A stretch of 64,000 nucleotides of DNA from NCBI GenBank assembly GCA_010093605.1, contig MU004181.1:372001-436000 (forward strand), written 5' to 3'. A model generated the notes under the pieces. It was not told where the DNA came from, made no database searches, and saw only the letters and a program-made list of their open reading frames with translations. This document shows, one piece after another, positions 1-64,000 of this stretch (positions are counted from its first letter, which is position 1; the number at the start of each line of letters is the position of its first letter). The stretch comes from Lophium mytilinum. Lineage: Eukaryota. The position numbers and the translations under genes were made by a program.

Positions 1-421
1 GACGGCACGTTAGGAGCAGAGAAATTCGCCACAGGGATACTCGGCCCTTTTCAACCCCCTTGTGAAGGTATAGGAGCTGCGCGCATTTGCAGAATGGCTC
101 ATCCGCATCTGACCAGCACTCGCGGCCTCCGGCCCCTATAACCGCAGAGCCCCAGACATGAATGGCAGAGCCGCCCAGAGCGTATCCGTAGATCTCTTGG
201 CGGAGTTCGAGTGGCAGCTTTTGAAGAAGTGATGACAGTGACTGGTGGAGTGGCATGCCAATGCGCGGCGGTAGACGGCGAGCTGCGCGAACCGCGAGCT
301 GGGTCTCCTTCTCTTCGTCTTCTGCCTTATACCTTCTCCTCTGGCCAGGCCATTGGTATAGAAACAAGCACGGGAAGCAGAGGAAGGTGACGATCAGCTG
401 GAAGACTTTGTAAAGGCTCAT
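1..421 (-). CDS. F-box-like/DUF7730-like protein, paralog 1 (5' part; runs off window start)
   Basis: Manual translation from ATG 421: MSLYKVFQLIVTFLCFPCLF...HQSLSSLLQKLPLELRQEIYGYALGGSAIHVW...ISLLLTCR. Open to base 1, with the same two motifs (LPxELRxxIY; LLLTCR) as the neighbouring paralogs. Not in the ORF track. Confidence 0.85.
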   Translation of the reverse strand, partial: MSLYKVFQLIVTFLCFPCLFLYQWPGQRRRYKAEDEEKETQLAVRAARRLPPRIGMPLHQSLSSLLQKLPLELRQEIYGYALGGSAIHVWGSAVIGAGGRECWSDADEPFCKCAQLLYLHKGVEKGRVSLWRISLLLTCR

Positions 422-783
422 GATGATGATGTGTTGTTGATTGCACAAGCACAGAGTAAAACAGGACGCAAGCGACTTGAAGTAATGCAGTCACGGCCGT
501 AAAACACCCACCTTCACTATCATGAGAGAAGAATGTGGCGCATACATGTGGCTCTCACGTGACCTCCGCGACAGGCCAAACGCCCAGGCGCTGGGCCACA
601 TTCGACAGCTTTTAGGAGACGCTTTGTGGATTTGCGGAAGGTCCTCACGTCTCGAATCTCGTACAGAAAGTTGGCGCACCACGCAATGGGAGCCACGTGA
701 CTGAGCTTTGCCGCTTGCTGTGCCGCAATCTCGATGCCCCTCATCTTTCGTGTCTCTGCATGCCACATCTCCATTTTCAAAAT

Positions 784-1928
784 ATGTCAGACCCTTTAAT
801 TCTCCTGGCCGCAGCCAACAGTCAGAATCGCGAACCACCGAGAACCGTCGGGGGAAAACTCAAGCATGTGCTACAATGCTCGCTTGGCATTTGCGTCTGC
901 GTGCCCTACATTTGCATAACCTCCTGTTGTGATGTCTGGAATTATAAGATCAGGAAAAGGCCGGACCGGAGAGGTTGGTGTGGCACTAGCAGACTCGGGC
1001 CAGTCCGTAGGCAAAGGTCAAATGAGCAACCACCGACGCGCCGCGAAGCTCGGATCGATATCGAGTTTGCGTGTCAGGAACCCTTCAAATTCGAACCTCC
1101 TCCACCTCCATCATTGTACCGGCCTCATTCACCAAGAGAACGCAAGTTGACTATTATGAGGGCCTCAGACGTGAACGAGCATCACGACGTCAATAGCCAA
1201 AAGGGTTCGATGCTCTTCAGCAAATTGCCTCCAGAACTCCGGCTGCTCATCTACCGATATTCGCTGTGTGGGTGGGTATTCCATCTCGAGGCCTGGAATG
1301 AGGATACGTGTCCTTGTTTACGTGCAGTTCGTTGTACAGCGTCCAATGACCTCCCATCTCGGGCGCATGGATGCTGGAAATACGGATTGCCTGAGCACCC
1401 GCCGCCCATGCCACCACTTTCATTACTATTAAGCTGTAAGAGAATGTAGGTATCTGTATCTTCCTAAAGGTTGTTATGCTAAATACAGATAGCTATTCTG
1501 AAGCAGTTGATAGTCTCTACCATAACACCTTCGACTTCCGCGACCCAAAGCAGTTTTTCAAGCTCCCTTTGCTTATCCTCCCGCAACGCTTCCACGCCAT
1601 TCAATCTCTTCAATTCGACTATTGCATGGGTGATGGATTTGATGGTCAATGGGACTGGCCTTTCAATCTCTGGGACCTCGTCGCATCTATGAAAGGCCTT
1701 GAGCAGCTCAGAGTCCGATATCTGGTGGGAAAAGACCATCAGAGTTATTGGTTTCGCTTTCAGGATCATTATTTGCAGCCGCTGATCGAGGCGGAAATTG
1801 CAGCGGATGTGGAGATCATCCTGCCTTTCGCGGCGTGTGAGAGAGCTAGGATTGGGAAATCGAACTTCAGAATCACCATACCAGAGATGGATGGTTACCG
1901 GATGGTCGAAGCTGAAAGAGACGTATGA
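784..1928 (+). CDS. F-box-like/DUF7730-like protein, paralog 2 (2 exons: 784-1445, 1493-1928)
   Basis: SMLFSKLPPELRLLIYRYSL and LLLSCKRI^YSEAVDSLYHNTFDF. Intron 1446-1492 (GTAGGT...GCTAA...TAG) joins ORFs 697..1449 and 1476..1928 in frame. Confidence 0.88.
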
Positions 1929-2114
1929 AAAGAGACGGGTACGGCTAAGGAATAAAATAAATCGATATTATCGGGAACCCCGCTCGCAAAGATACATCTA
2001 ATTCAGTCGAATCGTCTCGAAAATGAAATCTCAAAATGCTCTCCCGGCCAATCCCTTCCGTCCGATGACTCCCGTCCGATATCTTCCGTCCGATCTCTTC
2101 ACTATCTGACAAAT

Positions 2115-3623
2115 TTACGGTGTTGGAGTCGGAGTACTGAGCGCCCCACGGTCTTTGAGGCTCCCGTCTGGCTGGACCACTAAATTCTGAGTCGCACGTA
2201 GCCAAACAGCTGTACTTATGTTAGATGAAATCGTCCTCAGGGTTCCAAAGGGGTGACTTGCCGGTTGCAAACAGCGTATAGGAGTCTTAAAGCGAGACCT
2301 AGACGTCAGCCGTTCTGTGCACAATTATTTCATCACAGCTTGACGACCTACCAGCATTAACATCGCAGCCTAGTTTCGAACCTTCTACTATCGGAAAGGG
2401 GTCCGTATGTAATTCACCAAGCCCTTGACAATTTTTCCATCCTGAGACCGTTAGCAACAGGTAATGGCGGTAAAGATGAGTTGTTTCTACCGTATCCGCC
2501 CCATTCGTTAACATCGATCTGCTTCCCGCCGGCTTTCGTATGCATAAACTGCGAATATCAGTATGAGGTTGAGAGAGAGCAGTGCCTTCGCTCAGTACAC
2601 TTACCTCATGGAGCATGACCTTATCGAAGAGCCCAACATTATCGATCGGGGTGTACTTTATCTTAGCGACCCATTTATCCAGCTTGATTGCGCGCGAGAC
2701 TTTTACCCACATAGCAGATTTGCCATGTCCGAGATCCCTCATTTGCCTAAATGACTTCGAGTTGTAGTAGTCCAGAAACCAGGGGCAAATGGTGACTTGG
2801 TCGTACAACGCGTGTTCTGTCGTTGTGGTAAACATGAAGGCATCCGGCTTGATGTTGGCCCCGAAATCCTGTGCACAGACCTTGTGAGGGTCTTCCTTGA
2901 GAGGTGGGGGGTTGTCTGGAGCCGCGCTATAAACGACCTGTCCAGTGTCTGTTGTGGCATTAGCAACACGTGGTTGGACTGCACATGAGGCACATACCGG
3001 AGTCGTACCATTTGCCATCGTCGCGCTTCGTGAAATGGTTGGTATCGCAGTATATCTTCTACGGCGCTGATCAGAATAGTGACGTATTATCAAAACGGGA
3101 GAACGTGACAATGATGTGGTATCACTTTGAAGTCGAACTTACCACTTCTTTTCCCTCTGCCCCGTTGGCAGCTTTCAAGTCGTCATCGTTGAAGAACTCT
3201 GTCGCCATACCGTTTATTCCATTGAAAGCCTCTACCGATGGGTCGAAAAGCATTAGCAACAGTCAAAGAGCCACACAGAGGTTCATTTCGAGACACCCTT
3301 ACTATAGAGATAGCCCGCATTCTGGTCCATTTCGAACGGATTGAATATCGCTGTCATAACATTCACGTCATCCGGATCTAACCCCTGGGCGCGTTTGTCA
3401 GAGCTTGTTTGCTCGGCTGCTTTAGCAGACATCTCGAATGCCGTATTGACCGCATCTCTGACAAACTGGAGGTCATCTTGAAAGAGTCAGTGACAAGACG
3501 CGGGATAAGATTGACGTAAGACATACTGCCTTTGCAGGAAGCGGTATCAATCATGAAAGCTTTGACCTGAGCAATTGATATCGAAACGAGGATCGCCAGC
3601 GAGCGCATTCTGGGACTCATCAT
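2115..3623 (-). CDS. Secreted zinc metallopeptidase-like protein, HEXXH+D (M35 deuterolysin/aspzincin-like), multi-exon
   Basis: Signal-peptide-like N-terminus MMSPRMRSLAILVSISIAQVKA. Splicing out 2604-2549 gives VMLHE^FMH (HEXXH), followed by IDVNEWGGYG^WKNC and NA^DSYTLFA, the downstream D..YG..C and NADSY motifs typical of M35-type peptidases. Upstream VTICPWF. Stop at 2115. Confidence 0.8.
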
Positions 3624-5054
3624 CTTTACAGCCTCGTTAGCGATAAAGGTAGAGCCGTGAGAAGAGACCTATCAATTATGAAAACACCTAATTCTTCTCT
3701 ACTAACGGGCATGCTATGGGATCTATTTATGTTCTTTATCACTATCCATCATTCGATAAGGCAACATATACCTTCTGCTCTGTACTACCGCCTTCGATGT
3801 TTACACGTTACCTTCTTCGTTCTGTAGGATCTCATTGGGAAGCAGAATGAGAGGCTGAGAACTCGAGAATCCTCAAAGGAAGCGAAGTGCTCCGCTGTTA
3901 CAGGCATAATGAACGAAACAGAGAGTGCCCCGTCTCCGAAACCCGCAGTAGCTGCTGGGATAGTCATGAAACAGTCTCATTGAATTCCAAACGCGCTTGA
4001 GGAGTCTGCGTAGCATATGATTCTCAAATCCAGTGGCGGACTATAACAGCTCATTGGCCTATGGCGCCGCACCCTTAGGCAGAAACATGTTGGAGACGTT
4101 CTCGCCTCGATTGAAGGGTCCAACGGTGCGCGCCATATGATCATACTGGCACTCAAACGTCAGTGCACGCTGATAAGGAAGGAGTAATCGCTACAAGCCC
4201 TACCCGGGGCATTGTCCAACACGACTCTGGCTGGAGGATTGCAGGAAGCACATGACCTATTATTCACCTCATCGCAAAAGAAAAGTTGACAAGTGTCCTT
4301 CATGTCGCTCGAAGCTTGGAGTCATTCGGTGAGCGCTGCTGTGCCTTACCCGTGCCACAAAGGATGAAACCGGCCAGGTTGCAAATATTCGTATGCTGTA
4401 GAGGGATTCCGACAATTGCGAATGAGGGAGCCAGAGGCGGAGCCACGTGCAGACAGATTTCTCCCTTTGGATACTTCTACAGAACTCAATCATGCTGCAT
4501 GAGTCTGATAGGCGGAGTGGAGCGGAGTGGAAGGCTGGGAAAGTAGTGTAGTTTCGGCGCTACCCTACCGGGGAGGGCCCTTTCCAGTAACACTCCCTAC
4601 ATTATCCTGCCTAGAACGTTTGTTACTTCCTCCATACTGTACAGAAGCAAAATTGGGCCGCACATGCTCTCCGCCACAAAAGCGGCATTCAGATCTCAGA
4701 TGAGGCCAGATTTCGCAACTGCGATTCTGCGGCGAGGATACCCTGATCCTCCTCTGGAACATCGCAGGCTGTGCCACAATAGCTCATCCTTAAATCCTTC
4801 ATCTCTTTCGCAGTGAAATTCCTTCTGTACAGCCTCAAGTGCGCATGCAGCTCCTTCGATTGCGTCTCTGATTAGTTGGGAAATCTTGCCAAGATGGTAC
4901 GGACTCACACCCCCGTCTAGTGCGTTAACGTGTCCTTTCGGAATGGAAATAGCCACATATTGCTCCTTTTAGAGCCCTGGGGTACATAAAGTCGTACGGC
5001 GACACATTTCCATGACCCCCTAGCGATACTCATGCAATCATCTTTTCCCGACTC

Positions 5055-7545
5055 ATGACCGCCGTTATGACCTCTTCTAGACGTCAATCGTCCTTTGTTA
5101 AGGCTCTGGTACTCCCTCTATTGTTTCGTACAGCCATCGCTGTAGCTGTATCTACGTCCTTTGTGCAACGTGCGATTGACCCTACCGCATCTGGGCAGAT
5201 CGGAGTCAATCCTGTCGTATCAGACCTGGGACCTATGCAGCAGTAGTAAGTTGTCGACATTGTACTATACGTTGCTTCTCGATATCAAACCATTGATCTT
5301 TACCAATAGTGTCGGCCTCATTGGTGCCAACACCGGAATACTGCGCGACCAAGATGGCTCCACTGTCGTAGGTACAAATCGTCATGAGATAAATCCTCTT
5401 CCTCTCACAAAATCTGTAGTGGATTGGAAAGTCGGACTTCATCACAGAAACCGTAGTCACCATCACGCTAAGCAATGTACCAACTACAAAGACGTCGAAG
5501 CTTCAACTTGTTGCTTCTACTGCTACTTCAGATGGTGAAGGTCAAAAAAAGGGAGACATTGCTCTGACCTTTGGCCCAATTTTGCGACAGAAGTTAGAAA
5601 CTCTAGCCGCAGAAGCTGTTGAAGCATGCAGACTTGTTAAAAAGATGAAACGTGACTATGGAAGCGAAGGTAAGTGCTCACATGCTTAACAGCCATCCAT
5701 ATTGCCGTTAGTTTCAGGGCTTTGGACAACGACATTATTCTAATGCAAATCTTTAGCGTTCACTCAGTGTCTCTCTCAATACGCCGCAACGAACTCTGGA
5801 AGCGGTGGCCCCTTTGCCGAAGAGCTAATAGACTTGGAAGCTTTAGACATACCAATCCCAAAGGCCATCGAACTTGAATACGACGCCCTAGTCGCAGCGC
5901 TCGCGATCGCCAAGACTCAGGCCCGCTTGCGTGGCTATTTAATACTAAAGATTGCGATTGGATCGTATGCCGCGACCAAAACGGTGAACTATGTGTGGAA
6001 CCTGCTTTCCAAGCCCGAAGGTTTAGTTACGCCGGCGGCAACACCGACAGATCCCTGTCCAGCGGGCGCACCAACTGGCTCAGAAGCTGTAAGTAAGCGA
6101 GTGCTAGTATGATTTCTAGTCACTAATTGTCTAACAGCCAGTCTGCCGAAGTGATGACTGCCAAGGGCTACCAAACGATTTGAAATGCACTACGGTATGT
6201 ACGCTCTTGATGCACAGACCTAGCTTCAATACTAGTCGCCATGAGTCTATCCATGATGGATTGCTGCGGCTCAGAGTTGACCCCATTGGGTTTCAAGCAT
6301 CTAGGTAAAATTTCGGCCTTCATGTAGCGGAATGGCATACCGATATGTTTAGACTTATGGCCTAGTACCGTCCAGCACTTTCACGGACTCTGCTGACCCA
6401 ATTAGGGAAAATGGAAGGATTGTAGCTGTCTCGCTGTCGAACAAGTACTAATAAACACTTGGTTCAATATGGACTTCTTGGACCAGCAGCAGGGTTACCT
6501 TTCGGCATTAGCAGAGTTGCCAGAGCCAACGCCTGAATGCTCACTTCTACGCGGGTCAGAAGACTGGGAGGGGAACCCGTTCTTCTTTCCCTCCGAATGG
6601 TGCGTGTGTGAAGGCGATGACTGGAAGACCTCCACATATCCAACAGTCCCGTCTGCCACTGATGATCCCTGCGCATATAACTCTCTACCGATAACCACAT
6701 TGCAGACCACGCAGATCACCCCATTCGCTACCACCTCCGTGAAGGTGACCTCCTGTAATAAATATGCGTAAGCACGTCGACCTTTCGCTTCATGTCTCAA
6801 ATCTAATCCTTTTTAGTATCGATACTCCGTCGTCCTACGTTGGTTGTACCTGCAACGACAATAAGCAATACCTCCTTGCCACCATTACCGGTGGTGGGCG
6901 TCCTCCCGTTGAAACTTGCATGGATGCAGTCAAACTCACGACAGCCCCTCCAGAGGTACTTAGCGCGGAGCCCACGGCTACACCGATGCCATACTACCAT
7001 GAAGGCCCTCCAGTTACCAAGAGCGTGGGAACGGGCGGATCCGTTACGTGTCTTACGCCGCTTAACCCTATTTGGGAGACCCGATATTGGATGAGCCGAG
7101 AAGCAGCGGTTCAAGCCATCAACTCGATTTGCGATACACTTTCGGACAAGTTCAAGTTTGGAAAAGGCGGAAACACCAATTACATCGACGGCAAGCAACA
7201 ATATATCATTATGGATGCTAAATTAATGGATGTTGGCGCGGTTTTCTACTCCATTGGTAGTTCAAAGGGAGCAAATTGCGCCTCGCTCGATTTCGGTTCC
7301 AAGGACGGTAGAGATAACTGCAAAAAGAGATTTATGAACACCGTGGACCTTTGTAAGTAAAAGTACTCTCTTTCTCTTCCGCTACGTCTCGCGCAGTCTC
7401 TAACACGTCGGTACGACTAGGTGACACGGTGAAACCAAAGAGATTTGTACGTTGGAAGCAGGGCGGCCTATTCAGTGCCGATTGTATCGATGTTCAGATG
7501 GTGAGATGCGACTTTAGGAAATCTCCAGATTGTCAGTGGAAATGA
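5055..7545 (+). CDS. Secreted Cys/Thr-rich hypothetical protein, multi-exon
   Basis: Hydrophobic N-terminus; exons bounded by GTAAGT/GTATGT...CTAAC/CTGAC...AG. Cys-rich segments DPCPAGAPTG, WCVCEG, CTCNDN; C-terminal domain SREAAVQAINSICD...DNCKKRFMNTVDLC^DTVKP...WKQGGLFSADC ending TGA 7543-7545. Internal exon boundaries only partly resolved. Confidence 0.72.
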
Positions 7546-8025
7546 GAAGGAAGGATTAGTAGTCAAAGCCGGCTTTAGGGCATAACGTTGGTAAATTAGT
7601 TGGACGGGGTGATTCACATATGATATGGTCTTCGTCTCTTGATTAGCGGTATGATATGTTAAGTCCCAATCATTTGATTGCTTCTTTCCCTCCATAAAAT
7701 AGATCAGAAATGACTTTGGCTTCACTGCAATGTTCTGAATATTTCATGGGTGCGAGACTCAGGTGGCGCGTCATGTGACAGATATGCACGTGATCGCAGC
7801 CTCATTTCCCCTTCGAAGCTTCAGATGCGACGCCTGCATTAGCTTGATTGTACTTAGTGGTTACTTAGTAGCAGGTTCTGCTAGATTTGAGATTAACAGC
7901 GCCAAGACTTCGGTCATTCTCACGTGATCATCTAACGCCGCTTGCTGTGCCGCACTCTCAAATCCCTCAAGTATTCTAGGCATCCGTTCGCAACATCTCC
8001 CACAGTACATCTGAGGTCCAAACAC

Positions 8026-9250
8026 ATGGCTCCATTCAAGTGCTTCCACCTGCCCGCAAAGGGGAGCAAGTTTCGCAAAAATGTTGAACACTTTTCAATG
8101 CTGGTAATCGCTGTTACTATTTGCTGTCCTATAACCTGCATATGCCTAGCATGGTGTCACTGGGAAGAGAAGGTCAATGGAAAACGCCCCGGATCATGCG
8201 TCCGTCGCCAGACTATAAATATGCAACCGCGCATCGAGTATTATTTTACCAACGACGCAAACGTCTTCGCCCAGTCTACTTTCGGCCTCGACCCTGAAGC
8301 GCCAGCGTTGCTTCGCCCTCGTTCACCGAGAGAGCGAAGGCTGACCATGACTTCGCATACCAACACGGACGAATTTCCAGGGGCGGCGGAGCAGACCCAA
8401 TCGATCTTCTTCAGCCGGTTGCCGATTGAGATTCGGCTGATAATCTACGAATATGTGCTCAGCGGCAATCTTATCCATATGCAAATTCATGACTATCATC
8501 GGATAGCCATCGCAGTTCCCTGCAGAATCCGTGATCGGTCGCTTTCCAGTAGCCGAAGGGTCACAGCAGATACTGATAGGGTTCCCGAGGTCATGCATCG
8601 ATGCCGCGAGATACCCAAAAAGGTCAGGAGCCCGATCAACGGTGAATGGATCTCGAATCCAGATTACAAGCTTTTGGATCTCCTGCCACTACTCCTCACT
8701 TGCAGAAAGATGTAAAGAACACTGCAGCTTATAATCATCTATCATACTATCGCTAATCTGTTCTCCTAGATATTCCGAGGCCATCGACGCCCTATATCAG
8801 AACACCTTCGACTTTTGCTATCTTCCTGATTTGTTGAAACTTCCTCGAATTCTCCTTCCCCAACGCTTCAACTCCATCCGCTCCTTGCAGTTCACGTATT
8901 GCATGAACATCGATACGAACTTGACAGGCTTTGCACGATTGTCGACCGCTGAGCATTTCGATCATTGGGATTGGCCCTTCCCTCTCTGGGAGGTCATCGC
9001 GTCCATGGACGGGCTACGTCACCTCCGAGTCGTGTTCCTAGTTGGGCCCGATCATCGACCATATTGGTTTCGTTTCCAAGATCACTACCTAGAACCACTC
9101 AAGGAGGCCGGTATTGGGGCTGCTGTGGAGCTCGTTATGCCCTTCGCGGATTGCGCAATGCCTGACATGGGAAGCTCAAACTTCCGAGTCATCATACCTG
9201 AGGAGGACGGATATTTGAAGTTCTACACAAGATCCTATCCTGTTCAGTAA
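8026..9250 (+). CDS. F-box-like/DUF7730-like protein, paralog 3 (2 exons: 8026-8711, 8770-9250)
   Basis: QSIFFSRLPIEIRLIIYEYVL; LLLTCRKI^YSEAIDALYQNTFDF. Exon 2 closely resembles paralog 2 (LPQRF..I.SLQF.YCM, WDWPF.LW, YWFRFQDHYL). Intron 8712-8769 is at the same codon position. Confidence 0.88.
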
Positions 9251-9729
9251 ATGTATCGAAACTCTCCGTAATCTCTGCCGTCCTCTCGTGTAAACCTTAG
9301 GGCTCGTCTTTCATATTCGCTATGATTATATCTTTCGAAACACCTCGCAGGAGGTGAATGCTTAGTGAACAACCATGCCGCAGTGTCTCCCTATATAGAA
9401 GCAGCTGCCTCATCCCATATAGACAATACACTTTCACATGCAGATGAAATTGAAGTCTCTCTGTTTCTTGCCATAGTCTAGGTGCCTCGCGTTGATCTCT
9501 GTTTTTTCAATCGCTATCACGTGCTGTGGCGCCCACGTGATCTCAGCCACACCACCCCTGTCGCGACCGCACCGCTAGGAATCTCTAAACCAACCTCCCC
9601 TCATCCCATCCCATCTTTCCCGCATCATTTACGAAACAAGAATTCAAAAAAAGGTATCTAGACATCAACAGAGGGATCCCTCAACCTCGTCGCCACCAGG
9701 AAAAGCTCTTGGCGTGCTCCGTAGAATTA

Positions 9730-10672
9730 ATGCCGTTCTTTTCCCGCCTCCGCGCCGCAGGCGGCGCCTTAGGATCCCCTTCACCCTTTCGTTCACGCAC
9801 AACGTTGAAAAAGGGAAAGAAGCAGATAGGACTCCAAGAAGAAGAAGAACCAATGGCCGAATGTCTTTTTCTACACATGCTGCCCCTGGAACTCCGACAA
9901 GAGATCTATCGTTTGGTCCTTGGCGATGCCAGCTTGCATATCGACTATTCTCCGTACAGAGGCTTTTCGAGTTACAAGTGTACAGCCCCCCCGGAACAGT
10001 CTTGTTTCAATGGATACGATACTTGGTGCCCTTCGCCTTGCTTTCGAAGCAGCTACGTGGTGACTCGTTGGAAACGTGCCTCTCTCCTGCTTTCATGTCG
10101 GCAGATGTGAGTTCACAATACCGCGATAACCCCAGATACTCAGTACCGACGTCACAATCAGCTGGACGATCAATGATAGCTCGGATAGTGAGTTGAAGCT
10201 GATCCCGAATCGCAGATACTCCGAGTCCGTTGATCTCCTCTACACAACCAACACATTCAACCTCCTCATCCCTGCGGGACCCGAAAACCCATTCTTCGAG
10301 TTCGCCAAATGCATCCGACCGCAAAGCCTCAACGCCATTCGGTCCCTTAGTATCTCCTGGGCGTTTATGAATGTAGTCAACGACGTTTTCGGCCTTGGCG
10401 CAATCGTCCCAAACCCGTGGAAAAGATCGAATTGGGATCGACTTTGGGAGGTTATCGCTGGCATGCATGGCCTTTGCAATCTCGTTGTTACGCTTTACGA
10501 TAGTCAGAGCAGAGTTGAATGGCCCAGGGATCTGGTGGAGAAGGATCATCTGATCCTTGGGCCTCTGAAGAGGAGGACGGCGCCGCTGGACTCGTTCAAG
10601 ATGATATTGCCGGGTGAGCTGATTAGGCAGGTGGAGGTGGGTGGGAAGATGCACGACTTACAGTCGTGGTAA
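9730..10672 (+). CDS. F-box-like/DUF7730-like protein, paralog 4 (2 exons: 9730-10106, 10216-10672)
   Basis: CLFLHMLPLELRQEIYRLVLG; LLLSCRQI^YSESVDLLYTTNTF; intron 10107-10215 (GTGAGT...GCTGAT...CAG); WDRLWEVIAGMHGL. Start codon uncertain. Confidence 0.85.
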
Positions 10673-10977
10673 TCGCCATGCGGGCGATGATGGCACTAGG
10701 ATCGCTGCTCGCATTGGGGTGTAGTAGGTATTTGATATCATGGTCTCATTGCATCAATTTCGGAGAGGTTCAATCCACTCCTGCAAAATCTCACGTATCT
10801 TTGAATTAATCACATCAGAAACCGGTAACACGGGGAAAAGAGATTGTATTTCTTAAGTACTCAGCCATGTTGCCGTAAATATCCTCCGGAAACTGTCATG
10901 CGCCGCGTAGTCTATCTTAGCATCTTAGCCAAGCGTTTTCATTTGTAGATTCCACCAACGTCTTCCGCACCACCTCC

Positions 10978-12267
10978 CTAGGACACGCTGGACTTGGGAG
11001 GATGCTCTCCTTTCAGTACCTCGCTGTACTTTGGCCCCTTCGAGGACGACCGTGCAGGTATCGCAAGTTTGGCAGGAGGGCTAGCCGCCTTGCTGGATTT
11101 TGGCAACTTTGATGACGACCGTGCAGGTATCGCAGGTTCTGGAGGAGCGCCAGCTGACTCGCGAGTCCAATGTGGCTGGTTGGTGGCCGAGAACGTGTTG
11201 ATGAAGGTCGACCTGTTGATCAGTCCTGGCTGCGCTGTTCGAACCTTATTTAGCTCGCCAATTGTTGGGATGCGATACAACGTCTTCCTTGGGGCCGGAG
11301 TCCTGTCATTGCTTGCTGCCTCAACGCTACCATTCTTCTCAGCCCCCCGTCGAAGGACGCTGCTCGGCGTTCGTTCTGGGGTCTTTGGCGGAACCTTCGG
11401 TGGTGTGCTCGGTGGTGTCGCTGGCGGAGATCCCAACGACCGGAAAACGTCCTTCGCCTTCGAGAGGCTCCGGGCGAGGTGGCCTTCTTTTGCCGGGCCT
11501 TCGTCGTCCGACCTGAATTGTTCCTGGTATCTCGGCGAATTGTAGGACTCGTCGCGCATCCAGCTCGTGTTCTCCCAGCCATCTGACCCTTCTGGTGCCG
11601 CGTACTTTCCCGGCTTGTAGATCGGATGAACCCGGCAGAAAAGACCATTCTCCTGCCGAGTCTGCTTCTCCTCGCCTTCAGGCAGGGTGAAGCTGACCTT
11701 CTTCTTCGTGGGAGAAGTGGAGGCAGCCGCTGGGTGGAGGACTTTGCCCTCCTGGTCGTATAGGCTCTCAATGGCCTTCCATAAATCCTCGACCGCCATG
11801 GCCGCAGTTTTGCATGCAGAAACGTCTACTTCTGGATGTTCTACCTCCCAGGCCCGCTCTTTTTCGACGTGATGGCCGCACGAGTTCTCGTAATTCGCGA
11901 CCCAGGCTCGTGACTTTCGGAGCAACTCCCAGCGAGCTAGCTTTGCTTCATTGGCTGCGTATGGTGGCGGAAGGCGTCGAAGCTTCTGGCAAAGTTCTGG
12001 CACAAGCCGTCTCGCCACGCAGACGGGGCAGACCTGGGTGCCTGACGGCGAAGCTGGGTGAAGGAAATGGCCACAGAGCCTGGCCTTGCGGACCACTCCC
12101 AGGATTGGGCGGGGCCGAGGAGTCAGAGGTGGGGTTGGACGAGGCGCCTGTGGGAGATTTGCATGATCGCCCTTCTCCCTCTTCGGAGATGACCAAGAGC
12201 CATATTGCCTCTGGGCATCAATGAAGGCCACTGGGTCCAACAGGGGAGCTGAAGGCCGGATGCACAT
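10978..12267 (-). CDS. Hypothetical protein with CGH..HP...CPVC Cys/His cluster and RVxF-like motif (KKVSF)
   Basis: Single long ORF (track 10978..12594); likely start MCIRPS at 12267. Motifs RLCGHFLHP...VCPVC and KKKVSF, then a Pro/Ser-rich tail with a duplicated AIPARSSSK segment. Confidence 0.75.
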   Translation of the reverse strand: MCIRPSAPLLDPVAFIDAQRQYGSWSSPKREKGDHANLPQAPRPTPPLTPRPRPILGVVRKARLCGHFLHPASPSGTQVCPVCVARRLVPELCQKLRRLPPPYAANEAKLARWELLRKSRAWVANYENSCGHHVEKERAWEVEHPEVDVSACKTAAMAVEDLWKAIESLYDQEGKVLHPAAASTSPTKKKVSFTLPEGEEKQTRQENGLFCRVHPIYKPGKYAAPEGSDGWENTSWMRDESYNSPRYQEQFRSDDEGPAKEGHLARSLSKAKDVFRSLGSPPATPPSTPPKVPPKTPERTPSSVLRRGAEKNGSVEAASNDRTPAPRKTLYRIPTIGELNKVRTAQPGLINRSTFINTFSATNQPHWTRESAGAPPEPAIPARSSSKLPKSSKAASPPAKLAIPARSSSKGPKYSEVLKGEHPPKSSVS

Positions 12268-13510
12268 GGCTGCTTGATGATGGTTTGCAGATGAAGAAGC
12301 TCGCGTTGGCTGGTGGTTTGTGAAGTGGGTGTGCTGGTTGGTGTGACTCTGAAGGGAGTTGTGTTGATGAGTCTCTACAACTACCTGCTCCGAATCAGTT
12401 CTTGTAGACCGAAGAGTCTGCTGGGATGAGCGATGATTCATATGGGGCAGTGAATGTGCTTCGTGAAGGCAGAATGATAGTACCAAAGTGCCAAACCGAT
12501 GAAATCTATGTTTGGATTCAATTATATATGTCTCCACAACGAATGATGAGGTCGTACAATGATGATGTAGACTGTATAATTCGCCATATACCACACATTG
12601 TGTTGGTAGGACCTATTCATTGTCGAGTTGTTGATCGCAGGTAGTTTCGACGACATGCATCCTGGATCGTTTGGGACCTGCGGCAAGTTGAGGGTATAGC
12701 ATAGAGGTGTCCTAGGGCTGAGAGAATGGGCGAACGTGCTAGGTTCGCAATATAAGCGTTATGTCCAATGAGCTTAGCCTCATCCTAGCCAGGGCGCTTT
12801 CTTATACCATATTCTGCAACGTTTTAGACATCAAACGGCGGCGCAATTGATTGATGGATTGTTGACAACGGTCAAATTAATTGTCATCAGAATGCGGAGG
12901 AACAGCGTGGTAAGGTTTGAGAAGTATGACGCAGATATCTACTGCAAGTTAGCATAGTAGCAGGAAAGGGTTCAGATCTCTAGTTCTGCGACAAAGGTAT
13001 GGACTTGCTTGAAAATACGCCGGGGTACACCCATAAGACCTGCAGGTACCACTTACGACGTAAGGGTTGATGCAGCGAAATTGGATTACATTCTAACTGC
13101 GTCACCCGCTCGCTGAGCTACTCCTTAATGTAGAAGCCGCAATTGCTATTCCGACCGTGCTGGAAGATCGAAGCGTACATTATCCCACGTAAGGGAATTG
13201 TATCGTTGCAGGAGGGTCAAAGGCCATCGGAGCAATCTGGTGGTATTTGCGCAAGCAGTCTACTCGGGAAAGCCGTTTTATCGCCGCACAGCATCGGCGC
13301 CCTCGAACCTTTGGACGAGCTAGGCCCGTGCTACATGGTCGCCGAGAAGCCGACACCAGCAGCCCAGCGACAGTGCATTCGCCGCTCAACTTCAACACGC
13401 TCGCCCGGAGAAGACTCGCGTCAAGAACCCATCGTGCCCCTACGCCGCTTCTGTAGCGCCAACCTTTCGCGATGCCGGGTCGCAAACGTGCCGCATCCCC
13501 ACCGCCTAAA

Positions 13511-14587
13511 ATGGCACGACAAACAACCAGGGTGAAGCTAACTTTCAAGTAAGTGTATCGTAAGAACGATACGACATTCCGCTGATTCCACCAGCCTTCT
13601 GACCCAGCTCGGATCTCCCCTATTTTGTTTACCTAAGGAGCTCCGTGACCTTATCTTCGCCCACTCCATCGACGAAGATATCGTTCACATGTTGGGCACG
13701 ATGCCTACCTTGACCAGTACGCAGATAGCGGCCTATAGATACGGGTTGTGCGCATTGCCGCATACTGGCAAAGACGTGGAGAGAAATTCTAACACCAGCC
13801 CCGCTTTTAACGACAACTACACATACCGACTCCTGATTTCGAACATCGCGAAGCGCTTGAGTTGCGGTAAGCGGGGGCGCGTCGGCCCCATGCCGGAGTA
13901 CGCCTGCAAGCAGGCCATAATTGAGTTGAATGAAGCATGGTACAGGAGGACGACGTTCTGCTTCTGGGAGCCAAAGTATATGCTTTCGTACAGCCTAGCG
14001 CCCCATGCTCGTCTCGATCTTTTTAGCAAGCTACAGATTGTTCGCCCCCCTCACCGCGGCGTCAACGCAGGGTGGAAACATGTACTGACTGATCGTTTCT
14101 TGGCATCAACTCCGAGGTTGCAGTCTCTGCATAATACGATAACCCTTAACCCGTTGATCACGGATGACCAGTCTTTCCAGTGGATGCAACACCATAACGA
14201 CCTGGACCTGCTTCAAAACCCCAAGATGTGGCCTGTCGAGGTCCGGTTCATGAGCCACATTGTCAATCTCTTTCGCAGGAAGAATTTCAATGACGCCAAG
14301 AAAGTCACGGTTGTTGTTCTCGAAGATAGCTACTGGAGGGGATTCCCCAATGCTGTACCATCACCGCGACGATGGCCTGTCGCCGATAGGCTCAGGCTCG
14401 CCAATGAGGCCAAGTCCATCATCTAAACCATATCGACATACCCATCGAGACATTGAGAGAGCCCTCCCCCGTGCGGCATTCGAAGCGCTTGAAGACAATG
14501 TCGGCGGTTAGCTACGAAGGAACTTGCTTGGAGGGAGGAAAGGACGGCAAGGATACGCAGTGGGACTCTCGGAAGTCACTTCGATGA
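13511..14587 (+). CDS. F-box-like/DUF7730-like protein, paralog 5 (exons 13511-13548, 13595-14426); 1-nt frameshift near 14424 removes a tail that runs to 14587
   Basis: Intron 13549-13594 (GTAAGT...GCTGAT...CAG) gives QLGSPLFCLPKELRDLIF. RWPVADRLRLA matches paralog 6 RWPAVDRLRLA; the homologous tail PVRHSKRLK...VSYEG continues in a shifted frame. Confidence 0.75.
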
Positions 14588-14871
14588 TCCAATGCAATGA
14601 TGGGCACGCTAAGAGAATGTGCTTACACCGAGAGAAGCATTTTGAATGTAACGAGCAAGCGATGAAAAGCCGTTGGTCTTGAGGTCCATTGTTCGGATGG
14701 AACAATGCACTGTCAGGAGATAAAAACAAACCTGCGAAGACAAATGATCGATACTGAGGTTAGACAAGCAAGTTTCGAATTTCTTAGACTTTCAGAACTT
14801 CCAACTTCCAACTATCTCTATTTCCACATTTCCGTGATTCTCTAGACGTTATAGTACTAGATCATCATAAC

Positions 14872-14942
14872 CTTAGGCACATAAGTATTGCTGTGCTCAG
14901 GCTCTATTCTTGCCCACTCGATACCACTGTCAGGAGTAACCT
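14872..14942 (+). repeat. Solo partial copy of the array-2 repeat unit
   Basis: CACTCGATACCACTGTCAGGAGTAACC vs array-2 unit 8 CGCACGATACCACTGTCAGGAGTAGCC; upstream AGGCACATAAGTAT vs unit 6 AGGTGTATAAGTAT. Confidence 0.75.
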
Positions 14943-15463
14943 ACTTTGCAGGTAGGTGAGCGGTCAGAAGCCCTCCCTGATGCATTGCATCTTTGACTGT
15001 ATAAGACTGAGAAAGATTCTATCTCCCGCAGGAGAAGCCTGCACGTGACCGGATAGCGTCTGATAGTCACGTGATCGTCAACTGTCAGATAGGTATTATC
15101 CATCACTCTGGGGTTCTATAGTATTGAGTTTCATATTGTATTCTGAGTTCGAAGCAGTTGTATGAGTACTTCGAGTAGAGACTCCATAAAGCAATATGCC
15201 GATAGTTGATCAAGTTGCTTTGGTTCATGGCAGGCGGGGTTCCGTGGTTGACTTTCGTTGCCTACCATGGTTCATCGCTCGCGAGTTTTCCGACCGCACA
15301 AAGATCCTTCGGCTGGCAAATCCTTTCTCTTCATCCTTCAATAACTCTCAAACGCATTCTGCAAGCACCCACACCACATTTGCGCCTTCGTAACCAACGT
15401 CGCAGAACTTTACCATTCGAGCCTTCTTCCACTGTGCAAAAGGTCGCAGTAATTCGCCTCGTG

Positions 15464-16434
15464 ATGGCAGACTTGTTAACGAGACGTGGCATCTCCTCAG
15501 AGTGTGTTCTCCGCCTTTCTCCCCAAAAAGATCCTGCACTAACTTGCCCAGTGCATCCCAGCAAGCCAACTCTCGACTTTACCAGCTGCCCCAGGAAATC
15601 CGCGACATGGTCTTTGATCTTGTAGTCGAAGCGCAAAACCTGCACGTATATTCAAATCGCATGCAGAAGCTCATATTGGTCATCTGCAAGATCCCCTACA
15701 GCATGACAGATGCGGAACGTCTGAGCCAGGCTGGCCGGGGTGTTCTAGACCAAGTCGGGTGCGGAGCCCATCAACGAATGGCTCATGTTTTTGATTGTCG
15801 AGAACTTTTGGTGGTCGATGCTCACACGGGCTCTGTCTGCAAGAAATTCTATGTTGACATCAGCCTAGCCAGATATAGGAACTGGACACTTTCTTTCGAT
15901 CACCCAAAGGCTTTGCGAAAGCTTTTCCAACGATCGCACTTTCGCGCCGACTTAATCAGAAGTATCCATATATACGGGGAATGCTTTCGGTATTTCATGG
16001 GGCCTGGTTGGCCAGGTGTGATAAACCATCATTTCCTGGCGCAGACTCCGCTCCTCCAAAGCCTTCATATCGGTCTTGATCCAGTGGACAACATATCCTT
16101 ACAATATATTCAGACGCATCAGGATCTGGATCTCACCGACAGATCGAACAAGTTGCCCGAGAGTCTTCGTCCCCTTGTGGCCGTTCTGAATATCTTGCGC
16201 AAGCGGAAGTTTGCGTCCTCCAGCAAAGTCACTTGCCAAGTTCTGGACCGCTACCCGCGATGGCCAGCCGTTGACAGACTGAGACTTGCGGAGCTTATAA
16301 AGAAGGCCATCCTAACCCACGATCCTTCGCCGCTGCGGACATCTGAGCGTATTAAGGCAAATTCTCAGGTCAATTATGTCGGCATGGAACTTGAAGGGGA
16401 CGAACCGAGAACAAAGAGGAGGAGGGCTAGATAG
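15464..16434 (+). CDS. F-box-like/DUF7730-like protein, paralog 6 (exons 15464-15501, 15552-16434)
   Basis: 38-nt first exon, the same length as paralog 5; intron GTGTGT...ACTAAC...CAG; QANSRLYQLPQEIRDMVFDLVV; basic C-terminus KRRRAR (NLS-like). Confidence 0.85.
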
Positions 16435-17022
16435 AGAGGAACATTCTCATGATGCCCTAGCATCCCATACGGTCCCTATGCTTCCTCCAGTCCACCTGGT
16501 CATTCTTCAACACTCTGCCAAGTGGATCTCTTTTGCTCCACAATTTTGACGTCTGCATTGGCCCCGGTAACGGCGCCAAGACAGTGCCAAACCGATGTCG
16601 TAATAGCTTCGACTTCCCATTCCTCTGAGTCTCTTCGATATACGAAAATGAGGCTATGCGGCACGGATCTGATATTCTGGAAATTATCAACTTGGCGTTC
16701 CTGGGCACGCCGTGACTTACGGACTCTACCCAGTCACGCTTTGCCTCTCGAGTTGACTACATGTAAGAATCCACGTCAACAATATTCACTCTGGAGACAC
16801 CGACCAACCATATATAAATATGAAGGTCCCCGACCGGAGCTTGCAACCCGGGCCCTTGACACCAACCCACTTCCTGTCGCCCTCACCACCACCACATTTG
16901 CTCCATCTGCAAATCAAGACGCCTCCGACTAGGCCTTGGAAATCCGAACCCTGACATCAAGCTATCTTTCCGTCGCCCTCATCACCACCATATTCATTCA
17001 TCCACGAGGCGACACATCCACA

Positions 17023-18059
17023 ATGCCGCTCAACCACCTCGTTTTCTACGACAGCAACGGGAAAAAGCTTGATCTCGAACGCTCCGGGTTCAAAGAAATC
17101 TCAGCCCCAGATGGCATTCAGGCCGAATCCCGCCTCCACTCCCTGCCACGGGAGATCCGAGACATGATCTGGGAATATGCATGGGGTGGCCATGTCGTTC
17201 AAATAAGAGAGCGGGCCAAAACGAGCCGGAATTTCAGCCTCGACAATTCGTATGCGGCCAATGGAAGACACCGATGGAATCATCCGAGGCCAGCAAAACC
17301 GGCGCCGCTGGGCACATTGGGAAGATGTATGCTCGACTCACCGACCAGGACTTTCAAAAGTACTCAATGGACTCTTTGATCTCAATGTTCCACCCCTACG
17401 AATCGCCATCTTGGGCTGGCCTTCGCTCATGCAAAACCATGTAATACGAGGGCATGGAGAGGGTCTACAAGACAACTACATTCTTCTTCGGAAACCCAAT
17501 CTGTCTGGAACGCTTCGTCAAGAATCCATCAACGCCCGTACGTAGCCTCGCCTCAATCCGCCAAATGCACTTCGATCTCCATCATTGGCCCGAGTGGGAC
17601 GCCAACAGGTGGACTGAAATCGTTTCCGCGATTCCGGGATTGAAGTCACTGCACCTAACAATCACCGGCTCCGGCTGCCCATTAAGTCTCTGGGAGTACT
17701 TCGACTTGCGCCAATCTCCGCAGATCGTGGATCCTACAACAGACTATACCTGGCCATCGGCCTTGGGACATCTAGCCACGATGTTGCCAGCGTTCCAGCA
17801 GCTCAGACTGGACGAACATCGCACCACGTGCACGATTGAGCAATTGCATGGAACTCCAAGAAGACTGAGCCATCGCCCACATATTATACTGGTGATGTAC
17901 GGCCAGACCTTTTGGCAGATCGGCCCAGACGTCCCTTACACTGTGAAGGACACGAGGAAGCTGGCGGAGCAGATACGGGGCTTTCTGCTACGTCGGGTGC
18001 CGGATGAGAGGGCTCCCAACGGCACAAATGACCAAGGTAGAGTTGATGAGCTCGAGTAA
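17023..18059 (+). pseudogene. F-box-like/DUF7730-like paralog 7, disrupted
   Basis: QAESRLHSLPREIRDMIWEYAWGGH in ORF 16936..17379. The family motif LRSCKTM*YEGMERVYKTTTF is in another frame and is split by an in-frame TAA at 17442-17444. I found no plausible intron that repairs both lesions. Confidence 0.7.
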
Positions 18060-20935
18060 GTGGGTCTGGATCTAGCTTCGAGCGTTGACATAGTACTGCC
18101 GAGGGGAGTGTAGTGGGATGTTTGGACTCCAGATGCTACTAGTTAGCGGGTCTTTCTTACATTCTTTCTGAATTCGCAACCATCACCAATATCGCCGATG
18201 GGTGAATGGGTAAACTTTACGGATTGTTGATTGTCGTATAGCTTTAATAGTAACATCTTCTTCAAGATACTAAACACGCGTCTCTTGACTGTGACAAGAG
18301 GAAACTAAAGCAGGAACAAATATTGACTCAAGGCTAAATTGCAAGCAGCGTGTCTAAATGAATGAGGACAGTCTGAGAGGCATGTCTGGCAGCCCATTCC
18401 TGACCAACATCTAGAAACGCGTGGGCAGTGGCTTTGTGTTGTCAATTCATCACGTACTTGAAAATGGGCTGCATAAAGAGAGTACAACGAGCTTCATCCT
18501 CTCTTCCCAAAACACCTCGTAGCCTGCTTGTAGACCGTGTTCACGCACTTGGATGTCAAGGGAACCCTTTTACTGCTTTGCAGACCCCTCAATCCTTCAC
18601 TGACGGCACTTGCCGAGCTGCGAGCCCGCACCAGCCGCTCTCACATGCCACCCACAGCTACCGAGCGTGCTTCCACCACATTCCACCACATTCCGCTCGA
18701 TACGCGAGGACCACCGCTGCTGCCTGGCCGGCCGCTGGTGATCCGGAGTGGCCACTGACTAAGCCTCTGGCGAATTTTCTACTATAAGAGGCCGACCCCC
18801 AGCCCTCCTCCTTCTTTTCTTCAGTGGTCACACCCGCGTGCTGGCAGAACCACCACCCAGTTGGGGCAGACCGAGCTCATGAATCCGGTCTGCCTGGAGT
18901 TGCATTGCCCCACTGCTCTCCATGGTACCCCTTCGGGGGTCCCACCGGCACAATCTTTGGAACCCGCTCTTCGAGCAAACTCTTTTGTCTTTTCATTGAT
19001 GTTTCTGCCTTGTGCAGGACTTTGAAGAAGAGATTTGGTGGTGAGACGCGCTTTGAGGTTGAGGTAGGAGACCTTTTTCTCTTGGATCCTTGCACGCGTC
19101 GTTGTGGCTTGTTCTTGTCGGTGGCTCTTGATGATGGTACGAGTCAGCTCTTGTTTGATGGCGAAGCCGTTGAGCACGCGTGGTGGTGAGGTTCCTGAGC
19201 ACGCGTAGGTGGTGATGAAGGTGGCGAGCACGCGTTAACCAGCATCATTACGAGGCAGCTCAATGTCAACATTCTTTCCAATGCTCAAACCCCTCTCCCT
19301 CAGATGATAATCAACGCGTTTTGGGCCGCCACAGCGTTGTTGGAGCTGCAAGCCTTTCTCAAGACATGATCGAAATCCCTTCATAACAGCGTCCTGAACA
19401 CCCTCATCAACAGCCTCATCTTTCCCAGCAGTTCTTGCCACCCATATTACACCCTCCAACTCCACTCTCCTGACGAGGGTTGCCGCCAGCGAAGGCACTC
19501 TACTTGTGGATACCTATCTCCAGAATGGAAAGGGCAGGGACGGTACGTCCTCGGCACTTCAAAACGACATTCTGACACACGTAGTAGTCGCAGTATCGTA
19601 GAGCCCTCAAATGCAAGCCGCGATGCATCCTCCCTACGTCGTTCCCACCTACAGCGCCTTTGGACCCAACCTCAACGATCTCGTCCGCTCTCAGAAGGCC
19701 ACAGCCCAGCCTTCCCCTCGCCACGTCTCACCTTTTCTCGACGGCCGTGTTCGAAACGCGACCGCCCTCCCAACTTGATCTCTTACATTGGGGAATGACC
19801 GCAAGAGTAAGAAGCCTTCGAAGGCAGCCATATAGCGCCAGGACCATTTCGTCAACCACGAGCCTGTCTTGTCGGAATGCGAGGGCATAGTTTGATAATC
19901 AATATCTGCAGGCCACAACCCAGCGCTGCTTGATGACACCGACGCTAGAACGCGTTGTCGGGGAGATACTGTCAAATCTCCGGCGACTGAAGCCACATAC
20001 AAATTTCTGTATGCATCTGCAACTTGTTGGGCTATCTGCCACCAGCTGCGTCGATCGCGAAACAAATCGAAGCATTGACAGTACACTGCTATCGTATTTG
20101 CAACACGCTGTCGCCCTCCTCAAAGCCGATCCTCATATCGACCAGTTGGTTGCCGGAGTAGGTTGGATTGTGGGCGGCGTTACAATATCGTGATCATAAC
20201 CATGAATTGCTGAACTCTACACTCACGAGCTGTGCCATTAAACTAATCCTTCTCCGGCACTTCACTCGTCGCGAGCACCAGTGGAGCTCTCTCCGCCTGG
20301 GGCTTTGCGGAAGGGAATGGGGTGGCATAGTATCCGGCATGCATGAAAGTCTCCCATCGGACTACGTGAGCTGACAATGCGTGGACAGATCAAGCCCGTC
20401 GACGTCTTCTCCCCCTACAACCCCACGTGGTACGAAAGAATATCGGAATCGAATGAAGCGGAAGCAGGCGGAGGCTAGAGGCATGCGCGAGAACTGTTCG
20501 GAGGACCACGAACGCTCCTGGCATTGCAATTGCAATTCGTCTCGCCGCGGAGATGATAGGGTATACAAAAGTATTTGCACGCGGAATATAAAGAGGTTAC
20601 TAAGGCTACGGTCTAGGAGGGAACGGTTTAAGATTTTGGGATTGATGTGTAACATAGGAACGCGGGCCTAATATGTCGAGGCTGACTTGGAGACATTGCA
20701 TGGGTTGAGCAAATTGGATAGACTGAATCAAATGCATGTCTTCGTCTGCGATGGAAGGATTTCACATAATTACCCGACAACCAATGTATCACCCAGAGAG
20801 CATTCAATCCGGAAAATAATTTGTCAAGATATCATTGTTTCCTATCAAGTAGATAACGTGCTGGAGAAGGCTAGCCATAGGCAAACTGATCTAGCTCAAC
20901 TTGGGTGTCCTAGCTCTTTGCTGTTCGAGAGTATC

Positions 20936-22057
20936 TCAATTCAGCATCAGCTGGTCCAAGTCAGCCCTCAGCGAGTTCCACATTGAGGCAAGAACCTTTA
21001 TGAGGCATAGTACAACAAGACCACACGCGACCCCGACCAGTCCCCCCTCGCAGCCATATATTGCCGCCACAAGCCCAGCTGTGCTCAGGCCGACAAACGC
21101 CAGCAGAAGCAAGTAATAGAGTAGAACTTTCACCACTTTCTCCTCTCCCTCTCGGATGACCTCGTCCACTTTCCGAAAAACTTCTTCCACGTCTTCAATG
21201 AGCTCGTCCTCTTGGATGAGCTCTTCCTGTCCTCGAAGGAACTCTTCCTGTCCTCGAACGATCTCTTCCATGTCTCGGATGAGCTCTTCCTCTCCTCCAA
21301 AACGCTCGCCCTGTCCTCGAATTAACTCTTGCATGTCTTGGATGAGCTCTTCCTCTCCTCCAAGGCCATCCCCCTGTCCTCGAATAAGCTCTTCCAGGTC
21401 TAGGATGGGCTCTCCGTCTCCTGCAAAGCCCTCGTCCACGACTCGAATGTCCTCGTCCTCTATTTCATCAAGCTCGTTCGCTGCCAGACCGAGCCCATTT
21501 CGCCGAATACGCTCTAGAACGAGACCGTGTTGTCGGCGTTGATCGGCTTCAAAACCGACCTCCCCTGGCCAAAGGCGCTCGCGGCCCTGTTGGAAATCCG
21601 TCCAGAATTCGGCAACGAGCTCTTGCACTTCCTGTTCCATCTGCTCTCGCACTTGCATTCGCCTTCGCTCTAGCCTCGCTTCATGCATCACCCGCTCGTC
21701 ACGGTGGGTATCTAACATCCCAACAACGGCAAGCATCAGATCATCATCGACTTCATCGATGCCCTCACGGGTTTGCCGCACGGATTGGATGAGGGCAGTC
21801 TCGGGGTCGGTGCCGTCAAACATCTGGACTGTGCAGTATGGGCACTGGCGCTGCTCTTGATTCATCCAGCGGAGCACGCAGAATAGTCCCAATTCATGAC
21901 CGCATGCGGGCTTGGCAAGGACGTCGAAGTCGACGTTGAGTTTGTCGACCACGTATTCGTTGCTGGCTATCTCTGCGGCCACCAGGTTGCGGTCGGTAGC
22001 GGTCACGGCGAATGGATCTCTGCAGATTGGGCAGATATCAGAGTTCGGGTCTGCCAT
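20936..22057 (-). CDS. RING-finger (C3HGC3-like) protein with acidic repeats and C-terminal transmembrane segments; putative E3 ligase
   Basis: CPICRDPF...PACGHELGLFCVLRWMNQEQRQCPYC; Glu-rich 21-aa repeats; two hydrophobic C-terminal helices; intact 373-aa ORF. Confidence 0.85.
   Translation of the reverse strand: MADPNSDICPICRDPFAVTATDRNLVAAEIASNEYVVDKLNVDFDVLAKPACGHELGLFCVLRWMNQEQRQCPYCTVQMFDGTDPETALIQSVRQTREGIDEVDDDLMLAVVGMLDTHRDERVMHEARLERRRMQVREQMEQEVQELVAEFWTDFQQGRERLWPGEVGFEADQRRQHGLVLERIRRNGLGLAANELDEIEDEDIRVVDEGFAGDGEPILDLEELIRGQGDGLGGEEELIQDMQELIRGQGERFGGEEELIRDMEEIVRGQEEFLRGQEELIQEDELIEDVEEVFRKVDEVIREGEEKVVKVLLYYLLLLAFVGLSTAGLVAAIYGCEGGLVGVACGLVVLCLIKVLASMWNSLRADLDQLMLN
21195..21400 (-). 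repeat. 63-bp coding tandem repeat (ELIRGQG..GGEEELIxDM) inside the RING gene
   Basis: CTGTCCTCGAA recurs at 21248, 21311 and 21374 (63-bp period). Confidence 0.8.
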
Positions 22058-22529
22058 CCTGGAAATGTGGTTTTTGTGAGTAGATGGCGGTGGATGGTGG
22101 AAAGAGAGGATGTGGGTGATGGTCGAGATGGAGCAGTAGAGGGACGTTTATATGTGCAGATGTGCAAGGCAGCACTGTGTACTTACACTTTCACGACCGA
22201 TTTGAAATTGTATAGTTTCACGGCGTAACCCCAACCATCATACACAACGTTGCCGAACTTTAAAGCGTAGCATTAAATGTGTGCTAGACTGAGACATCAG
22301 TCTTGAACATTGATCATTGTGTACAATGGTTATGGAACTTACGTGTTCAACCTTCTGGGACTGTGTACCCCCAATGGTCAAGTGGAAGTGTAACTGCTCC
22401 GTACTCCATCTCTTAAAGACTCTCCACTCGCCCAAAGACAAAGTCAATTACGGACAAGACCCAGTCACTAACCACACCCCCTATAGGTCAGGGCTTTGGT
22501 CCCCTCCCAGCTCACAAGCGTCCACCACG

Positions 22530-23126
22530 ATGCCCATCGAAGAATTCTGCCCCGTCTGCAAAGACCCATTCGCAACCTCATGGGCACAGCGAAAGCACTT
22601 CGTCGACGAGATGAGCAGGAACGGCTTCGACTACATGGTGGAATTGGACTTCGACATTGCGTTCAACCTCCCCTGCGGCCACGCGATCGGATTGCTATGC
22701 ATGGAGCGTTGGCTCCATACCGGCAACACCATCTGCCCCTACTGCACCGCTGATGTTAGGACGCCTATTTGGGGTGCGCACAAAGATAAATGGCCACTCT
22801 TCCTCCGAGTCGTGCCATGCAGCCTGGATCCGGAGTATGACGGCGATCCCACCTTGCATGAGGACATGAGCCGCGTCGTGGAGGGCTTGTCGGCTGCGAG
22901 AATCCAGCGGACCCGGGAGTGCGACGAGGCCGCTCTCGCAGCTTATAGGCGTGCGTTGGCGTACGAAATCAGCATTATCACCTTGCTGATTGGAATCGTC
23001 CTGCTTGTCGCTGCCTTCATCTACGAGATTATCCGCCTCGAGTTCATGACACCTTATCAAGTCGTTATCACTTTTGCTCTGATTGGTCTCAGCAACTTCA
23101 TTCCGATGATATATTGGCAGATTTGA
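22530..23126 (+). CDS. RING-finger (C3HGC3-like) protein with C-terminal transmembrane segments; paralog of 20936-22057
   Basis: MPIEEFCPVCKDPFA...LDFDIAFNLPCGHAIGLLCMERWLHTGNTICPYC, then two hydrophobic segments. Shares DPFA, DFD and CPYC with the divergent neighbour. Confidence 0.85.
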   Translation: MPIEEFCPVCKDPFATSWAQRKHFVDEMSRNGFDYMVELDFDIAFNLPCGHAIGLLCMERWLHTGNTICPYCTADVRTPIWGAHKDKWPLFLRVVPCSLDPEYDGDPTLHEDMSRVVEGLSAARIQRTRECDEAALAAYRRALAYEISIITLLIGIVLLVAAFIYEIIRLEFMTPYQVVITFALIGLSNFIPMIYWQI

Positions 23127-23564
23127 GGATACGCACCGGAATACGGCTTTCCGCGCAACCTTGGAGGTAGCCTTCCCTTTCATTATTGTATATGAGGATG
23201 AGATGAAAAGACAAGGCACTCTTTGACAGAAGGCGCTCTCTGGGAAGGGCAAGCTCGGCGGTTTCCCCTAACGGGAAGAAAATGCTAAATGAACTTGATT
23301 TGATAGAAGATAGTAGAGAAGCATTCTCCTTCGAACAATTACCCCTTGGTGAGACACTTGCATGAAGAAACTGCAGACTCTACGTATTGAAGATGAAGCT
23401 ATCATTTGGCTGACCGAAAACGCGCTAGCTAGGGCACTCCTTACAGTGTTGTCCATTGAGCAAGATTAACGCCCAAGCAGTAAGATATCGGCGTGGCCGA
23501 ATCCAAGGTCGAAGACTGGACATTCCTTTGGATTGTACTTTGGAGGCTATCGAGAAATCCTAGA

Positions 23565-23612
23565 TCTGTATGCTACATTTGGGTTGTTGGTAACACCGTC
23601 TGAGGTGGCCCC
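23565..23612 (+). repeat. Outlying copy of the array-1 repeat core
   Basis: CTGTATGCTACATTTGGGTTGTTGGTAACACCGTCTGAGGTGGCCC resembles array-1 CTCTATGCTTCAGCCTTGGAGTGTTACTAGCATTGTCTGAGGTGGCCC. 23594-23611 is the exact reverse complement of 47624-47641. Confidence 0.8.
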
Positions 23613-23830
23613 GTGGAAGCCTAAGTCTGAACAATGACATCACATCAGAAATTCCAATTCGCGCTGTAGTGTAGCGATCTAGCGACAGAGTACTGGATTG
23701 CGAGCATGGACGCACTGGCCTCCAGGCTCGGCCTTGAACGGCCCGCGTCCTTCATCTTGCTTCGCCGCCACTTCAAATTTGACAGCCTCCAAAACACCCA
23801 CAACAACGACTCAAAATTCAATCCAACAAG

Positions 23831-24404
23831 ATGAGTACCCAAGATCAGCCTTCCGTAAGTTCCCTTTGCTTATATCATATCTACGTTGCAGTCCTTCCCC
23901 CGCGCAAGGCTCTAGCGCAAGAGACTGCGTGTTTGGCGGTATATCAAAGTATTCCAGATCTGTTATATTCATTCCAGTCCTCTTTCTAACTCTGCCTGCT
24001 GTAGTCCACCATCAACCGACGCCGCGTCAGTATGACGACGATCTCGGAGCGAACGGAAGAGAGCGAGGTACGTTTTTACCTTCGGAACATAGCTAGTACT
24101 TTGCCTAAACACAGAACAATAGGCAAGCAAAGCGGCGAAGAGCAGCCCCCAGCGCCACCCTGAGGCCCCCTCCTTCGTCCCCGGCCGCCACGCCCACCAC
24201 ACCGCCGCCATCTCCGCCGACCCGCCGCCCCCAACCCAACCTGCCCGCTCCCAGTTAGACCCCCGCGCGCTCGTCTTCTTGCCCGGTTGGAGTGCCCCCG
24301 TCTTCTTCTTCCTTGGTTGGAGCGCCCCCGTCTTTCTCCCTGGCTGGAGCGTCCCCGTCTGCTTCCCCGTCTGGAGCCCGGCATACATCGTAGATAGATA
24401 CTAG
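23831..24404 (+). CDS. Small 3-exon protein (~122 aa) with PAM2-like motifs and C-terminal 9-10 aa hydrophobic repeats
   Basis: Exons 23831-23854, 24005-24067 and 24123-24404 join in frame via GTAAGT..CTAAC..TAG and GTACGT..TAG introns: MSTQDQPS-STINRRRVSMTTISERTEESE-ASKAAKSSPQRHPEAPSFVPG...SQLDPRALVFLPGWSAPVFFFLGWSAPVFLPGWSVPVCFPVWSPAYIVDRY*. Not in the ORF track. Confidence 0.65.
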
Positions 24405-24408
24405 CTAG

Positions 24409-25220
24409 CGCCGTACTCAATCCAAGCGCTCTCATTTCGTCCTCTCTATGCTTCAGCCTTGGAGTGTTACTAGCATTGTCTGAGGTGGCCCAGTGAATTT
24501 ACAATCTGCTCACATTGATACCGCTAATATAGACTCGATTTTAACTATCAATGGTTTGTTGAGATCGCGCCCTACTGAAGTGAGACCGTTTTATATCGTT
24601 CTCTCTACGCTCTTGTCCTGGGGGGACTCTAGCACTGTTTGAGGTGGCCCAATGAGTTTCCAATTCGCTGATCTTTACATTGTTGATACGTGCTTGATTT
24701 TAACTATCAATGATTTGCTTTCATCAAAACGTGCTAATTCCCGCCCTACCCAAATCAAGCGTTCTCAAATCGTTCTCCCCATGCTCTTGTCCTAGAGTAG
24801 TTCTAGCACTGTATGCGGTGGCCTAACAAGTTTCGAGTTTGCTAATTCGAAACTGTTGAAATGTATTTGGTTTTGGATATCAAAGATTTGCTTTCGTAAA
24901 GTATGCGAGTACCCACCCTAGTCAAATGAAGTGCTCTCGTATCGTCGTCCCCATGCTCTTGTCTCGGACTGACTCTAGCACTGTTTGAGGTGGCCCAATG
25001 ACTCTACACTTCGCTGATACTGATACCAACGAAGTACACCTGATTTTAGGTATCAATGACTTACTTTCATAAGCGTATGCTAGAAATCGAGCACTCTCAT
25101 ATCGTCTTCCCCATGCCCTTATCCTGGAGTGACTCTATCACTGTTGGAGGTGGCCCAACGAGGTTACGATTGCCTAAGACTGACGCTAACGAAGTGCACT
25201 CGATTCTCACGTCCATGACA
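24409..25220 (+). repeat. Tandem array 1: five diverged 159-174 bp non-coding units, core TAGCACTGTTTGAGGTGGCCC
   Basis: GAGGTGGCCC-type cores start at 24482, 24641, 24815, 24987 and 25147 (spacing 159, 174, 172, 160). Other shared blocks: ATCGTYYTCCCCATGCTCTTGTC and GATTTTAACTATCAATGA. Confidence 0.92.
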
Positions 25221-25647
25221 TGATCTCCCCGCCTCGCCTCATAAATGCAACATAACGGAAAGTGCGCTATATGTGTGCCTTGATACAATCAGTCCCGTCC
25301 AGATTAGTGAAGGTCTATTGAAGACTCTCAGACGTCGGTATAAGGGCGTCAACCGAGCGATGGCAAGGCTATCCTTCACACGGTACTTGGGTCTTGAAGT
25401 GAAGTTCAATCACGTGCGTACACCCGAGCACGAGCTATATCTTCGCGACCCTCCACTACCTCCACCAACACCAAACATCATCACTGTCACCGACCTTGAG
25501 CGAGCCCTCTTCGTCGCCACCACGCCCCGACCGTCTCCCGTCTCGTTACCATTCAAGGCGAAAGAGGTACGCATCCACCAGCACCCTCTGCTATCACTTA
25601 CTGACTTTGAACCCCAGACCCCCCAAGCCGGCCCCACAGACCCCATC

Positions 25648-26460
25648 ATGGCCTCCGCCCTCGCCCTAAGCGCCGCCGACCTCATGCCTCTTCGCGCCTG
25701 GGAGCGCACCGACTCGCCCTTGCTTGCCCTCCCCCGCGAGCTCCGCGACGAGATCTGGGCCTACAGCGTCGACAGCGGCCCCGCGTTGCGTGTCTCGGCC
25801 TCCCGCAAGCACGGCGAGAAGTTGCTGATGATGGTTTCGGGCTCGGATGTCACCACCACGGCTGGAAACGGCGTCGAGACCGGCTGCTCCCTGGTGCTCG
25901 TGCGCAAAGAAGTCCGCAGTGAAGTTCTGCCCCTCATCTTCAAGACCTCGCTGGAAGGACTGGACTGGGCGCACATGGGCCGCATGCTGTCGAGCCTCCT
26001 CCCCCTCGTCCCGAATGCCACCACCCCTCCCACTGCGAGTGCCGTCACCCCTCTCGCCGCAGATGCCGCCACCACTCCCGCTCTTCCACGACCACTCCTC
26101 GAGCACGCTGGCCTGTACATCAGACACCTCATCATGCGAAGCAACGACGACGTCCTCACCCCAGCCACCCTCGCCGCCATCCTCCGCATCAACCACCTCC
26201 AAACCCTCACCCTTGTCGGGACCCGCTGCTGCCACGTCCACCACTTCCTCCATACGACGTCCAGCAATGCCTGCGACCACAGGACCTGCCCGGTATTTCT
26301 CCAACGCCAGGCGCAGACCACAGCCCTCGTCGTCCAACTCCGCACCGCGGGCGTCGACCTCAAGTTCAAGCGCGAAGGCGACGAGCTGTGGCCGCGGAGC
26401 CCCGGCGCCGTGACTCGTCTGACCTCGGCGGGACGGAAGATCAGCGTGGTGGATTACTAG
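25648..26460 (+). CDS. F-box-like/DUF7730-like protein, paralog 8 (intronless, GC-rich), between arrays 1 and 2
   Basis: Likely start MASALAL at 25648 in ORF 25273..26460; TDSPLLALPRELRDEIWAYSV and SLVLVRKEVRSEVLPLIF; Cys/His cluster RCCHVHH...CDHRTC; strong C-ending codon bias. Confidence 0.82.
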   Translation: MASALALSAADLMPLRAWERTDSPLLALPRELRDEIWAYSVDSGPALRVSASRKHGEKLLMMVSGSDVTTTAGNGVETGCSLVLVRKEVRSEVLPLIFKTSLEGLDWAHMGRMLSSLLPLVPNATTPPTASAVTPLAADAATTPALPRPLLEHAGLYIRHLIMRSNDDVLTPATLAAILRINHLQTLTLVGTRCCHVHHFLHTTSSNACDHRTCPVFLQRQAQTTALVVQLRTAGVDLKFKREGDELWPRSPGAVTRLTSAGRKISVVDY

Positions 26461-26514
26461 GGGATGATGACGGCGAAGGAGAAAAAGGAGAAGTAGTACC
26501 AGAGAAGAAGCAGA

Positions 26515-27880
26515 AATAGTACTAGAATACACCCTGTGCTTAGTGTTCCGATTGCTTGCTTGATATGCTGTTTTGATATAATATGCTATTACATATGCCG
26601 AGCACTCTGATATCTCGCTGCGCGGGTTTGCCCTTTGACTACTCGTTGCCACCGTCAAGAGTGGCCCTGCAACGGACTACTAAGGAGAGTGATACTAGTG
26701 TGCGCCTATGATCACTATTTGACCAATTTTCTTGTAAGGCCTTTTTTTATATACTATGCTGGGTCACATTCCCAAGTATACTAATTTCTTGCTGTATAGG
26801 TTCCGCCTTTAGACACTCGTTGCCACCGTTAGGAGTACCCCCAGCGGCGGAGCACAGCGGGCAGTGATACCATTATACCCTTGTATTCAATTTTCTATTC
26901 AATTGCTTGACATACCGTTTTTTGGGGTCAATTCTAGGACATATGCCTGGCACACCGATATCTCACTGCATAGGTTCTACCTTTGATTACTCGTTGTCAC
27001 CGTTAGGAGTAGCCCCTGCGGCGGAGCACAACGGAGAGTGATGCCAGTGTTTTTGAGATCACAGTTCGATCTGTTTTCTCGACATGCCTTTTCAGTATAC
27101 TATTTTGGGTCGTATATCTAGGTATACTGAGATCCCACCGCATCGATTCTGGCTTTGATCTCTTGTTGCCGCCGTCAGGAGTAGCCCCTGGAACAGACCG
27201 CAAACAAGGAATGATACTAGAACACACCAGTGGTTGCAGGTGCATTTGTCTACCTAACATGCCCTTTTGATTACTATTTAAGGTTAAACGTCCAGGTATA
27301 CGGATATCGTCCAGGGTGGGCTCCGCTTTTGATTACTCGTTGCCGCCGTCGGGAGTAGCCCCTGGGACAAACGGAAGACGAGGAAAAATACTAGAATACA
27401 CTATTAGTTGCAGTTGTATTTACTTTCCTGACACGGATATTGAATGATTATGCTAGGTTATTTGTCCAGGTGTATAAGTATCTCACAGCACGAGCTCGGC
27501 CTTTGATTATTTGTTACCACCGTCAGGAGTGGCCCCTAAAATACTGCAGAGAAAATGAGTACTGGATTGCACAGGTGGTGAGAATCGGATTGGTCTCTTT
27601 GACTTGCTATCTTGATATAAAATGCAAGTCTTTAGTCTAGGTACACCTATACCTTACTGCACGGGTTCGACTTTTGATCACTCGATACCACCGTCAGGAG
27701 TAGCCCCCAAAACACCGCGAACGAGGAGAAATACTAGATTGTATCAAGCTTCACAATTGCATTCGCCTTTTTAACTTGCGATTTTCATATGCAGTACATG
27801 TCCTCACTCAAGGTATACTTATATTTTACCATACGGATTCGATATTTGATCGCACGATACCACTGTCAGGAGTAGCCCCT
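26515..27880 (+). repeat. Tandem array 2: eight diverged ~173 bp non-coding units, core TTTGATTACTCGTTGCCACCGTCAGGAGTAGCCCC
   Basis: RCYGTY anchor at 26651, 26825, 26999, 27171, 27345, 27519, 27690 and 27862 (spacing 174, 174, 172, 174, 174, 171, 172). The core is much better conserved than the rest of the unit; no continuous ORF. Confidence 0.95.
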
Positions 27881-28377
27881 ACCACATCGCCTCCTCGTTC
27901 CAACCTTCGAAGCCCCACCAGCCGCCACAACCGCGCAAACAGGAGATGAATGTGCAATCTGCTTCTTGCCAACTGTTCTTTACAGACCAGTTACAATCTT
28001 GAGTTGCAGTCACATATTTCATCGAGACTGCATCAACCTATGGCTGAATACTGCAACCACTTGTCCTATGTGCCGGCAAGACGTCCGCAGTATCCCTCCG
28101 CGAAGAACACGTCCGCGAACTGTCCACACTGCTCCTTCACCATCAGCCGTACCTACATAGGCCAACGGGATTCCACCATCAGCTGTAGCTATACAGGCCA
28201 ACGTGCGTCTATCAGCACGCGTCTTGACCCCTCCTCACCTGCGAGGCTACTCGGATACGCCTACGCCCTCGTCGGGTCCCCGGCAAGTCTCCCCTATTCC
28301 AGCGGCCAACAAGATACAACCATTGCGAAACTTAACCCCTCTTCGCCTGCGAGGCTACAGAGTATGGCAGTGGTGAC
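27876..28377 (+). pseudogene. Headless RING-H2 (C3H2C3) E3-ligase fragment inserted between array-2 cores 8 and 9
   Basis: GDECAICFLPTVLYRPVTILSCSHIFHRDCINLWLNTATTCPMCRQDV (about 27942-28086). The frame opens right after TAG 27873-27875 of the repeat core, with no in-frame ATG before the domain. In-frame TAG at 28158-28160. Confidence 0.82.
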
Positions 28378-28384
28378 AATCTCA

Positions 28385-28503
28385 ACTATTTGCTTGATAC
28401 GACGTTTTTGATAGCAATGCTAGGTCATAAGTCTGGGCATATCGATATCTCATTGCACAGGTTGAACGTTTAATCACTCATTACCACCGTCAGGAGTGGA
28501 CCC
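28385..28503 (+). repeat. Ninth unit of array 2, displaced 624 bp by the RING-H2 insert
   Basis: ...GGGCATATCGATATCTCATTGCACAGGTT...TTTAATCACTCATTACCACCGTCAGGAGTGGACCC; anchor at 28486. Confidence 0.9.
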
Positions 28504-29292
28504 AGTATCAGATGTGCAGCCAGTCAAAAGGATGTATTAAGTATCGTATAAACCACGGAGGTCGCAGCACCACAACCTCGGGGGAGAACAAGGCAGCCAT
28601 GCGTGCATTCATCCTCATCTTGAAGTCCATGCCAAAGCCTCGGTCTTTCTCCTCAGACATATTTCGTTCCTCCAATCGCTTCTTCCTTCACCTCTTCCTA
28701 GCTGATGCTCGCGTCGATCTCTTCGTCCAACTGTCCGGATGCGGTCACTGGTCCCGTCGAAAATTGCCTCGACGCATCTCAGAAGACGCCAAACTGCGGT
28801 GCCGGAATCGCGCGACATGGCGGGTTCGTTCAGGAGGGGTCTCGTCAACCCGAGGTCGCTTTCCCACCCTCGTCGTCCTACGCCTTCATTTCACGTATCC
28901 CCGGGGATATTGAAGAGCCATTCGGACACAATAGACGGAACAGCGAAGGGGCTGAATGCGGCGTGCACCACGGAATCGGCATGGGAGACCTGAGGTTGGG
29001 CCGGGACTTTGGGCTCGGGGGGATGGTAGGCGGAGGCACCATCGGATATGATTGGTATGAGACCCTACTCTGGGGATGGATCAGCGCATATTGAGCGGCC
29101 GTGATGGCGTTTTGAGCGTCGTAGAGAGCGTCTAGAGCGAATTGAACGGTGACTGGGGGCGCGGGTGCCTGTAGTCCAGGCAGGAAGTCATTGGCGGGCA
29201 TCTGCAGTCCAGACAGGAAGTCAGACAGCAAGGCAAGTCTTCTTGTGTCGTTCCTAGTGCTCCTTCTGACAATCCTCCGAGCAGGACTTGAC

Positions 29293-29570
29293 GCATGACT
29301 TCGAGGGGAAGAAGTCGAGGAAACGGCCTGGATGCGGCGAGCGGTACCCTCGAAGATTGGCTCGAAGCCCCCGGAAGACGTCAAACGGTGATACCGAAAT
29401 CACGCGAGCTGGCGGGCTCGCTCAATAAGGATCGCGGAAGCATGACTTCGAGGGAGAAGAAGTCGAGGAAACGGTCTTGATGCGACGACCGTCCACTCGA
29501 GAATTGGCTCGAAGCCCCCGGAAGACGTCAAACGCGGTGCCGGAATCACGCGACTCGGCGGGCTCAGGAG
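29293..29570. repeat. ~147-bp direct duplication within a decayed minus-strand ORF region
   Basis: GCATGACTTCGAGGG...GAAGTCGAGGAAACGG...TTGGCTCGAAGCCCCCGGAAGACGTCAAACG starts at 29293 and 29440; weaker copies near 28735-28830 and 39957-39990. Confidence 0.85.
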
Positions 29571-32500
29571 GTCGGTAGACATGCCACAATATTCTCGAGA
29601 ATCTCTGCCCACGCGGACATGAGTCTTGAGGGTGAGCCGGGGTCGTGGCTTCGTCGATGAGAGCGTGCAAGATATCGAAATGTTTCGTGGGGTGGCGGTC
29701 GGTCATCTCTGCAAAGGTGCTCGCGTCATCTTTGCCGTCCTCGCTCCGCTTGTCGCTCAGACTCTATCGGACGTGCGTGTTCGGGCCATTTTCCGGATGC
29801 GGGATGCTCCATGTTGTGGACGCCATGTCCCTAGTCAACGCGTTGGATGCGAGGGGAATTTTGGCAGGGCGATGCAGGCAGCATGGCTCGTCTCAAACGT
29901 CGTCTTGAGTGGCATCGGCTTGGGTTGGCGAGCGAAGGCGGTGCTTGGTGCTGCAAAGAAGGTAGACAACAGAAATCTAAGTAATAAAGGATGTAGGTTG
30001 GTAAGGAGGAGGCGACTTTAGAAAAAAGGGAGATTTTGCGGGACATCTTCGGGCCCGGATGTCGTGCATACCTCCCATTCAATCGCGCATAACACCTAGT
30101 GCGAATAGGCTCACAATTAATTGGATAAGATAAACACTTAAAATTAGGCCTTCCCATAAATATATTTGCCAGGCTCAGAAGACCGTATAGAGGGGCTAGG
30201 TATAGTTATTAAGAGCTAGAGTCTATATACATTCATCCCGCTTATATATTAAAGCTATCCAGATCGCTACAGGAAGATCTTGCCACCAGAGAACTGCCCA
30301 AACCCATGCCTTGGTGTTGTACACCGACACAAAAGCCGAAGCGCGTCACGCTACCTTCCGTAGAATCTCTCTCGCGGCGATAAAATCTCTGAATAACGTA
30401 CCGCATGCTACCGAGCATCTACTAGCCGCGGAACACTGACCTATAACATGTCCGACACACAGTTCTTTTTCATAAGCCAACGACGCGCAAGGGTGTTCGG
30501 ACCAGTCCTCCGCTACTGCAGAAGGTACAGCGGCACGCCCCGAAGCTGGAACCTTATTAGATTACGCTCCTCCACTGTGAGCGCTCTCCCGCCTCTCCCC
30601 ACTAGTCGACGGCCAGCCGATCCCCCTCTCCCCACCATTCCTCATCTCGTTCTCTTCGGCGCCTAGAAAGAGCTCGGCGGCGGCGACGGGAGCTAGGTAG
30701 ACGTTGCCATTGTGTGGCTCCCCGCCGACACCCTGCGCTTGAATTGGAGGTGCCGCCAGCCAGAGAGTCTTTTGTCATACTATTTGGTCCGCTTCAACAC
30801 GAGTGCGCTATCTCTCAGAGAGGTCCCGAGGGATGGCAAATTCGAGTTGCTAATGTTTCATGGATAAGAACCAAATGAGTCAGTGGTAGCCCTATCGACC
30901 TCCTCCAGGCACCCAGGAGCAGCCCACGGAGTCGATATTTCTGGTCTGACTTTGCTGGTGCCATCCGGGTGGAGTGGGTGTCGAGATGGCCCTTGAGAGA
31001 CAAGCCGTAGAAAGTCGGAGAGAAAAAGAAAGAGCAGGAGGAGCTGGTATGAGATTTGAGACGGGTACGAGAAGACAGGAGAGGGGATACAGCGGCTGAA
31101 GAAGCAATCCGGCTACGTATCTACGATATGAGCAGCAGGTGGCGGGAACACCCGACTCTCTCAGATGAGCTACTTCAGAGGCCTCGCAGCGGAGTCCGCA
31201 AGCGACATCCCTTGAACTCGGCCTTCAAACTCAACGGAGCCAGCATCGATAGCCAACTCATTCGGATTAGTTCATCCATCGACGGGGATGAGCTCAGAAG
31301 CATATACGCACGAAAGCCGACATGGGTATAGAGGACAGAGAGGCTGAGGGTAGGTTTGTCCAGGAAGCAGTCAGTCCACCTAGATTTACTCCCGAGATCT
31401 ACAGCAGAGCCACCGCGTTGCATGACCTGCCGCGAAGAAAACCAAGCTACAGCGGCATAGTGCATAATGTAGCCGAACTCAATCAGAAACGGGGCATGTT
31501 GCCGTTCGCCTCGGCGGCGTATAACCGTGGAATCGAGGAATCCGGGAACGAGTGGACGTAGTATGAGTTGGCGGAAAGGACGCCCAGCCAGACGATATAC
31601 TATGAACGCAAACGCGAGGTTAGGTTCGGCGGGTCAATATCGCGCTGGAGAAGCGGCGAAGGGTTTCAACTCTTCAAACCATGCTGGAGAACGTCGAAAG
31701 GTGTCATTGGACTGTGCGAAGAGAACTGTAGCTATACCGGAATTGGTGAATCCATTGTATTGTTGCAATCACGACTCTTCTGTCACACTTGTATCATACC
31801 GCAATGCAAGCTACGGCCTAGTTAATGGGACATGGGGCTCTCAGTCTAAAAGATACGTTAAGACACCTCATAGAGCAGCATCTGATCATCCATTGGGACG
31901 GCGCTATCCCCAAAATCTAATCCACAATCAGAGCTCCCCTTGAGCACTGCCAATAGACCGCAGCGCAGCAAGCGGACCGGAGAACGTATGGCTGTCCTAG
32001 AAGTTTCAAAGCAAGCTAAAACACCTCACACGGTAGCATCCGACTTCAGGCGTGTCCGACCATCGTCTTGAGTGCCTCCAAGCCATATCTCTCAATCCAC
32101 CCACCCTCCTTCCCGCTTCTCTACAAGCGTGCCTGCAGTACTCCCGAGACGCCCATCCTACGCCAGATCTCCGCGCGCAACGGCCCCATCTGCAATGCCA
32201 TTCCAAGCCACCTGTATGTAGTGCGCGGCGTATATTTGCCTCGTGCCATTTTCTTTCAGGTCGGTCAACTGTATTAAGCATTAGCATCTCCGCTTCTGCG
32301 TACTCGGCCAATAGATAAAGGCGTAGCTCCGTCTATTCAAGGTACTGGTGGTGCCTTTGCCGGTCTAGGTTATTATAACTCTTACGAGGTTATGGTAAGA
32401 TAATCTACGAGGAGATAAAGAAGTAAAGTGGTAGTGAAGACGTGGTAAAAGGGCGGCGAGGAAGGATAAAGAGAGAAGAAAGGAACGGCGAAGAAGAAGA

Positions 32501-34949
32501 GATAAGAGTAAAGTTCCTTTCTAGCTAGTTAATACTTCCGTTAGATATTTCCCGATTTAAGCTACCCTACGCCCTCTAGTGCCTCTACAGCTGTCAATAA
32601 TGGATTAAGAGATGATTCTCTTTTTTATCTTATTAGCGAAGAGCATCATAATAGCAGCTAGCTGGAGATGCTGCCGCCATAAATCGCCTAGGTCTCGCTT
32701 AGAGCCTTCCCAACGTCTGGCATCCACTGGTGTTATAGTATGGGACTTGGCATAAGCACGGTCTAGTACCGGTATTCGGTGGATAGTAGAAGTAAGGTGT
32801 GCCCGAAAAGAGGAGTTTCCGAACGTTAGCGAAGGTATATCGGAGCCGCAGGAGGAGGGGATAGAGGAGAAATCTAGTAGATGAGTGCGCAGCCATAGCT
32901 AGTCTTAATATAATTATTACCTATGGTGTTGTAGATAGGGAATAGCAATTAACAGCGATATAATTTATTGCAAGCTTCAAGTGAACCGGGCAAGGGAGGT
33001 TATTGTCTAACCCTTCGGCGGCAGCTTCATACGAGCAGCCCTTGAAATAACATCACGCATATCGCCTCACTGTCCTCAATCATCATAGGTATCTTCATTG
33101 ATGACGATCCACCCCGGGTATACACTATCACCAGACGCATCGTTGCCGTTCTATCTGTTCCTGCACCGATTAAGTGGAAGTCCAAGCAAGAACAACGAAC
33201 AACCAGCCAGGGGAACTTACGATGAGGTTCCAGTCTTCTGTCTTATCGGTGACCGGTGAGGTGGCTGAACGCGGCGTCATGACAAGCCGGCCCATTTCTG
33301 TCTGGCCGGGTTCTTTGACTGCGCTGCGAATCGTCCGTTTCGCTGTAGTTTCGTCGGCGGGCGTCGGTGGGGTTCTCGGACTCGTGGATCTCGAATTGCG
33401 CACCCGTTTGCGGAGAGAGGGTGAGTGCGGTCTCTTCTGGCGCGTCCGAACATTTTAGTGGTGTGTGTTGGGGAGAAGGTGGAGAGGTAGGGGTGAGAGT
33501 GAGATGATGAGGTGAGGAATACTGGTGAGCAAGGCCAGACCAAAGGGCGCAGAGCCGACGGACCTCAGGTTCTTCGGGTGCTGAATGTGGTGGAGCGAAC
33601 TGAAGTAAAGGAGAATACTGGCGAGCCGACGACAGAAAAGATGGTTCCATGAGCTGGTTCCGGGAGTACACCTCGTCCACCTTCCCGTCTATGCTCTCAT
33701 CTGGGCCGGGCGGGTCGGGAGGAGTTGGACGGCCTCCGACAGGCTCGCCGACCCGGCGCGGTTGCGTGGGCGTGGGTCTATCGCGAAGTCTTCCTATGGC
33801 ATTACGAGCCGAGCAGAGTGCTTCCCATCGCCGGCTGGTATGAGCCACGGAGCTGCTGGTGGGGCGGGACGGGTGCCAAACTGGACGAAGATTGGTACGG
33901 GCTGGCGCAGGGCTGCATAAAGGAGGGTACGGGCGGAGGGGTTGCAAGGTTCTAGCCGCATCCGGGCATTTTCTGGCTGCGCGTGCGGCGCAGATTTCCG
34001 AATCGAAGTCTAGCCGTCGAGTCCAGACTGAGCATAAGGGCGCAAGGAGCGTGTACAAGATGCCGGAGGCCAGATTCATTGCATAGGTGCAGGTAGTAGT
34101 CTTTGTGACGGGCGAGAATGGCTCGGACTGCTTCCAGTCGGTCATCAAGGCTTCAAACAAGCTCAGCTGGTGAAAGAGGAGTGAGGAGGTTCGACATACC
34201 CAGCGCCTACATCGTGGTATGTACACGATGCTTTGGAACCTAAAACGCACCACAGTATAGTGGTGTACAGAGGTTGAAGCGGTGGTCATCACCGGATGCA
34301 TTGTCGTCGCTCTGGTAGTACCTGGATAGCGTTAGCGACCTCTGAACATAGACGTGAAACTAGAGTAGCAAGGAAACCGTTAACTAACAGGCATCGTGGT
34401 GCGTACGAGGAGCTTCTCCACAGAAGGGTACTTCTTTCTGGGCAGAGTTAGCAAGGGTCAACGAGTTATCCGAGCTGCGAGGTGTCAAGGACTTCACTTC
34501 GTGAAAGGATAGTGATAGGATAGATAGCTGGCGGTGAAAGGAGGATGTTTGCCGTCGGCGCGAAGATGAACGGCGGGATTGACGGTGATGCTCAGAAACT
34601 GTCACTCACTAGATCATGAGGCTTTCAAGCCTTGAGGTAAGAGCGTTGGCAGTCGAGATCCAGACGTAAAATCGATGCCCAGAAGACCCTCCATGTCGAC
34701 CGAGAGCTCTTCAACCTGAGGAAAGTTGGCGAAAGACATAGCTACAAGCCTTTGTTGAGAGGGCATAGTGCGGAAGTGCCGTCCCAACGCACTGATCCTG
34801 ACCACGCTCAGCGTATCCTTTGCCCGAGTTACAGCTGCCCTGACGATGCTGAGATCTCTGGGCAGGTACCCATCAAATAAGCTGATACGTTGGAGAGCAG
34901 GATAGCGTCCAGAGCAGATTGGACTGTGACCGCGGGAGCGGGCGTCTGC

Positions 34950-35090
34950 ATTCCATGCAGGAAGTCATTGGTGGGCATCTGTAGTCCAGACAGAAAGTCA
35001 TTGGTGGGCATCTATGGTCCAGACAAGAAGTCATTGGCGGGCATCTGCGGTCCAGACAGGAATTCATTGGCGGACATCTGCAGTCCACTG
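34950..35090. repeat. 33-bp minisatellite x4 (minus strand: QMP(A/T)NDFLSG(L/P))
   Basis: AAGTCATTGGYGGGCATCT-type blocks at 34962, 34995, 35028 and 35061. The same unit plus flank (PAPxVTVQxALDA) occurs at 29125-29225. Confidence 0.9.
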
Positions 35091-37849
35091 GCTGGTGAAC
35101 TGACTGAGCGGGTTGCCTAGAAAGATCGACTCTTTCACGCTCTCGTCGATGACGGAGGACTTGTATAATCGAGTGGTCAACTTCGCGAGTTTGATCTCCG
35201 GAGATTGTGCGTACCGCTGAACAGCCGTCCTTGGGAGCATGAACGGGTTTGACCCCGCAGGGTTCGCGCTTTATTGGCATCTTGTAGTAGAAGAAGTGTG
35301 TTGAAGCTTCGTGTAGAGGGTTGGTGTCGAGTGGTGGACGATGAGGGGATTGCGCGGTTCGCAGCAATGGTGACGTACGTGCTCGGAGGTCGGCTGTCGT
35401 GGGCTCAAAATGACCGCCGAAGTGCAGCCGTACAGGGACGCGGCTCGGAGATGAGTTTTGGAGTGCGGAGGGCTGGAATTGAGGGCATGAAGACTGTTCT
35501 CTGATGTCGATGCCTTGTGCGTCTAACAGCGCAAGTACCGGCGGGCTTTGAGAGCGGCGGTCGGAGAGGCGAAGTCGACTCGAAGGAGAAGGATTTGCAT
35601 AAAGCAGATCGCAGCGTTCTCCTCCACGGGCGTGTGAAACACCACCTCGGGGCCACAGGTGTCTTGTAGCTGCCGAAGATGATGTCCTTTGTAGGAGTAG
35701 AGGGAGCGAGATAGGTCTAGCAATATCGAGATGGGTGCGGAACTTCTCCACGCTGGAGTCGGCGACGGTCTGACAAATGAATGGAGTAGTAGGAGGGCAC
35801 TTTGTCGTTGAAACAACCTTTGGAGTATTATAGGGCAGTGTGCATGCGCAAGCAATAGAGACATGAATGGCCGTGTGCATGGCCGTTAAAGGATGGTGAT
35901 CAGGCACCAGTCTTTTCAAGTCCAAAGACCAACGAGTTTCTTCTTCAATCACCCGGGCAAGCCGAGCCAATCAATGAAAAAATGTTGCGGTTCCAAAGAA
36001 AGTTAAAGGAGACTGAAGGCCGTAGCCAACAACCCACTGTGAGTCGCTCAAAATTTTTCAATCAATGAGACCCCTGCACTGGAGAAAGAAGAAGAGCTTC
36101 CCAAGAGAGAGCTCAAGCTGATATAGTCTCGCGAGGTTAGCTGCTTAGTCAGCCATAAAGCTGACTCATCAACGCTAGTCGTTTCAACAAGGTCCAGATC
36201 AACGTTGTGGTCAGGCCCGCGTCGGTCCCTGGCGTGCCTGGCAAGGCCGGCTGCGTGATTATCTTTGGCATCGAATGCCTAATGCGTCGCGCGAAGACAG
36301 GCCGACACAGGTCGCGTTGAGGGCCGGGATTACTAATCGACCAGCATTGGTGAAGCGGCATTGCATGGGATGAGGTTTGAAGTAATTCGAGATTCACCGA
36401 GTTGACGCGAGAGTAGAGTGATAGTATCAACTGAGTAATCTAGTTGTCGCTCCAATCTATGAGCACGAACAATGCGCTCGGCACCGGATACCAAACATCA
36501 TCATATACCTTGCTCTCTGGGCAATTCCAATTCACAACCATGACGAGCTCCTCCTCCCATCCCCAACAGAGCTAGTCACCAACCTTCCAACTCTATCTCT
36601 CGCGGGCGAGCAAGGAAACTCGAGTGAAGGGAGCCCAGCAAGCGGGCGTGACGCGATTCAATAAAACAAAGTCAGCAGGAGATGGTGGTAGGAAGGCGTC
36701 TGGTACAATAGGCTATATCTTTGCTTAGCGACGAGAAGTGGTCTTAGGCCCGCCCTTAGTCCTCGCCGTCTCCCCATCGTGCTGAACTTGTTTCGGAATG
36801 CGTCCATCGGCGCGGGACAGAGAGCGCTGGGGCAGTCGCGTCGATCACCGTGAGGTGCGACTCTGGGTGAATATCTGGAAATGGGAACGTTTGCATGGAG
36901 ATTTGTTGCGCCTTAGGGATCCGAGACTCGGTCATGTACATCAAGAATCATGTTCTGCCGTGAGTCAAGCTCCCGTTCGCGCAACAGGAGCTGATGTCGA
37001 AGATCTGGCCTGTGAGGAGCCTTCTTAAAGCGTTCCGTTCGACATTCCAGCTTCAGGTCTTGGGCAGTGATCTTGCGAGCTCGCATTCTGGCACTTTTAG
37101 ATCTCATTACCGACTCATTTGCGAAGACGGCAACATCTCCCAGGAAGAAGTTCAAGTTGTGGGAGTACCTGTCCAGTAGTGACGAGACTCTCTCCTCTTT
37201 GACGGAGACATCGCGCTTCTATGTTGTAGATTCATTGCAGACATACACCAGAGCTCCCGAAATGCTTCATGAAGGCCAGGAGGCGATCTTAACCTATGCG
37301 CTGGATTCGATGCCCGCATGTAGCGCAAGATATCTCGTTCTTGAGAAGCTACCGGGCCAAGATGAGCCATAAGGAGGTCAGATTTTGTTTTGAGAAAGAG
37401 CGCATGTTGAAAATGAGAGTCATGTGACGAGGCGCCGTGAAAGACGACATGACCATCGCATGGTAATACTAAGCTTGCAAAGAAGGCGTATCTGAGGCTT
37501 GTAGTCCCGGTGAGATTGGAAGTGGATTCACTCTTCGATCAAATGGAAAACGACTCTGGTTTGGTCTCTGGATGAGACCTTGCGCTGTTCCTGTATAGGA
37601 GTGGTTCGTGTTCACTTGGAAAGCCGGCGGAGTGGTTCATGAGGGCTTAGAGGCGGCTCGGGTCCACACTGCCTTCGCCGCCTTTACCTAGGGTGTTGCT
37701 CTATTTCCAAGGGCAAGAGTTTTAGCACGGCAGATGGTTTGTCCGGGTTGTTGCAGCGCGTCGAGAAGGCTGGCTGGTGGGAATGGCGAGTCGTTTCCGT
37801 CCATGCCGACCGCACCAACGAGCTGGCGAAGGAAGGCACAGCTCATCAA

Positions 37850-38561
37850 GGCTCGACGTATGCAGCTCGCTACAAGAACCTTGGCTACTTTTTCACATGT
37901 AGACGGCAAGCAGACGAGCCGGAACCTGTCAATCGGATGGTTATGATTCCAGGTCGTGTCAGTAATTTTTACGAGCTTGATCAAAAGTTACGACTTCTTG
38001 TTTGAGCGCGAGTTGTGCAGGTCGGCCGTCCCTTCGCCGCTCTTGCCGGGCTTCCTCGCTCTTGTTCCATGTTCGCGAATTGCAGCGAGATCTGGTTTGT
38101 CCCAGTTGATGGAGTCCGTCGAGAAGACGAATTGTCGGGGAATAGGGCGCTTCCGTCATTCATGCGCACCATCATGACACCCTGGTGAAGAAACGCGGGC
38201 GCTTAGATCATCTGGACGAAGAATCGCCAGATGATGGACTCCGGGAAGGGCCTCTTGCTTGTGTCCATGTACTCGCTACCCGATAGTACCTCAGGTTCCC
38301 CATCGGACATAACCCGAGGGAGAGGCTGCGAATCCCCAGACTCGGCGTATGCAGCTCAAAGCCGAGCAACTCGACGATCCGATCCCAGGCCGACAGCATG
38401 CAAGCGAGCCGGCTCACCCCCATACGGCAGTTGTCCTTGTCCGAGGGCGTGTTAAGCATCTTGACAACTTTGATCACAAGCTTCGTCTCCCGGCTCTAGC
38501 GCGACGTGTACAAGTCGGCCGTGCCCTCGCCGCCCCTGTCGAGTATCCGCGTCTGCTCATA
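37850..38561 (-). pseudogene. Two tandem decayed protein kinase N-lobe relics
   Basis: YEQTRILDRGGEGTADLYTSR*SRETKLVIKVVKM...RIVELLGFE...SLSLGLCPMGNL resembles kinase subdomains I-V (Gly loop, VAxK, NIVxL, EYCxxGDL). A second copy, RKPGKSGEGTADLHNSR...*LLIKLVK, lies 493 bp away. Confidence 0.7.
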
Positions 38562-40614
38562 GGTGTGCGAGTCGTGGCGGTGGCTGATTCTGTGCGACTT
38601 GGAACGCGTGCGGTAGCAGCATCGGGGAGCACGGCGAGCACGGCAAGCTGTACGCTTGTAGCCGTTCGCGATTCGATGTGCGACTGAAGTCAAGGATGTA
38701 ATCCAGCGGCTCCGTGGCTGTGTAAGGAGTGGAGTAGAAAGTCAGGAGGTCGTGTACCAAGCTCTGGCGCGGTCGAGTCGCCTTCCCACTAGGTGCCGCC
38801 CAGCGGGTGGAGAAGGGCGGCACGATGCTGGTATTTTGGGTAACATCACGAGTAGGCGATCTCTTCCATAGAGGAGGATAAATGACGAGGGAGTCTTGTT
38901 GAAAGGAACGACGTGGTATTCTTCCTACGTGATGTGCATTGCCATTCCAAGCTCGACTAGCTCTGCCGTCCAACGTGCTCGATCTTACATCGAACTCGTG
39001 TCCCGGCATGTACCGGCTGGCGCCTCCACCTAGTACTTGAAGACTTAAGGCTCATCGTGCTCGTCGTACTCGTCGTCGTTGTCCTAAACTTGGCTCAGGC
39101 TTGAAGTCCCCTGATCTTCATCCGAATCAGAATCAGAATCTACAACCTTGACATCTCAGCCAACATCTTCGCACAGCTCATTGGGAAATCCCACTCCCTC
39201 TATCATCTCGACAATTTCGGCCTCGAATCCGATAGTGACGATAGGCAGCTCATCTCTGAAGGACTTGGCAAGGTAGGCCCAATTGTACCTGTATCGTACC
39301 TTGGCATGTGACAGCTCGCGGCGAATGATAGTCAAGTCGCATGGTCTGTCCTTGACAGTGATGAACATGTCATACTTTCCTGCGTTCACATCATAGATCG
39401 ACTTGTATTCGTCTGGATTGTCCTCTTTTCTCGGACTTTTGGCGTTCTTTCTGCCTCGGCGTGGCGGGCTACTAAGTTCAGAGCGGGTGCCGGGCGTATC
39501 CAGGAAACGGGGCGCTCCGACAACGACTAGACCGTCTCACATCTTCGCCATCTCCGCCGATGCTGAACAGGCTCAACACATGCCAACGGCAGTAGCTGCG
39601 ACCGTGACCCAGGCGTGACTTTTGCCGAGTGATAGAAGCAGGCCCGTGGTGTCTGAGGTACTCGAGGAAGAGGAAGTTGTTATCTGAGGCGAGGTTGAGG
39701 AGTTCGGGCTTGGGGTGCACTCCACAAGGCACGACATGGAGGGCGGGAATCGGCGGCCGCGGAGAGAAGTGCGACGGCAAGATCGGATGCTGGGAGCGGT
39801 AGAATAGCGAAGCTCTTGACGATCCCGAGTCTTGTCAGTAGTCTTATCCTTGCGTTCAGACTGAGCTGGTCGCGTGGTTTCAGGCTTCAGCGTTAGCTCC
39901 CTACTTTGGAGGAGTTGGCTTTACGACTTTTTTCCCTATCAGCGTTTGTGCACGTTGACTTCGAGGTCGAAGAAGTCGAGGAAACGGTCTACAAGCGCTG
40001 GCTTCCTGGGCATGTTGGGTTGGGACATGACGTTAGGTTTCTGTTTGGATGAGAGATGGTGGTAGAATGTGCGCATGCAAGAACGGCAGCTTGGGACGAT
40101 GTTGGACTGATTGCTGTAACTGGAGAGCTGGTTGAGGTTGGGACAGAGAAAGAAGTATCTTTATACGGCGTTGAAGATCTTGCGCAGGCTTCCGCGTTGT
40201 CCTGGGGTGAATTCCCAACAGTCAAGGAAAGTGCTGACGCCGCTCGAGTGACCCAGCTGAGGGTGATCGCAAACTTTTATCCGACCGACAAAGTACGAGG
40301 GGAAGCTCCTGTGGCGGTTCATAGCTGAGAAGTTGTTCTCAACCTTCTCGTTGATGGGCAGGATCTCAGGCTTATCGTCGAAAGTACGATGGTTCCAAAT
40401 AGTACCGTAGGACGCAGTGGGAGAAGCTTGGCTGGGCCAATCATCCGGTACATTGGGGTAGTGAAGCTTGCCGCTAACGCTCTCATTGTGTAGGCCCTGA
40501 ACGACGCTGAGGGTCGGATCCACGAACTTCGGACCGAGCGCGTGCGAGGTGACGTACTCTGCACTTTCCTGCGTCTGATCATCGAAGACGGTGCGGGCCA
40601 TGGGGTTTTTGTCA

Positions 40615-40890
40615 GGGTCCGAGGGTTATGGGGAGAGACTAGAGGCTTGCAGCGCTATCTTCACGAGGACGCGAGGCCCAGCCTTCGAGGCAATTACTGG
40701 GGTCCGAGGGCTACGGAGATAGACTAGAGGCTGCCCGCTATGGAGATAGACTAGAGGCTGGCAGCGCTTTCTCCACGAGAACACGAGGCCAGGCTGTCGA
40801 GACAGCTAGACTCCGAGGGCTCTGGGGAGAGACTAGAGCTGGCAGCGCTATCTCCACGAGACGCGAGACCAGGACCTGTCGAGGCAGCTG
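40615..40890. repeat. Three imperfect ~85-110 bp tandem units (TCCGAGGG..GGAGA(G/T)AGACTAGAG..GCAGCGCTWTCTYCACGAG)
   Basis: AGACTAGAG recurs four times and GCAGCGCT..CACGAG three times. Confidence 0.75.
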
Positions 40891-41389
40891 GAAGGGCGAT
40901 AGATTGTCGCCTGAAGGTGCGTTAGTTTCCAGGAGGCTTTTAAGAGATATGCAGAACACGAGAAAACACATACCTGCGCACGTCGTCAAGGCATCTCTCC
41001 GTGTCTTGCGCCGCGCAGGGTATCCGAAAAGAAGAAAAGAGGTGTGAGGTCTGCGGTTGAGGGAGCGAAGATTCGTGGTGGCTGTCAAACGAGCAAGTAG
41101 TGGGGGCGATGTTGGGCGGAGAAGAACGCCGGGCAGAGCCAAGCCGAATCAAAGAGACCGGAAGGTGCCGTCTCGCCACCAGTCTCCGCGGGCGTGTCTG
41201 CCACACAGGGTGCAAAGCATGCGGCCTCGAGCAGGGCGGAGGTTGCAGAATTGTTCGCTGAACGCAGTCTTAGGATTCATTTTGTCAAGAGACGAGGGAG
41301 TGGCAGAAGGTGCAAAAGAAGGATAGCCTTAATGTTATATCGAGATCTTTAGCGGCTACTACAAGAGGTGGTAAAGATAAAACAAAGGC

Positions 41390-41499
41390 TAAAAAAAACA
41401 TCGGGACTCGAACCCGGGCCCTTAGACGAGAGAGGATAAGAAACTAGTAAGCTGTTAGCACTGTTCCTTAACCACCCTCACCGTGAACAGGTGAGGGCG
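41390..41499 (-). ncRNA. tRNA-derived / Pol III-like relic (pseudo-tRNA or SINE head)
   Basis: Minus strand: GGTGAGGGTGGTTAAG (A-box/D-arm-like) ... CCGGGTTCGAGTCCCG (B-box/T-arm), followed by a T-run. No acceptor stem can be formed. Confidence 0.5.
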
Positions 41500-44400
41500 A
41501 AAGACGGTCGAATTTATTGCCTTTATATAGCCTAGCTAGACAACACGTCTGTGCGGGGTACCGCCTTTGCTGGGGAGCTGTGCTGCCTAGGTAACGCCCA
41601 CGGGATCTCTAAAGTGAAGGGAGAGTGGAAATCTTGATGCCATTCAGATTAAGCTACCCCTCGAGGGATGATTCTTGACTCGTTGTAGCACGGGGACAAT
41701 CTGAAAAGCAATTTGAGGCAGCAATCAAATTGAAAAGTCATCGTAGTTTCAAGCCTGCTGGCCCATACTCATGCAAAATCCTACAAATATCCAACCACTA
41801 TTATCGAGCTTCCGGTAAAGGGGAAGTCATCTAATTTCTAATCTTTGACTATTTTGAAACTTAGTCTCATGTATCTCTCAATTGTGAAGTTTCTTCTGGA
41901 TGCGCACTTCTCCTCCTTGAAATCCTCACAACCTCCCCATCCTGTCGGATCGAAGAGTAGCCTGGGGTTATCCGTGCACCACGAAGATCGTGACTCTAGA
42001 AAAACCCATTGAATCGCTTACATTCAAACTCAGGCCAACTACTTGGGTGACTGAAGTCTATTTCCACATACACACTATCCCAATCGGAGCTACATTGCTA
42101 GCCGTTGTGCTTCTAGACGTCTTGAGGGCATTCTTTCACATCTTGCTTGCCATCGGGCTTCCCCTACTTGATTCCGACAGGATGAAATGCTTGACCAAAA
42201 GGAGATACGTCCTCTGGCGTACCTTGAGATGCACTACCACCCCTGCTTTCAGGATCTCGTTAATAGTAACAAACCTAGGAGTTAATACGCCGACTGGGAC
42301 ATGGTGCAGGATGCCAGAGGACAGTACGTGTCGCAATCCAGCTCTGCAAAGTAGCGAAGTGTGGCATCTAGCTTGACGTACTGCTGACGTCCTCGGTTAT
42401 ATAGGCTCTATTGTGGAACTTTCCCGTGGGGTGCACGATGATTATCGCATTGCAATTAATGTTCTGCTCTGGTGTATCGATATTGCCTTTGGCCGGTTCG
42501 ATGAAGTTGTGGTTAGTCGCTGGCTTTAAGTTATGACCAACACCAGACATTTTCTCACTCGTCTGGCTTGATCCCAGGACACAGAGATACCCGCAACGAG
42601 AAGATGGACAAGGATCCGTAGCTTTTACGTTCGCGGAATACGCAAAATAGCATCTAAAGAGGCAAATCCGGAAAGCTTCGATGGCGAGATCACCAACGAT
42701 GTTCGCCCTATCCAGATGAGAGTGGTATCCGTTAGAAATTGTAAAAGCTTCTCTGGAGAAACATTCGTTCTTAATGGTACAGAGGGAGACCGAGCGGGAC
42801 GAAGCTGCAGTTGTCGGGGCTTGTTTTTCGATGGCGGAGGATGCTGCCACGAGATCACGGAAGAAGGAGCTATATACCGTGTACGTCATGTAGTGAATGG
42901 AGGAGTTGCGGTTGGAGAAGGAAGAGGTGCCTGGAGTAAGCTGAGCCTATATACAAGGCATCCCTGCCGTACCCGCCACCACTGCTTCCTAACACGGAGT
43001 ATCTTCCACCAACGTTCCATGGAGAATCTGCTACCCGTCCTTTGACTCCATCCAGTGAGGATGATGCCCGCCACATCGATCTCAGAGGATCTCCCCGGAT
43101 TGTAGTGCGTCCGGAATGCGGCATTCATCTTCGTCAATTGAAGGGAAAGATCCATGGGAGCGACTCCACGGTATTCGCGCAGTTCTTTCATATTCCCAAC
43201 CCACGTAGTCACCTTCTGTTTCGCCAATTCCATACCAGCAACGACAGAGTCACTTCTCTTTAGCTCATTATCCAGCATTTCTCTGTGTTCAAGCCCATAT
43301 CGATTGCTTGGATTATCTCATTCGCGATTTTTGCCTCGCAATTTCCTCGATCCCACTTAGTGTAGTTTTGACACTACCTCCGTCCTTTGACGTAGCCTTT
43401 GCCCGGCCCCTGCCTCACGCAATGACACCCGCAAAGCCTCTTGAGATTTCTTACCGCTACGGCAGTCGATGGTGTCTTGTAGCTTGGCTGGTCAAGGTTT
43501 GAGATGTTTCTTCGGAGTTTGAAGCGCTCTTCCAGTATCAAAATCGGCTAAGCATCAGCTGCAATCCCCGCGAGCGACGGTGGCTGAGGAAGCGGCTAGT
43601 TCGAGTGGGCCGTTCATTGGAGAGGATTTGAGGCGTACGACATGGGAGGAGACGCGGGGAGGTTCCGAAGTGTAGGATTGTCGTCGTCATCTCCAGATGT
43701 GAATGCACTGATGATGAAGTTAGCTGTTGACTGATCGTCTACCTGCTGGTTGGGGCTCTTTGTCCAGGAAACTTCGACGACCCGGCAAAGATGGAGCCCA
43801 TCTCGAGAGAGGTGAGGCGGGGTAGTATGGAGGCGGCGAAGAGGAGGAATATAGCAGTGATAATTTCTGGGACACCAGCAGCACGCACATAGTGCCCGAG
43901 CTCTAAATTACAATCTGTGGAGAGGATACTACGGGCGAATGTGGCGATGGAAACGCGTATCAGCTGCATGGACCTGATATAAGGACGCGGGTCACATCAC
44001 GACATTCACGCAAAACGCAGTCACAGCATGAAAAGATGTATGAGCTTGACAACCCGCCTGTTACTAACTTACTGAGAGGTGGATCAGTCCTGCGACTGGT
44101 GCAATTGAAAGTGGTGTGTGTAATATCTTTTGGAACTTACTCCTATCCGCTAGGTTCAGGTCGATGTCCAAGAAATCTCGATCTATCGTGTCTAGCATCA
44201 TGAGCATCAGAATCGACTTAAAATGCTCCGCCTTACTTCTCTCCTTCCCATCCACCTTATATGGGATAGTCAGATATGGTTGCAGCGCTAAACCCAGAAC
44301 AACGACAAATAGATCACCTGACCTGGTTCAGAGACCGGGACCACAGGTGTAGAACCCGTGCCATCAAGCCATTAGCTCAAGATTTTCTTTGGTTATGGTT

Positions 44401-45280
44401 AGCTATAAAAGACGGTCTAGTAAATCCAGAACCGTTTTTTAGCAGGCAGAGCAAGAGCAACAGGCCCGATCCCACATGGCGGCATCGACTGGAGGATGCT
44501 GTTGTCGTCATGGAAGATCAATACTTGGTCTCGACAACTAAAATGGCGGCATCAACTAGTGGAAGACATAGTCGTCACGGGGGATTGAAAGCTGGTTGCG
44601 AAGACTGCCATGGCGGCATCAACTAGGAGTAGCTGTTGTCGCTATGGGATATTGGATTTCTGCAATTCGGTCTGGAAGAGTTCCATGGCTAGTTTCGTAG
44701 TGCAAAACATGGATCGAGGAGGCTCATGGGCGAAGAGGCTCATGGGAGAGGAGTGCTAGATGGGTGGATGATGATGAGAAGCAGTGTTGAATGTCGATGT
44801 TGGGCAGCTGCTTCAGTAAGCTTTGACGTGAGTGTCATTGATGGTGGTTTCAATGATCAATGGCTATTATGGCTGGTCATCATCATCGACGGTAAATATC
44901 TTTGCTCAGTTCGCCGGGTGCGCTGTTCACTATCATAGTCTCTCTCTCGGCCTTCCACAGTTTTCTCAATTCCTAGGCATCGTGAGAGGACATCAATGCT
45001 ATCACCTTCAAGTCTCAAGATCTCATAAGGTCCATCATGCAACGCCCCTCGATATCAACGAGATCGTATTAACCTCGAAGCTGATACCCTCATAGCCTAC
45101 GGCGTAGATTCAAACATTCCCTCTCCTCCGAGCCCTCGACCTCGAAACGAGGAGACCGAATAAGGCCGTCGTAGTAGCCTACGATATCAACGCCGCCGAG
45201 CGTACTGGCCATGAGGCCCATGCAAATGGGTACGAGATCGGCCTTGCTGAGTGGTGGATTTTGAGCAAGGAGGCTTCGGA

Positions 45281-45496
45281 GAGTTCTTGTTAGCAGCCAT
45301 CGAACCTCCATCTGCGGAAGTCGTCGACAGCTCGATCATGAGCCCGCAAGACCTGGACGCAGTCACATGATACGAAAAACTCATCCCGTTTGGAATATGA
45401 CCCCCGGCTGTGCCGTTTAATCCCTCACTCGGCAAGATGATTCTGATGGGCATCCTATTCCGCGGCTTAGACACCATGCTCATCCTCAGCGCGTCT
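45281..45496 (+). pseudogene. Fragment of a DEAH-box RNA helicase (winged-helix/HA2 region; DHX30/DHX36-like)
   Basis: One frame: EFLLAAIEPPSAEVVDSSIMSPQDLDAVT*YEKLIPFGI*PPAVPFNPSLGKMILMGILFRGLDTMLILSA, matching the pattern FL..A.EPP...L..L.AL...E.LTPLG..LA.LP..P.LGKMIL.G..F.CLDP.L; two stops. Confidence 0.8.
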
Positions 45497-45589
45497 TCAC
45501 GGGCAGGTCTCTTTTGCTCAACCCAATCCACATTGACACCGGATCTAGATCATCCCTCTCTAGCTGTTTCACTTGGCTTTGACCTCTGG

Positions 45590-45812
45590 ATTCTCGTTCT
45601 CCCTCGCTAGGGTAGGTTTGACGCCTGTGGTAACAATCGAGAGATGTTGCGCAAGAAGGCCGCTAGACGAGACCGCTGGTGGGAACTCTACGAGCTTTAC
45701 TAGCGATCGGGATCTTTCGATCTATGAATTCTCGTTCCCACTCGCTGGTGAAGGCTTAACGCCCGTGATAAAAGCCAAAGGATGCTGCGCAAGACGGCCA
45801 CTAGACGGGAGA
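45590..45812. repeat. ~140-bp-period imperfect direct repeat
   Basis: TTCTCGTTC..CTCGCT...ACGCCYGTG...GATGYTGCGCAAGAMGGCCRCTAGACG at about 45591 and 45729. Confidence 0.7.
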
Positions 45813-47549
45813 GACGGAGAAGGGTCTGCGAGCATCAGTGAGTATCGTTAGATCACGAGATCTAACCGCCCTTACGCTTCCCGCCTCTTCCCTCCACAAT
45901 CCGCTCACCGCGCCGCGAGCATCGAAGCATAAAGACTCAACAAAACCCTCCGTTGAGGTACCCCCACACCACCGGGGCCAATCAATGCCACCCCCTGGTG
46001 CAGATGTCGAAGTACAAAGACTCAACAAACCATTCCCCCGGGCGCGGGGTGGCCTGATTAGGGGTGAGTGGGGTCATTTGGGTGAGGGCACCTCCCTTTC
46101 CTGGGGCGATTTGCCCCGCGGGTGGCCCCATCGCCTACCTTGCTGCAGCAGTGGGCCGCTCAGCGCTGTTTTTGTTGAGTCTTTATAGTTCGACGCGCGC
46201 GGTGTGCTGCAGCATGGCGTGGGGAGGGGGCGATGGGGTTACCCGCGCCAATGCTCCAGCTTCTCAGCGTAGATGGTGGGGATGGGACGCTCCTAAAGGC
46301 GCAGACTGACATGTTGTCGGGGTTATCGCTGTAGTATCGAGGGGCTGCCTTTGGGTCGACTTTCGTGGCGCCATCACGAGATGAGAGTGAATCAGATTGC
46401 CTCCGGCGCTGCTGCGTAAAAGTTGCTACCAGCAGCCCAGCATGGGCTGTGCTAGTCTGCCATCCGCGCACCCACTTTTGATTGCCCCAAAAAGTCGCCG
46501 GAGAAGAGAAAACGTCCATGAGATGAGAAGTTTCGAAGACAGAAATAAGGGCCATTGCCCCAGGGACTGAAGTCGAGATCGAGGCCATATCAGCGACGCG
46601 GACCGAACCTCTTTGCTTCCTTGCGGCATTCACTAACAAGAAGTCCAAGACAACAAGGAATCCTCGCATCCCCTAGGCGAAGGTCCGCAGCTAAGGCATC
46701 CAGTTCCGTTCAACATGCCCGTTCCCGCTTTGATAAAGCAAACGACGTTTGCTAATCTTCTTTCAGTATGCGTAAAAGACACCAAACAAAAGAAGTCTTC
46801 ACTGGAGAAGCCGGCCAGCCGAAACCAAGCCGGTTGTGTGTCCCTTTTTTTGGGTTCTTCCGAGCTGAATTCAAGCCTAAAGGAAACCAGTTGTAGGACA
46901 TGAAGGAAGAATGTTCGCTCCTGCGCGGGAAGCAAAGCTCCATCGTCCCATAGCTAAAGGCGAGACATGTGTGAGGTGTGCCAACCGCGCGAGGGAATAC
47001 AGATGAGCATCAACTACCGACAACGGATTTCTTTCAAAGAAGCGGGATCGCGGAGGAGCATGAGACATGAAGGCCCCAATTCGGTATTGGTGTCGATGCG
47101 CTGCGACATCCTCCACATTTCTAAAATCCGGATAGGGACATTTACTTAGCATGGTAACTGTGGTCCTTCTCCCAGATGCCATTTTCGTTTGGAGACTCCA
47201 GTTGCATCTAGGTTCTCCGATCGCGAGGGCTTAGGCGGTGGCTATCGATCCTATTGCGAGCGTCGGTTGCTTTGGCTGACGTCCCTCATACCTCGTAGCT
47301 GCCCAGACCTCCTATGCCTCAACGCTTGATCCTAGATCCGTTCGCGGGCTCTGGGATTCGATCGACGATGTCCAATCCGGCATGCTCACGGATCCTCTCC
47401 GGCCGTCCATGGTGTCAACTTCTCTCGAAGATTTAGCAGATGAGAGGCTAAGATTTCCCCCACCGCGCATTCCATGAACCCAGAAGTCATTTTCAACCCT
47501 ATCCGATCCCCGAATAAAGATTGACCCAGGGGCTTGCGCACAAATGACC

Positions 47550-48105
47550 GGCACCGTCTAAGGTCTCCTGGTACGTTGTCCGCGGCGGAAAAACGTCCAT
47601 TTCAAGAATTCTGTTACCTCCCTGGGCCACCTCAGACGGTGCTGAGCTGCTGTCCAAAGAGTCTGAGACCGAGCATCCAGCCTACCGCTCGAGGTCCTCC
47701 AGAACAGTGTCGGGAACGGCGAAACCACAATTCCAATCATCCGAAGAGCTCCATGGGCCGGCTCAGACGGTGCCGAAATACCGTCTAGATAATTTTGAGG
47801 CTGAGTATGTCAATCTCCATGCTCTCCTCAGTGAAGCTGCCTGAGGTACCTTAGCACAGTCTCCTGAACGGTCAAACCCCAATCTCAAGAATCCTGCTAG
47901 CGTCCTAGGCCACCCCAGTCGGTGCTGAAGCATCCTCCAAATGGGCACGAGACCGAGGATATCCTCCTCCGTAAAGCTGCCTGAGGTGCCCTGGTCTAGG
48001 ATCTTGAACAGCCAAACCCCAATCTCAACATTCATGTCAGCTTCCTGGGCCACCCCAAACGGCGGTGGCCTGCCGTCCAAATAAGTCTAAGACCGAGCAT
48101 ATTGA
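47550..48105 (-). repeat. Tandem array 3: four units of the same core family in inverted orientation, each with a paired inverted half-site
   Basis: Cores GGGCCACCTCAGACGGTGC (47624), GGGCCGGCTCAGACGGTGC (47755), AGGCCACCCCAGTCGGTGC (47907), GGGCCACCCCAAACGGCGG (48047). Opposite-facing YRAGGT sites at 47559, 47690, 47842 and 47982. Confidence 0.85.
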
Positions 48106-49946
48106 GCCTCATGTCCTTCCTGTTGATCTTGGCCCCAGCCAACTCGGCGATGCGGCCATTGACTTCCAAAAGAGCCCGACACCGTGTGCCAGCGCGTTGT
48201 AGTCCTCCAGTCGAGAAGCAACGCCGTTGCGTGAGCTTCTAACAGAAACTTCCCCGGCAGTCTCAACCGTACGCGCGCTTCCAGCCGGTCTGCGTCAGGT
48301 ACGCTGGCTCTTGGCTGACGCCTCGGCCTGCGCCATCTTGACGATATGTGTCTTCGTGGTGGGTCTTATGCCTGTTTGTGGCGCGTTCTGCGGAGCTTGC
48401 CGCTCATGCAGTTGTGAAGAGCTGAGGGATCGCACAGGCAGATGGGAGTGGGAGGTGGAAAGCGGAAGGGACACTGCGAGGCCGCCAGTGGGAATACCAC
48501 GCGTAGAGTGAACACCCCTACGCGATATGGGTTGACGTTGCGTGGCCTGAGAGCTACTGGGCTACTCCGGTGATCAAGAGCACGCTGGATTCGGCTTGGG
48601 GTATACGGAGGTGGATATTGGTGATGGTATGAGCCCCTAAGATGCTCGTTAGCGGTAGGACTCGTGAAGACGAACGGTGCTGCCTTTAACGCTATGGAGC
48701 TGTGTAGAACGGTAGCGCGAGGGCAGAAGCATAGCAACACCATGGAGGTCAAGCACGCGAAGGCGCCAAGCGGTTGCTGCGCAGTTGACCAGAGTATCAT
48801 TGTTCCCATTATCCAAAAACGCCGAAAGTCCTACAGAACCCAGCCGGCCTAGCTCTCTATTCCTACACTCCTTGCCGTCTTGGGCTACTCGTCGTGTGCG
48901 GAGATCCTTCGACAAGCCGTCTGTCTGGAAGAAGTCGATCAGCAAAAAAGGATATTTGCAGTAGAACAGCAGGGGAAACGTACCTTCTTGTGGATGATTC
49001 TACTACTCAGGGATCGATATACATTGTGGGCAGTCCGTACTTCGCGAAGTATTTGTCTTCTGTGAGCGCGAAGGCGTCGTAGAGCTGGCGCAGGATGATC
49101 GGTGCGGTCACCGCGATGAGCACGCCGAGGAGGATGAGGCTTGCAGCGTCAAGAGCTGCCATTGCGATGACTGTGGATTCGATTGTGGTGCGGTGAGGTT
49201 GTGTGAGGCTGTCCAAAGGCAGATGTGAGCGGATTGTGAGGCGACGCGCAGGTGAAGAGGAGGTAAAGCGGTAGTGAAGCGGAGGTTAGGCTGAGTGCCT
49301 ATCATCAACATGCCGAAGGATATGGTGGCTAGGAACGCGTGCAGCCAGTTGCATGATCAGCACAACAACACCAAGGCGGGGTCTATCATCAAGCAGAACA
49401 CCTAGGCCCATCATCATCAAGTGAAACACCAAGGCCTCCATCTCAACCAAAAAAGGTAAAGAGAAAGAGACGCCAAAGGCAGAGAAGCTTCTTCTTCGAC
49501 GACCCAGACAAGCTGAGCAGATCAATGAAAAAGAGGTTGAACAAAATGTTCGCGTCGGCCCGAGATGGTGCAATACGAGCGACGCCGTGTTCCCGAAGAA
49601 ACGATTTCCAAAAAATTCCCCCCAGCCGCCACAATCACCTACGCCTACTACGCCTGAATGCCGGCGCACCGTGAGGTGCGTGCTCCACCGGATTAGCTTA
49701 CATACTGTAATGCATAGTAGGACGCAAAGGCTAAGGAAGGTGGTTAGTGATGATCAGAAGAAGCTGTGAAAGGATTGACTTACAAGTTTGAGCTGAAGGT
49801 TCGATGAAGTTCGAAGTTGACGGAGGGCTGGCAGGTTGATATAGGTTTCCAAAGACGCTAGCCAGAAGCATGACTCATCAGCGCTAGACCGTTTAACAGA
49901 GCAGAGTAGGTGGGTCGGGGGGCAGGCAGTGTAGGCCGGCCGGTCG

Positions 49947-50012
49947 AGGAGGCCAGTTAGCATGTGACGGGCGCGGGCGAGGAGGCCAGTTGGCATGTGA
50001 CGGGCACAGGCA
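49947..50012. repeat. 33-bp tandem duplication
   Basis: GAGGAGGCCAGTTRGCATGTGACGGGC twice. Confidence 0.8.
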
Positions 50013-53000
50013 GGACGCGGAGGGTCGGGCACCTAGAAGAGGGCCACGCCGGATCAACCCCGGATCACCAACGTAGTGTGGCACTCGCGTATCAGAGGGC
50101 AGGCCGCCTGAGAGTAGGTAACCTCTGAGGGTGGACGGACCTTGACGGGGCAGTGAGGCCCACTGGCGTTCGAAACGTTGAGTGCTCTGCGTACACGTGA
50201 AAGGCCCTTTTATGTTATCCCAACCACACGTATTGAGCTTCAAATGCTCCTCTTCTCGATCATTAGTAGCATATCTAGTACATTGCGCGAGGAAGCTGGA
50301 AAGATGAAAGGTGCTTGCGGCTTTCACGAATTAGGCATTGAGCAGGGCTGGAACGTGTCGAAGTGTGACTAAGCTCCTGATTCTAGATTCATCTCCCAAT
50401 CTATTTGGGTGGCATCCAGTGAGTTTCTCTTGCACTTGTTCTACCTTCCATTTCCTGGTGAGACTTCTGGAGGCAACGATGGGTGAATGTGGTTCGATTT
50501 CCGAAAGCTTGCAAGAGATACAAGGCACTACAGGCCAAGGACCCTGTGCTCTGGCGCACTAGATACGCAACTTTACAAGAGGAATGGAGGTCGATTGATG
50601 CTGATTTTTCCCTTGGCAAGGAATGGGAGATAGGTTGAATTTGATATTCACCGGAGCATCGAGGATGCACGCGTTCACACCATGGCAAAGCGCTGGTCAT
50701 TCCGCATAGCGCCAACGTCGAGGAAGAGTAATGACCCAAGGATACCAACCCCTAATATGGTTGAGGTCGAAACGGCATCCTACTCTTAATGTAGTCTTCA
50801 AGCTCTTTGTTGCTGCAGTATCGTTCTCAAATCACTACGTCCTCTCGGGGAAGCAAATCGTGCAGCTCTTCTTCCCGCCGGCAACGTTGACGCAGACACA
50901 TCCAGGTCTTCCTCGCAGAAAATGATGGCTCGATATCTTTGCTTTATACAAAGCTAGCTATATTATCCCTACTAAAAGCACTATAGACGCACGTCACGCA
51001 GGACAACTTTCTTTCATGCTTTTTCGCCTTGACCGCCTCCACCTCGAAAACCTCTTATCCGAGTTCACCTCAAAGGTGTCCCATCATTATGAAGCTTCCG
51101 CGAGGTGCATCGCAGCCACAGCCTATTCGCAGCAGCTCGCACACGGATGCAGTAAATGCCGCCTCCTCCTTTGCGCCAGGTGTGCCAGCATCCACAACGG
51201 CCAGGGCTCTCCAGACGAGCGACATACTGACGTTGACGTTTTCCTCGATTGGGATTGCAATCGCTTCGGTAGTGCAAACGTGCAACGCTCGCATTGGTCG
51301 AAATGGTGTTCCTATTGCAGTATAGCACGCCTCGCCAGCCAACTCGCGACCACGGCGCTGCAGGGAACACGATCCATGGCGCCGTCGTACAGCGGCGCGA
51401 AAGCTTGTTTCGACGTCGAGATCTGATCGCTACGCGACTTGGAAATGCTCTTAGAGTACATGAGTGCCGCTGCTGGACGAGATTAGTTGATGGCAATGCG
51501 GGCTCCGAGTCTGAGGTACGCGGTCGCATTATTGGTGTTGTCCTTTTGCGACGGGCCCACTTTAAATCATCCGGTGGCTACCAACCATGCTGCAAATGAG
51601 TGCTGGAAGTTTTTGGGCGTCTTGCGTTGTCCGCTCTGAAGATTGATGGCATTCAGTCAAGACCCCAGAATGGCGCATAGGTCCAGGCTTGCAGAATGAT
51701 GAGGTAGCGCCGTTGGTTGGGGATACGGTGGCGCTCAGTGTCGGGCTCTGGTCTAATGCAGCTAGCTGGTGAGTTGGCAGAGACAGTGCTCCTGTCGACA
51801 TTTGATCGGGCGACCTCATTAGTAGGAAATGTATTGGGGTCTGTGGATGTAGTCCTAATACCCAACAAAACTCAGAACGAGTATCATCTCGGAGGTCCTG
51901 CACGGGACAATCTAGAGAAGAGGAGCTAGCGGCAGCATACTTCTCTAACTTTGCAAGACTCGCACTTTTTGGACCGCCTTAGGGTTTCCCGCGGCAAAGA
52001 AGATCATAGAAAAGAGCTCAATGTTTCTTAGCCAGGAAAGTTTTCTGCCGTTCTCACGCTCCTTAATGCCGCCTTCGGCACTGGCTGCTCCGCAGTAGTG
52101 AACGCTATCCACTCGAAAGTCCCGGAGAGGTCCAACTGGATATCCTCAGAGACCCAGCTCCTGTCGCAGGGTGATGGCTTGGGACCAAGGATTATCCGGA
52201 GTATGACATTTCCGTCAAGGCTAAAGGAAGCAGCGGATGGAGTCGAGAAACTAGGAGACGGTACGGAGGAGCTGAGACTGAAGTATGAACGCCGTCGGAG
52301 GTTCGCCGATGGGTTCGAGATTCTACACTGGCTTGTTCTGTTTCATTTGAACCTTGGTCATACTGAAGTTATATCGAACTGACCAGACAGCGATGAGTTC
52401 CAAGCTTGAGTCGGGGATAGAGTTTTCTCAGGCTGGGGCAGTGTACAGCGCTGTTGGCAACCAAATTGTCGCGGTCTTTCACGGCATCATTCAATGATGG
52501 TTACCTAGGCGGAGTCGGCATATCTCACCCAAGCGAAGCAAAGTAGAGCCTTGGAGAAAACGGACGGCAAAGACACTGGCGTATCTATAAAGAGGTGTCA
52601 TGAAAGAGGACTTATGCTTGATTTTAACTACCCAGATCTCATGGCGATAGTGTCCATCTCCTGCCGCACTTAACGAACCGAGCCTCTGTCGCTGGCTTTT
52701 GTGCGCTCGTCCTTCTGGCCTGCATGCCGGCGGGGTTTCCCTTTGAGAAGCTGCTCCGGCTCCTGCTCTTGCTTCCTATTCACCCAGGATATCTCGGGCG
52801 ATTGCTGACCTGTACCGTCGGCTTTTCAACCAGTTTGTTGTCGACGACGAGGTTGAGGAGTGGAACGTTCGTCGAGCCGGCAGGATCCCTGTGGAGGAGG
52901 TCTGGAAGGGAGCCCGAAAGGATCCCTGGATAGCATCGTCAGCAACCGTCCACTTTGAGATTGGACTTCACATACTATCAGCGTTTTCCTCATTTGCGAG

Positions 53001-56000
53001 CAGTATGAATTGCCGCCCTCCAACGTAGCCTTCCTAACACAACCGGCCGGGTGTCTTCGCGACGACGTAGACGGAGCAAACCAGGACAGCGAAGAGCAAC
53101 AGCATGAAGGCGCGCAAGTAGACGCGCACGATGCCGACGCTGCGAGGCTGTAGAGGAGCCACAGGTGGCTTCCGAACGCAAGAGTCTCCATACAATGTGG
53201 CTGATGCGGGCTGGGAAAGTCGATTGTATTCAACCATTCGTTCTCCGGTGAGGTTGCTAACCTTCACAAACGCCCTGTAGTCTTGACAGCAGCGGACATT
53301 GTTGGGCTCGGGCCAAGGCGGTAGGAACGAGGTAGTACGAGCGTTGCCGCAATTTTGATTTCCTCTGCCGTGCCGTCATATCTGGCGCCTAGGGCTACGA
53401 TTCTGTCGGTCGGTCGGGAGGATGCACCGGGGCTCGAGCATTCGCAATGCTAGCGATACGCCTAGACTCTGCGGATGGATTGGCGTGCCACTGTATGGCG
53501 TCGTGGGCGCATCCACCTCCATGACTGAGTCCCCAAAGCGAGCGACCCAGTATCGCGAGTCCGTTTTTGAGAGTTGTCTTTGACGTCGTCCCTCCTCCGA
53601 GCCTTGTTTCTCGTCTCCGAAAGCTCACAACTCGGACTGTTTCTTCCTGTCCTCTCCAATGGAGGAGCTCAGCGAGCCGATAGCCCGGTATCGTGGAGGA
53701 TGACTGCTTGCGTGCCAACCCACCTAGCTCCCATGGTTGCGATTCTTTCAGTCTGGAGAAGGGTGACGCTCTGAGGTTCGATGACTCGGGATGGTGGCTG
53801 CGCGTCCTGGCTCGATGCGCGGAAGCTACCCATCGGAGTGCCACTTCACGGCGCTGAGGGTCGATCCATCTCGCCTGCCGGCTGATTGAACAAAGCGACC
53901 AAGCGTCGCGCGTTCATGCTCTAGGCTTGTGTCCGGCAACGTCCCCCCTCTGAGCCCTCCTTCTAGTCTGCTAGAGCCCCGGTCCGGCGAGGCGGTTTGC
54001 AACATGTGTCGACAACAACATTGAGAATTAGGAAGAGAGGTTCGTGGGCTCCCTCGTCAACAATCGACCTTGTACCTGGAATATTTCTTAGAACAGTCAT
54101 GAGAGGAGTGCCACTGCGAATTGCAACGTACCGAGTTTGATGACAATGGTGCGGCCCGGGCCTCGCCTGCTCCAGCCTTCTCTGACGAAGAAGTTGAGGC
54201 AAGAGGTGCTCGGTCTTTATTGGCGAAGCATGCGTTGTGGGTGGGCCTTCTAGGCCTCCGCGGGGTCGCGATTCTGTCGGTCGGGAGACAAACGACGCAC
54301 TCAAGCTCGAAGACGGGGGCTGCCAGCTGCATGCTCTGATTCCGCTCGGCGGAGACGTCCCTGGGATTATCATCGGATGGCAGTGCGGCGGATGCAGCCA
54401 CGTCGCTGTTGCCTTGACTGGAGATATGAGGATCGTAGGTCGAATGATGGAGGCAGGCCGTGCACGGGTCCGTGGCATCTGTTGCGCTTGTGATGGAGGG
54501 GCTCTGGTTGCCAAAGGGAATTCTTGTGGAGTTCTAGAAAGCGTGAGCTTGAATCGTTCGTCATCCGAGTACGAGCAATTGGCGCGACCGACGTCGAGGA
54601 GACGGGCGGGACGATTCAGGTGGAGAATGAAGCGGAAAAGCGGCAGAGAGGGAGGTCAGACAATCGAAGAGGCAGCGGCGAGCGGATGCGAGTGTGGCGT
54701 AGGAGCTGATGGGTGGGGTGCCACTGGTCGGCCCCAAAGCTTGAGCGTGCGGCTCGTTTGGTGATTGCGCGAAGGAAGGTGGCATGGACTCGGAACACCC
54801 TGGAGGTTTGTGATGCGGCGGGTGGAAGAACTCTGCTTGGACACTCTGTCACGGCGAAAAAAGATGGCGACACGAAATAAACGGGAACATCTTCACTAAA
54901 TTCAATATCACCAAGGGAGTATCTACAGAGCCGTCCTCTAGAGCTCAAGGGCTGCCGCCACGAAGACTCGTTCCACTACCGTTCCCTTCGACACCTCTGC
55001 CTCATCCCCCATTCTGCAACCCCTCCTCCAAGTCCACCGCACAGTGCCTGAACGGATCGTTCAATTGGAGGTCCTTGAGGTCCGACATCTTCGATGGTGG
55101 ACCTCTGAGCTCGTTGGGGAGATCTACCATCAAGTGTGTCATATCAACGGTCCTTGCGAGGGAGAGATTTTTCATCTCTATTCATCTCTAATGTTTCCAC
55201 ACGTTAGCCATTGTAGATTCCTTCGAGTTCCGGGCAAGATGTACCTTGGGGCATCCTCGTTTTCCTCCTCAAAATGCGCTTCATCCAGATACAGAACCAC
55301 CCCTGCCTCACCCCCGTCGCTCGCCTCCGAATTCGAGTCGTCCGGCTCCGCCCCAAGCTTGATCGCGAGATCCACAAGCCCTCTCGGTTTTAAAAAGATC
55401 CCGGATCGTGGTCCGTCCGCCGCGGAGCAGAAGACTTCTCCCATTTGCAGGAGGCTGGCCAGTTTTCTTCCGTCCACATCCTCCTCACGTTCTCTAGTGC
55501 CATGTTGCAGTGTCGGTCGAAGGTCTTCACTGGGGTGAGTGGCTTGCGGTCGTTGCGATAGCGTCCAAATTTCCTTCTTATTCCCCAGCACGGTGTTGCA
55601 GTATCGGTCGAAGGTGTTGACTCGGGTGAGAAGCTTGCGGCTCTTGCGGCAGGAAATCAGCACTCGAGTTCGCGATCGCACGGTCGTCTGGAGGACGGAG
55701 AGAGGCCGTCGCTGAACTCCATGTTGGCTGCCCTTCTCTTATCAACTGACGCGTGCTTGGGTCGTTCCGTCCGCATCTCCTTCACGTTCTCTAGTACCAT
55801 GTTCCGGTGGCCCTTCCATCCATACAAGTATAGCGCGTCCTCCAAAGCGACTATGGTCATAGATTGGCGGAAAGGGCTATTTACTGGGGTGTTCGAGTCG
55901 CGCAATTCGAAAGATGCGCCTGCATTCGCTACAATCTTCTCGGCATAAGCTGCTCGCAGAGCCCTCCGATCGAAGGCCTCGACTCGGGCGAAAAGCCTTC

Positions 56001-56789
56001 GGTTCTTGGGGCAGGATTCCTGGATCTGAGTCCTCGATCGCCCGGCCCTGTGGAGGATGGGGAGAGGTTTGTTGTCGACCTTCGTATTCGCTGGCTCTAG
56101 AGTCAGCTTGTTGCTATCAAGGTAGCTACTGAGGTGAACGTACGTGAGTTACGAGCGTCCAGTGAAGCGTCATGATGGTCGGGTGAGGTTTGGTGAGAGG
56201 AGGAAGGTTAGGCTGGAGGAGGGTGCGGATAGAAGATGGGCGGCTGTTGGCCGGCTGCTTAGATAAGCACACGCTCGTGTGGCTGCCGCCCGTAGCAGCT
56301 GGCCAACGTTGAAAGGGGATCTTGGGGGCCGACCGCGCTGGAAACAGTTCCTACATACCAGGTCCTTTCTATCCTCCTCTTTGTTGCCCTTCACGGGTGT
56401 TTTCTCTCTCAGTTGCAGTGGTAGCCGTTGCGCGCCGTCCTCGCATGCCTTCCACGGAACTGACACGGGCTCAAATCAACATCGTGACTCTCCGACATGT
56501 CCAGCATAGTCAGACCAAGGTAGTTACAACGGGTACAGCATAGGGATGTCTGTATCGATACCCCTGTAATACAAATTTCCAATGCTGAATAGCTTTAGTC
56601 CCGACGTCCCTAGCACAGCGGATGCACGACTCGACATGACTGCCTGACACTGGAGCCAGCGCCATCCGACTACTCTCCGTCTCCTGCAACCTAGCATACG
56701 ATGCTATCATTATCAGGAAACTGCATCGGGCACTTCTGTTGGCATCTGAATAGGCTTGCGAACAATACCTCTCGCACAAAACTTCCACC

Positions 56790-56900
56790 AGAGAACTTTA
56801 CGGCCTTCCTCGCGAGATCCGGAAGGAGATGATAGAGCAGAGCTGGATTGAAAACCGAGCAGTCCGATATGGTTTCAACCCGCTCATACCTCCGACTTAA
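56790..56900 (+). pseudogene. Possible relic of another F-box-like motif
   Basis: RELYGLPREIRKEMIEQSW in a short frame bounded by stops; one short motif only. Confidence 0.35.
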
Positions 56901-57869
56901 TCACAGGTCCGGCCCACGATTTGCAGCTGGGTATATTCGTGCGTTCTGGTGCCACCCGAGCAGACCCGTTCAGCTTGCTGCGGGTTTGCAGTCAGAACGG
57001 GAAGAATTTCATGCCCAGTCAACCTTTCGGAACGACCCATGACGACATAACAGTGAGCTCCCTCGTGTCTACCGCCGGGGGGTAATAGCGCTGTGAGTGA
57101 GGAAATATGGCTGCCGTGGAAGGCCGGTTTAACCTTCGGTCCAACGGTAGCAGGTCAGCTTGCTGCTGTCTCTGTCGAGTAGCGGAGCTGCCTACCGTAG
57201 TCATCGGAGTGTCGAGGGCCATGGTCAAGTTTCGAATTGGGCACCGGGCAGGTGGAGGGGGTTACCAGAGCTAGGTCGATTTAGACTCTCTTACGCCAGA
57301 CACACGGCAAATCCAGCTGACATTCCTAAAAAGAACGACGGTATAGAGGGCTCAAAAGATCTGGGTCTACCAGCTCACCCTCAGTGACAGTACAAAGCGC
57401 TAAACGAATCTCTTCACTTGAATCATACCTCTTCCTTATTTCTTATACCTGTCACTAATCGCAATATTGGCAGTCATTCAGAAAGGGCTAGAGTTGGGCC
57501 TTGTCCCGCCAAATGCATCATAGAGTCACCATCCGCCTCTTCCCCGAGCGCCCCCAGCGGAGGACACGACTCTTTCTTCAATCATGGAGTTATGAATGGT
57601 GCTGGCTGGATTTGAGTAGGTGGAGAAGGTGCATCCAGGATTTGACCTCGGTGACCTGGGCGGTGTCAAAAGGACTTCTCGCTGCCGCTGCCGCCGCCCT
57701 AGCGATCGCTCACACCCTAGTGTTGCTTGTCAAGGGCGGAAACCTGACAGCCAGCGGGATCAACACACCTACCTAGCGTATGAGCCGGGAGGCTTCAGGA
57801 AGGGTTGAGAGGAAGCCTACAAGAGGAGGCTGACGAGGATGCGCATGCGACAACCCACTCTGGGAACGG

Positions 57870-57960
57870 CGACGACCATAGGCTCGACCAGTTGATCGCT
57901 GCGCTTCCTCCCAAATGTATCGTCTTGTTCGAGGATACTGAACCTGGCGGTATCACCCAG
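57870..57960 (+). pseudogene. Fragment of a BCS1-like AAA ATPase (Walker B region)
   Basis: DDHRLDQLIAALPPKCIVLFEDTEPGGI resembles fungal BCS1-like D..L..LF..LP.RCIVLLEDID.AG; no Walker A seen. Confidence 0.65.
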
Positions 57961-58697
57961 GAGCAAAGACAACCATGTTCTCTCGGACCTCTGGCGGCTT
58001 GACGCAACTTCTCTCATCCTCGCCGTGCGAGCCGACGTGCGATGAACTATCCTCTCATTCCGGACCGCAGTGGTTGCTATACCGCAGTCCCATGGACGTG
58101 GGCTCCGTTGCTGCGAACCGAATGGCAGTCGTGGCGGGGTCCAGGCCGTATTCACCTTCAGAACCCCGCGCTGCGAGGGTTGTTTCACCTCCGTATTTTC
58201 CGAACTCTCACGACTATCTTTCAACGAGCTGATTCGCTCTGTACCGGAGTGTAGTAGGACCATCATCCTTTCCCCTCCAAAATCGCGAAGCTAAGCCAGC
58301 CAAGCGAGCGTCTCACCAAAGTCGGCCCTCTCGCAACGCAATTGACTGGAAGGAGAATAGAACGAAGCCGCGATGTCGGGGCTGACTGTCTGGGCGCTCG
58401 AGACACTCCGAAGAGATTCAGCTGAAGCAAGCTTCCGGGTCATGGGGAGGCTACAGAGATTGTATCTGGTTGCAATGACACCAAAAAGTATGTATATGGA
58501 TGGACAGGGGAAGCGAACGGATTTTAGGCCACAAAGCATCTGGAAGAAGGCGTTGAAAGACGAAGGCGAATACGCGCTACCATTTGGATCGACTCAGCAG
58601 TATTGGAAAACCTTCAGTGGGAAGGGCCCGTTGATCAACTAGACAAAGTCAAGAGTGGCTTCTATGTAACGCGCTCCCAGACAACTGCCAACGGCCG

Positions 58698-58895
58698 GGC
58701 GGCGGCGGGCGCTTCTTCCCCGCGGAGCTCGTCCTGCTGCCAATGGGCATTCTAGGCCCGGAGGCACTCGTCCTAGGAAATATCAAGAAGGACGCCCGTT
58801 CAAACATCACGACCCCGCCCGGAAAATATAGCACGAACATTCCGGGAGTATATGCGGCTGGAGATCGCCGTCGTCGCTGGTCTCTGATGGTCTGG
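58698..58895 (+). pseudogene. GLT1: Fragment of the NADH glutamate synthase C-terminus
   Basis: RFFPAELVLLPMGILGPEALVLGNIKKDARSNITTPPGKYSTNIPGVYAAGDRRRRWSLMVW matches the GOGAT pattern FFPADLVLLSMGFLGPE...KDARxNxxTPPGKYST...GVFAAGDCRRGQSLIVW; ends at a GTAAGT donor-like site. Confidence 0.88.
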
Positions 58896-59058
58896 TAAGT
58901 TCTACAAACAGTCACGGGAGCTCCAGCATAGGCAGGCTACGAGCAGTTCCTCGAACCTCACGCTGCTGGAAATGCTAGCCTCTGAGGGACCCCGGACCGC
59001 GGACGAAGCACCGATGGAACCTTCACCATCGATTTGCCAGCGAGCCACTACCGCGTAC

Positions 59059-59266
59059 GAATGGCCGTCGGGCTCAATGAACAAGCCGCAACAAACGGTC
59101 CTTTCTGAGCGTGTCAACATCACAAAAAGAAGGATTCCCACGCTTTTTGAGATCCTGTAGATCCTATACTTCTTGGCATCCCCACTTATCCGATCGTAGT
59201 GAGACATCCGATGTGCCTCAACGAGATGATGGAAAAGCTGGCCCGTGGAGAATTCCGCTCCGCCAA
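59059..59266 (+). pseudogene. BDF1: Fragment of a BET-family bromodomain (Bdf1-like first bromodomain)
   Basis: EWPSGSMNKPQQTVLSERV(frameshift)KKKDSHAF*DPVDPILLGIPTYPIVVRHPMCLNEMMEKLARGEFRSA matches the bromodomain ZA-loop pattern F..PVDP..L.IP.Y...V.HPMDL..M..KL; one stop, one frameshift. Confidence 0.8.
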
Positions 59267-61400
59267 TACGCACGTGAGGTGAATACTTTGATGCATTAGG
59301 TTAGATAGATTCCGAGGTCGAAAATTCAATCTTTACGAAACCGCTACCTTCCAACGTGTTTATGATTGCAAGTATTCCGCATCATCCAAGTTCAGGACTC
59401 GTCCGAAGGTAGCGAAGTAACACGCGCGTTATGAACAAATACAGGGATCTAGGACAAAACATTTGCTAGTAACAGTAGCCGACATGAATGCCATAGCTGT
59501 GTCAGGTTCTTCAATTCCCCAGTAAGACCTCAATTTTCTATTACTTCCTCCCATCTCGAATCGGAGTCTTTGCCATGAGGAGAATTCGCATTCATCACGG
59601 ACTAGCCATGCTCTTCAATTCAGGTTCGAGTATGCAACTTCACCCTGCCCGTTCGATGCTTGGATGTCGCTCATTGATTGCTGGAAAGAATGCTTTCAAT
59701 CCCATACTGCCAGGATGCAGCATTCCTAAAGAACCAGCGGTGTGTGTTTCCCCCACTGCATCAAAGCTCGCGGCGGCGAGCCGCTCAACGTAAAAATCTT
59801 AGACTTCCACAACGAGGTCTCCCGAACTCTCTTTCATTTGGTCCTCGACTGTACCCTCCACAGGCCCGAGCTAGATATCCTCCTCTCGACACACAGGCCC
59901 CTGGTTCACGATTATCAGTGCTCCTTCAAGCCATCTCTTCCTCACCTGTCTTTCACATCTAGTCGATGCCTCGGAGAACTCCTACCATCCGATGCTAGTA
60001 TGTCGGTGTCACCTGAGTTCACGGCAACCTCCCGGGTGAGCCATCTTGCTCCGGCCAGTTTCCCGCAGTAACCCTCAGCCGGGTACCTGCGGGAGAGTGC
60101 CGATTCGCTGAGACTCGTAGTGTCCGGCTAGCGACGATGATATGTGGGTTCGAAGACTTGCGGAGGCCGATAGGCGGGGTGTGGTGAAGGTATTTGACAG
60201 GCCGTCTACTGGAACTGTGTTAGAAGCGGTTTGACTAGCGGCCTTGGCGGACACGACCTCTTGAAGGCGCCTAATCGAGGTGGATGCATGCTCGATTTCA
60301 TACAGAGAGCGTTGGGATGACGATACGACAGGAGAAAGTCCAGCAGGTCTGGCCACGGGCCCATGAAGCGCCTGCGACTGAGGATCACCACGGAGTATGG
60401 TATTAATTACCGTAGCGGGCGACTGGTTGTTACATTGGTATGATTGGCAGGTACTAGGAGCTATGGGATCAGAGCATTGAGCGACGCCTGGAGGAGGAGT
60501 TGGGATTGAAATTCGGGAAGGCCTAATGGGCGCCTCGGAAGACCATCGTTAAAATGAGCCGCAAGGCCTGTTACTCTTAGCCAATGGAGCGGTCCGTCGA
60601 ATTTGAAGCACTTACTGAGCAGAGCCTCTTGGGTGGAGCGTCGCCGGCCGGGGTATACAAGCTAAATGTACTCAATGAAGTGAAGGTCTTGCAGCTCGTT
60701 TTCAAACCACCGGAGTGGCCTCATACTTTGTTGACAGCTTAGGGGAATCTTCCTCAGTTCACGTAGTACTAGGTCTGACGTTCCCTAGATACTCAGTTGC
60801 TGTACCGGAGTACTGCTGCTTAGTGAAGGTGATGGACCGAGCTTCGCCTATGATCTCCTCCGACTCCCGAACTCCGACAACCGCGATCAGCGTGGAAACT
60901 GGCCGAACGTTCCAATACTGCTGTCGGCCTCGCAGCGCCTGGATCCAGGCACCATGCCGGCCCCGACCCGCCTAATCTGTTCTGTTAAACGGCCTAGCGC
61001 TGATGAGTCATGCTCTTGGCTAGCGTCTTTCGAAAACTATATCAGCCTGCCAGCCCTCCAACTTTCCTTCCTCATCCACCCCTCCCCTCTTCCTTGATCA
61101 GTTCGCTAACACTGACAGATCTTGTCTTCCTCCTCCTCTGCCTCGGCAGCCCTCCTCCTCCCGCTGGAACCCTAGTGAGCCCCCTCCCCTCATGAACCCA
61201 TTGCTAACTTTCACAGGACTTGCAACCTTGGTCCTTCTTTTCTTTTCTTTGGACACACTTACCTTACCTGTTTCTTTGAGCAGGTTTGGTGGAATTTTTG
61301 GAAACCCCCTCAAAGACCAGCTCCCTTCTGGGACTGGCAAGTCACTTGCTGAGTGCCTACTCTCTTCGGGGACTGGCCGATCGCTTGTTGACCACAACAT

Positions 61401-61870
61401 CTTTTTTCATTGACTCACTCAGCTTGTCTGGGGCTTCGAAGAAGAAATCTCACCACACTGGCTTGGTGTTGCATGAACTGAGCGTAAACCTTTCACCTTC
61501 GCCTGTTCAACTTCACCTGTTCGCTTTCACCTGCTTGCTTCCCAGTGACGCTGGCTTGGTGTTGTAATGTTTCTGAGATGCGTCTTGCGCGATCTACCTG
61601 CTTCGCCGCTCGAGTATTACAAACCTCTCACGCCGCCACTCCTCTCTCTCTCATCCATAGTCGTCCACATTGCCACGCTCCCCCGTCCCATCGTTTCTGC
61701 TTTCGTCAGAGAATCTCGCCAGCGTCGTAGACTAATAGCCGGTCAGCTTCGAAGGGGCCAGTTTGCACCATGTCTGGTATCTTTAGAAAACCCGCCTCGG
61801 ATGCGCTATCTCTCCCACTTCTTTTTTCATTGTGTCACTCAGCTTGCCTGGGGACTCGAAGAAGAAATCT
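61401..61870 (-). repeat. Two copies (61401-61450, 61821-61870) of a dispersed ~48-bp element also at 18988-19035(-), 35935-35982(+) and 49486-49533(+)
   Basis: CTTTTTTCATTG..TCACTCAGCTTGYCTGGG...TCGAAGAAGAAATCT; stop-free reading xFFFxxPxKLSxSMKK-like in all five copies. Confidence 0.75.
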
Positions 61871-63089
61871 CTCATCTCGGCATCCTGCGCTCGTCTGGCG
61901 TTGCGGGTGAGAGACGTCGCTGTCGCGATGGTGTTGACGGGCTGGTGAGGCACCCTTTTTGCCTTCCATCGTGATGCTGCCACATTGATGAGGTGAGCGA
62001 CGCACAATGACGCCAATAGGGCTTCCGGATACGAGCCATCCTACGAACGCAGTAGTGGCCACGTCTACAGCTCTGTGCTAGGAGGATGTGAGGATGCTCT
62101 AGCCCAGCGCGTGCGAAGCGGGCGTCCGTCACTGAAAATGTTCACGAGAAGCGCAGGATAGTGCCCCCTGCTTATTGCAGCGTCTGCATGATGGGAGCAA
62201 ATGCATCTCCCTAGTCTCTCGTCAGAGCGTGCGCGTCGAAGTAACTCGCAATATGAAGCCCACGGCGGCTGGCACCGCCAGCTCCAAACCAAGGACGACA
62301 GCAGAGACAGCAGCTCCCATGCGCCGATTCCATGACCGACTCTACGGAACTGTGCCTACTTGCATCTTCGACAGGCTTCTTCTTGCACCCAGCAGACTCG
62401 ACACGTCTCTCCAATGCCGGCGAAGAGATCGCTGGCGCTACCGTCTTCTGCCGCGGTTCGCAAAGTCAAAACCTCTCCCATTGCTCATCAGATCTCTGTT
62501 CCAGGCGAAAATCATCATTCAGAAGGGCGCGCCATTATGCTAGCTGCCAGCAGCAATCCTCAAGCCAGACTCCAGCGCGACGACCCCGCCGGCGACCAGC
62601 TTTACCCTCCGCTCGTTCCGTGCTCCTTCCCGTGCACCACATCCAACCACCGCTCGCCCCTTGGCCTCAGCGCTACGATCCCCCAGCACGCGCAATCGAC
62701 GGTGGTCTAAGTCAAGGGCAGCATCGGAGAGGTCCCTCTCGGCAGCTCCGATGAAGAGAACATCGAGCTCAAGAAGCTCGTCGGCGGAGCGGTACTGTCG
62801 CCCGACTCCTATCTAAGAAACTTTTGTCGCCAATTGCTAACTGTCAACAGGTCGCCAATGAGTTCCTCGGAAAGTAAACCTTCGCCACTTCCTCGACTCT
62901 TCGATCGCTTCATACCGCGCGCGCCCATTGGGCCCGACTCCGCTGCTGCCGCCGACATTTCCAACTCCTACCGTAACACCGCGCGTCCAGGCGTTTGCCC
63001 TCACCTACAACCCAATGGCTTTACTACGCTTGCCTCAGTAGCTTACACGAAGTGAGGTCTACCTAGACCGCCGTCCAATAGCTACAGGC

Positions 63090-64000
63090 CTTCGCCGTCA
63101 AGAAGAGCTCCGCAACCCCGCCGTCAACGCAACTCCTCTCCGCCCGCCTCACGAAGACCAGTACCATCACAGGCTTTCAGACCAGATGAATCGTCTTCGT
63201 CAAAGAAGCCGCCACAGTCGCGCTTGCAAAGAATGGGTCGCTGCTTGTCAAAGGGCACCGATGAGAGCCTCACTATCCGACGACCAACGCAAACCGCCTC
63301 CTCGCACACAAGGCGAACATTGGTATCACCGTAAGCATCTAAACGCATACCACGGCGTCGTGGAAGAAGCTCCTGCCGTGTCGCTCGCAAAGAACGGGCC
63401 GCTCCTCATCAAAGGCTGCCGACTCATCAAAGGCTCACCAACAGCCCAAAACCGTCGACGAGAGCTTCACCATGCAATCGCCACCGCAAAATTCCTTTCC
63501 GCACGGCTCGCGCAGACCGGTACCATCACCAGCCTTCAACCGCGTAACTGGCCTTCGTTGAAGAAAAGGCTGCCCTCACGCTGATGAAGAGCGGGCAACG
63601 CAAAAGTCTTCTCCGCGCGCCTCACGAACGTGGGTACCACCCTGGGCGTCTAAACCGCGTACCTCGTGCCTTGTAGAGGGCAGTAGTCTACCGGAGCGCC
63701 CAAAAAAGAACCGTCCGGTTCTTATCAAGGCCCCTAGCTCCCGGGAAGGTTTACCGCAATGAGGACCTCCAGTATGTCCCCAAGGATGCCACAGGAACCC
63801 GCCGCTCGGTCCTGATCCTCGGTGTTCCACGCCAAGTTCGCCTCTATCAGCTCCTCCGACTCGCCACCACCGGCGAACTTATCTCTACCCGCCTCGCGAA
63901 GACCGGCATCATCGCCGGCTTCGAAATTGCCTACCTGGTGTTCGCCAAAGAAGCCGCTGCCGTTGAGATCGCACAGAACGGGCCGCTCGTCATCGAGAGC
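63090..64000 (+). repeat. Three to four diverged copies of a ~170-bp possibly coding unit; runs off window end
   Basis: LLSARLTKTSTITGF...KEAATVALAKNGSLLVKG; EEAPAVSLAKNGPLLIKG; FLSARLAQTGTITSL; LISTRLAKTGIIAGF...KEAAAVEIAQNGPLVIE. Confidence 0.6.

Follow-up and report, generated by a model that had tools for sequence, protein, structure and literature searches.

Array 3, the third cluster of a repeat family found in a 64-kb window (the term is used here for the whole stretch of DNA analysed), is best explained as an inverted, lineage-specific, non-coding intergenic array, the most eroded of its family, in which a short core box would be the only constrained part and likely a protein-binding word. 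Judged from the sequence, this explanation has about an even chance of being correct. If the box is under selection, the family would be a small and tractable example, from a filamentous fungus, of a satellite-like repeat that has one defined functional word; such repeats have been little described in these organisms, and an 18-mer probe would offer a handle on its binder. If the box is not selected, the family is ordinary repeat debris.

Array 3 consists of four head-to-tail units, A to D (Table 1), each ordered as a module of ~67 nt, a 58-nt spacer, a relic echo (an opposite-facing, degenerate copy of the core), and a linker of variable length. It is the most decayed array of the family and lies inverted with respect to arrays 1 and 2. 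The layout proposed in the first-pass annotation holds. The 18-mer CACCGTCTGAGGTGGCCC, located at 23594-23611 on the plus strand, recurs exactly at 47624-47641 on the minus strand, and array 3 is indeed a sister, in inverted orientation, of the arrays at 24-28 kb. A YRAGGT word (TAAGGT at 47559, CGAGGT at 47690, TGAGGT at 47842 and 47982) precedes the core start (47624, 47755, 47907, and 48047, respectively) by 65 bp in all four units, and the distance between successive units varies as described (131, 152, and 140). Units of similar length are thus arranged head to tail in this array, as they are in arrays 1 and 2, where the period is 159-174. The four 99-nt stretches running from echo to core align without gaps, which means that length change is confined to the linker that separates a core from the next echo.

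Table 1. Positions of array 3, its sister arrays, and the solo modules in the window.
Feature	Position	Strand	Remarks
Array 3, units A-D, head to tail	47551..48106	- (core orientation)	repeat search, TRF period 140, nhmmer module matches
Module matches in array 3 (nhmmer)	47620-47681, 47751-47815, 47903-47965, 48043-48106		
Core box, unit A	47624..47641	-	18/18 identical to 23594-23611
Core box, unit B	47755..47772	-	2 mismatches
Core box, unit C	47907..47924	-	3 mismatches
Core box, unit D	48047..48064	-	3 mismatches
Echo A	47551..47564	+	inverted core copy, 13/14; closes the sole hairpin beating shuffles (47548-47646)
Echo B	47682..47695	+	9/14 vs consensus core
Echo C	47834..47847	+	9/14 vs consensus core
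Echo D	47974..47987	+	9/14 vs consensus core; identical to echo C
Local palindrome of unit B, AGACGGT-N8-ACCGTCT	47765..47786	no strand	pairing of the core with the TTTGGAC-type box of the same module
Sister array 1, five modules	24429..25160	+	period 159-174
Sister array 2, eight modules	26605..27882	+	period 171-174; ninth module at 28440-28506
Solo pair, back to back	23428..23615		23428-23493 (-), new; 23548-23615 (+), holds the exact 18-mer
Solo module	14868..14946	+	between two DUF7730 ORFs

The family comprises 21 module copies in the window, three of them solo and the others distributed among array 1 (five), array 2 (nine), and array 3 (four). The module, which was defined by aligning 20 core-centred stretches with MAFFT, is common to all three arrays, and is composed of an ATATC box, ~20 variable bases, a TTTGA or TTTGG box, and the core, which ends in GCCC. 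A profile of this 67-nt module yielded 21 matches at E <= 2.7e-7; 20 of them had been used to build the profile, and the remaining one was new (minus strand, 23430-23491). With up to three mismatches allowed, the CACCGTCTGAGGTGGCCC form is found 10 times in the window versus 0.06 expected from shuffles, and the form typical of array 2, CACCGTCAGGAGTAGCCC, is also found 10 times versus 0.02 expected. The modules occupy five successive gaps between ORFs at 23.1-28.5 kb and one gap at 14.9 kb, and the cores of the solo pair at 23.4-23.6 kb face outward. Two partial cores, CACTGTCAGGAG and ACTGTCAGATA (14709-14720 and 15083-15093), flank the solo module at 14.9 kb at 216 and 158 bp.

Contigs from the source sample and from a further sequencing run (X3) were compared with positions 20001-32000 at 80% likeness. 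Only a block of ~35-42 nt, from the TTTGA box to the core, is matched by the genome's other contigs and by those of run X3, which then diverge. The dispersed matches (34-42 nt, with 2-7 differences) fall at 23424-23465 and at 27669-27705, each of these two places being matched by at least 3-4 other contigs and, in addition, by run X3. The presence of the block on other contigs indicates that the family occurs in few copies at scattered places in the genome, the arrays being local amplifications. The loose-end consensus of the dispersed blocks retains the ATATC box and shows a short palindrome behind the core, which is also seen in the solo copy at 14.9 kb. In the same comparison, run X3 covered no gene of the stretch, only short family blocks; its contigs differ greatly in depth (9.5 to 4753), from which it is guessed to be RNA. 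Metagenome scans with two degenerate block patterns returned no match and then a single one, within a bacterial-type ORF, that was taken as chance, and none of four family motif strings was found to occur in the literature searched.

Conservation is unevenly distributed along the unit. Units of the same array are only 0.60-0.66 identical, and the best-conserved window of 18 columns coincides with the core in each of the three arrays, with identities of 0.87, 0.86, and 0.80 in arrays 1, 2, and 3, compared with array means of 0.60, 0.58, and 0.52. Column permutation gave p = 0.0006, 0/5000, and 0.013, respectively, the value for array 2 being based on seven of its nine units, as the last two do not have the full downstream part. 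Only the core has resisted drift, and it has done so independently in three arrays. This unevenness also means that array 3 is not merely a recent duplication, for which uniform identity would be expected. The units of one array share array-specific sequence, indicating that they arose in place, and under an in-place origin neutral drift is expected to be even along the unit. The retention of the same box in three independent arrays argues for a constraint on the box, or for some process focused on it. Core conservation could instead be due to biased gene conversion, to a local mutational cold spot, or to selection on a mobile element.

According to this explanation, the family is placed among small fast-evolving genes of the ascomycete, and an ancestral unit would have gained an internal inverted duplication of the core, and would then have been amplified head to tail via unequal exchange or slippage, after which the copies would have drifted to ~60% identity. 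The core would be the working part, as the putative recognition site of a sequence-specific DNA-binding protein, and the arrays would constitute clusters of candidate sites 130-175 bp apart. Judging from its conservation alone, the box is probably a protein-binding site; no match to a known motif was obtained. A bolder proposal, which we regard as quite unlikely, is that the 18-bp box is bound by a lineage-specific protein and that the arrays, with one box every 130-175 bp (about one per nucleosome repeat) in successive gaps that separate small, fast-evolving genes of the 2EXR/DUF7730 and RING types, serve as boundary elements or landing pads, the indel-free echo-core distance and a small helix within the module (described below) being parts of the same device. 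If so, they would be a euchromatic counterpart, in a fungus, of boxed satellite monomers.

Several known systems share features with this family. Alpha-satellite combines monomers of near-nucleosome length with one short conserved CENP-B box; here, in contrast, the repeats are not centromeric, the arrays hold only 4-9 units, and the binder is putative. In minisatellite families, arrays of different unit length have a common core, and the core described here may resemble the classical minisatellite core. Foldback elements, for their part, carry inverted copies of their terminal sequence. The closest kind, as far as the consulted parts of the sources go, are the short euchromatic satellite-like arrays with scattered monomers of insects and bivalves, some of which are carried by MITEs or Helentrons. 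In Tribolium castaneum, families of ~170-bp tandem repeats form short euchromatic arrays and dispersed monomers (PMC4675708, in the part consulted), and in Crassostrea gigas, satellite-like arrays are carried by Helentrons (PMC7492417, likewise in part). Both resemble the present family, within the sections considered, in their non-coding monomers of 130-175 bp, in the occurrence of short arrays and single copies among genes, and in their high divergence. Unlike what those sections describe, the repeats studied here are fungal, apparently present at very low copy number, and linked to no identified carrier transposon, and they hold one 18-bp box that is better kept. DTC84 from Donax trunculus is a MITE with internal tandem repeats (PMC3879986, in the part consulted). 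The family shares with MITEs of this kind and with foldback elements, to the extent that this part covers them, inverted copies of what may be a terminal sequence, the tandem sub-repeats, and the coexistence of solo and arrayed forms, but a target-site duplication, defined ends, and an autonomous partner were not found for it.

The first-pass annotation had also pointed out a degenerate core, facing the opposite way and at a constant offset, in every unit of array 3, and this is borne out. At the fixed aligned position, the echo 14-mers agree with the consensus core at 13 positions in unit A and at 9 in each of units B, C, and D, while the probability of at least 9 agreements is 0.0022 among 64,948 background 14-mers. 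The echo is genuine, an ancient inverted duplicate of the core. When each copy was searched with its own core over the downstream 127 nt, unit A alone (13/14) exceeded the shuffled-core null; the other 20 copies scored 7-10, for which the null gives P(>=9) = 0.19 and P(>=10) = 0.03. One unit of array 1 reached 10/14, with P = 0.03 before correction for 21 tests. After allowing for these 21 tests, none of the 17 copies outside array 3 shows a significant paired site, and the weak echo suggested for array 2 is not above chance in the own-core search; the CTRAC motif of that array falls in the columns of the array-3 echo in the MAFFT alignment. Of the two observations named beforehand as speaking against a paired functional unit, a fixed offset due only to recent duplication is not borne out, as identity is not uniform along the unit; the other is, since no significant paired site is present in the 17 family copies beyond array 3.

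The further suggestion that the functional unit is an imperfect palindrome of ~90 bp survives in unit A only. Although the spacing between both sites is fixed, as would be expected of a two-site element, the echo is conserved no better than its background, with a mean pairwise identity between units of 64%, near the 52-60% of the whole unit; the core reaches 80-87%. Over the four units, the echo/core helix has 75% of its cells paired, versus 23-48% when one partner is slid by 1-3 columns. However, dealing the 3' letters among the units still gives 74.1% pairing, and 258 of 500 such shuffles reach the observed value, so that there is no compensatory change; both sides have changed in only one cell, and the covariation sought across the units of array 3 is absent. 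Folding points in the same direction, as only unit A (-37.8/-43 kcal/mol, z = -3.0/-4.0) beats its shuffles. For units A to D, plus-strand RNA gives z values of -3.0, +1.1, 0.0, and -0.1, minus-strand RNA values of -4.0, +1.25, -1.1, and -0.7, and DNA values of -3.0, +2.3, +1.25, and -1.0, which places units B-D between +2.3 and -1.1. Pairing of a core with the echo of the next unit gives z values of -1.0 to -2.6, the best of them being driven by the 7-bp local palindrome of unit B, and the back-to-back pair at 23.4-23.6 kb folds no better than shuffles (z = +0.37). The echo has not been maintained, and the hairpin of unit A is its best-preserved relic. The absence of indels from the echo-core distance, with all of them in the linker, could mean that spacing matters; the chance of such an indel-free pattern is roughly estimated at 0.03-0.09. 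Appealing as they are, the palindrome, hairpin, and inversion readings all depend on a single well-preserved unit.

Two other explanations treat the units as an RNA hairpin locus or as decayed coding repeats. In one of them, the units are transcribed and the echo/core stem is a microRNA-like RNA precursor, with an arm complementary to sister cores. The fold of unit A, the 3' arm of its plus strand (a perfect complement of the core at 23594), and the G-U-rich small helix of the module speak for it. As in the tRNA-linked microRNA-like RNA hairpins of the Neurospora milR-4 type, the hairpin arm matches decayed sister copies nearby, but ARAGORN found no tRNA in the 64-kb window and only one of the four units folds, the RNA z values of units B-D ranging from +1.25 to -1.1. 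Covariation is likewise missing, RNAalifold obtained no consensus structure (0 consensus pairs) from the 21 modules, and Rfam contributed no match: zero families at the gathering score in the whole window, and three noise matches at E <= 10 in 23300-28700 and 47300-48300, all of them off the units. Among sequencing runs, those listed for 42001-52000 were two DNA runs of the source sample and one run, guessed to be RNA, that contained almost none of the words of that stretch. A hairpin or small-RNA locus is improbable. The small helix mentioned above consists of 5 bp (TTGAY/RTCAR) that join the TTTGA box to the first half of the core, and 82% of its cells are paired, a value that 1 of 500 shuffles reaches and that slid controls (15-56%) do not; many of its pairs are G-U. 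Picked by eye, it is a hint of an RNA-level feature outside the preferred explanation. In the other proposal, slightly more improbable still, the units are decayed coding repeats or exon-intron modules similar to introners, with splice sites 73 nt apart on either strand, AG|GT in the echo and CAG| in the core. Such GT..AG segments of 73 nt are present in three of the four units on each strand, the differences in unit length (9, 12, and 21 nt) are each divisible by three (a chance of 1/9), and symmetrical proliferating introns are known in Hypoxylaceae (PMC8469720, in the part consulted). The sister stwintrons of that family lie in coding regions, are spliced, and have TIRs of 45-55 nt and a TTTCTAGAAA palindrome, according to the same portion of PMC8469720. 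The units resemble these stwintrons and introner-like elements, as that portion presents them, in being multi-copy and internally symmetrical over ~90-200 nt, in their GT..AG ends, and in the Sordariomycete-type genome, but differ from them in having no host ORF, poor donors, and no branch site, and the family motifs are absent from the one supplement of PMC8469720 that was consulted. By eye, position 5 of the donors (GTCTCC, GTCCTC, GTACCT, GTGCCC, and GTGGCC) is not G, and a CTRAY branch site was not seen before the acceptors. Removal of the 73-nt segments leaves stops in all frames on both strands, and the resulting "exons" of 58, 79, and 67 nt shift the frame. Coding relics are not apparent either: every unit contains stops in all frames of both strands, substitutions show no 3-base periodicity (p = 0.22-0.81), and a Pfam search with 12 ORFs of array 3 and nine read-through frames (X at stops) gave only chance matches (E = 0.18 and E = 0.087). 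A word-indexed search of 5.8 billion proteins with the 107-aa ORF of the minus strand retrieved no relatives.

The remaining explanations invoke DNA mobility. The family could derive from a transposon without host function, the ~40-nt block serving a small non-autonomous MITE- or foldback-like element as its terminal or binding sequence; the solo copies would then be insertions, the arrays local amplifications, and the echo and core terminal inverted repeats. This is consistent with the presence of the block on other contigs and in run X3, with the back-to-back solo copies at 23428-23493 and 23548-23615, whose cores point outward, with the inverted core copies inside units, and with the short satellite-like arrays of animals that derive from MITEs or Helentrons (PMC3879986 and PMC7492417, in the parts consulted). 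Nevertheless, no target-site duplication was seen by eye at the flanks of the pair at 23.43-23.61 kb (23428/23615) or of the copy at 14.9 kb, and transposase, reverse transcriptase, and recombinase domains are absent from the 128 ORFs of at least 110 aa on which the domain census of the window is based. Moreover, the array-specific sequence shared within arrays indicates an origin in place, and neutral decay would not spare the core over its flanks in three arrays. An origin of this kind, without host function, is considered unlikely; a MITE-like beginning is compatible with the preferred explanation. It had also been suggested that the opposite arrays at 23.6-28.5 kb and 47.6-48.1 kb promote inversion of the ~20 kb between them, as a site-specific recombination switch, a reading consistent with their opposite orientation, the exact 18-nt inverted match, and further inverted matches of 26-32 nt. 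However, this is very improbable, because the inverted matches between arrays are short: the longest span 32, 29, and 26 nt with 81%, 79%, and 85% identity, respectively, only 18 nt being exact, and homologous exchange would need higher identity outside the core. In addition, the flanks of array 3 showed no further similarity by self-BLAST to the regions around arrays 1 and 2, no recombinase domain was found in the 128 ORFs, and the source contigs are collinear over 20-32 kb, with breaks only at repeated words in array 1 and near 29.4 kb.

Two candidate protein readings of array 3 were discarded. With HMMER against 1.84 billion representatives, the 98-aa ORF of the plus strand obtained a sole match (E = 9.9e-5) that was judged spurious, as the matched sequence is a 1302-aa protein of near-identical repeats hit in seven stretches, that is, a repetition artefact. 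A reading of the frame W-A-T-S-D-G as WD40, PD40, or Asp-box was dropped after the read-through search of Pfam.

The window has a eukaryotic, fungal character, with no long bacterial-type ORFs and with numerous DUF7730/2EXR and RING-finger ORFs of the sort that typifies filamentous ascomycetes. RIP indices give no signal in array 3 and borderline values in arrays 1 and 2. The region 44-49 kb, in which array 3 lies, holds no Pfam-recognisable ORF, and small repeat families are found immediately to the left of the array: three 67-bp direct repeats at 44475-44652 and an inverted repeat (40 nt at 83%) at 45906-46209, of which a third copy is present. Near arrays 1 and 2, an ORF at 25219-26457 (+) has a 2EXR-type LPxELRxxIW motif that was missed by Pfam, and direct arrays lie on both sides of it (array 1 before and array 2 after); the distance from module to motif, ~560 bp, is similar to the ~630 bp measured at the DUF7730 gene at 15.4 kb. 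An ORF encoding a RING-H2 finger (C-x2-C ... C-x-H-x2-H-x2-C ... C-x2-C) without a start codon extends over 27876-28160 (+), opening directly after a TAG inside the last core of array 2, and either is a pseudogene or has its upstream exon inside the array. Just after array 2, stretches 28018-28358 and 28612-29560 are matched at 80-95%, with skips of 36-334 nt, by other contigs of the same genome and by run X3; these matches are paralogous copies of that sequence. Elsewhere in the window, a tandem repeat of 21/63/126 bp at 21189-21490 (-) lies inside a 403-aa RING ORF (20939-22147) and encodes an acidic heptad-like repeat of the EELI(R/Q)GQ type. Finally, a 99-nt inverted repeat with 91% identity links 49822-49920 and 60961-61059, 11 kb apart, and is accompanied by shorter related inverted matches at 49482-49532, 61403-61446, 61823-61873, and 35937-35982, which suggest a small duplicated gene family.
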